Shown piece after piece: positions 1 to 64,000 of a stretch of DNA of 64,000 nucleotides. The translations under genes were made by a program, and so were the position numbers. The notes below the pieces were generated by a model. It was not told where the DNA came from. It saw only the letters and a list, made by a program, of their open reading frames with translations, and made no database searches. Source of the stretch: an uncultured Bacteroidia bacterium (GTDB taxonomy: Bacteria; Bacteroidota; Bacteroidia; Bacteroidales; F082); assembly GCA_963759045.1 (NCBI GenBank), contig CAVWXM010000033.1, positions 6,452-70,451 of the forward strand, in the 5' to 3' direction. Every line of letters starts with the position of its first letter. Position 1 is the stretch's first letter.

Positions 1-2893
1 ATCACTTCATTCTCAAAAATGGCTTTTTGCCTATCTAAAAAATCAATATCGAATGAACCATCATTAATAAAAGGATTTATGGTGAAATATCCTACCCTGA
101 ACGAAGTCAGGTTTTGGAAAAAGTGTGTTCCCTGACTGGGATCAATGCGGTAGTTTTCCAGACCTGATTCAATGATTAACCGTGCAGCAGAAATTTGAGG
201 CCATTTAACCGGTATACCCAGCCATGGATCAGATGAACCCCAGCGGCCCGGGCCAATAAGTATATAGTTCTTCCCTTGTTCTAAAAACCGATGATTAATC
301 TCATCGATCATATTCACCGTTTCTTTATTTCTGGAAGCCTCAAAGTTTTGAGGACGTATATATACCACATCATAAATATCATTGATAATTCCATTTCCAA
401 GTGCTGATTCTGAAACGATCAATGCATCATCTTTTGAAATATTGGCTTTGTTAAGATTGATGCTTTCCTGCTTGGTTGCTATCGGACGAATTTGCAGCAT
501 ATTGAAAACAATGTTTCCGTTTTTTTCCGGTTTCAAATCCACAGCAAATTCAATTTCAACAGGATATCCCATTTCTTTTTCGCCTAGTGACAAAATTTTC
601 TGAAGAATGGCGGCCAATGGAAATGTATTGTGTTTTAATATATTGGAGAAGGTAATTAGCTTTTTTCCCTCATCGGCATAGCCATCCCTGATAATGTTGT
701 TCTGAAAGTCATAAGTTGAAGCAATCATTCTGATCGAATCATCCTTTTCTGCCTCCTTAATTCTAAGTTTCAATAACGATTTACTATCATCGGGTGAAGT
801 GGTAAATTCATCCGGGTTCAGACTTAATGCAAAGAAATGTTTCTGTGTTTCTTTAACTGCCATATCCGGATTTGATGTTTGCAAAACTTTTTTCGGATAT
901 TTCGGTGTAAACCTTAAAGACAGTCCTCCGTCAACAATATACTTTCCAAGTCCAAGTGCGATGCTGACAGTTCCATCTTCAGGTTTTTCGGGAGGTATTG
1001 GATAATAATCTATTGACCGTCCCACTCCAGACAGTGTTGGATAAAAACGGTCGCCATACTGACTTCCACAAACTGTTTGCATTACAATGGCCATCTTTTC
1101 CTCATCAATCACATTTGACGTAGCCTGCATATAGGCTTTACTGTCTTTGTAATATGCCGATGCATAAACAGCTTTAATGCTTGACTTTACCATTTCAAAC
1201 ATTCTATTAAGTTCATTCTCTAAGTAAGGCACCATATAAGTATTGTAAATTCCGGCAAAAGGTTGATAATGGGAATCTTCCAGTAAACTAGAAGATCTTA
1301 CAGCAAGTGGTCGATCAACGAAGGTGAGAATGGTATAAATATCATCATGTATCCTTTCAGGGAGATGGGCATTGAGAAAGTGTTCTAATATCTCAGTATC
1401 ATTCATGTCATCTGACATTGCAATTTGGTGCAATTGGTTTTCCTCCATGAATTCATCAAAAATATCGGTTCCAAGTACAACTGTTTTTGGAATTGTGATG
1501 CTTACTTTATCAAATTCATTATAGAGGTGATTCCGTTTAATCAATGAATCAAGAAATGCCAGGCCTCTTGCCTTACCGCCGATAGATCCTTCACCGATCC
1601 GTGTAATGGTAAAGTATTCGTCAAAACTTTCCCGTTTAAATTTAGAAATTACACCCCTGGCTTTTGATATCCTGAAATTTGCTATCGCCTCAAATACGAA
1701 TGTCCGTATTTCATAGCTATTTTTGAAATCTTCTCTTGTAAATTGCTTAAAAAGATTGGCAATTGGGAATAAAGCACGCGCTCTCAGCCATTTTGATATA
1801 TGATCCCGTTCGATATGATACATCAACGAATCCTCGGGAATCTGGAATATCTTTTCCTGCAAATCTTTTAAATCCCTGGCCCTGGCAACAATTTCATGCG
1901 TTTTAGGTTGTTTAAAAATAAAATCTCCAAAAGCAAAATATTCCTTAATAAATTCCCGTAATTCATAATTTAAACTCTTTGAGTTTTTGTCAATATAACC
2001 TACTCTTAATACCTTCGCTTTGGATTGATTTTCGGGATTTGATGATTGCAACAATAACGGGGTATATTTATTTTCGTTTTTTATGTGTCGAACCAGGCTA
2101 ATACCGGCATTTGTATCTTTTTTACCCCCTCTTTGATAGGTAATATCAGAAATTACACCCAATAAATTATGTTTGTACAGTTCATACAATTCTAATGCCT
2201 CTTCATAATTGGTAGCAAGTAAGATTTTTGGACGACCTCGGGCACGCATCATTTTTTGGTGCTCGTTCAATCCTTCCGTCATGAATATTTAGATTGCTTA
2301 AAAATGATTTTATAAATATTTGGGTAGGTAACTTGAATAAAACCGGATGTTGTCTTCAACAAGTAAAATGGTTTGAACTCCAACTTCCTGACATCGTGTT
2401 CCACGTTCATCTTATCCTCAATCAATTTAATGATTGCCAATAGAATGTCAGCATTACCAAGCCAACTAAAAATATAATCGATTGACCCGAGGTTAAGCTT
2501 CTCTATTTTCAGACTTACCTCACGTGAAAAAGGTGTGAGGACAACAATAGGAATGTCAGGATATTTTGATTTAATGTTGTCTGCCAGTTGGAAAGTATCT
2601 GTTTCTTCTACACTTAACATGGTTACAACAAGGTCAATATCTTCTTCCTTTAAAACTTTAAAGGCGTTTTTCTCAGAAGTAGTATTGATAAACCTTGGTG
2701 GAAATCGCAAATTCAATGACATATATTCATAAAAAATCTGCTCTTCAATACGTCCATCTTCCTCAATAATAAAAGCATCGTATACACTTGAAATAATTAA
2801 TACATTATAGATACGCTTTCGCATGATGTTCGAAAACGAAACTTCCTCGAAATACTTTTTCTGGGTTTCTATATCGGCTTTGGTTGGAATCAT
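1..2893 (-). pseudogene. Dual receiver-domain / PPDK_N (PEP-pyruvate-binding ATP-grasp) protein, left copy; 3' end runs off the window; N-terminal part frameshifted
   Basis: The ORF track gives 2279..2893 (204 aa, receiver-like). An unlisted open frame runs from ATG 2282 down to base 3; I checked the frame at 1439 and it reads ...NQLHQIAMSDDMNDTEILEH. It contains GGKARGLAFL (PPDK_N-like). Compared with the right copy there are 3 single-base indels in 2282..2400, including the TCATGA junction at 2279-2282. Confidence 0.65.
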
Positions 2894-3013
2894 TGGCTAT
2901 TGCTGTTGACTTGGAACAAAGATATGGATTAGATGGATATTGGTTACTAGATGGTTAATGGTTATTAGAAAAATGAATAACTCAATCAGCCTTTTGGACC
3001 TTCTATTTGATAA

Positions 3014-3964
3014 TTATTTATCATTTTCCTTAAACCATGCGATGGTTTGTTTAATTGTATCTTCTAAAGGAGTTTCAACAAAATCCGGAAAATCGCTACG
3101 AAGCTTTTTATCATTTAGTTCTACATTATTTTCAAACATATAATAGTTTTCTTTTAACTCCTTAATAACGGGCATGAACAATGACATCATATTCATTATC
3201 CATTTGGGCAGAACATTTACTTTATCAGGGCCGCCAGTTATCTGGCTTATTTGTTTTGCCAGATCTTTTACTGATGAAAAAACATGTCCGCCATAATTAT
3301 AATTTGAAAAGGCAGGCAAATTATTCTTTAAGCATAACAAATAAATCAATTTTGCTGCATCAGGTGTGTAAACAAACTGATGAGGAATATCAGCATTGAT
3401 CAACCAGTTGATGGCTTTATTCTTAGCAGCATTTCCAAATACCGGTTTGATTAAACCATTTGTCACATTTGGTCCGTAAAAATCAGGAAGCCGAATAAAA
3501 ATAACCTTGCATTTACTTGCTTCTACAGACGCTCTTAATAAATCAAATAATCTAAGTCTTATAATTCCTTTTTTGGTGGATGGTTGTGGAACCATATCTT
3601 CAGTAATTTGCTTCACATTGCCAAACTCGTAAATATTCCCGGGAAAAATAATTGTAGCCTTACTTTTGGTTGCAGCCTCAATTACATTCTGTGTAACCTT
3701 TTCCATGTTTTCTTCCCATTTATTGTAGGGATAATTGATGCCATGAAAAATGAACTTTTTATCTTTTGCAATCTCTTTCAACTTTGGCAAATCCATTGCA
3801 TCACCTTCTTCAATAATCAGCAAAGTATTTTCTCCAAAAAGTTTTAGTGCTTTCGCTTTATTCCTGACAAGTAAGGTGACAGGAATTTTTTCATCAAGTA
3901 GTGTTTGAGTAAATGCATAGCCGATGCTGCCTGTTGAGCCGGTTACAAGATATTTTGAAGTCAT
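3014..3964 (-). CDS. NAD(P)-dependent epimerase/dehydratase (SDR/NmrA-like) family protein, intact copy
   Basis: 316-aa ORF. N-terminal Rossmann motif VTGSTGSIGYAF. Collinear with the frameshifted right copy. Confidence 0.8.
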   Translation of the reverse strand: MTSKYLVTGSTGSIGYAFTQTLLDEKIPVTLLVRNKAKALKLFGENTLLIIEEGDAMDLPKLKEIAKDKKFIFHGINYPYNKWEENMEKVTQNVIEAATKSKATIIFPGNIYEFGNVKQITEDMVPQPSTKKGIIRLRLFDLLRASVEASKCKVIFIRLPDFYGPNVTNGLIKPVFGNAAKNKAINWLINADIPHQFVYTPDAAKLIYLLCLKNNLPAFSNYNYGGHVFSSVKDLAKQISQITGGPDKVNVLPKWIMNMMSLFMPVIKELKENYYMFENNVELNDKKLRSDFPDFVETPLEDTIKQTIAWFKENDK

Positions 3965-4049
3965 ATTTTTCTAATTTGAAAGATTCGAAAATCTCCCAAA
4001 AGTAAATAAAACGAACCTTTGATTTAGATATAGATTAGAAGTATCAATT

Positions 4050-5270
4050 TTATTTTTTGCAATTGATTTTATAAATAAAAAACAAAGACGATAAAATTAT
4101 TATCATAAATAGGATAAAGAATGGTTGAAAACCAAAATGTTCGATAATCCAACCTCCCAGTAAAGGGAAAAGTGCCGGTAGAATATTTCCTGCTCCGGCA
4201 ATTCCGGCATACAAGGCTCTATTTTCAGTTCCTGAAACCTCTAGCAAAACTCCATTCATTGAAATTGTATAGGCTGTGAATATAACACCTCCAATAAAAA
4301 AGATGACAATAAATGAAGGCATTGCGGGCGAAAGAAGAATAAAAAGCGGAAGCAAAAATGCCAATATTGAACTTCCGTATAACAGGTAACGATATTTATA
4401 TTTTTTTGCAAAGAAGAACAGGATAAATCCGGTGACTACACTACCTATTATTTTAAAAAGCAAGAACAAGCCAGTATCAGAACTTTCTGTGTGATAAAAC
4501 TCTTTTGCATACAGAATTACGAATGGAAGCAGGGCAATGCTAATACCCATTGTATTAATAAATCCCAGAAAATACTTTAACTTACTATTTTGTTTTAGCT
4601 CAGTTTTTATAAGCTGAAAAAAGTGATTTGGGTTTTTTACAGCCATCCTTGAAGGCGTTACTTCTTTGATGTTCCAGAAGCCGAATGATGCAACGAAGAG
4701 TGCACCAAAAGCAATTAAAAACATATATGCATAATTGGTAGGATATTCTGAAAGACTTAAAACTCTTTTAGCAAGCACAGCAGAAAAGAACAAGATTGTA
4801 CCAGTAATTACTTGCCTTACTGAAAAAAAAGACTTGCGTGAACTTTGCAAAATTGATTTACCTAAAATATCAGTATAACTTACGTTGGCAAAAGCTCCAC
4901 CAAAAGAGAAAATAGCGATAAGAATAAAGATGAGCCAAATGATACTTGATTCATCAATTAGCTGTGAAAACAAAAGCATAAGCCCAAGTCCGAGCAAAGA
5001 AAAAATTCTCGAGTTAATTCCCAGCAACAAAAACTTTTTCTTGAAATGATAATTGCTTATAAATGGAGCATAAACTAATTGGGTAAAACTTGAACCACCT
5101 AACATAATTGAAGTTAAAATTCCGACTTGAAAGGCGGTACCACCTGCGTCGACGAGCATCGCAGGAATAATTGTATCCACATCCATAAAAACTTGCGCAA
5201 GAGCCAAAAATCCGGCATGCCATAGCAGTGAATAAGAATTTCGTTTGGATATTTCCGGTGTCAGTTTCAT
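4050..5270 (-). CDS. MFS transporter, left copy
   Basis: 406-aa ORF that is hydrophobic throughout, with about 12 predicted helices by eye. 6 of 406 aa differ from the right copy. Confidence 0.8.
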   Translation of the reverse strand: MKLTPEISKRNSYSLLWHAGFLALAQVFMDVDTIIPAMLVDAGGTAFQVGILTSIMLGGSSFTQLVYAPFISNYHFKKKFLLLGINSRIFSLLGLGLMLLFSQLIDESSIIWLIFILIAIFSFGGAFANVSYTDILGKSILQSSRKSFFSVRQVITGTILFFSAVLAKRVLSLSEYPTNYAYMFLIAFGALFVASFGFWNIKEVTPSRMAVKNPNHFFQLIKTELKQNSKLKYFLGFINTMGISIALLPFVILYAKEFYHTESSDTGLFLLFKIIGSVVTGFILFFFAKKYKYRYLLYGSSILAFLLPLFILLSPAMPSFIVIFFIGGVIFTAYTISMNGVLLEVSGTENRALYAGIAGAGNILPALFPLLGGWIIEHFGFQPFFILFMIIILSSLFFIYKINCKK

Positions 5271-5423
5271 CTGTAACTCGTTTTAATTAATGCTTTTACT
5301 AACACCAGTAAATTCATACTATGCTACTTTACTAAAGCCTTTTACTGATAAATCAGCAATGATTATGACAAATCGAAGTATGAGAATTCTTCTGATCCAC
5401 ATAAAGTAATTACTAAATATGGT

Positions 5424-6608
5424 TTATTCAATTTTGTCCAAGGCCTGTTGCAAATCAATAATAAGATCATCAACATCTTCAATGCCGACCGAATAGCGGA
5501 CTAAACCATCTGTAATATGGGCAGCTAGTTTATCTTTTTTTGAAACACCTGCATGAGTCATTGAAGCGGGATGCTGGATTAAGGTTTCAACACCGCCAAG
5601 TGAAACCGCTAGTGTTGCCAGGTGAACATTATCCATCAGGATTTTACCTGCTTCGTATCCACCTTTAAGTCCAAAACTGATCATGCTGCCAAATCCATTC
5701 ATTTGCTCTTTTGCCAAATCATATTGCTCAAATGACTTTAATCCAGGATATTTTATCCATTCAACTTTAGGATGAGCCTCAAGGTATTCAGCAATTTTCA
5801 TTGCACTTTCCTGTGCTTTGTCAATTCGCAAAGATAATGTTTTTACACCCCTGATCACCATAAAAGCCTGATGGGGATCCATGTTCCCACCCATATATAC
5901 CATTGCTTTCCGGATTTTTTTGTATATTTCTTTGTCTTTGGTAATAATTGCACCGCCTACAATATCGGCATGGCCATTAATAAACTTTGTTAATGAATGC
6001 AGCACAACATCAGCCCCGAGGTTTAGTGGCTTTTGAAGATATGGGCTACAGAAAGTATTGTCAACACAAACCAGGATGTTGTGTTTATGTGCAATTTCAG
6101 ATGCTTTTTTGATATCGGTTAATTGTATTGTTGGATTAGCCGGCGTCTCGAGGTAAAGCAGTTTTGTATTTGGCCTGATTGTTTTTTCTAATAAGTCAAG
6201 GTCAGAAGTATCAATGTAGGAATATTCAACCCCAAACTTTGAAAAATGGGTTTCCATCACCCCGCGGCTTGGACCATAAACGGCTCCTGTGCTTATCATG
6301 TGGCTACCTTGTTTTAAAAGTGACATATACACTGTACTAACAGCTGCCATTCCGGATGCCAGTGCGATGCCCCTATATCCGTTTTCCAACTCTGCCAGTT
6401 TATTCTCAAGCACTTCAATGGTTGGGTTACCAATGCGGGTGTAAATATAGCCGTTCTCTTTACCGGCAAATAAATCTGCACCATGCTGCGCACTTTTAAA
6501 TGAAAAAGTAGACGTTTGATATATAGGTGTAACTGCACTTCCAAAAGCATCATTAAAATCGCCTGCATGGATTAATTTTGAATTAAATCCTAAATTCTTT
6601 GTTTCCAT
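5424..6608 (-). CDS. Methionine gamma-lyase / Cys-Met-metabolism PLP-dependent enzyme, left copy
   Basis: Full-length match to the Cys_Met_Meta_PP architecture. PLP-lysine motif SLTKFINGH. The likely start is METKNLG (the track ORF starts 11 codons upstream, at 6641). Confidence 0.88.
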   Translation of the reverse strand: METKNLGFNSKLIHAGDFNDAFGSAVTPIYQTSTFSFKSAQHGADLFAGKENGYIYTRIGNPTIEVLENKLAELENGYRGIALASGMAAVSTVYMSLLKQGSHMISTGAVYGPSRGVMETHFSKFGVEYSYIDTSDLDLLEKTIRPNTKLLYLETPANPTIQLTDIKKASEIAHKHNILVCVDNTFCSPYLQKPLNLGADVVLHSLTKFINGHADIVGGAIITKDKEIYKKIRKAMVYMGGNMDPHQAFMVIRGVKTLSLRIDKAQESAMKIAEYLEAHPKVEWIKYPGLKSFEQYDLAKEQMNGFGSMISFGLKGGYEAGKILMDNVHLATLAVSLGGVETLIQHPASMTHAGVSKKDKLAAHITDGLVRYSVGIEDVDDLIIDLQQALDKIE

Positions 6609-7028
6609 TATTATTGATTTTATTTTTAATAAATCTTTCAATTTTATTTATAATTATTTTCGGTGCCCGCATCGGTTTTCTGGAATCGATATCTACAAAA
6701 GCCACCGTGCTTTCTGCTTTATTAATCAGTTCATTATTTTGGTTTCGAACTTCGTGATGAAACAACATTCTGCTACATGGCATTTTATCCAGATGGGTTT
6801 TTATAGTGATGATATCATCATAGAAAACTGGTTTTAAGTATTTTGTTTTTAAGTAGATAACCGGCAACATGATGTTGTGGTTTTCCAACTCTTTGTCACA
6901 AATACCGAGTTCCCGAAACAATTCTGTTCGGCTTATATGGTAATATTTTGCATAATTTCCGTGATATACATAACCCATTTATCAACCTCATCATACCTTA
7001 TCCTGATTTGATTTTTGTATGTAATCAT
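6583..7028 (-). CDS. YbgC/4HBT-type acyl-CoA thioesterase, left copy, with a 1-nt N-terminal homopolymer frameshift
   Basis: 131-aa ORF MGYVYHGNYAKYYH... The right copy reads MITYKNQIRIRYDEVDKMGYVYHGNY. The left copy has gttgataaatggg where the right has gttgataaaatggg (A3 versus A4), which breaks the first 17 codons. Confidence 0.75.
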
Positions 7029-7052
7029 GCTTTTTAATTAAATGCTTTTTAA

Positions 7053-7340
7053 ACTGTTGCTTTGGAAGCAGAATACTTCCTTATTTATGAAGATGATAAA
7101 GATGAATTATCCCATTTTGACAACCGCGATTCTGCCAATGATGCGCATGGTGCCGGACCTAAAACAGCTCAAAAATTGTTTGAATACAAACCTGATGTTT
7201 TAATTACGGGAAATGGTCCCGGAGGAAATGCAGCCACAGTGCTTGAAAAAGCAGGTATGGGAATTTTCATCGGAGCTAATGATATGACTGTTAAAGAAGC
7301 TTTTGAAGCTTTCAAAAGCAACAGGTTAAAAAGCATTTAA
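7053..7340 (+). CDS. NifX/NifB-like (dinitrogenase FeMo-cofactor-biosynthesis domain) small protein, 5'-truncated at the duplication junction
   Basis: The 92-aa ORF ...AEYFLIYEDD...GAGPKTAQKLFEYKPDVLITGNGPGGNAATVLEKAGMGIFIG...VKEAFEAFKSNRLK fits the roughly 115-aa NifX/NifB-type domain. About 25 N-terminal residues are missing, there is no ATG, and a stop lies at 7050-7052. Confidence 0.6.
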   Translation, partial: TVALEAEYFLIYEDDKDELSHFDNRDSANDAHGAGPKTAQKLFEYKPDVLITGNGPGGNAATVLEKAGMGIFIGANDMTVKEAFEAFKSNRLKSI

Positions 7341-7349
7341 TTAAAAAGC

Positions 7350-7796
7350 ATGATTACATACAAAAATCAAATCAGGATAAGGTATGATGAGGTTGATAAA
7401 ATGGGTTATGTATATCACGGAAATTATGCAAAATATTACCATATAAGCCGAACAGAATTGTTTCGGGAACTCGGTATTTGTGACAAAGAGTTGGAAAACC
7501 ACAACATCATGTTGCCGGTTATCTACTTAAAAACAAAATACCTAAAACCAATTTTCTATGATGATATCATCACTATAAAAACCCATCTGGATAAAATGCC
7601 ATGTAGCAGAATGTTGTTTCATCACGAAGTTCGAAACCAAAATAATGAACTGATTAATAAAGCAGAAAGCACGGTGGCTTTTGTAGATATCGATTCCAGA
7701 AAACCGATGCGGGCACCGAAGATAATTATAAATAAAATTGAAAGATTTATTAAAAATAAAACCAATAATAATGGAAACAAAGAATTTAGGATTTAA
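7350..7796 (+). CDS. YbgC/4HBT-type acyl-CoA thioesterase, right copy (intact)
   Basis: 148-aa ORF. IRIRYDEVDKMGYVYHGNY is typical of the hotdog-fold 4HBT family. Confidence 0.82.
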   Translation: MITYKNQIRIRYDEVDKMGYVYHGNYAKYYHISRTELFRELGICDKELENHNIMLPVIYLKTKYLKPIFYDDIITIKTHLDKMPCSRMLFHHEVRNQNNELINKAESTVAFVDIDSRKPMRAPKIIINKIERFIKNKTNNNGNKEFRI

Positions 7797-8955
7797 TTCA
7801 AAATTAATCCATGCAGGCGATTTTAATGATGCTTTTGGAAGTGCAGTTACACCTATATATCAAACGTCAACTTTTTCATTTAAAAGTGCGCAGCATGGTG
7901 CAGATTTATTTGCCGGTAAAGAGAAGGGCTATATTTACACCCGTATTGGTAACCCAACCATTGAAGTGCTTGAGAATAAACTGGCAGAGTTGGAAAACGG
8001 ATATGGGGGCATAGCACTGGCATCCGGAATGGCAGCTGTTAGTACAGTGTATATGTCACTTTTAAAACAAGGTAGCCACATGATAAGCACAGGAGCCGTT
8101 TATGGTCCAAGCCGTGGGGTGATGGAAACCCATTTTTCAAAGTTTGGGGTTGAATATTCCTATATTGATACTTCTGACCTTGACTTATTAGAAAAAACAA
8201 TCAGGCCAAATACAAAACTGCTTTACCTCGAGACGCCGGCTAATCCAACAATACAATTAACCGATATTAAAAAAGCATCTGAAATTGCACATAAACACAA
8301 TATCCTGGTTTGTGTTGACAATACTTTCTGTAGCCCATATCTTCAAAAGCCACTAAACCTCGGGGCTGATGTTGTGCTGCATTCATTAACAAAGTTTATT
8401 AATGGCCATGCCGATATTGTAGGCGGTGCAATTATTACCAAAGACAAAGAAATATACAAAAACATCCGGAAAGCAATGGTATATATGGGTGGGAACATGG
8501 ATCCCCATCAGGCTTTTATGGTGATCAGGGGTGTAAAAACATTATCTTTGCGAATTGACAAAGCACAGGAAAGTGCAATGAAAATTGCTGAATACCTTGA
8601 GGCTCATCCTAAAGTTGAATGGATAAAATATCCTGGATTAAAGTCATTTGAGCAATATGATTTGGCAAAAGAGCAAATGAATGGATTTGGCAGCATGATC
8701 AGCTTTGGACTTAAAGGTGGTTACGAAGCAGGTAAAATCCTGATGGATAATGTTCACCTGGCAACACTAGCGGTTTCACTTGGCGGTGTTGAAACCTTAA
8801 TCCAGCATCCCGCTTCAATGACTCATGCAGGTGTTTCAAAAAAAGATAAACTAGCTGCCCATATTACAGATGGTTTAGTCCGCTATTCGGTCGGCATTGA
8901 AGATGTTGATGATCTTATTATTGATTTGCAACAGGCCTTGGACAAAATTGAATAA
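7771..8955 (+). CDS. Methionine gamma-lyase / Cys-Met-metabolism PLP-dependent enzyme, right copy
   Basis: Same architecture as the left copy. 4 of 405 aa differ across the track ORFs (S9P, N63K, R90G, K/N in YKKI versus YKNI). Confidence 0.88.
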   Translation: METKNLGFNSKLIHAGDFNDAFGSAVTPIYQTSTFSFKSAQHGADLFAGKEKGYIYTRIGNPTIEVLENKLAELENGYGGIALASGMAAVSTVYMSLLKQGSHMISTGAVYGPSRGVMETHFSKFGVEYSYIDTSDLDLLEKTIRPNTKLLYLETPANPTIQLTDIKKASEIAHKHNILVCVDNTFCSPYLQKPLNLGADVVLHSLTKFINGHADIVGGAIITKDKEIYKNIRKAMVYMGGNMDPHQAFMVIRGVKTLSLRIDKAQESAMKIAEYLEAHPKVEWIKYPGLKSFEQYDLAKEQMNGFGSMISFGLKGGYEAGKILMDNVHLATLAVSLGGVETLIQHPASMTHAGVSKKDKLAAHITDGLVRYSVGIEDVDDLIIDLQQALDKIE

Positions 8956-9108
8956 ACCATATTTAGTAATTACTTTATGTGGATCAGAAGAATTCTCATA
9001 CTTCGATTTGTCATAATCATTGCTGATTTATCAGTAAAAGGCTTTAGTAAAGTAGCATAGTATGAATTTACTGGTGTTAGTAAAAGCATTAATTAAAACG
9101 AGTTACAG

Positions 9109-10329
9109 ATGAAACTGACACCGGAAATATCCAAACGAAATTTTTTTTCACTGCTATGGCATGCCGGATTTTTGGCTCTTGCACAAGTTTTTATGGATGT
9201 GGATACAATTATTCCTGCGATGCTTGTCGATGCAGGTGGTACCGCCTTTCAAGTCGGAATTTTAACTTCAATTATGTTAGGTGGTTCAAGTTTTACCCAG
9301 TTAGTTTATGCGCCATTTATAAGCAATTATCATTTCAAGAAAAAGTTTTTGTTGCTGGGAATTAACTCGAGAATTTTTTCCTTGCTCGGACTTGGGCTTA
9401 TGCTACTGTTTTCACAGCTAATTGATGAATCAAATATCATTTGGCTCATCTTTGTTCTTATTGCTATTTTCTCTTTTGGTGGAGCTTTTGCCAACGTAAG
9501 TTATACTGATATTTTAGGTAAATCAATTTTGCAAAGTTCACGCAAGTCTTTTTTTTCAGTAAGGCAGGTAATTACTGGTACAATCTTGTTCTTTTCTGCT
9601 GTGCTTGCTAAAAAAGTTTTAAGTCTTTCAGAATATCCTACCAATTATGCATATATGTTTTTAATTGCTTTTGGTGCACTCTTCGTTGCATCATTCGGCT
9701 TCTGGAACATCAAAGAAGTAACGCCTTCAAGGATGGCTGTAAAAAACCCAAATCACTTTTTTCAGCTTATAAAAACTGAGCTAAAACAAAATAGTAAGTT
9801 AAAGTATTTTCTGGGATTTATTAATACAATGGGTATTAGCATTGCCCTGCTTCCATTCGTAATTCTGTATGCAAAAGAGTTTTTTCACACAGAAAGCTCT
9901 GATACTGGTTTGTTCTTGCTTTTTAAAATAATAGGTAGTGTTGTCACCGGATTTATCCTGTTCTTCTTTGCAAAAAAATATAAATATCGTTACCTCTTAT
10001 ACGGAAGTTCAATATTGGCATTTTTGCTTCCGCTTTTCATTCTACTTTCGCCCGCAATGCCTTCTTTTATTGTCATCTTTTTTATTGGAGGTGTTATATT
10101 CACAGCCTATACAATTTCAATGAATGGAGTTTTGCTAGAGGTTTCAGGAACTGAAAACAGAGCCTTGTATGCCGGAATTGCCGGAGCAGGAAATATTCTA
10201 CCGGCACTTTTCCCTTTACTGGGAGGTTGGATTATCGAACATTTTGGTTTTCAACCATTCTTTATCCTATTCATGATAATAATTTTATCGTCTTTGTTTT
10301 TTATTTATAAAATCAATTGCAAAAAATAA
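9109..10329 (+). CDS. MFS transporter, right copy
   Basis: 406-aa ORF. In the sampled 330 nt (9931..10260 versus the left arm), all 6 nucleotide differences are synonymous. Confidence 0.8.
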   Translation: MKLTPEISKRNFFSLLWHAGFLALAQVFMDVDTIIPAMLVDAGGTAFQVGILTSIMLGGSSFTQLVYAPFISNYHFKKKFLLLGINSRIFSLLGLGLMLLFSQLIDESNIIWLIFVLIAIFSFGGAFANVSYTDILGKSILQSSRKSFFSVRQVITGTILFFSAVLAKKVLSLSEYPTNYAYMFLIAFGALFVASFGFWNIKEVTPSRMAVKNPNHFFQLIKTELKQNSKLKYFLGFINTMGISIALLPFVILYAKEFFHTESSDTGLFLLFKIIGSVVTGFILFFFAKKYKYRYLLYGSSILAFLLPLFILLSPAMPSFIVIFFIGGVIFTAYTISMNGVLLEVSGTENRALYAGIAGAGNILPALFPLLGGWIIEHFGFQPFFILFMIIILSSLFFIYKINCKK

Positions 10330-10414
10330 AATTGATACTTCTAATCTATATCTAATTCAAAGGTTCGTTTTATTTACTTTTGGGAGATTTTCGAATCTTT
10401 CAAATTAGAAAAAC

Positions 10415-11366
10415 ATGACTTCAAAATATCTTGTAACCGGCTCAACAGGCAGCATCGGCTATGCATTTACTCAAACACTACTTGATGAAAAAATTCCTGT
10501 CACCTTACTTGTCAGGAATAAAGCGAAAGCACTAAAACTTTTTGGAGAAAATACTTTGCTGATTATTGAAGAAGGTGATGCAATGGATTTGCAAAAGCTG
10601 AAAGAAATTGCAAAAGATAAAAAGTTCATTTTTCATGGCATCAATTATCCCTACAATAAATGGGAAGAAAACATGGAAAAGGTTACACTGAATGTAATTG
10701 AGGCTGCAACCAAAAAGTAAGGCTACAATTATTTTTCCCGGTAATATTTACGAGTTTGGCAATGTGAAGCAAATTACGGAAGATATGATTCCTAAACCAT
10801 CCACCAAAAAAGGAATTATAAGACTTAGATTATTTGATTTATTAAAAGCGTCTGCAGAAGCAAGTAAATGCAAGGTTATTTTTATTCGGCTTCCTGATTT
10901 TTACGGACCAAATGTGACAAATGGTTTAATTAAACCTGTATTTGGAAATGCTGCCAAGAAAAAGGCCATCAACTGGTTGATCAATGCTGATATTCCTCAT
11001 CAGTTTGTTTACACACCTGATGCAGCAAAATTGATTTATTTGTTATGCTTAAAGAATAATTTGCCTGCCTTTACAAATTATAATTATGGCGGGTGTGTTT
11101 TTTCATCAGTAAAAGATCTGGTAAAACAAATAAGCCAGATAACTGGCGGCCCTGATAAAGTAAAGGTTTTGCCCAAATGGATAATGAATATGATGTCATT
11201 GTTCATGCCCGTAATTAAGGAGTTAAAAGAAAACTATTATATGTTTGAGAATAATGTAGAACTAAATGATAAAAAGCTTCGTAGCGATTTTCCGGATTTT
11301 GTTGAAACTCCTTTAGAAGATACAATTAAACAAACCATCGTATGGTTTAAGGAAAATGATAAATAA
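10415..11366 (+). pseudogene. NAD(P)-dependent epimerase/dehydratase family, right copy, frameshifted
   Basis: Split into 10415..10720 and 10698..11366. The indel lies in an A-run at about 10712-10717 (A5 versus A4 in the left copy). About 12 of 316 aa differ from the left copy. Confidence 0.7.
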
Positions 11367-11482
11367 TTATCATATGGAAGGTCCAAAAGGCTGATTGAGT
11401 TATTAATTTTTCTAATAACCATTAACCATTAACAAATATCCATCTAATCCATATCTTTGTTCCAAGTCAACAGCAATAGCCA

Positions 11483-14400
11483 ATGATTCCAACCAAAGCC
11501 GATATAGAAACCCAAAAAAAGTATTTCGAGGAAGTTTCGTTTTCGAACATCATGCGAAAGCGTATCTATAATGTACTAATTATTTCAAGTGTATACGATG
11601 CTTTTATTATTGAGGAAGATGGACGTATTGAAGAGCAGATTTTTTATGAATATATGTCATTGAATTTGCGATTTCCACCAAGGTTTATCAATACTACTTC
11701 TGAAAAAAACGCCTTTAAAGTTTTAAAGGAAGAAGATATTGACCTTGTTGTAACCATGTTAAGTGTAGAAGAAACAGATACTTTCCAACTGGCAGACAAC
11801 ATTAAATCAAAATATCCTGACATTCCTATTGTTGTTTTCACACCTTTTTCACGTGAGGTAAGTCTGAAAATAGAGAAGCTTGACCTCGGGTCAATCGATT
11901 ATATTTTTAGTTGGCTTGGTAATGCTGACATTCTATTGGCAATCATTAAATTGATTGAGGATAAGATGAACGTGGAACATGATGTGACGGAAGTGGGGGT
12001 TCAAACCATCATCCCTTGTTGAGGACACACATTCGGTTTTATTCCAGTTACCTTCCAAATATTTATAAAATCATTTTTAAGCAATCTAAATCATTCATGA
12101 CGGAAGGATTAAACGAGCACCAAAAGATGATGCGTGCCCGAGGCCGACCAAAAATTTTACTTGCCACCAATTATGAAGATGCATTGAACTGTATGAACTG
12201 TACAAACATAATTTATTGGGTGTTATTTCTGATATTACGTATCAAAGAGTGGTGAAAAAAGATACAAATGCCGGTATTAGCCTGGTTCGGCATATAAAAA
12301 ACGAAAATAAATATACCCCGTTATTGTTGCAATCATCAAATCCCGAAAATCAATCCAAAGCGAAGGTATTAAGAGTAGGTTATATTGACAAAAATTCAAA
12401 GAGTTTAAATTATGAATTACGGGAATTTATTAAGGAATATTTTGCTTTTGGAGATTTTATTTTTAAACAACCTAAAACGCATGAAATTGTTGCCAGGGCC
12501 AGGGATTTAAAAGATTTGCAGGAAAAGATATTCCAGATTCCCGAGGATTCATTGATGTATCATATCGAACGGGATCATATTTCAAAATGGCTGAGAGCAC
12601 GTGCGTTATTCCCAATTGCCAATCTTTTTAAGCAATTTACAAGAGAAGATTTCAAAAATAGCTATGAAATACGGACATTCGTATTTGAGGCAATAGCAAA
12701 TTTCAGAATATCAAAAGCCAGGGGTGTAATTTCCAAATTTAACCGGGAAAGTTTTGACGAATACTTTACCATTACGCGGATCGGTGAAGGATCTATCGGC
12801 GGTAAGGCCAGAGGCCTGGCATTTCTTGATTCATTGATTAAACGGAATCACCTCTATAATGAATTTGATAAAGTAAGCATCACAATTCCAAAAACAGTTG
12901 TACTTGGAACCGACATTTTTGATGAATTCATGGAGGAGAACCAATTGTACCAAATTGCAATGTCGGATGACCTGAATGATACTGAAATATTAGAACACTT
13001 CGTCAATGCCCGTCTCCCTGAAAGGATACACGATGATATTTATACCATCCTCACATTCGTTGATCGACCACTGGCTGTAAGATCTTCGAGTTTATTGGAA
13101 GATTCCCATTATCAACCTTTTGCCGGAATTTACAATACCTATATGGTGCCTTACCTAAAGGATGATCTTAACAAGATGTTTGAAATGGTGAAGTCAAGCA
13201 TTAAGGCTGTTTATGCATCGGCATATTACAAAGACAGTAAAGCCTATATGCAGGCTACGTCAAATGTGATTGATGAGGAAAAGATGGCCATTGTAATGCA
13301 AACAGTTTGTGGAAGCCAGTATGGCGACCGTTTTTATCCAACACTATCTGGAGTGGGACGGTCAATCGATTATTATCCAATACCTCCCGAAAAACCGGAA
13401 GATGGAACTGTCAGCATCGCACTTGGACTTGGAAAGTATATTGTTGACGGAGGATTGTCCTTAAGGTTTACACCGAAATATCCAAAAAAAGTTTTGCAAA
13501 CATCAAATCCGGATATGGCAGTTAAAGAAACACAGAAACATTTCTTTGCATTAAGTCTGAACCCGGATGAATTTACCACTTCACCCGATGATAGTAAATC
13601 GTTACTGAAACTTAGAATTAAGGAGGCAGAAAAGGATGATTCGATCAGAATGATTGCTTCTACCTATGACTTCCAAAATAACACCATAAGGGACGGTTAT
13701 GCTGATGAGGGATTAAAACTAATTACCTTCTCCAATATATTAAAACACAATACTTTTCCATTGGCCGCCATCCTTCAGAAAATTTTGTCACTGGGCGAAA
13801 AAGAAATGGGATATCCTGTTGAAATTGAATTTGCTGTGGATTTGAAACCGGAAAAAAATGGCAACATTGTTTTCAATATGCTGCAAATTCGTCCGATAGC
13901 AACCAAGCAGGAAAGCATCAATCTTAACAAAGCCAATATTTCAAAAGATGATGCATTGATCATTTCAGAATCAGCACTTGGAAATGGAATTATCAATGAT
14001 ATTTATGATGTTGTATATATACGTCCTCAAAACTTTGAGGCTTCCAGAAATAAAGAAACGGTGAATATGATCGATGAGATCAATGATCGGTTTTTAGAAC
14101 AAGGGAAGAACTATATACTTATTGGCCCGGGCCGCTGGGGTTCAGCTGATCCATGGCTGGGTATTCCGGTTAAATGGCCTCAAATTTCTGCTGCGCGGGT
14201 GATCATTCGAAGTCAGGTCTCGAAAATTACCGCATTGACCCCAGTCAGGGAACCCACTTCTTCCAGAACCTGACTTCGTTCCGGGTGGGATTTTTCACCA
14301 TCAATCCATTTATTAATGATGGTTCATACGATCTTGGGTTCTTAGCATAGGCAAAAAGCCATTTTTGAGAATGAATTGGTAAGGCACTAGGTTTTAAAAG

Positions 14401-14485
14401 ACCAATGACTATCATGATTGATGGAAAACAAAACCTGGGGGTTATACTAAAACTTGGTGTTTCGGTCAAACCAGGATTAGAATAA
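11483..14485 (+). pseudogene. Dual receiver-domain / PPDK_N protein, right copy, with at least 5 frame disruptions
   Basis: Fragments are 11483..12022, 12016..12255 and 12216..14273, plus a shifted C-terminus. Relative to the left copy: +2 nt near 12020, -1 nt near 12190, +2 nt near 14205, +1 nt near 14345, and at least one more before the end. The end coordinate is approximate. Confidence 0.7.
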
Positions 14486-14495
14486 AGTATAATAA

Positions 14496-15586
14496 ATCAA
14501 ACAATTGAAGTGAGTGATCCTGTTAATAAATTAGCAGTCAAACAAGAGGTGAATTGGAAGCACTCCAAGTAAATCACCGGGTTTAAATTTTTTGAGAAAT
14601 TGTTCAGGCATCTTTACGATACCATGTTCCTGCGAGATTGATGAAACGTAAGCCCCCGGAATAGGATCCGACCACCCTTTATCAGTAAGATTGACGACAT
14701 ATCCAAAAAGTTTAAAATCATTGTCAGCAGCAATAAATTCTTTTGAAAAATGAACGGCACCACCATAAACAACTATTTCATTCCTTTCGGGATAGACTGA
14801 AACAACAGGGCAGGCAACAGCTACTGCAATATCGTCCAATTGACAGGAACCTATATGATATTGCATCACATCATAATATACAAAATTGCCCGGCCGTATT
14901 TCATCAAATCCACTTAAATCATCTGCAAGGCTGCAGGAGGGTGAATCCCCATAAGAAATGATAATGTCAGGAAAATGAGCAATATATTTTTGTTTTAATG
15001 TTTGCAGTTTTATTTGTGCATCATCCATGATCGAAAGAATCTCTTCTTTCCCTTTTGCTGAATAAGTGTTACCGGCATGGTTCAGAAAGCCTTTGAATTG
15101 AAGTTTGTCAGATTTGTTGCATACAGATACGATGTCATCAATTGCTTTCGTTTGTTTCGGTAATAGACCAGAACGATGATATCCATTGTCAATTTCAATG
15201 AACAGACCAACTTTATTCGTTAATTCAGAGGCTAATTTTGTTGTTGAAAATACTGAATCAACAATTAAATTCAGGTTGATTTTACCTGATAACTCCCTGA
15301 TATTTTCTATTTCCAATAAGTTAACAGGAAAGGCAATGGTGATATCATTCCAGAGATGATCAGCAAAATATTGTGCCATTGAAACAGAAGATACAGTGAT
15401 TTTATCAACCCCGTTTTTCCTGAATATTTCGGCAATATCGGTTGACTGGTGGGTTTTAAAATGAGGCCTGAAAATTAATTTGCTTCGGTTTGCTTTTTCA
15501 AGCATCCGGTTGATATTATTTTCAACAATTGACTTGCTGATAATCAGTGTTGGCTTGGTAAACATTTGTTGATGATATAAAAACAA
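14496..15586 (-). CDS. D-TA/DSD1-family PLP enzyme (alanine-racemase N-terminal fold; D-threonine aldolase / D-serine dehydratase-like)
   Basis: The FRPHFKTHQS PLP-lysine motif is present. The track ORF ends at 14531 with ...PIHLLFDC. Removing one c from cacctc restores PIHSCLTANL..., which fits the family, with a stop at 14496-14498. Confidence 0.75.
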
Positions 15587-15637
15587 ATGTAATGAAGATT
15601 AAGGGTTTTGTTGAAATTAAGAACAGTTAGATATGAA

Positions 15638-16090
15638 TTACCTAACAACTTTTACACGCACGGCAGTTGGCCCTTTTTGTCCCATTTCAACTTCAAAACT
15701 TACCAGGTTGCCTTCTTTGATTTCTTCAAGTACATTGTTTACATGTACAAAAACACTTTCCTGTGTTTCTGAATCCCTGATAAATCCAAAACCTTTTGAA
15801 TCGTTAAAAAAGGATACTGTTCCTTTGCGAATAGGATCCATCTCTTCAGCAGCAGCTCGTTTGGGTATGCTGATTTCAATATCTTCTAATTTGGCCTTTT
15901 TCTTCTTGGCAGGATCCGGGGGAGTATCAGTCAACATTCCATTTTCATCAACATAAGCAATCATGTCGTCAAGATTGCCACTTTTTTCATTTTCTTTCCT
16001 GGCTAATCTTTTCTTTTCTTTTTCTTTTCTCTTTTTTTCTTTTTTATTTCTTACTTCTTTTTTATTGAATGTTTCCTGTGATCTTCCCAT
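15638..16090 (-). CDS. Cold-shock-domain protein with a Lys/Glu-rich N-terminal extension
   Basis: The C-terminal 65 aa, GTVSFFNDSKGFGFIRD...VFVHVN...VSFEVEMGQKGPTAVRV, form a canonical CSD with RNP1-like KGFGFI. Confidence 0.9.
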   Translation of the reverse strand: MGRSQETFNKKEVRNKKEKKRKEKEKKRLARKENEKSGNLDDMIAYVDENGMLTDTPPDPAKKKKAKLEDIEISIPKRAAAEEMDPIRKGTVSFFNDSKGFGFIRDSETQESVFVHVNNVLEEIKEGNLVSFEVEMGQKGPTAVRVKVVR

Positions 16091-16413
16091 AAATTGTTTT
16101 TACCTTAAATTGTTTAGCATTTTAATTGTGATTTAAAAAGGTGGCCTGCAATAGTAATTCGTAGCACAAATTCTTAAACCTGAAATTTTTACAAAAGTAG
16201 GCTTTTATTCTCAGAAATTGACGATTCATGTGTTGATTTACAGTTGAGAAATTAAGAAATGCACATTTAATCAGTGTTTTGTGTTAAGCTATGCTCAATA
16301 ATTAAGTTGACAAAAAGTCATTACTTAGTTTACGTTAATTCATTTTCAAAAATTGAAGGATGAGGAAATAAAATCAATTAGGATATTTTAAGAATGAATT
16401 GTTCAGTTAGTAG

Positions 16414-16421
16414 TATCTTTG
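16414..16421 (+). promoter_or_regulatory. Putative Bacteroidota sigma-A -7 box (TATCTTTG)
   Basis: Exact TAnnTTTG match 72 nt upstream of the desaturase ATG. Confidence 0.35.
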
Positions 16422-16492
16422 TTGACGAAATACTGCCAGGAGATAACTAACTAAATATCCTACCACCACCTCTTAGGCTAAATTTTAAGCCT

Positions 16493-17671
16493 ATGAGAAC
16501 TATCGCTGCTGAGCAAATCAATACTAAAAAACGAACACCTTTACCTAAGGTAACATTTGGAAAATATAAGCAAAAAAAATTTCATAAAGAGGTCAAAGAC
16601 AGGGTTGATCAATATTTTATTTCTGGTAATATTTCTAAAAGTGCCAATGTTGAAATGGTTCTCAAAACAATATTAATTTTATTGGGTTGGGCATGTACTT
16701 ATTTCATTATTCTTTCAAACTTAGTAAGCCCTTTATGGATGTTTGTACTTGCCTTATTTCATGGTTTTTTTACAGCAATGATCGGCATGAACATAGCACA
16801 TGATGCCATTCATGGTGCCTATACCAATAATTCGAAATTAAACAAAAGGATAGGTGTGATTTTTAACCTGATTGGTGCGAATGATTATGTTTGGGGTATA
16901 AGCCATAACATCGTTCATCATACCTATACCAATATACCACAACATGATGAAGACATTCATCAAGTGCCGATCCTTCGCATGGAACCCACACAAAAACTTT
17001 GGTGGATTCATCGGTTTCAATACATCTATGCTTTTGTTATTTATTGTTTTGCAACGATCTCCTGGGTTTTTGCAAAAGATTACGTCAAATTTTTTCAGCG
17101 GCAACTGGGGGGGCATTATAGAAAAACTTTCCCAAGAAAGGAAATTTTTCGCTTATTTATTTATAAAGCCGTTTATTATTCTGTTTTCCTGGTTATCCCA
17201 ATGCTGTTGATTAAACTGCCCTGGTATTGGATTCTATTTGGTTTTGTATCTGCTCATTTTGTGGAGGGTTTCATCCTTGCCGTGATATTCAGCTTAGCAC
17301 ATGTGATTGAAGAAACTGATTATCCTTTTCCTGGCCCCGATAATAAAATAGAGATGCCATGGGCAAATCTGCAGATGCACACGACTGCTAATTTTGCTGT
17401 GAAAAACCGCACAGTAAATTACATTTGTGGAGGGCTTAATTTACAGATAGTACATCATTTGTTTCCCAAATTATGCCATGTGCATTACCCCAAATTAGCT
17501 GAAATTGTTAAACAAACAGCCATGGATCATAAGCTGCCAAATATTGAATATAAAACCTTTTTCGGAGCCCTTGCCTCACATACACGTATGTTAAAAAAAT
17601 TCGGTACTTCTTCAATAATGCCCACTCAGAATAGAAGATGTACAACACCAATTGTTAAATTAACGAGGTGA
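16493..17671 (+). CDS. Membrane fatty-acid desaturase, front-end (delta-6-like) type, no cytochrome b5 fusion
   Basis: Three His boxes are present: HDAIH, HNIVHH and QIVHH (Q replaces the first H in box 3). N-terminal TM helices are present. Confidence 0.85.
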   Translation: MRTIAAEQINTKKRTPLPKVTFGKYKQKKFHKEVKDRVDQYFISGNISKSANVEMVLKTILILLGWACTYFIILSNLVSPLWMFVLALFHGFFTAMIGMNIAHDAIHGAYTNNSKLNKRIGVIFNLIGANDYVWGISHNIVHHTYTNIPQHDEDIHQVPILRMEPTQKLWWIHRFQYIYAFVIYCFATISWVFAKDYVKFFQRQLGGHYRKTFPRKEIFRLFIYKAVYYSVFLVIPMLLIKLPWYWILFGFVSAHFVEGFILAVIFSLAHVIEETDYPFPGPDNKIEMPWANLQMHTTANFAVKNRTVNYICGGLNLQIVHHLFPKLCHVHYPKLAEIVKQTAMDHKLPNIEYKTFFGALASHTRMLKKFGTSSIMPTQNRRCTTPIVKLTR

Positions 17672-17730
17672 CAAGTTCATAATTCAACAATGATAACTTC
17701 TTAGTACGGACGTTCTGAAAATGTCTTTTT

Positions 17731-18810
17731 TTATGCAAACGGATAGTCAGTATAACCTTTTTCACCAGGTGTATAAAATGCATCGAAATCTGGTTGATTA
17801 AGGGGTATATTATTTTCCAATCGGTATACCAGGTCAGGATTTGCAAGAAACGTCTTTCCGAACGCTACAAGATCACCTTTTCCTTCTTCTATTACCAGAT
17901 TTGCTTTTTCTTTATCAGAAAAACCGCCGCTTGCTATAATAGTATGGCCAAACGCATTTTTGATTTTTGACTTAACGGATTCAGTAACTTCAGGAGCACC
18001 CATCGAGGAATGATCAACTATATGTATATAGGCGAGATTTAATTTTCCAAGCTCCCTGGCAATATATTCGAAAGTATCTTCCAGACCCTCGAATGTTTCC
18101 ATATCGTTAAACGCTCCGAATGGGGAAAGCCTGATAGCAGTTCTGTCGGGTCCAATGGCTTTTGAAACTTTTTTTGCTACTTCAATGGCAAAAAGGGTCC
18201 TGTTTTCAAGCGAGCCACCATAATGATCGGACCTTTTATTGGATGCTGTATTAATAAATTGATCGATGAGGTAACCATTTGCACCGTGAAGTTCGATTCC
18301 GTCAAAACCGGCTTCAATAGCATTTTTGGCAGCGTCAACATATTCATTTTGTGTTTTTTCAATATCCTGGATGGTCATTTCTTTTGGAACAGGATAAGCT
18401 TGCATACCTTTTTGATCAGTCCACATTTCACCACTTAAGGCTATTGCCGAAGGGGCTATTACTTCCGCACCTTTTTCCATGTTGTCAGGATGCGAAACCC
18501 GGCCCGTATGCATCAATTGCATAAACATTTTACCACCTTTTTGATGGACTGCCTTTGTAATTAATTTCCATCCTTCGGTTTGATCCCGACTAAAAATTCC
18601 AGGAATCCTGGGATAGCCAAGTCCGTTTGGTGAAGGGGCAGTCCCCTCAGTAATAATTAATCCTGCATCTGAACGTTGTTTGTAGTATTCAGCCATTAAT
18701 TCGTTTGGAATATTATTTATAGCCCTTGACCGAGTCATTGGAGCCATAACAATTCTGTTTTTCAATTCAATGTTTACTAGTTTAAATTTGTTAAAAAGCT
18801 TCATCGCCAT
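17731..18810 (-). CDS. Old Yellow Enzyme family NADH:flavin oxidoreductase (alkene reductase)
   Basis: 359 aa. VMAPMTRSRA, HGANGYLIDQF and similar motifs are typical of the OYE/NemA family. Confidence 0.9.
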   Translation of the reverse strand: MAMKLFNKFKLVNIELKNRIVMAPMTRSRAINNIPNELMAEYYKQRSDAGLIITEGTAPSPNGLGYPRIPGIFSRDQTEGWKLITKAVHQKGGKMFMQLMHTGRVSHPDNMEKGAEVIAPSAIALSGEMWTDQKGMQAYPVPKEMTIQDIEKTQNEYVDAAKNAIEAGFDGIELHGANGYLIDQFINTASNKRSDHYGGSLENRTLFAIEVAKKVSKAIGPDRTAIRLSPFGAFNDMETFEGLEDTFEYIARELGKLNLAYIHIVDHSSMGAPEVTESVKSKIKNAFGHTIIASGGFSDKEKANLVIEEGKGDLVAFGKTFLANPDLVYRLENNIPLNQPDFDAFYTPGEKGYTDYPFA

Positions 18811-19047
18811 GATAGTTTGTATTATTAGTAATTATACAAGAAACAATCTTGAGATTAATATTGTTTAAATTCAGATATTAAAAAATATGATTTTTGAGTA
18901 TGAAAGTAAAAAGGGGATAAAAATACACTATTTAATTCTAGTGAAAATAGACTGAAATATTGAATGAATATACTCCAGATTACTTGTTATTCTTAAACTT
19001 AGTTCTTGTCCGAAGCTGTGTTTATTCTTCTTAAGTAGAAAACTCTC

Positions 19048-19995
19048 TTATTCATTAATAAGGTTATAGGGAGTTTCATTTCGATACATTCTTAAGGCAT
19101 TTCTTGCCGCATTGATGCGCATTTCCTTAATGGAGGATTGCGAATAATATGAAGTATGCGGGTTAATGATAATTCTGCCTTGCAATTCGTTACTTAAATC
19201 CCTCCACGCATTTATAAGTCTGCATGGCTCGGGAGGTTCTATTTCCAATACATCAATAGCCAGACTATATAATTGATTTTCAATGAGCGCATCATAAAGG
19301 ATGTCCAAATCAGCAAATAAACCACCTCTTGCAGTATTCACGATGGAGGCACCTTGCTTCATATTTCGAACAAATTGACCATCAATAATGTCCATTGTTT
19401 CATCATTTAACGGAGTATGAATTGAAACAATATCCGAAAGCTCGAGTAAATCTTCAATGCTTTCCAAACGTTTTCCGTTAATTAACTTTTCATAACCCCT
19501 CTCTTTATATGGATCAAAGAATACAGTTTTAAATTTGAGTGCATTGCATTTCATTAAAACACTTCCTCCTATTCTACCTGCTCCAATTATTCCTATTGTT
19601 ATTTGATTATTCCTTTTAATGGATGGCTGTATATTTTCCTGCCAGTTGTTGAAATACTTTTTTGCTTCAAAGTTATAGTTGTATACTCCTCTGGCAATGC
19701 TTAAAATCATGGAAACAGTTGTGTCAGCGACCTCATCGGTGCCATAATCAGGATTATTACTTAAAACTATACCTTTAGATTTAAGATATGGTATATCTAT
19801 TGTGTCATAACCAACTCCATAACGCTGAACTCCAATAAGATTTGGTGCTGCCTTCAAATACTCTTCATCAATTTTTTCATGCCAAACTAGTAGAACCTTG
19901 GTGTCCTTTCCAACCTCGGTTCCAACGAGATCACCCAAAATTTCGTATTCTTCTTGCGGTTTATCAAAATAATCTGTAATGGCTATAACGGACAT
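19048..19995 (-). CDS. D-isomer-specific 2-hydroxyacid dehydrogenase (CtBP/PdxB/SerA-like)
   Basis: NAD-binding loop IGIIGAGRIGGSV and a C-terminal catalytic region with NPHTSY. Confidence 0.85.
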   Translation of the reverse strand: MSVIAITDYFDKPQEEYEILGDLVGTEVGKDTKVLLVWHEKIDEEYLKAAPNLIGVQRYGVGYDTIDIPYLKSKGIVLSNNPDYGTDEVADTTVSMILSIARGVYNYNFEAKKYFNNWQENIQPSIKRNNQITIGIIGAGRIGGSVLMKCNALKFKTVFFDPYKERGYEKLINGKRLESIEDLLELSDIVSIHTPLNDETMDIIDGQFVRNMKQGASIVNTARGGLFADLDILYDALIENQLYSLAIDVLEIEPPEPCRLINAWRDLSNELQGRIIINPHTSYYSQSSIKEMRINAARNALRMYRNETPYNLINE

Positions 19996-20013
19996 GATTT
20001 TTTAGTTCTTATT

Positions 20014-20763
20014 TTACGTTGAAGAATCAATGTTTTTATCAATAAGGTGTTTAACAATATCTGAGTATTCGGTTTTTCGATTTTTAAACGATTCTTTAAA
20101 CCTGGAAATATAATCTGCCAGCAGAAAATCATCTTCAGTATCAATATCAATGTTAGATGTTCCTTTGGTTATAAAGAACCCTAATTTACCGGTAAAAACT
20201 CCCCATCCAAGATTTTCATAATTTGACATAAACTTTTTACAATCATAGATAGCAATACCAAAATTTAATGCAACCACTGGTTCAAGATCTTGAGATCGTG
20301 GCAATTGTCCTATTCTGGATAGATTAATTGTTTCTCCTTTATAAAAACAAAATTTTTGAATTTCTTCACCGGATATTAAAGTGTCAAAGTCACTATCAGC
20401 GTAATATTTCCATGCTTGATCTAGTTCTTGAGATGTAATAAAAGGTGTTGTTGGTGTTATAACTGCAAGAAAATCGCTAGGTTCATTTACCATGAAATCA
20501 TAGAGATAATCATCAATCATTGATTGACTTGTTGCTAATTCGGATGTTCTCAAATAAAAGCCGACTTTTTTCTTTGCAGCGATTGTAGCGAGCAATTCAC
20601 TGTCTGAATTAATATAAATATTAGTAAAGTATTTCGTTTCTTTTAAAGAGTCAATAATGTATTCTATTAATGGTTTTTTGTTTAGAAGTCTAAATCCTTT
20701 TAGCTTTACTCTTTGGCTTCCCAATCTGGAAGGGACAACAACATTAATTTTACCTGTTTTCAT
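20014..20763 (-). CDS. NeuA/KdsB-family (CTP_transf_3) cytidylyltransferase
   Basis: The N-terminal VVVPSRLGSQRVKLKGFRLLNKKPLIEY matches the acylneuraminate/KDO cytidylyltransferase signature. It overlaps the upstream gene by 14 nt. Confidence 0.8.
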   Translation of the reverse strand: MKTGKINVVVPSRLGSQRVKLKGFRLLNKKPLIEYIIDSLKETKYFTNIYINSDSELLATIAAKKKVGFYLRTSELATSQSMIDDYLYDFMVNEPSDFLAVITPTTPFITSQELDQAWKYYADSDFDTLISGEEIQKFCFYKGETINLSRIGQLPRSQDLEPVVALNFGIAIYDCKKFMSNYENLGWGVFTGKLGFFITKGTSNIDIDTEDDFLLADYISRFKESFKNRKTEYSDIVKHLIDKNIDSST

Positions 20764-21830
20764 TTTGTTTTTCTAAATCCACAATTCGCCGTTCAATAAA
20801 TTTTACCTGGTCTAAAACTTTTGAAGCATACCCCCATTCGTTATCATACCATAATACTAATTTAAGTAAATTTCCCTGAATGATATCTGTCCATCGATGG
20901 TCTATTACAGCTGAATACTCAGCTTTTTTAAAGTCCAATGAAACTAAAGGCTCCCAGTTATTATGAATGACTGATATTTTTTGGGTTCGCTCTATTTCTT
21001 GAAAAACTGCAATTAACTCTTTAATCATTTACCTCTTTCTTCAGTTTTAATGTAATATCTGCACTTCCAACAATTGCTACGGGTGTTCTATAAGAAAATG
21101 AACCAATCATTTGTTCTGTTATTTTTTCCTCTTTAAGTACTTTGCATGTAGCTGCAACGGCAGATGTAGGCTTTGGAATCATATTCCCAATTGCTGAACG
21201 CCCTAATGCGAAATGGTGATAAATTTGACCTGGTACTGACCATGAGCTGGCAGGACCATCCACCAGGTTCTGGTAGCTTAACCAAGGATGTAAGGTAGTT
21301 ATGTAGCCATTTTCAATTCCATAATTATTTGAAATAATTTTAAGGACAGGTGCTATTGCTGTTGCATCACAGATGCTTGATGAAATTACATGATGTTTTT
21401 CATCTTGGTATTTATGCTCGTTAACACCTAATACCATTGTAAAGTCAACTTCATCTGGCGAGTGGGTAATGATTACTTTCTTTACATTACTTTTGTTAAT
21501 AAGGTTTTGAGCATGCAATACATTTTCATAAATTCCAGAAGCATCGATAACGATATCTACTTCCATTGAATCCCAATCTACAGCATCAATTTGAGTTTTA
21601 TTAAATACTTTGATCCGATCTCCATTTTTACACGTTATTTGGTCATTCTCTGTGAAATATAATTCAGGTAATCGATCGTACAAAGTGTCGAAATTTAATG
21701 TATAAATAATGTTTTTTATATCTGGGTTTATTTCATTAATAGCTACTACGTTGATGTAGTTTTTATTCAAATTATTACGAAAAATAGCTCTGCCTATCCT
21801 TCCAAACCCGTTAATGCCTACTCTAATCAT
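20750..21830 (-). CDS. Divergent GAPDH-family dehydrogenase (one frameshift near 21025)
   Basis: N-terminal GINGFGRIGR. Catalytic Cys is in SSSICDATAIAP (canonical SNASCTTNCLAP) and His in TTLHPW. C-terminal WYDNEWGYA. Split into 21021..21830 and 20750..21028. Confidence 0.8.
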
Positions 21831-21845
21831 ATCGTTTAGCTTTAA

Positions 21846-22508
21846 CTATATTATCAATTCTTGTAAATCTTTAATTATTTCTATCTGATCTTTATTTTTT
21901 ACAAAGGTTTGCCAATCTTGAAATGAGGTGTAACCGTACATAAATGCAAAATCTGCATTTAACTTTATTGATGTATCATAATCTACTTTGCTGTCGCCTA
22001 TATATAAAACAGGAGGTATTAATTTAATTGTCGCAATATTTTCATCCTTAGATTTTGGACCTCCAAAAATATGTGTAAAATAAGTTGTAAGTTTATGAAT
22101 ATCAAACAACTTCTCTATTTCACTCAGTGCTCCACCCGATAAGGCAATTAATGTTATTCCTGTATTACAATACTTGATGAATGAAGTGCAGTGTTTCGTT
22201 AGCTCAGCTTTGTATAGACTCTGCTCATTGAGATTGTTGTAATATTTGAGAATATGATAAGCTAATTCTGGTTCGTCAGTAAAGAATGAGTTTATTTTTT
22301 GTTCTCTTGGTATACCACTCAAGCGCATAAAATATGGTGTAAATTCATTAGCAACTTTTGAGTTGGTAATCTGTTTAACAGCCATATAAATATTATTTTC
22401 TTTAGTTTTGTTTGAGTCAAAAATAACGCCATCTACATCCAGAATAATTGTATTATAAAATGAATTTTTAAATTTTTGAATAATAGGCTTCATCATATAA
22501 ATTATCAA
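21846..22508 (-). CDS. HAD-superfamily hydrolase (phosphatase-like)
   Basis: HAD motif I (DVDGVIFDS) and motif IV-like GDSKVDYD. Confidence 0.8.
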   Translation of the reverse strand: MIIYMMKPIIQKFKNSFYNTIILDVDGVIFDSNKTKENNIYMAVKQITNSKVANEFTPYFMRLSGIPREQKINSFFTDEPELAYHILKYYNNLNEQSLYKAELTKHCTSFIKYCNTGITLIALSGGALSEIEKLFDIHKLTTYFTHIFGGPKSKDENIATIKLIPPVLYIGDSKVDYDTSIKLNADFAFMYGYTSFQDWQTFVKNKDQIEIIKDLQELII

Positions 22509-22567
22509 TAAAAGAAGAAATATATTCCTTAAATGAAAACTATTTTTTAGACAGTTTATTCTGCTGA

Positions 22568-23380
22568 TTATGATAATTCTTTATAATTCACTTTTGGGAT
22601 ATTTTTTACAGAACTATTTTCACTAAGATTGTACACTCTGTTTTTTATATTTGATTCAGCAATTAATTCAATTGTCCATCTTTTGTAATCCCACATATCC
22701 TTTTCTGAGTTATCTTCCTGCTGAAACCGTTTTGTAATTTTATTAATAATTTTCTGGTCCTCCTTTGAGTATTGTGTTGAGAAAACTTTATCCTCTGGGG
22801 GGGTGTAAAAATCAACACCAATTAAATAAATGTTTCGACAGCCCATATATAGTGCAAGTGGAATTGCTCCTTCTGAAACTACATTGCTTACGCTTGTAAA
22901 TCCAATTTTTTCTATTGATCGCGGATTATCATAAAAAGTAAGTAATACGTCTTTTAATTGTTTATTATTAGGGCTTTGATCAATGGGTATCCGATTTGAA
23001 TACATATTGATTTCATTAGTTAAATATAATTCTGGCTTAGGATTGGCCCATATCCAATTGATAAAAGCAGGAATATTATTTTCGAAACAAAAATTTCTTC
23101 CCTCCTCCATCCATGAAAATTGCGCATCTACTACTACCCAATAATCAGGAGGATAATATTTAAAGGATTTGTTTGTTCCAATTACTACGAATTTTTTTAG
23201 AAAATCATGAGGTAACTTATCAAGCGAAGGTCCGGCACCCATTATTATAAAGTCTTTTCCATTATGGATGTTTCGAAACTGTTTTAATTTTTTATTTTGC
23301 TCAGCTAAGGAAAGATATTTTTTTGTTTGTCCAATTAGCCCTTTCTTTAGTTTAAAAGCAAGAACATTCATTTGATACAT
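22568..23380 (-). CDS. DUF115 / MptE-like (Maf-type) putative CMP-sugar-dependent transferase
   Basis: IIMGAGPSLD followed by ...IGTN... and LIGVDFY matches my recollection of the DUF115 signature found in Maf flagellin glycosyltransferases. Confidence 0.6.
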   Translation of the reverse strand: MYQMNVLAFKLKKGLIGQTKKYLSLAEQNKKLKQFRNIHNGKDFIIMGAGPSLDKLPHDFLKKFVVIGTNKSFKYYPPDYWVVVDAQFSWMEEGRNFCFENNIPAFINWIWANPKPELYLTNEINMYSNRIPIDQSPNNKQLKDVLLTFYDNPRSIEKIGFTSVSNVVSEGAIPLALYMGCRNIYLIGVDFYTPPEDKVFSTQYSKEDQKIINKITKRFQQEDNSEKDMWDYKRWTIELIAESNIKNRVYNLSENSSVKNIPKVNYKELS

Positions 23381-23801
23381 TTTTTTTGATTACTAATTTT
23401 AACTAACGGTTATTTTTGATACGGTTTTTTGTTTTAATGGTTACTTGCAGACTTACTTTTATAGCTTTAGATCGAAGTTGTAAATAAATTATTTATACAT
23501 ATAACGTTAAATTACATACTAAAAAAGGTTATGTTCTAATTGAGATTAATTCAAGTAATGTAGCTTACAAATCCTACCATCTGTTTAGAATCCTAAATAG
23601 AATAAAATAATCATAATCAAATTACTTCGGGCATACAAACTTAAAAACAGACTTGTTAACATCTTGAATTTATGAAACTCAATAAAACTGACCAAATATT
23701 TATAGGGTTTTCTCATGGTAGAAAATAATTGATTTCTGCTGAAATTAACATATAGTACAAAATAATATTATCTGTTACTATTTGTTTATTTCATTATATC
23801 T

Positions 23802-24374
23802 TTGAGCAAAACGTTTTTAAATGAAAGCAATACAATACTGATATGCACTAATTTTATTTTAGTTTCAATGATTGCATGTCAGCAAACAGAAAAAGTGATT
23901 GTAACTGAGAAAATCCAGTATGATGTCAACATCAAAAGTCCTGATCCGGATTACGACTGGTGGATACAAAACCTGCCCGGGCCACAGCGTGATAAAATTG
24001 TGAATATGATTATGGATGGCGCTTTGTCAGGAAAGTACAAAGCTTTCGACTATTACGGTCAACCACTTTCGCCAAATGAAATTATGAGGATGATGGCTGA
24101 TACAATTTATTATACAATAATGGATGAAGAGCCACCTTATGCAGAAAGAGACACAATGGTTATAAATAATGTCTTTCGTGAAGATGTTTTAAGAATCAGG
24201 TTTTTAGAAGAATGGCGAATAGATCCTGATATTTTACAAATGGAAAAAAAGATACTTGGCATTGCGCCAATTGCGAGACGACCTGATTTAATGGGAATGG
24301 AACGCTGGCAACCCTTGTTTTGGATATACACGGATCAGAAATATATAGAAGCATTAGAAAAGGAGAAGAGATAG
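23802..24374 (+). CDS. Hypothetical protein, possible lipoprotein
   Basis: 190-aa ORF with a TTG start. Hydrophobic N-terminus ending in a lipobox-like ...VSMIAC. No family recognised. Confidence 0.5.
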   Translation: MSKTFLNESNTILICTNFILVSMIACQQTEKVIVTEKIQYDVNIKSPDPDYDWWIQNLPGPQRDKIVNMIMDGALSGKYKAFDYYGQPLSPNEIMRMMADTIYYTIMDEEPPYAERDTMVINNVFREDVLRIRFLEEWRIDPDILQMEKKILGIAPIARRPDLMGMERWQPLFWIYTDQKYIEALEKEKR

Positions 24375-24493
24375 TTAATGACTAAATGTTTCAATGTGAT
24401 CATGCTTTACTTGGTGTTGAATATTTATGCATTTTAGCATTGAATCATTAAAGTATTGCTTTGGAAAGAAATACAATCAAAAAAAATAACAAG

Positions 24494-24844
24494 ATGAAAA
24501 CCATATCACTAAACAAAGTCGAAAAGAAAAAAGTAAACATGACAGGTGCTGAAAAAGCCTGGAAACAAATGCCGCTATCAACCACTGATGGCGTACCGAT
24601 GTATTCACTGAGGGTATTTACCGTTGAGCCTGGTGGATTCACACCTTATCATCAACATCCCTATGAACATATGAATTACATCATCGAAGGAGAAGGGGCT
24701 TTAGTTGATGTAAATGGCAACGAAAAACCAATCAAAGCCGGTGATTTTGCACTGGTCAATCCTGATGAAAAACACCAGTATCGTAACAAATCAGCTGAAA
24801 AGCCATTTGTGATGATTTGTGGAGTGCCTAAGGAGTTTGAATAA
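24494..24844 (+). CDS. Cupin-domain protein
   Basis: GGFTPYHQHPYEHMNYIIEGEG...GDFALVNPDEKHQY carries cupin motifs 1 and 2. ATG at 24494 (the track ORF starts with TTG at 24461). Confidence 0.8.
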   Translation: MKTISLNKVEKKKVNMTGAEKAWKQMPLSTTDGVPMYSLRVFTVEPGGFTPYHQHPYEHMNYIIEGEGALVDVNGNEKPIKAGDFALVNPDEKHQYRNKSAEKPFVMICGVPKEFE

Positions 24845-24878
24845 TTCAATTAACTAAAACTATTTCTCAGGATAGCAA

Positions 24879-25538
24879 TCAATCTGGTTTTGTTTCCTGA
24901 CTGCCTCCGCTTAAATACTTACCAACCAGCATTGCAATAACAAAAGCAAGGTATAGTTGTCCGGCAACGCTAAAAAATATAGAAAGCGATCGTGCAACAG
25001 AATTGAGTGGAGAAATATCACCATAACCGAGTGTAGTCATTGTTACAAAAGCATAATAAATAAAATCAGCCTGACTGACTAATAATTCTCCCGGAGGATT
25101 GTAGGCGTCATGGTCAAAGGAATAAACAGCGCTAAAAAGTATTGATGCAGCAATACCCAACAATAAGTAAACATTAATCGATTCTAAAAACTCAAGTATA
25201 CTTACTGTTTTACTTTTTGCAACTCGAATTATAAGGAAAACAATAACTACCAGAAAAAATGCAAATGATAAATATCCTGAAATATTTGAGATTAGTGGTA
25301 AGTCAACAATCTCTGAAAACCATGTGAGGCCAACAACTATTAATGGGAATATTAAGGTTTTGTTGCCTGTGTCTTTTACCGTAAATATTGAGACTATTAT
25401 AATAATTGAAATAAAAGTAAAATAGATAAAACGGGTATCTACCTTATCATGGAAAATGCCAATAATAAAAATGTATATAAAACTCAAAATAAACAGTACA
25501 ATATTATGTCTTAACCTTGGGTCGAATGGTTTTTTCAT
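24879..25538 (-). CDS. Two-TM-type potassium channel family protein
   Basis: Selectivity filter TMTTLGYGD, preceded by several TM helices. Confidence 0.85.
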   Translation of the reverse strand: MKKPFDPRLRHNIVLFILSFIYIFIIGIFHDKVDTRFIYFTFISIIIIVSIFTVKDTGNKTLIFPLIVVGLTWFSEIVDLPLISNISGYLSFAFFLVVIVFLIIRVAKSKTVSILEFLESINVYLLLGIAASILFSAVYSFDHDAYNPPGELLVSQADFIYYAFVTMTTLGYGDISPLNSVARSLSIFFSVAGQLYLAFVIAMLVGKYLSGGSQETKPD

Positions 25539-25611
25539 TAAGCAAATGTTTTATTGATATCAAATATAATCAATGCAGTTCAATCAAAAATCAAACAAGC
25601 TGGAAACTTAT

Positions 25612-25619
25612 TATCTTTG
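25612..25619 (+). promoter_or_regulatory. Putative -7 box (TATCTTTG) inside the track ORF, implying a downstream start
   Basis: Exact TAnnTTTG match. An in-frame TTG at 25647 gives MSYQFHILKNGIRIIHRE, a typical M16 N-terminus. Confidence 0.4.
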
Positions 25620-25646
25620 CTCGCTAAAATACTGAACATCTGTAAT

Positions 25647-26880
25647 TTGAGTTATCAGTTTCATATATTAAAAAATGGCATTAGAATCATTCACCGCGAA
25701 GTGGAGGGAATTGTTTCACATTGTGGTTTGATGGTAAATACCGGATCACGGGATGAGCTTGAAAATGAAAGTGGAATGGCCCATTTTATTGAGCATATGA
25801 TCTTTAAAGGAACCAAAAAGCGAAAGGCCTATCATGTTCTGAGCCGGATCGAAAATATAGGCGGTGACTTAAACGCATTTACTACCAAGGAAGAAACCTG
25901 TATTTATGCTTCATTTTTAAGTCAATATTACGAACAAAGTCTTGAGCTTTTTGCAGATGTAGCCTTTAATTCAACTTTCCCTCAGAAGGAAATGGAGAAA
26001 GAAAAGGATGTAATTGTTGATGAAATTAATTCATACAACGACAGTCCTGCTGAGCTAATCTTTGATGATTTTGAAGAAATGATCTTCAAGGGACACTCGA
26101 TTGGTTTGAATATTCTTGGAGTTGCCGGGAGCATTGAGGGATTTAAAAGAAGAGATGTTTTCAGGTTTATCAAACGAAATTATAGCACCAACCAGATGGT
26201 AATCTCGTCAGTTGGTAATATCAAAATCGACCGACTTAATCACACTGATCGATAAATATTTTGGGCACATTAAAACCAACCGAAATGGAATACATCGTCT
26301 GCCTTTTAACGAATACCAAATTCAACATAAAAGTTTAAAAAAGGATTCGTATTTAACTCATGCCATTATTGGCAATATTGCATATCCCCGCAACCATGAC
26401 AAGAATTATGCAATGGCCCTGGTAACTAATCTGCTCGGTGGCCCTGCACTTAATTCCCGTTTAAATCTTTCCATACGTGAAAAATATGGTTATGCCTACA
26501 ACATCGAGGCAATGTATCAACCCTACTCTGACACAGGAGTGTTTTTGGTTTATATAGGCTCTGACCGAAATCATATTAACAAGAGTTTAGAACTTGTTCA
26601 AAAAGAATTTAAAACACTTCGTGAAAAAACGCTTGGAGCCATTCAGTTTCATCGGGCAAAAAAACAATTGATCGGTCAACTTGCTATCAGTTTTGAATCA
26701 AGATTAAATGAAATGCTTGGTAATGCAAAAAGCTGTATGCATGATGATGAAGTGAAGACATTTGATCAAATCGTTGAAGACATAAACAAAATCACTACAT
26801 CCGAGGTGCTGGATGTTACCAATGACATATTCGATAAAGACAAACTCAGCACATTAATTTACAAAGCAAAAGAAGAATAA
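25647..26880 (+). CDS. M16 (pitrilysin/insulinase) family zinc peptidase, frameshift near 26225
   Basis: HFIEHMIFKGT is the HxxEH zinc motif. Split into 25554..26255 and 26212..26880. The junction lies in atcaaaatcg (an A4 run). Confidence 0.85.
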
Positions 26881-27521
26881 TGCTACTTGATAAAAACATT
26901 GAATCTTATGTTGAAAGCCATACAACTGAAGAAACAGAAATTCTTAAATCATTAAACAGGGCAACACACCTAAAAACGTTTTATCCCAATATGCTCTCTG
27001 GCAGTGTTCAGGGCAAATTCCTTGAGATGACCAGTTATATGATTCGGCCGAAACGCATTCTTGAAATAGGCACCTTCACAGGATATTCAGCTATTGCCTT
27101 GGCAAAAGGTCTTTCAATAGGTGGTAAAGTTATTACACTCGAATTCGATGAAGAAATGGAATCATTTGCAAAGGAGTATATCAAAAAGGCAGGCATGTCA
27201 GATAAAATCGAATTGAAAATGGGCGATGCACTGAAAATTATCCCGGAATTATCTGAAGTGTTCGACCTTGTTTTTATTGATGCTGACAAAGAACAATATG
27301 TTGATTATTACGAGCTGGCTATTGCAAAACTAAAACCCGGAGGATTTATCCTGGCTGACAATGTTTTATGGAGTGGAAAGGTGTTGGAAAGTGATGCGAA
27401 ATCAGACAAAGAAACCATGGGCATTAAGGCATTTAATGAACATGTAAAAAATGATAATCGCGTTGAGCAAGTAATGCTTACAGTTAGGGATGGGCTGATG
27501 CTGGTAAGGAAAAATAATTGA
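26880..27521 (+). CDS. Class I SAM-dependent O-methyltransferase (caffeoyl-CoA OMT / YrrM family)
   Basis: 213 aa. EIGTFTGYSAIALA and FIDADKEQY motifs. Confidence 0.85.
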   Translation: MLLDKNIESYVESHTTEETEILKSLNRATHLKTFYPNMLSGSVQGKFLEMTSYMIRPKRILEIGTFTGYSAIALAKGLSIGGKVITLEFDEEMESFAKEYIKKAGMSDKIELKMGDALKIIPELSEVFDLVFIDADKEQYVDYYELAIAKLKPGGFILADNVLWSGKVLESDAKSDKETMGIKAFNEHVKNDNRVEQVMLTVRDGLMLVRKNN

Positions 27522-27522
27522 C

Positions 27523-27605
27523 TGTCATCCGATATGAAGCACAGCGAAATGAAGAATCTTTTACGTTCCCAAAATTAAGATTCTTCAATAACGTTCAGAA
27601 TGACA
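27523..27605. repeat. Imperfect palindromic (REP-like) element between convergent genes; probable bidirectional terminator
   Basis: Outer ends are tgtcat...atgaca. The inner perfect 10-bp stem is gaagaatctt (27551-27560) paired with aagattcttc (27577-27586), with a 16-nt loop. Confidence 0.6.
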
Positions 27606-27618
27606 AATTTTATGGTGT

Positions 27619-28125
27619 CTAGTTCGTCTTAAACTGGTACTTAACCTTGCTCAAATCCTCATTCGCTAAAACAATCTTTTGCTTGAGGTTCTTTTTGTAA
27701 GCTTTTGTCTTTTTCATCATGTCAACATCGCCGGTAGCAATCATCTGGGCAGCAAGTATAGCGGCATTTAAGGCACCATTAATGGCTACTGTTGCAACCG
27801 GAATCCCAGGAGGCATCTGCACAATAGCAAGCAAAGAATCCATTCCATCAAGTGAAGCATTTATTGGAACGCCAATAACTGGAATCGGGGTCATGGCAGC
27901 AATAACGCCTGGTAAGTGGGCCGCCATTCCGGCTCCGGCAATAATCACTTTGATGCCATTTGTTTCTGCATTTTTTGCAAATTTTTCGACCTCATCAGGA
28001 GTGCGATGTGCCGAAAGGGCATTCATTTCAAATGGGATTTCCATTTCTTCAAAAAAACCTGCAGCTTTTTCCATAATTTTAAGGTCGGAAGTACTGCCCA
28101 TGATTATGCTTACTATTGCTTTCAT
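27619..28125 (-). CDS. purE: 5-(carboxyamino)imidazole ribonucleotide mutase
   Basis: [15 protein letters not shown]...SAHRTP...[10 protein letters not shown] is canonical PurE. ATG at 28125 (the track ORF starts 13 codons upstream). Confidence 0.93.
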
Positions 28126-28187
28126 TAATTGATTATTTAGATTTAGCAAAAATAACCAAATCATATTATTTTAAGATGCCATAATTA

Positions 28188-28195
28188 TAACTTTG
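28188..28195 (+). promoter_or_regulatory. Putative -7 box (TAACTTTG)
   Basis: Exact TAnnTTTG match 24 nt upstream of the hpt ATG. Confidence 0.4.
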
Positions 28196-28218
28196 TAAAC
28201 CACTCATCAGAGCGTAAA

Positions 28219-28761
28219 ATGAACAATAAAACCGTTAAGATTCACAATAAATTATTTGCCCCATTTATTTCGTTTGAGAAAATTGATCAGGCTGTTACAA
28301 AAATCGCTGATCGGATGAACAATGAACTCCATGATAAAAACCCTTTGTTTATTGCAGTTTTGAATGGTTCATTCATGTTTGCATCTGATCTTTTTCATAA
28401 GATTGATTTTCCATGTGAAATTACTTTCGTAAAACTTGCATCATACAGCGGAACAAAATCAACTGAAACTGTCAGGCAATTGATTGGTATTGATGAAGAT
28501 ATTGTTGGCAGAAACATAGTTATTATTGAGGATATCATCGATTCGGGGCTTACAATGGAAAGGGTATTGGCCCAATTACAAATGATAGGGGCCGCCGATA
28601 TAAAAATAGCGACTCTGCTATACAAACCCAAAGCATTTAAAGGAAGCTACCCAATTGATTATATCGGACTTGAAATAGGTAATGATTTTATTGTTGGCTA
28701 TGGTCTCGACTATGATAAACATGGCAGAAATTTTAAAGACATTTACAAAATAGTAGAATAA
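28219..28761 (+). CDS. hpt: Hypoxanthine phosphoribosyltransferase
   Basis: 180 aa. PRPP-binding motif IVIIEDIIDSGLT. Confidence 0.9.
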   Translation: MNNKTVKIHNKLFAPFISFEKIDQAVTKIADRMNNELHDKNPLFIAVLNGSFMFASDLFHKIDFPCEITFVKLASYSGTKSTETVRQLIGIDEDIVGRNIVIIEDIIDSGLTMERVLAQLQMIGAADIKIATLLYKPKAFKGSYPIDYIGLEIGNDFIVGYGLDYDKHGRNFKDIYKIVE

Positions 28762-28775
28762 CAAATTTTAAACTT

Positions 28776-29945
28776 ATGTTAAACATTGCACTTTTTGGCC
28801 CTCCGGGAGCAGGTAAAGGAACACAATCAGAAAAACTTTTAGAAAAGTATAACCTTACATACATATCAACAGGTGATATGCTCCGGTCCGAAATCGCAGA
28901 AGGATCTTCCTTAGGACTTGAAGCCAAATCCGTAATAGCTTCTGGTGGACTAGTATCGGATGAATTAATAGTTCGGATCATTGAAAAAAAGATCAAAACC
29001 AATACCAGCTCAAAAGGAATTTTGTTCGATGGTTTTCCACGTACAACAGTTCAGGCATATATATTGGAAGGTTTGTTGTTAAAATTTAATAGCTCACTGG
29101 ACTGCATGATCAGCCTTGAAGCCCCTGACAAGGAATTAATTGATCGATTGTTGCTCAGGGCCAAAACCTCGGGGAGATCAGATGATACATTGGATGTGAT
29201 AAAAGTCAGGTTGCAGGAATACAATGATAAAACAAAACCGGTAGCAGATTTTTATGCCAGAAAGAGCAAATATTTTCCGGTAAATGGTGTGGGAGAAATT
29301 GATGATATTTTTAAAAACATTGTTGAGACCATTGAAAAAAACAGGAAAAAAGAGTTTACAAACATTGTCATTCTTGGTAAACCCGGATCAGGAAAAGGCA
29401 CACAAGGAAAATTTTTGGCCGACAAACACAACCTCGTTTATATTTCAACAGGAGCGATGATGCGACAGGAAATTGCTGACGACACTGAGATTGGTCGAAT
29501 TGCAAAACCATATATGGATAAGGGAGAAATCGTTCCTGATGAAATACCGATTAAGTTGATTGAGCGGATGATTGAGAGTAATCCCAAAGCCAATGGGTTT
29601 ATTTTCAAAGGCTTTCCCCGAACTATTGTTCAAGCTTATATTTTGGACGGATTATTGCAGCGAGGTGACATGAAACTTTCGGGAATGATCGAGATGAAAA
29701 TCTCAACTTTAAATGCGTTAAAAAGATTATCATCGAGGGCACATACCGACAGGGTAAGGCCATACGACGAAACCACTGATTTGATAGTAAACCGCTTAGA
29801 ACAATACCGTGAAAAAACCTTGCCTGTAATCGAATACTATAAAAAACAGGATAAATTTCATTCGATTTCTTCAATCGGAACTGAGGAAGAAGTATTTGAT
29901 CGGCTTTCTGAGCAGGTTGAAGATATCACCCGAGCCAACTATTAA
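28776..29945 (+). CDS. adk: Tandem-fused double adenylate kinase (two complete short-lid Adk modules)
   Basis: Module 1 has GPPGAGKGTQ, GFPRT and RSDD. Module 2, from about aa 195, has GKPGSGKGTQ, GFPRT and RVRPYDE. It is a single uninterrupted 389-aa ORF. Confidence 0.85.
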   Translation: MLNIALFGPPGAGKGTQSEKLLEKYNLTYISTGDMLRSEIAEGSSLGLEAKSVIASGGLVSDELIVRIIEKKIKTNTSSKGILFDGFPRTTVQAYILEGLLLKFNSSLDCMISLEAPDKELIDRLLLRAKTSGRSDDTLDVIKVRLQEYNDKTKPVADFYARKSKYFPVNGVGEIDDIFKNIVETIEKNRKKEFTNIVILGKPGSGKGTQGKFLADKHNLVYISTGAMMRQEIADDTEIGRIAKPYMDKGEIVPDEIPIKLIERMIESNPKANGFIFKGFPRTIVQAYILDGLLQRGDMKLSGMIEMKISTLNALKRLSSRAHTDRVRPYDETTDLIVNRLEQYREKTLPVIEYYKKQDKFHSISSIGTEEEVFDRLSEQVEDITRANY

Positions 29946-29960
29946 GAAAAATTCAACAAT

Positions 29961-29991
29961 AAAAAAAGCTGCTCATTGAGCAGCTTTTTTT
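29961..29991. terminator. Bidirectional Rho-independent terminator
   Basis: The sequence aaaaaaagctgctcattgagcagcttttttt forms a 7-9-bp GC-containing stem flanked by an A-run and a T-run, between convergent adk and rpmB. Confidence 0.85.
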
Positions 29992-30011
29992 ATAATATCT
30001 TAATAGGAAAT

Positions 30012-30251
30012 TTAGGCTTTATAGTAACCTTTAACAGCCGCATCTTTTAATGCATTTGCAATACCTTTTTTATTGATGGTGCGTATTCCAGCAGCACTTA
30101 CTCTTAAAGTAATCCATTTATCTTCAGCAGGCACATAAAACTTTTTGGTTTGAAGGTTTGGATGAAATTTCCTTCTTGTTTTAATATGCGAGTGAGAAAC
30201 ATTGTTTCCGCTGATCACTTTCTTTCCTGTTATCTGACAAACTCGTGACAT
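30012..30251 (-). CDS. rpmB: 50S ribosomal protein L28
   Basis: MSRVCQITGKKVISGNNVSHSHIKTRRKFHPNLQ is canonical L28. Confidence 0.95.
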   Translation of the reverse strand: MSRVCQITGKKVISGNNVSHSHIKTRRKFHPNLQTKKFYVPAEDKWITLRVSAAGIRTINKKGIANALKDAAVKGYYKA

Positions 30252-30334
30252 TGTATTATCTTTTAGTCTTGCTTCAAAATTTGGGAGTGCAAATAACGGA
30301 ATAATTTTTTAATTTGACAATATTATTTTCTAAT

Positions 30335-31388
30335 TTATCTGTCCCGGTACATTTCGTCATAATACTTCTGGTAATTACCAGAAGTTACATTATCCAGCCA
30401 TTCCTGATTTTCAAGGTACCAGTCAATGGTTTTTTCGATGCCTTCTTCAAATTGAACGAAGGAACCCAGCCTAGTTCATTTTGTAATTTGGTTGAGTCGA
30501 TGGCATAGCGCAAATCATGTCCGGCACGGTCAGTTACATAGGTGATCAGTTTTTCAGATTCACCTTCAGGACGGCCGAGTTTTTTATCCATCACCTTACA
30601 AAGAACCTTGATCAGGTCGATATTTTTCCATTCGTTGTGACCGCCAATATTAAAGGTTTCACCCACTTTTCCCTGGTGATAAATAACATCAATCGCTCTT
30701 GCATGATCAACTACATACAACCAGTCGCGCACATTTTCACCTTTGCCATAAACCGGTAATGGTTTGTTGTGGCGGATGTTATTGATGAATAATGGAACTA
30801 GTTTTTCGGGAAACTGGTTGGGACCGTAATTGTTTGAGCAATTCGAAATGATAACAGGTAAACCATATGTATCGTTGTAAGCCCTTACCAAATGATCGGA
30901 ACTGGCTTTAGACGCAGAATACGGGCTGTGTGGATCGTAAGGCGTGTCTTCATAAAAGAAACCGGTATCACCCAAAGAACCATACACTTCATCGGTTGAC
31001 ACATGATAAAAAAGTTTGCCATCGAATTTATCTTTCCATGTAAATTTGGCAGCATTAAGCAAGGTTAACAGTTCCAACAATATTGGCCATAATGAATTCC
31101 ATGGGGTTTGAAATGGAACGGTCGACATGCGATTCAGCAGCAAGGTGTACTCACACCATCAAAATTGTGTTGCTGGAATAACTGCTGGACAAAGTCTCCG
31201 TCAACAATGTCGCCTTTTACGAAAGTGTAATTGGGTTTGCTGTCAACATCTTTCAGGTTTTCAAGGTTTCCTGCATAAGTTAGTTTGTCGAGGTTATAAA
31301 TATGATAATCAGGATATTTATTTACGTATAAACGTACAACATGTGATCCGATAAATCCTGCTCCTCCTGTAATTAGTATTTTTTTCAT
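30335..31388 (-). pseudogene. rfbB: dTDP-glucose 4,6-dehydratase with 3 frame disruptions
   Basis: N-terminal ITGGAGFIGSH; an HVSTDEVYG and YSASKA catalytic region. Indels lie near 31147, 31060 and 30470. The corrected reading gives ...[15 protein letters not shown]... and the C-terminus ...FEEGIEKTIDWYLENQEWL...YRDR. Confidence 0.85.
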
Positions 31389-31482
31389 GGTATTTTGTAT
31401 CTAAAATCACCAACCTGAAGGATGGTGTAACTGAAAATCAGCTTTTATTACATTATTAGTTTTTATACTTTTCTTGATCCTT

Positions 31483-32514
31483 TTATCTTTTATCTTTTAT
31501 CTTGTTTCTAATAGCCTGTTCCCATTTCCATGCTGAGTCTGTCATTTCATCCAGGTCTTTTTCTGCTTTCCAGCCCAGTTCAGTATTTGAGTAAGATGAA
31601 TCGGCCCATACTTGCTCAATATCACCCTCTCTTCTACCTACAATTTGATAATTGAGTTTCAATCCTGAGACTTTTTCGAAAGATCTTATTACGTCCAATA
31701 CTGAATAACCAATGCCGGTTCCAAGGTTAAATACTTCAAAATCCTTTTTCATGTTCTGCTCAATCATCCTCTGAACTGCGATCACATGTGCTTTTGCCAG
31801 ATCAACAACATGAATATAGTCGCGAATTGCAGTCCCGTCAGGAGTATTATAATCTTCGCCAAATACACTTAATTTTTCACGAATACCTATGGCTGTTTGT
31901 GTAACATAAGGCAAAAGATTGTCAGGCACACCAAGGGGTAATTCGCCAATTAATACACTTTCGTGAGCGCCAATTGGGTTAAAATACCGCAAGGCGATGG
32001 ATTTTATGTCAGTGACCTTAACCGAATCACAAATTACATCTTCTGAAATCTGTTTGGTATTCCCATAAGGCGATTCTGCCTTTTTAATTGGTGCTGATTC
32101 TGATACAGGAAGCTCATCTGGTTGCCCATATACTGTGCATGAAGAAGAAAACACGAAATGTTGAATCTTGTTCTGAATCATTCCTTCTAATACGTTAACA
32201 AGCGATTCAATATTATTCCTGTAATACAATAGTGGTTTTTCAACCGATTCGCCAACAGCCTTCTTTGCAGCAAAATGGATTACTCCTTTTACATTATTAT
32301 GCCTCTTAAAAAAGTCAGTTGTTTTTGCTTTATCAATAAGGTCAAAAACTTCCAGATCAGGTTTAATACCTGTGATTTTTGCAATTGCATCAACAATATC
32401 AGCTGATGAGTTTGACAGGTTATCAATAATAACTACTTCAAAGCCTGCATTTTGTAATTCAACTACAGTATGTGATCCAATATATCCTGTTCCGCCTGTT
32501 ACTAGAATCTTCAT
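31483..32514 (-). CDS. galE: UDP-glucose 4-epimerase
   Basis: 343 aa. VTGGTGYIGSH and YGNTK (YxxxK). Confidence 0.9.
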   Translation of the reverse strand: MKILVTGGTGYIGSHTVVELQNAGFEVVIIDNLSNSSADIVDAIAKITGIKPDLEVFDLIDKAKTTDFFKRHNNVKGVIHFAAKKAVGESVEKPLLYYRNNIESLVNVLEGMIQNKIQHFVFSSSCTVYGQPDELPVSESAPIKKAESPYGNTKQISEDVICDSVKVTDIKSIALRYFNPIGAHESVLIGELPLGVPDNLLPYVTQTAIGIREKLSVFGEDYNTPDGTAIRDYIHVVDLAKAHVIAVQRMIEQNMKKDFEVFNLGTGIGYSVLDVIRSFEKVSGLKLNYQIVGRREGDIEQVWADSSYSNTELGWKAEKDLDEMTDSAWKWEQAIRNKIKDKR

Positions 32515-32517
32515 GAA

Positions 32518-33096
32518 TTAGTCCATTTTATGCACCCTGTTGTTTTCCAATTTGTATTTTTCATTGCTTTCAGGACAAGTGGCTATTCCTTCCTTATTAA
32601 ACTCCAGCCGATGACCGTAAACACTCATCCAGCCAATTTGCCTGGCTGGGTTTCCCACAACCAAAGCGTAGGGTAAAACTTCTTTGGTAACCACAGCGCC
32701 AGCACCTATAAATGAGTATTCCCCAATGTTATATCCGCAGACAATGGTTGCATTGGCACCGATGCTTGCACCTTTTCTTACAACAGTTTTTACATACTGA
32801 TCTTTTCTAATAATTGCACTGCGCGGATTTACAATATTGGTAAATACCATTGAAGGGCCAAGAAATACGTCATCTTCACAGATAACACCTGTGTAAAGTG
32901 AAACGTTATTTTGAATCTTGACATTGTTTCCAAGAACAACATCAGGTGATACAACAACATTCTGCCCAATGTTGCAATTTTGTCCAATATTACAATTGGG
33001 CATGATATGAGTAAAATGCCAGATTTTAGTTCCTTTTCCAATATCACAGCCTTCATCGACGACGGCTGTTTCGTGTGCAAAATATTCTTTGTTCAT
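32518..33096 (-). CDS. Hexapeptide-repeat sugar N-acetyltransferase (WbpD/WlbB-like)
   Basis: 192 aa with left-handed beta-helix hexapeptide repeats, adjacent to a DegT-type aminotransferase. Confidence 0.8.
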   Translation of the reverse strand: MNKEYFAHETAVVDEGCDIGKGTKIWHFTHIMPNCNIGQNCNIGQNVVVSPDVVLGNNVKIQNNVSLYTGVICEDDVFLGPSMVFTNIVNPRSAIIRKDQYVKTVVRKGASIGANATIVCGYNIGEYSFIGAGAVVTKEVLPYALVVGNPARQIGWMSVYGHRLEFNKEGIATCPESNEKYKLENNRVHKMD

Positions 33097-33097
33097 A

Positions 33098-34231
33098 CTA
33101 TTTGTTTACAAATTCTAATACCGCATCGGTAATTTCTTTTTGAATTTCTTCAGTTAATTCAGTGTGAATTGGTAGCGAAATTACTGATTTAGCGAGTGAT
33201 TCTGTTACCGGAAAATCACCCTCATTATAACGAGGGTCAAGATAAGCTTTTTGCATATGTAGAGGTACCGGGTAATAAACTGCTGATGCAATTCCTTTGT
33301 CAGCCAAATGCTTCATCAAACCTTCCCGGTTAACATTTTTCAAAACCAAAGTATATTGATGAAAAACATGGGTTGTAAATGATGCTGTTACCGGAGTTTT
33401 AATTTTCGGATGATTGGCAAATGCCTTATTATAATAGGCTGCTGCTTTTTGCCGTGCTGCTGCATATTCGTCAAGGTGTTTTAGTTTTACATCTAGAATA
33501 GCAGCTTGAATAGTATCGAGTCTTGAATTTACACCAACATAATCATGATAGTAGCGAACAGCCATACCATGGTTTACCACCACCCTCATTTGATTTGCCA
33601 GTTCATCATCATTGGTAAAAATGGCACCACCATCACCATAAGCTCCAAGGTTTTTCGCTGGAAAAAATGAAGTACAACCAATATGCCCGATTGCTCCAGC
33701 TTTCTTGGTTTTGCTGCTTTTAGTGCAGGTGTAGTCAGCACCAATTGCCTGTGCATTGTCTTCGATTACGGTTAAGTCATGTTTTAATGCAATCTGTTTG
33801 ATGGTGTGCATATCAGCACATTGCCCGAACAAATGTACCGGAATAATGGCTTTTGTTTTTGGTGTGATTGCGTTTTCAATGGCTTCAGGATCAATGTTAA
33901 AAGTATCCGGGTCAACATCTACTAAGACAGGAGTTAATTTTAACAATGCAATAACTTCGGCAGTTGCTATAAAAGTAAACGAAGTTGTAATGACCTCGTC
34001 ACCTGGTTCCAGCCCAAGCGCCATTAGTGCAACTTGCAGTGCATCAGTACCATTTGCACACGGAATAACATGTTTAACTCCAAGATAGTTTTCAAGGTTT
34101 GTTTGAAACTGTTTTACTTGTGGTCCTCCCACAAAATAAGCTGATTCAACAACTTCCTGAATAGCAGCATCTATTTCAGGTTTTATTTTGTTGTACTGAC
34201 CAACAAGGTCAACCATTTGATACTTGATCAT
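33098..34231 (-). CDS. DegT/DnrJ/EryC1/StrS-family sugar aminotransferase (WbpE-like)
   Basis: 377 aa. NGTDAL..., ...DNAQAIGA... and SFFPAKNLG (PLP lysine) motifs. Confidence 0.88.
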   Translation of the reverse strand: MIKYQMVDLVGQYNKIKPEIDAAIQEVVESAYFVGGPQVKQFQTNLENYLGVKHVIPCANGTDALQVALMALGLEPGDEVITTSFTFIATAEVIALLKLTPVLVDVDPDTFNIDPEAIENAITPKTKAIIPVHLFGQCADMHTIKQIALKHDLTVIEDNAQAIGADYTCTKSSKTKKAGAIGHIGCTSFFPAKNLGAYGDGGAIFTNDDELANQMRVVVNHGMAVRYYHDYVGVNSRLDTIQAAILDVKLKHLDEYAAARQKAAAYYNKAFANHPKIKTPVTASFTTHVFHQYTLVLKNVNREGLMKHLADKGIASAVYYPVPLHMQKAYLDPRYNEGDFPVTESLAKSVISLPIHTELTEEIQKEITDAVLEFVNK

Positions 34232-34371
34232 ATAAATTATATTTAGGCTTTTTAATTTATTTTGGGAGGCAAAGGTATAGAAATTGATGTAGTTTAATAA
34301 ACATTAATTTATGTTCTTTAACCTAATATCAAATCGCTTATTTTACAACGATTATCGAAAATGCAAATTAC

Positions 34372-34379
34372 TATCTTTG
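34372..34379 (+). promoter_or_regulatory. Putative -7 box (TATCTTTG) inside the track ORF
   Basis: Exact TAnnTTTG match. An in-frame TTG at 34397 gives MRKATSIIITLFLAFQVNAQ, a clean signal peptide. Confidence 0.4.
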
Positions 34380-34396
34380 CCAAAATTTTAGTTCTT

Positions 34397-35188
34397 TTGA
34401 GAAAAGCGACATCAATAATAATAACGCTGTTTTTGGCTTTCCAGGTCAATGCGCAGGTCAATGCAAATGATTCAGCAGTAGCATCTTTTATTCCAAGTTT
34501 TGCTTATGCGTTTCAATTACCTGGTGGCAATGTTGCCAACAGTTATGGATATAATTCAACCATCGGTGGTGCCCTAATGTATAAAACCAAGAAAAACCTG
34601 CTTTTTTCATTTGACGTAAATTTCATTTTCGGAAACCAGGTAAAAAATGCCGACACCATATTATGGATGATCACCAATAGCGATGGAACCATTATTGATG
34701 CAAATGGGATTTACCCCGAGTATGCTATTTATGAAAGAGGATACAGCATTAATTTCAGGATTGGTAAGATTTTTAAATTATTACGTACAAATCCTAATTC
34801 AGGATTGATGCTTATGGGCGGAGCGGGATATCTCACACACAGAATGCTGGTTGAGGTGCAGGGAGAAACTGTGCCACAGCTAAAAGATGACTATGGTAAG
34901 GGCTATGACAGGTTGACAGGAGGATTTAGTCTAAATGAATTCATTGGTTATTTTTATATGGGAAGATCGAGGGTGTTGAATTTTTATGGTGGATTTGAGT
35001 TTTACCAGGCTTTTACCAAAAATTTACGCGATAGAAACTTCGACCAATTGATTTACAATAGTTCGAACAACACTTATGAAGTTGTAGGGAAAGACAACAA
35101 TAATTATTTAGATCTGTTCTTTGGAATTAAAATTGGCTGGATGATACCGGTTTATAATCGGGCTCCTGATAATTACTATTACAATTAG
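34397..35188 (+). CDS. Hypothetical secreted / outer-membrane protein
   Basis: Signal peptide, alternating aromatic/hydrophobic strands and a C-terminal aromatic-rich end. No family recognised. Confidence 0.55.
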   Translation: MRKATSIIITLFLAFQVNAQVNANDSAVASFIPSFAYAFQLPGGNVANSYGYNSTIGGALMYKTKKNLLFSFDVNFIFGNQVKNADTILWMITNSDGTIIDANGIYPEYAIYERGYSINFRIGKIFKLLRTNPNSGLMLMGGAGYLTHRMLVEVQGETVPQLKDDYGKGYDRLTGGFSLNEFIGYFYMGRSRVLNFYGGFEFYQAFTKNLRDRNFDQLIYNSSNNTYEVVGKDNNNYLDLFFGIKIGWMIPVYNRAPDNYYYN

Positions 35189-35190
35189 TA

Positions 35191-36441
35191 ATGCGGTTAG
35201 TCTACAACATTACCATTTACCTGCTCAGATTCGGCCTTTGGATTGCGTCTTTTTTTAACCCAAAAGCAAAAAAATGGATTAACGGAAGAAAAGGTCAATT
35301 TGAAAGATTAGCAATTGACATTATACCTGGTGACCGTATTATTTGGTTTCATTGCGCCAGTTTAGGCGAGTTTGAACAAGGTCGGCCGATAGTTGAGGCT
35401 TTTCGCAAAAACTTTTCCAATCATAAACTTTTGCTTACCTTTTTTTCGCCATCAGGATATGAAATAACAAAAAACACAACGCTTGTTGATTTTGTATATT
35501 ATTTACCACTTGACAGTCCGCGAAATACACGTAAATTTATTTCAATGGTTAACCCGAGAGTGGCCATTTTTATAAAATATGAATACTGGTTTAACTTCAT
35601 CAATCAGCTGGAAAAAAACAAAATCCCAACATTCATCATTTCAGCCATATTTCAACCTTCGCAATATATTTTTAAACCTTGGGGGAAATGGCCTTTGCAT
35701 CAATTGCAAAAGATCACCCATTTTTTTGTTCAGGATGAAAACTCCTTGAAATTATTGAATCAGGTAAAAGTTTATCATGCTGATATTAGTGGTGATACAC
35801 GTTTCGACAGGGTGCTTGCACTCGCTTCTGAAGAAAAAGAGTTCCCAGAAGTTCAAACTTTTAATAATGGACCTGAACCATTGATAGTGGCCGGAAGCAC
35901 CTGGCCTGCCGATGAAGATATTTTATTGAAATTAATAGAACAACCATCAAGTAGTTTCAAACTGATTATTGCACCACATGAAATAAAAAAGAATCGGATT
36001 GACCAACTTCTTCAAAAATTCAATTCCTACAGTCCTCAGAAATATTCTCAAATTGATAAAAGTACAATTGCTAATTCAAGGGTGTTAATTATTGATAGCA
36101 TTGGTATGCTGTCTTATCTGTATCGACATGCAAAAATAACTTACGTTGGTGGTGGTTTTGGAGTTGGCATTCATAATTTGCTCGAAGCAGCTACATACGG
36201 TTTACCAATTATATTTGGACCTAATTATCAAAAATTCAGAGAGGCCATTGAATTAATAAATCTAGAAGCCGGTTATTCAATTTCCAATGCTATGGAATGT
36301 ATCGAAACGGTAAAACTGCTGAACACCGATAAAATAGTGTACAAAAAAAGCGGTAAGGCTGCTTTTGATTATGTAAGGAATAATTCAGGAGCTACCCAAA
36401 AGATCATCGAGAAGGTGAAGGATTATCTGATAGTTGATTAA
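35191..36441 (+). CDS. waaA: 3-deoxy-D-manno-octulosonic acid (Kdo) transferase
   Basis: 416 aa. IWFHCASLGEFEQGRPIVEAF is the KdtA/WaaA signature. Confidence 0.9.
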   Translation: MRLVYNITIYLLRFGLWIASFFNPKAKKWINGRKGQFERLAIDIIPGDRIIWFHCASLGEFEQGRPIVEAFRKNFSNHKLLLTFFSPSGYEITKNTTLVDFVYYLPLDSPRNTRKFISMVNPRVAIFIKYEYWFNFINQLEKNKIPTFIISAIFQPSQYIFKPWGKWPLHQLQKITHFFVQDENSLKLLNQVKVYHADISGDTRFDRVLALASEEKEFPEVQTFNNGPEPLIVAGSTWPADEDILLKLIEQPSSSFKLIIAPHEIKKNRIDQLLQKFNSYSPQKYSQIDKSTIANSRVLIIDSIGMLSYLYRHAKITYVGGGFGVGIHNLLEAATYGLPIIFGPNYQKFREAIELINLEAGYSISNAMECIETVKLLNTDKIVYKKSGKAAFDYVRNNSGATQKIIEKVKDYLIVD

Positions 36442-36502
36442 AATTTGCTTGTTATTTTTTCTTAAAACTTTTCTAATTTTTAAACTTCTGTATTTTCTTT
36501 AA

Positions 36503-36510
36503 TATTTTTG
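36503..36510 (+). promoter_or_regulatory. Putative -7 box (TATTTTTG)
   Basis: Exact TAnnTTTG match 24 nt upstream of ATG 36534. Confidence 0.35.
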
Positions 36511-36533
36511 TAAAAATTGAATATTTATTGATT

Positions 36534-37971
36534 ATGAAGACACTTTTAAGAAAAGCACTACGCAAACCTACGGCTGCAGACACAATTTATTTGGTGAAGG
36601 CTGGTCCGGATTTATCTGATTTAAACCTCACTGAAGACGAGATAAATTACACGAAGAAAGAACACCGTTTAAAACAGAATATCATTGAAATTAACAGATT
36701 AAAAAACAGGATTATTGTAGTTTTCTGTAATTTTTCGGGTTTTAAATCACAAAAACTCGAAAATAATCGAAAGCTCGGTGCTGATATACAATCAATCTTA
36801 AATAAAGCAAAAAGTGAAAGGGTAGTTGTATATCCTGTTAATTCAAGCCAGGATGAGATATTTGCCTTTGTTGAAGGTTTGGTTTTAAGTAACTATCAAT
36901 TCCTTAAGTATAAAAAAGATGTAAAGAAACTAGAGAATAGCCTTAAGCAGATTGATATTTATGATGATGAGATCTCTGAAGGTGCTATTGAAGAATACAG
37001 TGTATTGCTAGAGGCCGTATTCTGTGCACGCGACCTTGTTAATGAACCTTTGTCGTTCTTAACTGCCACCCAATTTGCCGAGGAGATCAAAGAACTCGGG
37101 AAACAATCAAATGCAAAAGTTGAAGTTTTCAATAAAAAGAAAATTGAATCACTGAAAATGGGTGGTTTATTGGCAGTTAACAAAGGCAGTATTGATCCAC
37201 CCACTTTTTCAATCATTGAATGGAAACCAAAAAACGCTGTTAATACAAAACCATATGTCCTTGTTGGCAAAGGTGTTGTTTATGATACAGGTGGACTTAG
37301 CTTAAAGCCATCCAATTTTATGGATACTATGAAATGTGACATGGCTGGCGGTGCAGCAGTGGCAGGTGCTATGTTTGCTATTGCAAAAAATAAATTACCG
37401 GTTCATGTCATTGGCTTGGTCCCTGCTACGGACAACCGGCCTGACGGAAATGCCTATGTGCCTGGTGATGTGGTAACAATGTATGATGGTAGTACGGTTG
37501 AGGTATTAAATACAGATGCTGAAGGCAGGATGATCCTTGCAGATGCATTAAGTTATGCAAAACAATATAATCCTGAACTTGTAATCAATATTGCTACCCT
37601 TACCGGGGCAGCTGCCCGTGCAATTGGCTCAATGGCATTGGTTGGTATGACGGTGAAAGCAGATCAGGAATTTCAGCAATTGCAACGTTCAGGTGAGAAA
37701 GTATTTGAACGTATTGTTGAGTTCCCAATCTGGGATGATTATAAAGATTAGTTAAAATCAGAAATTGCCGATCAGAAAAATATTGGTGGAGCAGATGCAG
37801 GTGCAATTACAGCTGGAAAATTTCTTGAACATTTTACTGATTATCCATTTATTCATCTTGATATTGCCGGACCAGCTTTCCTTGGAAAAAAGGACTACTT
37901 ACAGAACCGCTGGCGCCACGGCAGTCGGTGTGAGGCTGTTTTACGATTTTGTAAAATCCAAAGCAATCTAA
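36534..37971 (+). pseudogene. pepA: M17 leucyl aminopeptidase with an in-frame TAG (37749-37751) and a later frameshift (about 37885)
   Basis: VGKGVVYDTGG and NTDAEGR motifs. The same frame past the TAG reads [28 protein letters not shown]...HLDIAGPAF. The last roughly 30 aa ([17 protein letters not shown]) are in another frame. Confidence 0.85.
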
Positions 37972-38067
37972 AAAGAATTTTGAACAAACATATACCTTAT
38001 TACATATAGTAGCACTTGTAAAACCGTTTGATATTTCGTACATTTAGGGGCATAAAAACAAATCATC

Positions 38068-38745
38068 ATGCCCAATACACTGCTAAATTATTTTGATCAG
38101 CGATTTGAAAAAAGTAAAATTGCTGCTTCCACAACGTCTGGCCCGTTTATCACCATCTCAAGGCAAACAGGCTGTAATGGAACCGGCATTGCCATTGACC
38201 TGGTAAAGGCACTTAAAGCAAAAAATAAAAGCTGGAAGTATTTAAATAAGGAAATTCTAGAAGAATCGGCAAATAAACTAAAGCTCGACCAGTCTAAGAT
38301 CAAATATGTGTTTGAAACAAAAAAGAAATCGCATATTGATGATGTATTGTCAGCATTTTCGAGCAGATATTATAAAAGTGATAAAATTGTACGAAAAACC
38401 ATTACCGAACTTCTTCAGCAGTATGCGCAAGTTGGAAATGTGATAATAATCGGACGAGCAGGCATTGCAACAACAAATAATATAAAAAACGGTTTGCATT
38501 TAAGGTTTACTGCACCTTACGAGTGGCGTGTCAATTCCTTGCAAAAAAGAAAGGAATTCGAAAACACGAATGTTGCCAAATTCATCAAAGAACATGACCT
38601 TAAAAAACAGAAATTAATTGAAGACTTTTGTGGCAAACAAATTGGTGATATTTACTTTGATTTATCTATTAATTGTGCAGCATTTTCAAGGCAACAGATC
38701 ATTTCACTGATCATTGAAACAATGACAATGAAAAATATGGTTTAA
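38068..38745 (+). CDS. Cytidylate-kinase-like family (P-loop-like) protein
   Basis: 225 aa. FITISRQTGCNGTGIA is typical of the Cytidylate_kin2 family. Confidence 0.7.
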   Translation: MPNTLLNYFDQRFEKSKIAASTTSGPFITISRQTGCNGTGIAIDLVKALKAKNKSWKYLNKEILEESANKLKLDQSKIKYVFETKKKSHIDDVLSAFSSRYYKSDKIVRKTITELLQQYAQVGNVIIIGRAGIATTNNIKNGLHLRFTAPYEWRVNSLQKRKEFENTNVAKFIKEHDLKKQKLIEDFCGKQIGDIYFDLSINCAAFSRQQIISLIIETMTMKNMV

Positions 38746-38941
38746 TTCATTCGGAAATACCAGATCTTATTGGCCAGTCATAAACTGCAATTCACATAAA
38801 TATTTCGTAAAAAATCCTTTTTTAGTCTATATCGGCTTATTATAATTATTCAATATAAAACAGTCGGGTTGACTTATCGTTTATAAACTTAGTTTGGTAG
38901 AATTCTGGTGATTCTACCATTGCTGATCTTTGAATAAATTG

Positions 38942-38949
38942 TACATTTG
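38942..38949 (+). promoter_or_regulatory. Putative -7 box (TACATTTG)
   Basis: Exact TAnnTTTG match 33 nt upstream of ATG 38982. The same gtacatttgg core recurs at 51086. Confidence 0.4.
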
Positions 38950-38981
38950 GGCTCTTGTTAACAACTCATGTAATTGCAACC

Positions 38982-39968
38982 ATGTTGAATAAAATACTAT
39001 TTGGACTTCTTATTCTTGCTGGAATTATTTCTTTTAACCGATGTAGCAACGATGTAGATCTATATGCGGAATACGAGGAAATTACTGTCGTTTACGGACT
39101 GCTCGATATATCTGATGACACCAGCTGGATAAAAGTAACAAGGGCTTTCTCAGGACCCGGGAACGCACTCTTAATTGCTCAAAATCCTGATTCCAGTAAT
39201 TTTCCATATAAACTCGATGTTACAATTACAGGAAGAAAAAATGGAGTTAACCTCACACCTGTTCAATTTGATACAATAACCATACACAAGAAAAAAGCCG
39301 GGGATTCCATTTTTTACTATCCTGATCAACTGGTTTACTATACAACCGGAAATATTGATGTTGATGCAAATTATACTTTATCGATCAAAACAAAGGAAAA
39401 TGAGATCAGTGCTCAAACACCCTTAATTGATGATTTTATTATTATCACTCCCCGCAACAGGATAAATTTTGATACCGACAATGTGAAATTTGAGTGGAAA
39501 ACACCTGCCAATAGCAAACGATTTGAGGTATCATATGTTTTTAATTACCAGGAAATGATACCCGGTAATTCTGATACTTTAAATAAATCCTTGTCGTGGT
39601 TTGTTGATACTGAAAGCTCTGAAGATACTGATGGTTCTGAAATTATCGAAATAGCTGGTTATGACGGTGCAAAGTTCTTTTCGAAGCTTGAAAACGAATT
39701 ACAGGATGAGAATGATATACCCGGAATTAAAAGATGGGCAGGACCTGTTACTGTATATGTCGCGACCGGAACTCAGGTATTGCACAATTATCTTTCAATT
39801 AATTCCGTTGAAGGTAGTTTACTTGAAGAAGTACCGATATATACAAACATTGAAAATGGTACAGGTATATTTGCATCAAGGCATACCGTTATCAAGAGCG
39901 TTGATGTAAGCAATGCAACATTAAATGTTCTCGTTGATATGGACCTTGGTTTCCTGTTCCCTGAATAG
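38982..39968 (+). CDS. Hypothetical lipoprotein
   Basis: MLNKILFGLLILAGIISFNRC is a lipoprotein-type signal. No family is confidently recognised. Confidence 0.55.
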   Translation: MLNKILFGLLILAGIISFNRCSNDVDLYAEYEEITVVYGLLDISDDTSWIKVTRAFSGPGNALLIAQNPDSSNFPYKLDVTITGRKNGVNLTPVQFDTITIHKKKAGDSIFYYPDQLVYYTTGNIDVDANYTLSIKTKENEISAQTPLIDDFIIITPRNRINFDTDNVKFEWKTPANSKRFEVSYVFNYQEMIPGNSDTLNKSLSWFVDTESSEDTDGSEIIEIAGYDGAKFFSKLENELQDENDIPGIKRWAGPVTVYVATGTQVLHNYLSINSVEGSLLEEVPIYTNIENGTGIFASRHTVIKSVDVSNATLNVLVDMDLGFLFPE

Positions 39969-40243
39969 TACCCTAACTACAAAAAATATTCAACAAAATT
40001 CTTTATTTCTTAAGGCATTTTCTGCCGTTTTGTCACCGTTTTACATTTGATCTCGTTATCTTGTCTCACCTAGTTAATAGTCTGTATATTATTAATTAAC
40101 AGACATATAAATTCAATATTTCCAATTAAGCATACTGTTAAGAATGCAGTAAACATTGGTTTATGTCATTTGGCATAATCATTGACAAAAGGTAAGAAAC
40201 AATTTAATCTGCATAGTATTAATAATTATAAATTCGATAATAA

Positions 40244-42174
<1,931 letters not shown>

Positions 42175-42193
42175 ATCAACTATTAAATAAATA

Positions 42194-42226
42194 AAAAGGG
42201 GCAGCCATTCGGTTGCCCCTTTTTTA
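42194..42226 (+). terminator. Rho-independent terminator after dnaK
   Basis: The sequence aaaaggggcagccattcggttgcccctttttt forms a 9-bp GC-rich stem with a 4-nt loop and a T-run. Confidence 0.88.
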
Positions 42227-42427
42227 TTTCAACCAATCTTTTAATAGTTATTAACAGTCCAAAATTAAAGGGGCATTTTCCTTATTTTAGACAGCTTTTT
42301 CCTATTAAATTAAAAATTAAATACTTTATGATTTTAATGTTTCCCAATAAATTATTTAAACCCATTAATTGAGAAAAGCAATATTGAAAATACAAATAAT
42401 TGTTGGAAATAATATTTATTGAACAAA

Positions 42428-45400
42428 ATGAATTTGAAAATGAAAAAAACACTACTTAGTATCGTATTAACTTGTTTTGCACTATTTGTTTTTGCGCAAA
42501 ATACATGGATCAACGAATTGCATTACGACAACGCTAGCACAGATGTTGGTGAATTTGTTGAAGTTGTTATTGAAAATCCGGGGAACTATACTTTATCAGA
42601 TTTTGCCGTTCACCTTTATAATGGCAGCAACGGAACGTCCTATGAAAATAGTACATTAGATAATTTCACAGTAGGATCTACTGTTGGTGATTATACAATA
42701 TACACCTGGGATCCAACAAGTATCCAAAATGGAGCACCTGATGGTCTTGCACTTTCTTACCAGGGAACTGTGATCACCGGTCAGTTCTTGAGTTATGAAG
42801 GCGCTTTAACTGCAACTGATGGACCAGCCAATGGATTGACCTCCACAGATATTGGTGTTGAAGAAACTAGTTCAACACCAGTTGGTGAGTCATTACAATT
42901 ATCAGGTGGCGGAACAGTATATACTGATTTTACCTGGCAGGATCCGGCGGATGATACCCCTGGCGATGAGAATAATAACCAAAGCATTGGAGGCACTGTT
43001 ACACCATCAATACTCAATGCGTTTGCAATTAGCGAAACAGCTATGGATATAGAGTATTCCTCTGACGTTACCTCAGTGAATGCAGTAGACTACACCCTTA
43101 CAGGCACTTCAACAATTACGTTTTCAAGTGCCTCTATTGATGGTTCGAATTCTGCACTAGTGCATCTTACAGGAGCATCTGTTAATATGACAGGGGATAT
43201 TACACTTGATAATATTGACGATGCCGCAAACACCAGCGATTTTGACTTTTATGCAGGTATTATGCCGATTTCTTTTGTGAATACTACAAATCCAGGAGGT
43301 ACAATGAACGATGTGAATATTGCTACTTTTCAGGGCATTATCTCTGCAAATGATAATTTCAATAATGTTTGGATGAGTGATGCTGCAGGAGCTTATAATG
43401 GTGTTATGATATTTAATAGCAGTTTTGACGGCTTGGTTGCTGTTGGGGATGAAGTATTAATTACTGCCAAAAGAGACACTTATAATAGCCTTACTGAACT
43501 GGTTGATCCTGAATTGTTATCTACTTTATCAACAGGAAATTCACCTTATGGACCATTCAATAATTGATGGCTCGGATATTGAAGAAAATATTGCTGTTGA
43601 TACTGACCCTGGTGAAAAGTGGGAAGGACAACTGGTAACCATTGAGGACTTTACTGTTGATTCTTATACAGATTACGATTACACGTGTTCTTGGAGTGAC
43701 GGATCAAGTACATATTATTTTCATGTTGGTGATAATGTAGTATATCAATTTGGAGGTATTAGCATGACTGTTGGCAACACTTATGGTTCAATCACAGGTG
43801 TAGTTGACTGGTATAATTCTGGTCCATATTACCGGATTAATCCAAGGGAACAAAATGATATAGTTGAAATCTCATCCAATACCTTTATTGCTGGTAGTTT
43901 TAACGGATGGACTGCCGATGATCCGGATTATCTGTTGACTACCGGAACAACAGGGCTGCTTGAATTAACCAAAAACCTGGCTGCTGGAGATAATGAATAC
44001 AAAGTTGTAGATAACGGTGATTGGTTCCCGGCAGATAATCAGCATATTATTTTAACTGGTGCTGAAGATGTGACCTGGAAATATAATACAAATGCAAATT
44101 TGGTTTCTCATACTTTGCCTGTTGTTGCAGGCGACTTTTTATCGACCATGGGTGGCAACGATTGGGACCCAACTGAGTTAATTGGAGAAATGGAAGATTT
44201 AGATGGAGATGACATTTATACCCTGGAACTCACTATCCCAGTAGCTGGTAATTATGAATGTAAAGTAACATTGAATAACAACTGGAACCAAAGCACAGGT
44301 GGTAATACACCTTTTGTTACTGATGGTGTAAACCCAACTATTTTCACTTATGACTTTCCTAATAATACAACGACGGTCAGTGGACCACCACCACCAATGG
44401 CTACCGTTACTTTTGCAGTTAACGATTCTTTGGGCAAAAACTATGATGGTTTTAGTTTGAAAGGTAGCTGGGATGAAAATGGCCTATACGATCCAGGATG
44501 GGGAGGTGGAATAGAGCACTCCATGTTCTATGATGACGGAACCAATGGAGACACTGTTGCTGGTGACCATATATGGATGTGCGAACAGATATTAACTGCT
44601 GACGATGGATCCAATACCTGGGAATGGGGCGTTAATGATACCGAAGGCAATTGGATTGCAGGCAACTGGCAGTTTACAGTTATTGATGATACACCATTTA
44701 ATTTATCATGGGATGTGCCTGATGAACCTGCATTGATCATCAATGAAATTATGTATAATTCTCCTGGTACTGATGAAGAGTGGGTTGAATTGTATAATAA
44801 TACCGATGCGACTATTGACCTGGAAAACTGGAAATTACTTGATAATGATGGAACTCATACTCCTGTTATTTTACCTGCAGGATATAGTATCGAAGCAGGT
44901 GGTTATTTTACCATCGCGGTGGCTACTGGAGGTGATTTTCCTTTTACACCTGATTATGATGGAACAGGTAATTTTGCATTGAATAATTCTGGAGATGATG
45001 TAAGACTATACAACAATAGCGGAATTTTAATTGATATTGTTAGTTTCACTGATTCTGATCCCTGGCCAACTGCGCCTGATGGTGATGGTCCAACACTTTC
45101 ATTAATTGATCCTGATACCGATAATAGTTTGCCACAAAGTTGGCTCGAAAGTCTCGAAATAGGAGGAACACCAGGTGCTGAGAATTTTCCCCCAATTCCA
45201 TTTGTCACTGTGTTAAATCCGGATGGAGGAGAGTTTATCGAACAAGGTGCTGATTATGAGATTACATGGAGTTTTGGTTTTTGGGATGGTATAATTAATA
45301 TTGAGCTGGTTAAAGAAGGACAGGATCCCGAACCAATAGTTTACAATATACCTTTATCCGATGGTAGCTTCATGTGGACAGTATTAGCTAATCAGGAGCT

Positions 45401-46772
45401 TGGTGATGATTATAAAGTGAGAATATCGGGTGTTGAGGAAGGTGATCCTGTTGGCGAAAGTGAAGATTATTTTTCAATCATCGAACCATATGAATTGCCC
45501 AATATTGTTATCACAGAAATTATGTATAATCCACCTGAATCAGGTGACGACTCACTCGAATTTCTTGAATTTTATAACAATGGTGCCGAAACAATTTCTT
45601 TGGCCGATTTTTCAATCTCTGAAGGAGTTGAATACACTTTCCCGGCAGGAATTGAAATTCTTCCTGATACATTTTTACTGGTTGCAAAAGATTCAGTAGC
45701 CATGTGGTTGACATTTGGCGTCGAAGCCTTGCAATGGACAGGAGGTAGTTTAAGCAATGGAGGAGAGGCAGTTGAACTGAAGGACAATTTCGATATTGTA
45801 GTTGATTACGTGCCCTATGATGATTATCAGCCATGGGATTCTCTGGCCGATGGTTTTGGGCCTTCATTAACCCTTTGTAATCCGGATGCTGATAATACCA
45901 TTGCCGAAAATTGGCGTGCATCTGAAAATTTTGCCGCATTAAATGCTGCTGGTGATTCAATTTGGGCAACACCCGGCTTCGAATGCCAGATATCCCTGAT
46001 TGCTGGTTTTACATCTGATAAACAATATATAATAGTTGGTGATAGTGTAATGTTTACTGATCAGTCTTCAGGAAACCCAATAAGCTGGAGCTGGGCTTTT
46101 GAAGGAGGAATTCCTGAGACTTTTGATGGGCAAACCCCGCCATACATCATTTATGAACAGGCAGGAATGTGGGATGTTACGCTTGTAATTTCGGATGGAG
46201 CGAATACAGATAGTTTAACTTACCAGGAATATATCCACTCAGGTTATGCTCCTGAAGCTGATTTTGTTGCAGATCAAACCCAGGTGCTTGCAGGAAGCTA
46301 TACCAATTTTACTTCTCTGTCAACTGGTGAAAATCTTACGTTTGAATGGACATTTGAAGGTGGAACTCCCGAAACTTCCGGTGAGGAAAACCCTGCTGAG
46401 GTTTATTACCTGATTATGGATTGGGATACATATGATGTAACATTGGTAGTTACAAATGAGTTTGGATCAGATACACTATTAAAAGAAGATTATATCGAAG
46501 TAATTCCTGAAAATGTACATGAAAAAATCCTGACTAATCAGAATGTTAATTTATACCCAAATCCAAACCAGGGAGAGTTCACAATTTCGATTCCTGCAAA
46601 TGCCAATGCAGAAGTAAAAATTGTTGACCTTCAAGGACGTGCAATGTTTTATGAGAAAATTTCAGGGTCTCAGCAAATTGATGTTGATATGTTGAAAAAA
46701 GGTATTTACATTGTGAAAATATTTGATACTGAAAGCGGATCACAAGTTGTTAAAAGACTCGTTATTCGATAA
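42428..46772 (+). CDS. Large T9SS-secreted multidomain protein (3 lamin-tail domains, CBM/E-set-like module, 2 PKD domains, T9SS C-terminal sorting domain); one frameshift near 43556
   Basis: Signal peptide. LTD motifs NELHYDN..GEFVEV, INEIMYNSPGTDEEWVELYN and ITEIMYNPP..LEFLEFYN. SFNGW module. PKD-like FTDQSSGNPISWSW and FTSLSTGENLTFEW. C-terminal NLYPNPNQGEFTI...GIYIVKI. Confidence 0.8.
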
Positions 46773-46780
46773 AATATTAT

Positions 46781-46820
46781 TTCCCGGTTGTTTATTAATT
46801 TTTTGATAAACAACCGGGAA
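46781..46820 (+). terminator. Perfect 15-bp hairpin (no T-tract), probable terminator
   Basis: ttcccggttgtttat, a 10-nt loop, then ataaacaaccgggaa, 9 nt after the stop codon. Confidence 0.55.
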
Positions 46821-46860
46821 TAAAACCAAAGCAATATTTCTAAACTTAAAATAAGATATT

Positions 46861-48537
46861 ATGAAAAAAACTTTACTTATTATTCAACTTGTTTTCTTTG
46901 TCATTTTATCGGCCAGTGCACAAAACGTATGGACCAATGAACTGCATTATGATAATGTGAGTACTGACGAAGGAGAATTTATTGAAATCGTACTCGAAAA
47001 CGCCGGAACCTACAGCCTGGCTGATTTTGCCATTACTTTATATAATGGTAATAGTGGAGAGGGTTATGATACAAAAACGCTTGATCAATTCACAATGGGC
47101 AACGTCGAAGGTGACTTTACGATCATGTATTATGACTATCCTTCAAATGGAATTCAAAATGGAGAGAGTGATGGGTTTGCAATCAGTTATCAGGGAAACC
47201 TCATTGATGGACAGTTTTTGAGTTACGAAGGAACATTAACAGCAGTTGATGGGCCCGCATCGGGTCAAACCTCTACTGATATTGGGGTCAGTGAAATTAA
47301 TGCTGATGTTGGTACATCCTTGCAATTATCAGGAACAGGATCACAATATAGTGAGTTTCTTTGGCAGCCCACGGCACCAGAAACAAAAGGTGCTTTAAAT
47401 AACAACCAAAGCTTTGGTAGCTTTACACCTGATCCTGAGCCAACAAACTACCCAACTGAATTCACGGCCACAGCTTCGGGTTTAAGTATTACAGTGGAAT
47501 GGACAGATGCCGTTGGTGAACAATTACCACATGGCTATTTAGTTATTGGAGAAAGATATATCGTAAAAGATCCAGCTTATGATGTTCCGGTTGATGGAAC
47601 TCCGGTTCCAGATGATCTCGATTGGTCAGATGGCGAAGTTTATGTCAATATTGCTTATGGGCAGGAAATGACAGTATTTAATGGTTTAGACGGTGGTGGT
47701 CAGTATGGCTTTGTCATTTATCCGTATACAAATTCAGGCGAAAATATTGATTATAAAACAGATGGAGATGTTCCAAATGCAAGTGCCCAAATCGAGAATT
47801 TGGTGACCATTAATTTTGAAGATTTTGAAAGTGGCACCTTAGGTACATGGACACAATACAGTGTTATCGGAGATCAAATCTGGGAAGCCGATGAATTTAG
47901 TGGAGATAAGTTTGCTAAGATGAGTGGATTTTCTGATGGTTCGAATGTGAATGAGGATTGGCTAATTTCTCCTCAACTTTGGATGACTAATGTATTTGAT
48001 GTAAGGTTCAGCTTTATTTCAGCCTATAATTATTCAGGCGCACCTCTGGAACTTTATATTTCAAATGATTATGATGGCAGTGGAAACCCCAATGATTTTA
48101 TCTGGACCGATCTTACTGATATGGTTGAATGGTCAGATGGTGGCTGGAATTGGGTTGAATCAGGTATCTTAGAAATCTCGGATTATTATAATGGCCTATG
48201 CTATCTGGCATTTAAATATACTTCTTCTGCTGAGGAATCAGCTACTTGGGAATTGGATAATTTATTTGTTTATGCATCTTCCAGTGTTGGTTTCCCAGAA
48301 AATGAAACCTCAACATTCCGGTTCTATCCAAATCCGGCAAATGATAATATTCAATTTTCTGCAGAGATGAATGGACAGCTTTCTATTTTTAACCTTGCTG
48401 GTCAGCTTGTAAAAAACGAAAGCATTAAGAAAGGTGAAAATAATATTGATATTTCTGCAATGGAAACCGGAATATATATCTTACAATTTATTGATAATGA
48501 GCATCACGTTTCAGTTGAGAAACTGATTGTCAGATAA
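46861..48537 (+). CDS. T9SS-secreted protein with an N-terminal LTD module paralogous to 42428.., an FN3-like middle, a MAM/choice-of-anchor-like domain and a T9SS C-terminal domain
   Basis: Signal peptide. NELHYDNVSTDEGEFIEIVL...LYNGNSGEGY...FLSYEG... aligns with the N-terminus of the upstream protein. C-terminal FYPNPANDNIQF...GIYILQF. Confidence 0.8.
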   Translation: MKKTLLIIQLVFFVILSASAQNVWTNELHYDNVSTDEGEFIEIVLENAGTYSLADFAITLYNGNSGEGYDTKTLDQFTMGNVEGDFTIMYYDYPSNGIQNGESDGFAISYQGNLIDGQFLSYEGTLTAVDGPASGQTSTDIGVSEINADVGTSLQLSGTGSQYSEFLWQPTAPETKGALNNNQSFGSFTPDPEPTNYPTEFTATASGLSITVEWTDAVGEQLPHGYLVIGERYIVKDPAYDVPVDGTPVPDDLDWSDGEVYVNIAYGQEMTVFNGLDGGGQYGFVIYPYTNSGENIDYKTDGDVPNASAQIENLVTINFEDFESGTLGTWTQYSVIGDQIWEADEFSGDKFAKMSGFSDGSNVNEDWLISPQLWMTNVFDVRFSFISAYNYSGAPLELYISNDYDGSGNPNDFIWTDLTDMVEWSDGGWNWVESGILEISDYYNGLCYLAFKYTSSAEESATWELDNLFVYASSSVGFPENETSTFRFYPNPANDNIQFSAEMNGQLSIFNLAGQLVKNESIKKGENNIDISAMETGIYILQFIDNEHHVSVEKLIVR

Positions 48538-48555
48538 AGTTTTAAACATTTCTTT

Positions 48556-48595
48556 AAAAACCCCGCCCTTCTAAATGAGATTGGCGGGGTTTTTG
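48556..48595 (+). terminator. Rho-independent terminator
   Basis: aaaaaccccgcc, a 15-nt loop, then ggcggggttttt. Confidence 0.8.
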
Positions 48596-48628
48596 CTAAT
48601 TATTCACCTTATTATCAGTTGAAAACAG

Positions 48629-48636
48629 TAAATTTG
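48629..48636 (+). promoter_or_regulatory. Putative -7 box (TAAATTTG)
   Basis: Exact TAnnTTTG match inside the 5' end of the track ORF. ATG 48688 gives MKIIKNMFLLLVLFYTGNSVIAQ. Confidence 0.35.
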
Positions 48637-48687
48637 CAAATTGCTGTCATCCTGATAATTTTATTCAAAGATTTCCGTTTTTCTCGA

Positions 48688-50247
48688 ATGAAGATCATCA
48701 AAAATATGTTTTTGTTACTGGTGTTATTTTACACAGGCAATTCAGTTATTGCTCAAAAGTTGCAACCCATCAGGCTCGAAGTTCCTTCTGAAATAAATGC
48801 TGATAATTTCCATGTTGAGGTACTTGGCGGAAAAGGAGCACTCATCTTTTATGAAAGCAATGAGGTAACTGATGATAGCCAGACAAAATGGTTTTTTGGG
48901 CTTTTTAATACTTCGTTAAAGCAACAGTGGTTAAAGTTTATTCCCTTAGCTGAAAAACTTGAATATGTAGGATCTGATCAATCGGAAAGCAAGTTATTCC
49001 TGTTATTCCGAAATTTAACACGAGGCCGATCAGAGGAGGGTTCGTATGAAATAGTGACATATAATATTCTTTCAAACGAATTTTCAAAAGTAACAGGAAC
49101 TTTTCCAAATAAGGCTGAAATAGCCGGTTTTTCAACTATTGGAAATACCGGATGTTTAGCATTAAATATCAATCGTCAGGAAACCGACATGTTATTTATT
49201 GATCTGGTTACCGGCGATATAAAGGCGTCACATATAATGCCAGATGCAGACAGCTATATTTTCAAATTATTTGCGGATAAAAATAACAGGCAATTTTATA
49301 CTGCGTTAAAAGTAATTCAAGATAACCGGTATATCAAAGATAAAGTGGTTAGGTTTTCTTCCACCGGGGAAGAAGAAAGTGTATATGATATCGAAATAGT
49401 GGAGGGATTAAAAACATTGAGTGATTATTATTTTCTTCCTGCAAAAAACAACCGCTTGCTAATGTTTGGTACGTATGATATTATTACCGAAAGGATAAAT
49501 TCATTTAAGGGTTTGTTGGATAATGAAGATCCAAAAAGCGTTGGTATGTATTACCTTCAATTTAATGAGGGTAAACAATCTTTATTGAAATTTTATGACT
49601 TTTTAGGCTTCGAAAACCTCTACGGTTCTTTGGGCAACCGGACAATGGAATACAAAAAAAAGGCTACTGGTAAAGAAGAAGTAAAGGAGAAGTCATTAAC
49701 CGCATATTTCCATCTTTACGATCCACAGGTGATTAAAGTAAATGATCAATATGTTTTTTCGGTTGAAGTGTACAAACCATACTATACCACCGAAACCAGA
49801 ATGGATTATGATTTTTATGGAAGGCCTGTACCTTATACATACAGTGTATTTGGCGGGTATGACTTTTATGATGTCATCGTTGTTGGGCTTTCAGAAGAAG
49901 GTGATCTGATATGGAATAATGATTTTTCAATTGATGATTTACGGTCATATGAACTCAATAGGAATAGCATAGTATTTGATGATGATGAGTTTATTTCTAT
50001 AGCATATATCAATAAGGGATATATTCATCTTCAGACTATTGAAGGTCCTGTTGATATTGGAAAAGCCCAAACAGAAATAGAGTCAAAAATTGAAAAGGAT
50101 CGTGTAGCCGATGATCAATTCAATCAAATAAGATATTGGTACGATAATTTTTTCCTGGTATATGGCTACCAGAAACTAAAAAACCGAACCCTTGATGACC
50201 AAAGTACACGAACAGCTTTTTATGTTAATAAAGTTGCTTACAATTAA
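48688..50247 (+). CDS. Hypothetical secreted protein
   Basis: 519 aa with a signal peptide. No family recognised. Confidence 0.55.
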   Translation: MKIIKNMFLLLVLFYTGNSVIAQKLQPIRLEVPSEINADNFHVEVLGGKGALIFYESNEVTDDSQTKWFFGLFNTSLKQQWLKFIPLAEKLEYVGSDQSESKLFLLFRNLTRGRSEEGSYEIVTYNILSNEFSKVTGTFPNKAEIAGFSTIGNTGCLALNINRQETDMLFIDLVTGDIKASHIMPDADSYIFKLFADKNNRQFYTALKVIQDNRYIKDKVVRFSSTGEEESVYDIEIVEGLKTLSDYYFLPAKNNRLLMFGTYDIITERINSFKGLLDNEDPKSVGMYYLQFNEGKQSLLKFYDFLGFENLYGSLGNRTMEYKKKATGKEEVKEKSLTAYFHLYDPQVIKVNDQYVFSVEVYKPYYTTETRMDYDFYGRPVPYTYSVFGGYDFYDVIVVGLSEEGDLIWNNDFSIDDLRSYELNRNSIVFDDDEFISIAYINKGYIHLQTIEGPVDIGKAQTEIESKIEKDRVADDQFNQIRYWYDNFFLVYGYQKLKNRTLDDQSTRTAFYVNKVAYN

Positions 50248-50264
50248 AACCAAAGCATTGCACA

Positions 50265-51053
50265 ATGAAAAAATTATGGCAAATACTTAGCTATCTTGCT
50301 TACAGGTTTACTGCCAAAACGCGATATAAAGTTCATTCGCCTTTTGTTTATGAGTTGGTTGAAAAAGTATTTAGGGATAAAAAACGGTACAAGGAGTATT
50401 CGGACTTAAATAAAGCAAGGCGCAGATTATTAGAACGAACGGATAGAGTTGAAGTCTTGGATTTTGGTGCTTCAGCTGGTAAGAATGATTACGCAATAAA
50501 AATTACTATAGTTGGTGATGTCGTAAAAAAAACCAGTCATACGAAAAAACAATTAGAACTGTTATTCCGACTGGCAAGGTATTTTAAACCAAAAACCATA
50601 CTTGAATTTGGCACTTCTGTTGGCATCAGTGCATCCTACTTGGGCAAAGGATACCCGGATGCAAAATTGATAACAATGGAGGGCAGTATGGGCCTTGCAG
50701 CAGTAGCTGATGCTAATCTTAAAAAACGAGGGGTTTCAGTTGAGCTTGAAGTGGGCGAATTTGACGCGATTCTTGATAATGTAATAAAGGACGAAGAGGT
50801 GCTTAATATGGTGTTTTTTGATGGAAATCATCGAAAAAAATCAACGCTTATGTATTTTGAAAAATGTCTTTTAAAAGCTGACGAAAACAGCGTGTTTATT
50901 TTTGATGACATACATTGGTCACCCGGGATGGAGCTTGCATGGAAAAAGATCAAGTCAAATAAACAGGTCAGTATTTCTATTGATTTATACTGGGCAGGGA
51001 TGGTTTTTTTTAAAACAGGTATCGCCAAACAGGACTTTGTGATTCGTTATTAA
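50265..51053 (+). CDS. Class I SAM-dependent methyltransferase
   Basis: 262 aa. LEFGTSVGISASYL (motif I-like) and FFDGNH. Confidence 0.7.
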   Translation: MKKLWQILSYLAYRFTAKTRYKVHSPFVYELVEKVFRDKKRYKEYSDLNKARRRLLERTDRVEVLDFGASAGKNDYAIKITIVGDVVKKTSHTKKQLELLFRLARYFKPKTILEFGTSVGISASYLGKGYPDAKLITMEGSMGLAAVADANLKKRGVSVELEVGEFDAILDNVIKDEEVLNMVFFDGNHRKKSTLMYFEKCLLKADENSVFIFDDIHWSPGMELAWKKIKSNKQVSISIDLYWAGMVFFKTGIAKQDFVIRY

Positions 51054-51086
51054 GTTTTTCATTTGCGCTACAATTTGTGATTTTCG

Positions 51087-51094
51087 TACATTTG
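51087..51094 (+). promoter_or_regulatory. Putative -7 box (TACATTTG)
   Basis: Exact TAnnTTTG match 21 nt upstream of ATG 51115. Confidence 0.4.
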
Positions 51095-51114
51095 GAATGT
51101 AAACGCAACCATAA

Positions 51115-51849
51115 ATGAAAGAAGAAATTATTCGGTTTGAAAATATCTCAAGGTTTTACCAGGTTGGAACAGTTACTGTTAAAGCGCTTGAAGATGTTTC
51201 TGTTAGTATCAATAGAAATGAGTTTGTAGCTTTAATGGGGCCTTCTGGGTCAGGAAAATCAACCATGATGAATGTGCTCGGATGCCTTGACACGGCAACT
51301 GCAGGCAGTTACTTCCTGAATGGAATTGATGTAAGTAAGCGTTCAGATAATGAACTCGCCGATATTAGAAACAAAGAAATTGGATTTATCTTTCAGACTT
51401 TTAATTTGCTTCCCCGTTCCTCTGCTCTTGAAAATGTGATGCTACCGCTGATATATGCAGGTATTTCAAAAAACGAACGAATTAAACAGGCAGAAGAAAC
51501 ACTTGATCAGGTACAATTGGCAGACAGGATGACTCATAAACCCAATGAATTATCAGGTGGTCAACGACAACGTGTAGCAATTGCAAGAGCGCTGGTTAAT
51601 AAGCCATCCATTGTTTTAGCTGATGAACCAACAGGTAACCTTGATTCAAAAACTTCGATTGAAATCATGGGATTACTTGAACAGATACACGAGCAGGGAA
51701 ACACAATTATTGTTGTTACACATGAAGAAGATATTGCCCGTCATGCACATCGGATCATCAGGATGATGGATGGTAGAATTGCTTCAGATATAATTAATCC
51801 GGATATTCAAACTGTGAAAGGACAAAGTGTTATTGCATCTGAATCATAA
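51115..51849 (+). CDS. ABC transporter ATP-binding protein (MacB/LolD-type)
   Basis: Walker A (GPSGSGKST), signature ([13 protein letters not shown]) and Walker B (IVLADEPT). Confidence 0.92.
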
Positions 51850-51914
51850 TCATAATAGGCTTTTAAACAATTTAATCACTTAAATTGTTGTCGGAGTAAC
51901 TAAATACAAACTTA

Positions 51915-52475
51915 ATGAGTGCAGACTGGAAAATTTACACAAAAACAGGAGATGGAGGAAGTACTTCACTCATAGGTGGTACACGTGTGCCAAAATATGA
52001 TGTTCGGATTGAAGCATATGGAACTGTAGATGAGCTTAATTCATGGATTGGACTGATTCGTGACCAGCAAATCGACGAACACTTTCAGGATATATTGTTG
52101 GAAATACAAGATCGATTATTCACACTAGAATCAGAACTTGCCAGGGGTCCTGAAGCATTAAATAGACAATTACCTGAAATTAGTGAATCTGATATTCTTC
52201 TACTAGAAAAAGAGATTGATAGCATGAATGAGGCCTTACCTGAACTTTCTTCTTTTATTCTGCCCGGTGGTCATACAACGGTTTCATATTGTCATCTTGC
52301 AAGAACTGTTTGCCGACGGTCTGAAAGACTAACACTCAAAATGGGTGAAACATTTCCGGTTAACCCGTTAAATATAAAATATTTAAACAGACTATCTGAC
52401 TATCTTTTTGTGCTTTCAAGAATCTTATCACATAATCTTGGCGCGCCCGAAACGCTATGGAAACCTCGAATTTAA
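51915..52475 (+). CDS. PduO-type ATP:cob(I)alamin adenosyltransferase
   Basis: YTKTGDGGSTSL...AYGTVDELNSWIG is the signature of this family. Confidence 0.88.
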   Translation: MSADWKIYTKTGDGGSTSLIGGTRVPKYDVRIEAYGTVDELNSWIGLIRDQQIDEHFQDILLEIQDRLFTLESELARGPEALNRQLPEISESDILLLEKEIDSMNEALPELSSFILPGGHTTVSYCHLARTVCRRSERLTLKMGETFPVNPLNIKYLNRLSDYLFVLSRILSHNLGAPETLWKPRI

Positions 52476-52524
52476 AGGATATCTTCTGATTTTATTTTTT
52501 GCTTGTTATTCTCGGATTTAAAAT

Positions 52525-52532
52525 TACTTTTG
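52525..52532 (+). promoter_or_regulatory. Putative -7 box (TACTTTTG)
   Basis: Exact TAnnTTTG match 30 nt upstream of ATG 52562. Confidence 0.4.
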
Positions 52533-52561
52533 CAAAAAATAATAATTTAAAAATCTGAGCT

Positions 52562-52783
52562 ATGTATTGGACTTTAGAGTTGGCCTCGAAGCTTGAGGAT
52601 GCCCCATGGCCGGCAACAAAAGATGAGCTCATAGAGTGGTGTATTCGTACCGGTGCGCAACCTGAGGTAATCGAAAATCTGAAAGAGATTGAGGATGAAG
52701 GCGAGGTCTACGAACGTATTGAAGATATTTGGCCCGACTATCCTACTAAAGAAGATTTCTTTTTTAATGAGGATGAATATTAA
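52562..52783 (+). CDS. DUF2795-family small protein
   Basis: 73 aa. PATKDELIEWCIRTGAQPEVIENL resembles DUF2795. Confidence 0.65.
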   Translation: MYWTLELASKLEDAPWPATKDELIEWCIRTGAQPEVIENLKEIEDEGEVYERIEDIWPDYPTKEDFFFNEDEY

Positions 52784-52804
52784 AAACCAACAAAGAATAT
52801 TTGA

Positions 52805-52832
52805 AGCTGTCAGTTTACTGGCGGCTTTTTTT
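52805..52832 (+). terminator. Rho-independent terminator
   Basis: agctgtcag, loop ttta, then ctggcggct (2 G-U pairs), followed by a T7 run. Confidence 0.7.
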
Positions 52833-52842
52833 ATGCCAATAC

Positions 52843-53385
52843 TTAAGAAATCTGAAATTGAAAAAAACTGAAATTAACGTGGCCATACCTGCGGTGTTCT
52901 ACAAAAAATTCCTGATTATTTAAAATCACTTCCTTTGGATGTTCAACAATTAACCATCCACCCGGATTAAGCAGTTTATATTTGAATACCTCTGAACTTA
53001 TCTCTGGAATATTTTCCATTTGATAGGGCGGATCAGCAAAAATGATGTCGAATTTGGATTTTGTTGTTTTGATAAATCTAAACACATCGGTTCGCATTGT
53101 TCTGATAGAATCCATGCCAAACTCTTTTGCAGTTTGTTTGATAAACTGAATACATTTAAAATTTAAATCAATTGAAACTATTGCATCACAACCCCGCGAA
53201 GCAAATTCGTATGAAAGGGATCCTGTACCTGCAAATAGGTCAAGTGCTTTTTTTTGTTCGAAGGAGACTTTGTTACGTAGAATATTGAAGAGGCTTTCCT
53301 TTGCTAGATCAGTTGTTGGGCGCACCGGGAGGTTCTTTGGAGGCTTAATGATCCGTTTTGCATATTCACCACCAATTATTCGCAT
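52843..53385 (-). CDS. rsmD: 16S rRNA (guanine966-N2)-methyltransferase
   Basis: MRIIGG...RPTTD..KESLFNIL...DLFAGTGSLSYE...ADPPY. Confidence 0.9.
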   Translation of the reverse strand: MRIIGGEYAKRIIKPPKNLPVRPTTDLAKESLFNILRNKVSFEQKKALDLFAGTGSLSYEFASRGCDAIVSIDLNFKCIQFIKQTAKEFGMDSIRTMRTDVFRFIKTTKSKFDIIFADPPYQMENIPEISSEVFKYKLLNPGGWLIVEHPKEVILNNQEFFVEHRRYGHVNFSFFQFQIS

Positions 53386-54246
53386 TGCAGTACATTAAAT
53401 AATGTATAGAATTGGTGATGGGCAATCTTATCCAGTAAATAAGAATAATTGAATATTTCATTTTTCTCAATAAACTCAATGTGTCTGATATACTGGTACA
53501 CCATTTCGTAGAAAATGGAACTTTTGCTGAAATCCCCAAGTAAAATTAGTTTAACCGTTTCCGGATTTAAATTTAATTGATCAATTGCAGCAAGCAGGAA
53601 ATAGATAAAATCCTCTTTTGTTTTAAATTTAAATGAGTTATGAAAAAATAATTTGCCGTTTTTAAGGTAAACCAATTCAAAATAGTCTTTATGTAGTTGA
53701 ACGAAAAGTGAGTTATTTCTTGTTTTATTTTTAAAATTGATCAGTAAACTCTCAATAAGGATTGATGAGAAATGTCTGATCGCAAGCACCAGGCCATACC
53801 TCCAAAAGTTTGTTCTTTAATCCTTCAGCTATTGTAAATATATTTATAGCCCCGGCATTTTTAAGTTGGTTATATAGTACCGAAGCGTCTTCATTTATTG
53901 GTTGATTGAATTTTAGTAATGATTCTTTCTCTTTTTCAACAAAAAGTGATGAAGGTATAAGTGTGCAGTTTTGATCAGTATAAATAATATTGATTTGCTT
54001 AAAAGATTGCTTTAACCATTTCCGTTGATCAATAACTGAGTCAATTTCTACACCAGGTTGGTTTTTATTTTTTACCCCAACAAACCGAAAAGACTCCAGG
54101 GCAATAATTTTGTTTTTTTCAGGATGATAAACTGAAAAAGCAAGTCCATGCAAACTTAATTGCACAGACAAAATATATGACGGATAAAGGGATTCGGTAA
54201 ATGACTTGTCGAAAAAACTGGTATGTGGGTTAACGTATGCTGGCAT
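53376..54246 (-). CDS. DUF3822-family protein (frameshift near 53770)
   Basis: Split into 53752..54246 and 53376..53789. It sits immediately upstream of rsmD, as I recall is common in Bacteroidota. Confidence 0.6.
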
Positions 54247-54256
54247 TGGGAATTAA

Positions 54257-54853
54257 TTACTCCCAGTTGCCGTCAGTTGAAGGTTCAATGAGTGAGCCTA
54301 CTTTTAAGCCTGGATATTTATCTATATCTTCTTGTTTGGCTATAATGTTAATCACAGTCTGTTTATCCATGCCTTTTAAATAGGCAGTATAAGGTGCCAA
54401 CACTTCAAAAACATGAACTTCAACTCCACCTCTTTCAATGGTATCTGCATCCATTTGGAAATACTCACCGTCAGAAAAAGGAATCAATGAAAGCTGATCA
54501 ATTTTATAAGGTTTGCTTTTAAACAAAGTATCTGAAACCTTAATATAACCAATCGTATCATTAATGGTTAATGTAAAGGTAGTATCATCCGGATCGGGAA
54601 TAATTTTTACCACCGGCAATTCTGCATCTACCAGAAATGCAATTAACGAGTCAAAGTTATTTGAATATGAACCATTCATGCGTTTAAAAACCATTTGTGA
54701 ATTTCGGATGTCTTTAAGTTTGTTAACGACCATCAATTCACGTGATTTTTTCTCTTCGTTAAATTTCACAGGCTCCATGATGCTTTCATAAACATAATAG
54801 CCAAGCACTACAATTGCAATGAATAATACGACCTGAATAAGTATCTTTTTCAT
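54257..54853 (-). CDS. Hypothetical membrane-anchored protein
   Basis: 198 aa with a single N-terminal TM helix (ILIQVVLFIAIVVLGYYVY). Confidence 0.55.
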   Translation of the reverse strand: MKKILIQVVLFIAIVVLGYYVYESIMEPVKFNEEKKSRELMVVNKLKDIRNSQMVFKRMNGSYSNNFDSLIAFLVDAELPVVKIIPDPDDTTFTLTINDTIGYIKVSDTLFKSKPYKIDQLSLIPFSDGEYFQMDADTIERGGVEVHVFEVLAPYTAYLKGMDKQTVINIIAKQEDIDKYPGLKVGSLIEPSTDGNWE

Positions 54854-55006
54854 GTTGATGAATTTTAAACAGCAAATTTATAATTTTTTTAACAAGGAAG
54901 TTGGAATTATTTGTTATTTGTTGGCCTGATAATTAAGTGATTAAATTTTATTACTCAATAGGCTGTTCTTTATGTAAAGTTTATCTTTAAATCCTAGTAA
55001 AATTGT

Positions 55007-55456
55007 TTAAAGCTCAGCATATAGAGGTGTTTCTTTTAAGAATAAATATGTTTTCTTTTCATAATCCATCCGGCAACAATAATGATTTATTCCATTACTG
55101 ATCATCAGGTAGTTTACCTTCATCGTTAAATTATAGCGTGATACCTGGTCGAATGATTTTTGATCGAGTTTAACTTTTGGTGATTTAAATTCTATTAATA
55201 CTAAAGGATTTCTGCTAGTATCATACACCACTGCATCAAAACGTTTTTGCATTTGGTTGACTTTTAATCCTTTTTCAACTGCAATTAATGATGTAGGATA
55301 CCCTTTTTGATTGACGAGGAAACTCAAGAAATGTTGCCTGACCCATTCTTCAGGTGTCAACACGATATATTTTTTTCTAAAATTATCAAATACTTCTATT
55401 TTCCCACACTCAGTTTTTCTTGTTTTCAGTTCAATTTCTGGCAGGTTTAATTGCAT
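55007..55456 (-). CDS. Stand-alone HsdR-N-terminal-like (PD-(D/E)xK fold) protein
   Basis: 149 aa. FDAVVYD...PLVLIEFKSPKVKL fits a D...ExK nuclease-fold motif. Confidence 0.65.
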   Translation of the reverse strand: MQLNLPEIELKTRKTECGKIEVFDNFRKKYIVLTPEEWVRQHFLSFLVNQKGYPTSLIAVEKGLKVNQMQKRFDAVVYDTSRNPLVLIEFKSPKVKLDQKSFDQVSRYNLTMKVNYLMISNGINHYCCRMDYEKKTYLFLKETPLYAEL

Positions 55457-55665
55457 TGGCTAAAAGTAGACAAAAACAAAGAATTTATATAGTTGTTTAC
55501 ACGTTATGCAATACAAGTTGCAAGGCGTTGATTCGTGAAATGATGAAAGAATTTAATAAAACCTGTAACATGCTCCTCGCACCGATAGTCATATTACAAA
55601 AGTTTGATAGGTTTAATACATAATGGTTTTGTATTTTTCAGGGTAATTGAACACCTCAAATTAAG

Positions 55666-55673
55666 TACCTTTG
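55666..55673 (+). promoter_or_regulatory. Putative -7 box (TACCTTTG)
   Basis: Exact TAnnTTTG match 18 nt upstream of ATG 55691. Confidence 0.4.
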
Positions 55674-55690
55674 CTTTTAAATTATTGCAT

Positions 55691-56461
55691 ATGAAGAATA
55701 AGGAAGAGATTGTTTCGAATTGGCTGCCAAGGTACACAGGGATTGCAATTGAGGATTTTGGAAAATATATTTTATTAACAAACTTTAACAAATATCTTGA
55801 ACTTTTTGCTTCCTGGAATAATGTTGAAATTGTTGACCTTAACGCAAACATGCCATCAGCAACCGCTGGTGATATTACGATGATCAATTTTGGAATTGGA
55901 AGCGCTAATGCAGCCACAATTATGGACCTCTTAACAGGAATACATCCTAAGGCTGTTTTATTTTTAGGAAAATGTGGTGGTTTAAAAAAGAAAAACCAGG
56001 TAGGCGATCTGATATTACCCATTGCTGCCATTCGGGGTGAGGGAACTTCAAATGATTATATGCCTTCTGAAATACCTGCACTTCCTGCGTTTAGCCTACA
56101 AAAAGCAATGTCTACTACCATTCGCGATTTCAGTAAAGATTACTGGACTGGAACAGTTTACTCAACAAATCGAAGGGTATGGGAACATGATGAAAAGTTC
56201 AAGAAATATCTTCGCAAAACCCGAAGTATGGCCATTGATATGGAAACAGCAACAATTTTTATTGTTGGGTTTAAAAATGAAATTCCAACCGGTGCTTTGC
56301 TTTTGGTTTCTGATCAGCCAATGATACCGGAGGGCGTAAAAACCATGGAAAGCGATGAAGTGGTAAATAAACACTTTGTTGAAGATCATATAAAAATCGG
56401 CATTGATTCATTGAAACAGCTAATCAATCAGGGAGTAACAGTTAAACATTTAAGATTTTAG
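55691..56461 (+). CDS. amn: AMP nucleosidase (short, PNP_UDP_1 fold)
   Basis: MKNKEEIVSNWLPRYTG...GKCGGL...IRGEGTS...MAIDMETATIF. The track ORF starts upstream at 55604, across the promoter box. Confidence 0.82.
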   Translation: MKNKEEIVSNWLPRYTGIAIEDFGKYILLTNFNKYLELFASWNNVEIVDLNANMPSATAGDITMINFGIGSANAATIMDLLTGIHPKAVLFLGKCGGLKKKNQVGDLILPIAAIRGEGTSNDYMPSEIPALPAFSLQKAMSTTIRDFSKDYWTGTVYSTNRRVWEHDEKFKKYLRKTRSMAIDMETATIFIVGFKNEIPTGALLLVSDQPMIPEGVKTMESDEVVNKHFVEDHIKIGIDSLKQLINQGVTVKHLRF

Positions 56462-56463
56462 TT

Positions 56464-57468
56464 TTGGATTTTGAACTGATATTAAAAGACCTTCAAAATA
56501 AAATTTTCTCTCCAATTTATTTTTTATACGGTGAGGAACCTTATTTTACTGACCAGCTGACTTCTTATATTGAGAAAAATGCACTTGATGAAAGTGTCAG
56601 GGAATTCAACCAAACCGTAATATATGGAAGGGATGTTTCCGTAAAGGATATCATACACCTGGCCCGGAGTTTTCCGATGATGGGAAATTACCAGCTAATA
56701 ATTGTGAAAGAGGCACAGGAGATTAAAAAGATTGAAGAATTTGAACCGTACCTTGATGCTCCAATGGAAACCACCATTTTGGTGATTAGTTACAAATACA
56801 AAAAGCTGGACAAACGAAAAGGGTTTTATAAAAAACTGACAAAATCTAAAGAAGCAGTTGTATATGAGTCCCAGCGCATTCGTGATTATGAAGTCCCGAA
56901 ATGGATTGAGAAAACAATTAGTCAGAATGGTTATAAGATTCATCCTGTTGCAGCAGGCATTTTATCTGATCATCTTGGAAACGATTTAAACAAGATCAGT
57001 AACGAGATTGAGAAACTGATGATCAATATAAAACCAGGTTCTGAGATTACAGAAACTGAGATTGAGGAAAATATTGGTATAAGTAAAGACTTTAATATTT
57101 TCGAATTTCAAAAGTCGCTCTGGCAGAAAAATGCATTAAAAGCACAACGTATTGTCAATTATTTTGAGGCCAACCCCAAAGAACATCCTTTACAGATGAT
57201 CTCGGTAATGTTGCACAATTTTTTTATGAAGATATTTCTGTATCATCATATTCGTAATTTGGATGATCGAAAAATTGCTGCCGAATTGGGAGTCAATCCA
57301 TTTTTTGTAAAAGACTTTCAGCAGGCATCGCGTGTGTTTTCTACTCAAAAAGCCAAATCCATCATTTCCGACATTAAAAACCTTGATTTAAAAAGTAAGG
57401 GTGTTGGAAGCAATGATGCCCAAAGTTACGGTGAGTTAAAGCAGTTGGTATTCAGGATTATGCATTAG
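56464..57468 (+). CDS. holA: DNA polymerase III subunit delta
   Basis: 334 aa. IYFLYGEEPYFTDQL is a typical HolA N-terminus. Confidence 0.85.
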   Translation: MDFELILKDLQNKIFSPIYFLYGEEPYFTDQLTSYIEKNALDESVREFNQTVIYGRDVSVKDIIHLARSFPMMGNYQLIIVKEAQEIKKIEEFEPYLDAPMETTILVISYKYKKLDKRKGFYKKLTKSKEAVVYESQRIRDYEVPKWIEKTISQNGYKIHPVAAGILSDHLGNDLNKISNEIEKLMINIKPGSEITETEIEENIGISKDFNIFEFQKSLWQKNALKAQRIVNYFEANPKEHPLQMISVMLHNFFMKIFLYHHIRNLDDRKIAAELGVNPFFVKDFQQASRVFSTQKAKSIISDIKNLDLKSKGVGSNDAQSYGELKQLVFRIMH

Positions 57469-59242
57469 TATCTGCGTAAATGCTTTCAACCAGGTCTTTG
57501 TACATCTTCACCATTTCCTTTCTACGTAATTTTAGTGTTGGAGAAAGAAGATTATTATCAACCGACCATTCATCATTTAGCAAAACGAATTTTTTAATCT
57601 GTTCGGTTTGATCAAATTTGGTGTTCATCTCATCAATTTCTCGCTGAATCCTTTTGATGATGACTTCATTATTGATAATATGATCAGGACCGTCATATTG
57701 ATGACCCTTAACCTTGCACCATGATTCAAGATGTTCAAAATTAGGGATGATCAATGCGGAGGCAAAATGTTTGCCTTCACCGACCACCATTATATTTTCA
57801 ATAAATGGCGAAACTTTAAGCTTAACTTCAATAACCTGCGGGGCGATATATTTTCCACCCGAGGTCTTGAAAATTTCTTTTTTGCGATCAGTTATTTTAA
57901 GATAGTTACCCTCCATATGTCCAATATCGCCGGTTTTAAACCAACCATCTTCAGTAGTAACTTCAGCTGTTAAGTCAGGTCGGTTGTAATATCCCATCAT
58001 CACACAAGGACTTTTTGTGAGGATTTCGCCATCTTCGGCAAACTTCACATCAATGCCCGGAACGATAGGACCAACTGTTCCTATTTTTACCCCATTGGGA
58101 ATAAACTGTCCAACAGCAATCACCGGTGAAGTCTCCGTTAAACCATAGCCTTCAACAACCTGCATTCCGGCAGCCCAAAATTGTCTTGCAAGGTCTTCCT
58201 GTAAGCTGGCACCTCCACAAACAACCACATCGATATTTCCTCCAAGGGCATCAATCCATTTTGAGAAAACTAGTTTTCGCGCAACCGAGAGTTTAAAGTT
58301 ATACCAGGCTGATCGTTTTGCCCAGGGTTCATATTGTGCCCCAACGTCTAATGCCCAGTGGAAAATTATTTTTGAAATAAGGGGAAGGTCGCGGCCTTTG
58401 CTCATTATTTTAGCGTACGTCTTTTCCAAAATTCGGGGCACAGCACAAAACATTTCAGGCTTTACTTCCCTTATCATCTCACCAATCAATTCAAGGTTAT
58501 GTACATAATACACCTCAACACCTGATAATTGGTAAGTGTAATTAATCACTCGTTCCAGTACGTGACATAATGGCAAAAAACTAAGAGCTGTTTTTACAGG
58601 GTTTTGAGAAAGAATATCTGCTGCAGCCTGGGCGTTGGTAATTATATTTTTATGCGAAAGCATGACTCCTTTTGGCATTCCGGTTGTACCCGAAGTATAG
58701 ATGATCGAATTCAAATCTTCTTTATTGATTGAATTCTTAATTTCAGTCAGCTCGGTTTTTCGATTAGATTTAATCCCTATTTCAAGCAAATTGTCTAAAG
58801 TTGGGATGTCAGCCTCAAAGTCAACGCGATAACCACCCTTATAACTGTCAATTTTATGAAGGATTGGTTCAATCCTGTCATAGACCTCTTTATTTGAGAT
58901 CATCAAATGCTTTACACCAGCGTCTTTAAAAATAAACTCGAAGCTGTCGTTTGAAATTGTTGGATAAATAGGAACGTGTACGGCTCCGGTCTGGGCAATG
59001 GCCATGTCAATAAAATTCCATTCCGGTGAGTTATGCAGTACTGTTGCGATTTTATCGCCTTTATTAATTCCGATCTCAAGAAAAGCAAGGCTTAGTTCAT
59101 CGCAAATGCGCACATAATCAGTCGCGGAATAACTTTTCCATTTACCGCTTCTTTTTTCTGAAAAGGCTTTGTTTAATCCTTTAAATTCATTTCGATATGC
59201 ATTTAGCAAATCAAAAACGCGGGTAATATTTTTATCGGCCAT
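57458..59242 (-). CDS. Long-chain acyl-CoA synthetase (AMP-forming)
   Basis: IIYTSGTTGMPKGV AMP-binding motif. 594 aa. Confidence 0.9.
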   Translation of the reverse strand: MADKNITRVFDLLNAYRNEFKGLNKAFSEKRSGKWKSYSATDYVRICDELSLAFLEIGINKGDKIATVLHNSPEWNFIDMAIAQTGAVHVPIYPTISNDSFEFIFKDAGVKHLMISNKEVYDRIEPILHKIDSYKGGYRVDFEADIPTLDNLLEIGIKSNRKTELTEIKNSINKEDLNSIIYTSGTTGMPKGVMLSHKNIITNAQAAADILSQNPVKTALSFLPLCHVLERVINYTYQLSGVEVYYVHNLELIGEMIREVKPEMFCAVPRILEKTYAKIMSKGRDLPLISKIIFHWALDVGAQYEPWAKRSAWYNFKLSVARKLVFSKWIDALGGNIDVVVCGGASLQEDLARQFWAAGMQVVEGYGLTETSPVIAVGQFIPNGVKIGTVGPIVPGIDVKFAEDGEILTKSPCVMMGYYNRPDLTAEVTTEDGWFKTGDIGHMEGNYLKITDRKKEIFKTSGGKYIAPQVIEVKLKVSPFIENIMVVGEGKHFASALIIPNFEHLESWCKVKGHQYDGPDHIINNEVIIKRIQREIDEMNTKFDQTEQIKKFVLLNDEWSVDNNLLSPTLKLRRKEMVKMYKDLVESIYADTNA

Positions 59243-59253
59243 AAGCTATAAAC

Positions 59254-61020
59254 TTAATTGTTGTAAATCCTATCAATCAGTTGTGCATACTTCTTCAGTA
59301 ATGTGGCTCTTTTCAGTTTCAAGTTAGCTGTAATTTCTCCTGTGTCGATCGTCCATTCATGGTCGATTAGTTCAAATTTTTTAATTTTTTCAGTGTCGCC
59401 AAATTGTTTGTTAAAACAGTCAACCTCTTTTTTAATTCTGTTTTTGTAATCTTTATTATTGATCATCTCTTTGTCGCTGGAAAAAGGGATGTTTTTTATT
59501 TTACACCACATACGAAAGTGCTCAAAGTCAGGTACGATCAATGCTGCTGCCCATTTTTGATTTTCGCCCACTACCATAATCTGATCAATAAAGGGTGATT
59601 CCTTAAGCTTGTTTTCGATCAAAACAGGTGATATATATTTTCCCATCGAGGTTTTAAATATCTCTTTTAACCTGCCAGTAATTTTAAGCATTCCACTATC
59701 ATCAATAATGCCCATGTCGCCCGTATGCAACCAACCATCAATAACGGTTTCATTTGTCATTTCAGGATCCTTAAAATAACCTTTCATAACAATAGGCCCC
59801 TTGACCAGGATTTCTCCTTTTTCAGAAATTTTTACCTCAACATTATTTAATGGGGGCCCAACGGTTCCAATTTTCCGTTGTTTAGGAATAAATGTATTGA
59901 CGGCAATTACAGGTGACGATTCAGTCATCCCATATCCTTCAACCACCGGAATGCCTGCTGCATTATAAATCCGTGCTAATCGTGGTTGAAGTGCCGCCCC
60001 TCCTGAAACAATAGAGCGCATCTCACCACCAAAAGCTTCTCGCCATTTGCTGAATACAAGCTTATTTGCGATTTTTAGCTGAGCATTATATAATATCCGA
60101 TCTGGTCGGTCGTATTCATATTTCAACCCCAGATTTACAGCCCAGAAAAAAATCTGTTTTTTTAATCCTTTTAGTCTTCGACCTTTTGCCAGTATTTTAT
60201 CGTAAACTTTTTCGAGTAGCCTTGGCACTGTAGTCATAAGATGAGGTTTTACCTCTTGTATATTATCTACAATCGTCCCCATGTTTTCTGCATAGTAGAT
60301 CGAAACACCCTTATATTGCAGTATGTAATTAACAGTTCTTTCATAAACATGACAAAGTGGGAGATAACTCAAACCCCTTGATGTTTCGTCAACCGGAAAT
60401 ATCCATTCGGCAGCCTTTACATCGCTTAATATATTTTCATGAGTCAACATTACACCTTTTGGAAATCCTGTTGTACCTGAGGTATAAATCAATGTAGCAA
60501 CATCATCTTTATCAATAGAAGCACTGATTTTCTCAAGCATTTCAGTTTTTTTTGATTGCCTTCCGGATTCAATCAAATCATTCATATGATGATGTTCATC
60601 AATCTTCTTAATGGTGTACAGCTGTTCCAGATTCTCGATTTCGGGAAGTATATGTTCAATTTTTCGGAGCAGCTCTTTTCCTGCTACAAAAACAAACCTA
60701 ACATCAGCATGTTTTAATATATACCTATAATCATCTTCGCTAATGGTTGGATAGACTGGAACGTGAATAGCACCGGTTTGCAGTATGCCCATGTCGATGA
60801 AATTCCACTCTGGCCGGTTATTTGAAATGGTAGCAACCTTATCTCCTTTTTTAATACCAAGCTCCAAAAGGCCAAGACTGATATGATTCGCTTTTTCACG
60901 ATAGGTTTTTAAATCATATTTGATCCATTCACCATTTTCTTTGCCAGCCAGAACATCATTTTTCGGTTTGAATTTATCCTCGTACCTTGATAATAAATCA
61001 AAAATGCGTATAACTTCCAT
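59254..61020 (-). CDS. Long-chain acyl-CoA synthetase (AMP-forming), tandem paralog
   Basis: LIYTSGTTGFPKGV motif. 588 aa, collinear with the upstream paralog. Confidence 0.9.
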   Translation of the reverse strand: MEVIRIFDLLSRYEDKFKPKNDVLAGKENGEWIKYDLKTYREKANHISLGLLELGIKKGDKVATISNNRPEWNFIDMGILQTGAIHVPVYPTISEDDYRYILKHADVRFVFVAGKELLRKIEHILPEIENLEQLYTIKKIDEHHHMNDLIESGRQSKKTEMLEKISASIDKDDVATLIYTSGTTGFPKGVMLTHENILSDVKAAEWIFPVDETSRGLSYLPLCHVYERTVNYILQYKGVSIYYAENMGTIVDNIQEVKPHLMTTVPRLLEKVYDKILAKGRRLKGLKKQIFFWAVNLGLKYEYDRPDRILYNAQLKIANKLVFSKWREAFGGEMRSIVSGGAALQPRLARIYNAAGIPVVEGYGMTESSPVIAVNTFIPKQRKIGTVGPPLNNVEVKISEKGEILVKGPIVMKGYFKDPEMTNETVIDGWLHTGDMGIIDDSGMLKITGRLKEIFKTSMGKYISPVLIENKLKESPFIDQIMVVGENQKWAAALIVPDFEHFRMWCKIKNIPFSSDKEMINNKDYKNRIKKEVDCFNKQFGDTEKIKKFELIDHEWTIDTGEITANLKLKRATLLKKYAQLIDRIYNN

Positions 61021-61126
61021 TAAGTTAATAAGTTTTTGAGGTGTGCAAAAATAAAATAAAAAAACAACATACTTGTAAGTGTCAAAATATCAGTCTTGTA
61101 GAAATCCTCTGATTGTTATTTTGCCA

Positions 61127-61882
61127 TTAGTCCTTTAAAACAGTAGTTGCGTTAGCCTGGGCAGTTGGCATGATAATTAGATCGTTAATATTAACGTGAG
61201 TTGGCAAAGATGCAATATAATACGCTGCATCAGCGATGTCTTGTCCTTTTAGTGGCTGATAACCCTGGTATACTTTTTCAGCAACTTCTTTATCCCATTT
61301 AAACCTGACTAATGAAAATTCAGTCTCCACCAATCCCGGGGCAACCTGGCTGACTTTAATACCATGAGGTAAAAGATCAATTCTCATGCCTTTGGTCAGT
61401 GCATCAACAGCATGTTTGCTGGCACAATATACATTGCCTTTCGGATAAACCTCTTTTCCGGCAATTGATCCAATATTAATAATATGTCCTTTTCTGCTTT
61501 CAATCATTTTTGGGACGATTGCTTTTGTAATATATAATAAGCCTTTAATATTGGTGTCAATCATCTGTTCCCAATCATCAACTGAACCATCCTGAATAGG
61601 ACTTAAACCGGCGGCAAGGCCTGCATTATTAATCAGTATTTCTACTTTCCAATCGGATGGAATTTTAGCAACGGCTGCATCAACCTCAATTTTGTTGCGG
61701 ATATCAAAAGCCAAAGTCATTACTTGAACGCCGTATTTTTTCTTAAGATCATTGGCTAATTGTATTAAACGCTGTTTACGCCTTCCGGTGATGATAAGGT
61801 CATGCTTTTGTTCTGCAAATTTATAAGCGCATGCCTGTCCTATTCCTGCTGTTGTGCCTGTAATTAGGGTAATTTTATTCAT
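61127..61882 (-). CDS. SDR-family NAD(P)-dependent oxidoreductase (YdfG-like)
   Basis: TGTTAGIG, NNAG and YCASK motifs. Confidence 0.88.
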   Translation of the reverse strand: MNKITLITGTTAGIGQACAYKFAEQKHDLIITGRRKQRLIQLANDLKKKYGVQVMTLAFDIRNKIEVDAAVAKIPSDWKVEILINNAGLAAGLSPIQDGSVDDWEQMIDTNIKGLLYITKAIVPKMIESRKGHIINIGSIAGKEVYPKGNVYCASKHAVDALTKGMRIDLLPHGIKVSQVAPGLVETEFSLVRFKWDKEVAEKVYQGYQPLKGQDIADAAYYIASLPTHVNINDLIIMPTAQANATTVLKD

Positions 61883-61955
61883 TCGTAACTGGGTTTTGAA
61901 TAAAGCCCGAATTTAAAAAGAAATCAGCTTCATCCAGGAAATTATTGATTTAAAG

Positions 61956-62771
61956 TCAGCTATTATCTAATTTTAGGCAATACATTGGGTATCCTAAGTC
62001 TCTTGATGAAAGCTTAGGGTTCGCTGCAAAAATACCATAAAAAGCAGATCCACTTCCTGTTAAAGATGCATAAAGGGCACCTTTTTGATATAATACTGAT
62101 TTTATTTCACTCAGTTTTGGGTATAAATCGAAAAGCGGTTTTTCAAAATCATTAATCATGTTTTCAGGCCAGGTTTCGATAGGTTGTTTCAGGATATCAA
62201 AAATTGGGATTTCTGGAATTGAGGGAATAACTTTTGTGTACATTTCTTTTGATGAGATATTAATTCCAGGCATCACCAATACGACGAATTTATCGTTTAA
62301 AGAGAAATCAATAGTTTTAATCAAATCACCTTTTTCACTCACCATTGCAGGTTTATTTTGGGTAAAAAACGAGCAATCGCTTCCAATATTCGATGCAAGT
62401 GCCTGCAATTCAGTATTTGGTAATTTTAATTCGAAGTATTGACTCGCTGTCTTGATTAAAAAAGCCGCATCAGATGATCCTCCCCCTAAGCCTGATCCAA
62501 TTGGGATTTGTTTTAACAACTTTATGTGCAATGGCGGTATACCATAATTCTGATGCATCAAAAACCAGGCTCTGGTAACAAGATTATCTTTTTCAAGAAT
62601 ATCTGAACCCAAACCAAAAGAAATTAGCTTGTATGATTTGGAGGGTAAAAATTCCAGAACATCATAGTAAGGTATTGGATACAAAAGAGATGAGATATTG
62701 TGAAATCCATCATCTCTTTTAGAAACAACACCTAGCCCGAGATTTATTTTCGCATTAGGGAAACAGATCAT
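61956..62771 (-). CDS. ispE: 4-diphosphocytidyl-2-C-methyl-D-erythritol kinase
   Basis: PNAKINLGLGVVSKRDDGFHNI and the GHMP motif PIGSGLGGGSSDAA. Confidence 0.9.
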   Translation of the reverse strand: MICFPNAKINLGLGVVSKRDDGFHNISSLLYPIPYYDVLEFLPSKSYKLISFGLGSDILEKDNLVTRAWFLMHQNYGIPPLHIKLLKQIPIGSGLGGGSSDAAFLIKTASQYFELKLPNTELQALASNIGSDCSFFTQNKPAMVSEKGDLIKTIDFSLNDKFVVLVMPGINISSKEMYTKVIPSIPEIPIFDILKQPIETWPENMINDFEKPLFDLYPKLSEIKSVLYQKGALYASLTGSGSAFYGIFAANPKLSSRDLGYPMYCLKLDNS

Positions 62772-62839
62772 CAATTCAAAATTAATTCATTCTGCTTTCT
62801 TTTATACTTTTGAACTCCAATTAACACACAAAATTATCT

Positions 62840-64000
62840 ATGACCCTAATCGATTCTGTTATTCACTGGTTGATTAAGAAAAGGATCCATCAAATTGAAC
62901 TTTTTAAGAAGTATCCTTTTGATGTTCAGGAAGAGTTGTTTAAAAAACTTATTTCAACCGCAAAAGATACTGAGTGGGGTAAAAAATATGATTACAAAAG
63001 CATTGATTCTGTTCGTAAATATACTGAACGAGTTCCAATTAGCACTTATTCAAAATTAAAACCATATATCGATCGTTTGAGGCAAGGGGAGCAGAATTTA
63101 TTATGGCCCGAGGAAGTGAAATACTTTGCCAAATCATCAGGTACCACTGCCGGTAAAAGTAAGTTCATACCGATGAGTGATTCTGCACTTGAAGAATGCC
63201 ATTATAAAGGGGGCAAAGACATTATTTCTGTTTATTTCAGCATGTATCCTGAATCAGCAATGTTTGAGGGTAAAAGCCTGGTTATGGGCGGAAGCGGCGT
63301 TTTCCAGGAAGTCAGCAATGCCAGTTATTATGAAGGGGATTTATCGGCAATTTTAATGAGGAACCTACCTTTTTGGGCACAATTCAGAAGGACCCCTTCG
63401 ATCGAGATTGCCTTAATGGATGAGTGGGAAAACAAGTTGGAACTGATGGCTGAATCTACACTCGATCATGATGTACGCAGTATTTCAGGTGTTCCATCCT
63501 GGATGCTGGTTTTATTGAGAAAAATACTGAAAAAGGCAAAAACAGATAATCTGAAAGAAGTTTGGCCAAATCTGGAAGTATTTTTTCATGGAGGAGTAAA
63601 ATTCGGGCCATATCGCGAACAATTTAATGCAATCATTCCACCCGGCGAAATTGTATACCTGAATACTTACAATGCTTCCGAAGGGTTTTTTGGAATCCAG
63701 GACCAAAAGGATGTTGACGATATCCTGCTTTTGTTAGACCTGGGAATTTATTATGAGTTTGTTCCCGTTAGCGAACTTGATTCTGAACATCCGGTTGCTA
63801 AACAGCTTAATGAAGTTCAGGTTGGTGTGAATTATGCCATGGTTATTAGCACAAATGCTGGTTTATGGCGTTATCAAATTGGCGATACTGTAATATTTAC
63901 TTCAACAAACCCTTTCCGTATTCAAATTACTGGACGAACTGTGAATTTTATAAACGTGGTTGGTGAAGAGTTGATTATTGACAATGCTGAAAAAGCACTT
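62840..64000 (+). CDS. GH3 (auxin-responsive-promoter) family adenylating enzyme, 3'-partial
   Basis: Not in the ORF track because it runs off the window. I translated it by hand from ATG 62840: MTLIDSVIHWLIKKRIHQIELFKKYPFDVQEELF...KYFAKSSGTTAGKSKFIP. It is open for 387 codons to base 64000. Confidence 0.8.
   Translation, partial: MTLIDSVIHWLIKKRIHQIELFKKYPFDVQEELFKKLISTAKDTEWGKKYDYKSIDSVRKYTERVPISTYSKLKPYIDRLRQGEQNLLWPEEVKYFAKSSGTTAGKSKFIPMSDSALEECHYKGGKDIISVYFSMYPESAMFEGKSLVMGGSGVFQEVSNASYYEGDLSAILMRNLPFWAQFRRTPSIEIALMDEWENKLELMAESTLDHDVRSISGVPSWMLVLLRKILKKAKTDNLKEVWPNLEVFFHGGVKFGPYREQFNAIIPPGEIVYLNTYNASEGFFGIQDQKDVDDILLLLDLGIYYEFVPVSELDSEHPVAKQLNEVQVGVNYAMVISTNAGLWRYQIGDTVIFTSTNPFRIQITGRTVNFINVVGEELIIDNAEKAL

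Follow-up and report, generated by a model that had tools for sequence, protein, structure and literature searches.

A head-to-head inverted repeat in a contig of an uncultured Bacteroidales organism: probable assembly join of two strain haplotypes

The first part of the window (the whole 64-kb stretch of DNA analyzed) is a head-to-head inverted repeat, in which the reverse complement of 1..7072 pairs with 7307..14380 by both repeat search and global alignment. The repeat search returned collinear inverted blocks (35–7067 vs 7311–14345, 88–99% complementarity), and the global alignment paired position 1 with 14380 and 7071 with 7307. No further repeat of at least 60 nt was detected when the whole 64 kb was searched. 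The following features were annotated.

1..7072 (-): left arm (haplotype "L") in the global alignment, genes transcribed leftward
1..2893 (-): receiver–PPDK_N fusion gene, left copy; frameshifts at ~2286, 2322 and 2388; C-terminus beyond the window
3014..3964 (-): NAD-dependent epimerase/SDR, left copy, intact, 316 aa
4050..5270 (-): MFS transporter, left copy
5424..6608 (-): Cys/Met-metabolism PLP enzyme (Met gamma-lyase family), left copy (P0002)
6583..7029 (-): 4HBT thioesterase, left copy, frameshifted (T3 vs T4 at 6977)
7061..7073: fold-back junction; the left arm ends in ...AAACTGTTGC, followed by TTTGGA(-AG)AGCAGAATAC, the NifX-like gene from codon ~19
7073..7306 (+): single-copy core, an internal part of a NifX-like gene (Nitro_FeMo-Co, PF02579)
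7307..19995 (+): right arm (haplotype "R"), adjoining the core on one side and the remainder of the window on the other; its partner can be followed to 14380 within the window and, as deduced from proteins of the contig, to at least 19734; last ORF ends at 19995
7350..7796 (+): 4HBT thioesterase, right copy, intact, 148 aa; identical to the Logan gene
7771..8955 (+): Met gamma-lyase family enzyme, right copy (P0001)
9109..10329 (+): MFS transporter, right copy
10415..11366 (+): epimerase/SDR, right copy, interrupted at ~10712–10716, where a T/A run has one base too many
11483..14485 (+): receiver–PPDK_N fusion gene, right copy; frameshifts at ~12013, 12028, 12185, 14208, 14212, 14346 and 14389
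14531–15586: D-Ser-dehydratase-like, right arm; second copy left of the window (protein identity 98.2/98.6%)
16493–17671: fatty-acid desaturase, right arm; second copy left of the window (protein identity 96.7%)
17731–18810: OYE flavin oxidoreductase, right arm; second copy left of the window (protein identity 98.9%)
19048–19995: 315-aa ORF, right arm; second copy left of the window (protein identity 100%)

An inverted duplication with arms of at least 7 kb had been proposed before, and the repeat proved to be longer than that. A left-arm gene product (P0122) extends beyond position 1 by 38 residues (35 whole codons), so the window edge cuts the repeat. The same 210,009-bp source contig holds second copies of four more genes (14531–19995), and its second-copy proteins are P0243, P0245, P0247, P0249, and P0251. 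Tracing of these copies reached at least 19,734, which gives each arm a length of at least ~12.4 kb, and the left arm extends 5.35 kb or more past the start of the window. Second copies were not seen for the genes at 20014–20763, 21021–21830, 28776–29945, 35191–36441, and 56464–57468 by this method, which is blind to identical copies. The genes named in the original prediction are indeed present in both arms, but receiver and PPDK_N belong to a single ~1000-aa gene that is split by frameshifts in each arm.

The 234-bp core between the arms, also predicted before, is single-copy; it is no neutral spacer, however, but a 5'-truncated NifX-like gene. In its ORF (7062–7340), 20 codons are missing from the start of a 112-aa gene; the ORF matches positions 11–93 of the 94 in the Pfam profile PF02579, and a complete Nitro_FeMo-Co domain (~94 positions, in a protein of ~111–112 aa) is not encoded by the window ORF. 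Intact 112-aa homologs are found in L002 and as P0276/P0277, all of which have the missing N-terminal 20 residues (MKIAFTTKGTKWDSVMDPRF...). The gene is otherwise undecayed and is truncated by the junction.

The breakpoints (7071/7072 and 7306/7307) are offset by 234 nt, or by 247 nt with the switch set at 7064. Exact microhomology at the junction is limited to TTT, within an imperfect match of 8/10 (TTTGGAAGC vs TTTTGAAAGC), and inspection of the switch point for a short inverted repeat revealed nothing convincing. A 9-bp hairpin (GCTTTTGAA-GCT-TTCAAAAGC) adjoins the right breakpoint and is not the crossover. At the junction position, the Logan contig L163 reads CCACGGTTTGGAAGAGCAGAATAC, and the window lacks one AG of the AGAG run there. 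In a classic template/complement fold-back the two strands follow each other with almost no gap, and the single-copy gap of 234 nt is a feature that counts against an artefact.

The arms differ by 232 substitutions and ~15 indel events in the global alignment, and the two classes of difference have distinct origins. Frameshifting indels, which were absent from the original prediction, are not confined to the repeat: outside it, dnaK is in at least five pieces, and the genes for peptidase M16 and DUF3822 are split. All frameshifts of the arms are absent wherever Logan contigs cover these sites; for example, the deletion at 6977 in the left thioesterase is not found, and contig L167 has an intact epimerase/SDR of 316 aa without the extra base of the right copy. 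Together, the broken genes outside the repeat and the Logan contigs free of frameshifts indicate that the arm frameshifts are consensus errors. The consensus of this contig is demonstrably prone to indel errors.

The substitutions, on the other hand, are genuine alleles under purifying selection. Over all arm genes we counted 122 synonymous and 59 nonsynonymous differences (1389 synonymous and 5154 nonsynonymous sites), which corresponds to a dN/dS of 0.13, and 119 of the 181 coding differences lie in third codon positions. The arms are ~1–5% divergent, with dS of 0.03–0.18; the Met gamma-lyase family copies, for instance, show a dS of 0.035 and a dN/dS of 0.12. The amino acid differences given in the original prediction (lyase 4, MFS 6, thioesterase 2, epimerase 12) were exact, and the synonymous bias noticed there in a stretch of the MFS gene extends over all genes.

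Logan contigs of run ERR12040029 provide independent support for these alleles. Of 97 variable sites in these contigs, 93 show one of the two arm alleles (L or R), and no more than two variants are private. The choice between alleles is near random (59 R, 34 L; runs test, P-value = 0.59), which suggests that the two alleles are nearly equally abundant. The earlier view that the arms reflect real divergence, and neither read noise nor a fold-back of a single template, thus holds. The latter possibility (an MDA chimera, a missed adapter, or an unsplit template/complement read, with noise as the source of all arm differences) would agree with the fold-back geometry and with an error-prone consensus that has homopolymer indels. 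However, noise would ignore codon position, and the 232 substitutions, their dN/dS, a transition/transversion ratio of 121:74, and the recurrence of both alleles in independent contigs make such an origin extremely improbable. As a full explanation, single-template fold-back is refuted by the dN/dS; within the explanation that we prefer, it accounts only for how the junction arose.

Independent evidence on the junction comes from L163, a contig of the same run. Upstream of a complete NifX-like gene (112 aa), this contig has a further 46 nt of DNA, and it includes exactly the right-arm thioesterase. Its core is identical to that of the window (234/234), its right-arm part is 99.7% identical, and it crosses the junction position unbroken into NifX-like codons 1–20 and the DNA upstream. 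A second contig, L164, covers 19490 to 21467 without a break and so passes the outermost traced point of the repeat (19,734). Outside the visible repeat, ERR12040029 contigs match the window at 99.8%; this difference of 0.18% (13 differences, one of which, at 19645, falls in the inferred arm extension) comes from contigs picked by exact protein match, a choice biased toward low divergence. Such similarity suggests that the run samples the same population as the window, and it may well represent the same sample or the read set of the contig itself. Independent sequence from the same population thus has the normal arrangement.

Relatives show the same layout. In L002, L083, L161, L162, and L166 the locus is single copy within ±10 kb, and the NifX-like, thioesterase, and lyase genes occur once each. 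Thus, the single-copy arrangement that the original prediction had proposed to look for exists in relatives as well as in L163. Strains from other samples (L168 and L169) are ~97% identical to the window, indicating that allelic variation of this size is normal between strains of the lineage. Neither the alleles nor the junction were found in another assembly among billions of proteins searched, and a single contig is the only known source of both alleles.

The original prediction had left two options, a genuine paralogous inversion-duplication and an assembly join of two strain haplotypes. L163, the youth of the join, and the error-prone consensus favor the second and disfavor the first. Because the core and right arm correspond to the haplotype in normal arrangement and the left arm is 1–5% off, the join must be far younger than the divergence of the arms, and the junction was consequently not formed by copying one arm into the other. 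In a natural duplication, arm divergence should be no older than the junction; here the core is identical to that of L163 at 234 of 234 positions, and the arms show the dS values given above. A simple fold-back artefact, in turn, should have arms that differ only by sequencing error, and the 232 substitutions with a dN/dS of 0.13 imply that fold-back alone is insufficient and that sorting of haplotypes must be added. Such an artefact should also be absent from independent data, as is the case in L163, which probably derives from the same sample. Real segregating alleles, together with a locus present once in relatives and in the population, are what a false duplication should leave, and both were found.

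We therefore consider it probable that the inverted repeat is an assembly artefact, in which a long-read fold-back join or chimeric read was combined with the sorting of two co-occurring strain haplotypes. The sample would hold two close strains or haplotypes of an uncultured Bacteroidales/Marinilabiliales organism, ~1–5% apart at this locus, and both would be single-copy as far as visible, with the order NifX-like, thioesterase, lyase, MFS, epimerase, receiver–PPDK_N, and onward. In an indel-error-prone assembly of the long-read type, a fold-back join would place a strand next to its own complement, ~234–247 nt apart, and thereby cap the contig at NifX-like codon ~19–21 with a second copy in inverted orientation, at least 12.4 kb long. 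With the locus present twice in the draft, reads of each haplotype would sort onto the best-matching copy, and polishing could then convert the two copies into two real alleles. The sequencing platform, the chimeric read, and the sorting of reads are all presumed here from the features of the contig.

A different reading is that at least part of the population carries a genuine chromosomal head-to-head palindrome with a 234-bp spacer and diverged arms, one of which might have been acquired from a sister lineage, with both kept by selection or partly homogenized by gene conversion. For example, a sister-strain copy could have been captured head-to-head by illegitimate recombination and could coexist with the form in normal arrangement. 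In favor of this reading, the arms are complementary at nearly all polymorphic sites. The roughly equal abundance of the two alleles in the Logan contigs, as well as the apparently low polymorphism outside the visible repeat (0.18%), would come free if both copies resided in one genome, and this counts against an artefact. Moreover, recombination between inverted arms does no more than flip the spacer, hence such a structure need not be lethal. In the global alignment, divergence is lowest beside the center (1%) and higher outward, as conversion near the center of a palindrome could produce; yet the gradient is not monotonic, since the outer second copies have 96.7–100% protein identity and the outermost one 100%. 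A palindrome in this population is further contradicted by the unbroken normal arrangement with a full NifX-like gene in L163, and fold-back of the same molecule cannot yield an arm that is 1–5% diverged and shaped by selection, given a join far younger than that divergence. The failure to find either allele or the junction in any other assembly among billions of proteins and the exact microhomology of only 3 nt also speak against it, and long near-perfect palindromes with short spacers are generally rare and unstable in bacteria. We regard a genuine palindrome as unlikely.

It is also conceivable that two real diverged copies of ~12 kb exist, the second at another locus or replicon, and that they were wrongly joined in inverted orientation at the NifX-like gene. 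This would account for the equal allele abundance, the low polymorphism elsewhere, and the normal arrangement in L163. However, a second copy did not turn up in any independent context, the genes of the segment are of the ordinary single-copy type and occur once in relatives, and the ~97% identical strains make allelic variation of this size normal. The probability of such a misjoined second locus appears low.

A 12-kb palindrome that is stable and diverged and has a 234-bp spacer would, if real, be an unusual structure for a bacterial chromosome, and it would put palindrome tolerance and gene conversion to a natural test. If it is an artefact, as is likely, a public metagenome contig contains about ten false "paralogues" and one false truncated gene, and estimates of duplication and contamination are inflated. 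Since real alleles can sort onto a false duplicate, a low dN/dS is compatible with an artefactual duplication where strains co-occur; a value well below 1 between copies is then no proof of biological duplication.

Several known systems resemble this locus in part. Among long-read gDNA reads, 1–4% are fold-backs, and these can tangle assembly graphs (PMC12870357), and ligation-prepared nanopore libraries contain 0.18–7.33% inverted-repeat chimeras (PMC13141652). As in such chimeric reads, known from nanopore and PacBio libraries, and in the hairpin contigs that arise from them (PMC12870357; PMC13141652), one locus is represented here on opposite strands, with breakpoints no more than a few hundred bases apart. 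The join likewise cuts a gene, has 3 nt of exact microhomology and no biological signature, lies in an indel-error-prone assembly, and is contradicted by an independent contig. In contrast to those chimeras, the arms carry two real haplotypes instead of copies of one molecule, and the platform and chimeric read are deduced. The 234-nt gap slightly exceeds the default of 200 bp between breakpoints in fold-back read calling, for which cases with extra sequence between segments have also been reported (PMC12870357).

Uncollapsed haplotypes are a known cause of false duplications (Ko et al. 2022, PMC9516828). In those cases, as here, both alleles are retained and mimic recent paralogs with intact-looking genes ("false gene gain"), and the differences between copies are true polymorphisms. 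They concern diploid vertebrates and mostly separate or tandem haplotigs, whereas co-occurring bacterial strains would be involved here and the copy is inverted and fused by fold-back.

Natural fold-back inverted duplications, which arise by template switching, duplicate a single molecule; their arms therefore start out identical, and they are generally unstable. Bacterial tandem inversion duplications and yeast ODIRA (PMC4689423) share with the present locus the head-to-head arms, the short single-copy loop, and a junction in ordinary sequence. The arms described here differ from those of natural fold-back duplications in having diverged under purifying selection, and they meet at a junction that is essentially new. 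Finally, plastid inverted repeats, Y-chromosome palindromes, and the terminal inverted repeats of Streptomyces have gene-carrying inverted arms of kilobase scale as well. Gene conversion keeps the arms of these repeats alike, typically at far less than 1% divergence, and to our knowledge such long-lived repeats occur in every member of a lineage. The arms of this contig, by comparison, are 1–5% divergent, and both the relatives and the same population carry the locus as a single copy.

The inverted repeat of the original prediction is present in the sequence. A repeat search of the window returned collinear inverted blocks at 35–7067 and 7311–14345, with 88–99% complementarity, and no other repeat of at least 60 nt in the 64 kb. 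In a global alignment of 1..7189 with the reverse complement of the following sequence, position 1 pairs with 14380 and position 7071 with 7307. The left arm (1..7072; L haplotype) and the right arm (from 7307; R haplotype) differ by 232 substitutions and approximately 15 indel events. Substitutions number 3–8 per 500 nt adjoining the centre and climb to 24–28 at the window edge.

The two alleles of the Met gamma-lyase-family enzyme, P0001 (right arm) and P0002 (left arm), are both recorded from a single NCBI/ENA contig only, of 210,009 bp. The PPDK_N product of the left arm (P0122, 795 aa) runs 38 residues (35 whole codons) beyond window position 1, and this tail matches the right arm as far as 14482. 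According to exact-sequence cluster look-ups, this contig also encodes a second version, with slight differences, of four genes that lie rightward of the visible repeat.

Genes right of the visible repeat and their second copies (protein identity)
14531–15586, minus strand, D-Ser-dehydratase-like: P0243 and P0245, 98.2% and 98.6%
16493–17671, fatty-acid desaturase: P0247, 96.7%
17731–18810, OYE oxidoreductase: P0249, 98.9%
19048–19995, 315-aa ORF with no family assigned: P0251, residues 88–167, 100%

Because these second copies sit on the same contig, each arm would span about 12.4 kb or more (from 7307 to 19734 or beyond), and the left one would reach at least 5.35 kb to the left of the window; the arms of at least 7 kb originally proposed do exist but are longer than was thought. 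No second copy was found by the look-up for five genes at 20014–57468, which is weak evidence, since the method is blind to a copy with exactly the same sequence on this contig. The idea that divergence rises monotonically away from a conversion centre was considered and dropped: past 14.5 kb, the copies still share 96.7–100% protein identity, and the outermost shares 100%.

The arms were aligned in full and dN/dS was computed per gene, as the original prediction had suggested. Over six genes, dN/dS is 0.13 (Sd = 122 over 1389 synonymous sites, Nd = 59 over 5154 non-synonymous sites), with dS from 0.027 (thioesterase) to 0.179 (PPDK_N part). Third codon positions hold 119 of the 181 coding differences, and the ratio of transitions to transversions is 121:74. 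These substitutions are shaped by selection, a pattern that read noise cannot give. The earlier view that the divergence between the arms is real was thus borne out, and its amino acid difference counts (lyase 4, MFS 6, thioesterase 2, epimerase 12) proved exact. Against such a signature, the idea of a single template folded back on itself, with differences due to noise, has almost no probability left.

The single-copy core of 234 bp (7073..7306) consists of coding sequence rather than spacer, namely the body of a NifX-like gene (Pfam PF02579, matched over profile positions 11–93 of 94). Homologues of this protein have 111–112 aa, and the window copy is without the first 20 residues. At the fold-back junction (7061..7073), where the left arm meets the truncated gene, the arm terminates in ...AAACTGTTGC and is followed by TTTGGA-AGCAGAATAC. 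At the same position the normal NifX-like gene reads CCACGGTTTGGAAGAGCAGAATAC, and the right arm, in reverse complement, reads CCTGTTGCTTTTGAAAGCTTC. The exact microhomology is TTT only, with an imperfect match of 8/10. The window is also without one AG of an AGAG run, likely another consensus error. In the related contigs L002, L161, L162, and L166, the NifX-like gene lies directly upstream of the thioesterase and lyase genes, often after a DUF5320 gene.

Three window proteins were found to recur in Logan contigs, and all of these contigs come from one run, ERR12040029. Two of them lie to the right of the visible repeat.

Logan contigs aligned to the window
19490–21467: L164, 3 mismatches and 1 gap, 99.8% identity
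54102–58975: L165, 9 mismatches, 99.8% identity

Since both match the window at 99.8%, this run samples the same population; it is probably the same sample and presumably the source run. L164 is unbroken from 19490 to 21467 and crosses 19,734, the outermost traced point of the repeat. L163 (1473 nt) carries 46 nt of upstream DNA, a full-length 112-aa NifX-like gene whose core is 100% identical to the window, and the exact right-arm thioesterase and lyase start; it passes the position of the fold-back junction without a break. In L167, a 2264-nt contig from the same run, neither the epimerase gene nor the receiver segment is broken.

Variable sites in Logan contigs covering the arms
L163, 17 sites: 13 as in the right arm, 4 as in the left arm, 0 private, 0 three-way
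L167, 80 sites: 46 as in the right arm, 30 as in the left arm, 2 private, 2 three-way

L163 documents the normal arrangement for the R haplotype. As the site counts show, the read set is essentially biallelic and the two arms are complementary at variable sites. Random mixed polishing of both arms was rejected, as they are complementary at 93 of 97 sites and agree with each other against Logan at 2. The Logan contigs take R and L alleles nearly at random (59:34; runs test P-value = 0.59), implying that the two are of similar abundance; the same non-significant test dismissed blocky haplotype switching as a sign of unequal strain abundance. Outside the visible repeat, Logan and window differ by 0.18% (13 differences, one of which, 19645, is in the inferred arm extension), a value biased toward low divergence because the contigs were chosen by exact protein match.

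Two copies in one genome would yield both the similar allele abundance and the 0.18% difference automatically, the latter being subject to the selection bias; on the other hand, a one-genome model cannot easily account for the unbroken normal arrangement in L163. We regard a real palindrome in the genome as unlikely, and a real second copy of the segment, mis-joined in assembly, as less likely still.

The organism is an uncultured Bacteroidales/Marinilabiliales-like bacterium. Scans with the lyase over GTDB-representative genomes and metagenome contigs gave best matches of 90–92% aa identity and no sister strain. Other samples contain strains that match the window at about 97.2–97.3% identity (contigs L168 and L169), so allelic divergence of the size seen between the arms is ordinary in this lineage. 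The proteins P0255 and P0259 derive from other runs and are therefore no evidence of a second strain, beyond the repeat, within the same sample.

The indels between the arms have the character of consensus errors. The ORFs for receiver and PPDK_N belong to a single gene of about 1000 aa, unbroken in contig L107 and in protein P0124 (1003 aa); it is broken in both arms, at different positions within 100 nt (left ~2286, 2322, and 2388; right ~12013 and 12028).

Frameshifts in the arms
1–2893, minus strand, receiver-PPDK_N, left copy: broken at ~2286, 2322, and 2388
6977, thioesterase, left arm: T3 versus T4
near 10716, epimerase, right arm: T5 versus T4
11483–14485, plus strand, receiver-PPDK_N, right copy: broken at ~12013 and 12028, and again at 12185, 14208, 14212, 14346, and ~14389

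Every arm frameshift covered by L163 or L167 is absent from these contigs. The D-Ser-dehydratase-like protein ends in ...PIHLLFDC in the window, whereas the other copy on the contig (P0245) and a Logan relative (P0244) end in ...PIHSCLTADLL(K/N)HALIV; the window terminus is a further frameshift error within the right arm. The same damage occurs outside the repeat: dnaK (40244–42174, plus strand) is in at least five ORF pieces, the peptidase M16 and DUF3822 genes are each in two (25554–26880, plus strand; 53376–54246, minus strand), and position 21028 has an extra T relative to L164. Thus, the consensus is prone to indel errors over the whole contig, resembling a lightly polished long-read assembly (the platform being inferred), and its gene calls are unreliable. 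Pseudogenisation after duplication, with complementary loss, was rejected: frameshifts also strike dnaK and further genes beyond the repeat, and the independent contigs have none of the arm frameshifts that they cover.

Compared with the normal-arrangement contig, the core is 100% and the adjoining right arm 99.7% identical, whereas left and right arm diverge by 1–5% and bear a signature of selection; the junction is therefore far younger than the divergence of the arms. Arms like these cannot arise just by fold-back copying of one from the other, be it in vitro or in vivo (TID/ODIRA type, PMC4689423), and the haplotypes united by the join were already distinct beforehand. That DNA of two strains should have been physically joined, inverted, at one locus and with 3 nt of homology is far-fetched, whereas a computational join is readily explained. 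If genomes with the junction matched the L allele in abundance, the k-mer graph should branch and L163 should stop at the core, which it does not.

Among long-read gDNA reads, 1–4% are fold-back chimeras, which can entangle the assembly graph (PMC12870357); inverted-repeat chimeras account for 0.18–7.33% in ligation-prepared nanopore libraries (PMC13141652), and haplotype-derived false duplications are documented (PMC9516828). A putative fold-back or inverted-repeat chimeric read may have duplicated the locus in the draft assembly; reads of the two co-occurring haplotypes would then map to the better-matching copy, and polishing would fix one allele set per copy. That the repeat is an assembly artefact of this kind, a fold-back join with haplotype sorting, is in our opinion quite likely, and the inverted duplication should, on balance, not be counted as a genuine biological feature.

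Several additional features of the locus were observed. A neighbourhood of a DUF5320 small protein, NifX-like protein (Nitro_FeMo-Co), 4HBT thioesterase, and Met gamma-lyase-family enzyme recurs in L002 (6805–11185), L161, L162, L163, and L166 (9374–10006), in organisms with no obvious nitrogenase context; in L002, Mrp/MinD-type 4Fe-4S ATPases, identified by eye, stand before it. L166 (ENA ERZ25039514 contig_19537; 15.5 kb, Flye-style name), from a metagenome assembly in ENA, has the lyase in at least three pieces and a related thioesterase that resembles L002 at its N-terminus and equals the window sequence elsewhere; it is a recombinant allele or else a mixed consensus. The receiver (PF00072)-PPDK_N (PF01326) gene is found with a conserved length of 990–1010 aa across many assemblies (P0124–P0241), mostly labelled Bacteroidota where named, and its homologues are called "phosphoenolpyruvate synthase" or "CheY-like" by source. 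It looks like an uncharacterised response-regulator-fused PEP/pyruvate-binding protein.

A caution follows for strain-mixed metagenomes, where a duplication is not proven genuine by low dN/dS between its copies. The window repeat shares the overall look of a natural fold-back duplication but lacks its defining feature, an arm divergence no older than the junction. It fits the artefact class of fold-back chimeric joins, in combination with false duplication from uncollapsed haplotypes, although the usual single-copy gap of fold-back reads is a little smaller than the 234 nt seen here. The proposed sorting would be the bacterial-strain analogue of haplotype-derived false duplications (PMC9516828).
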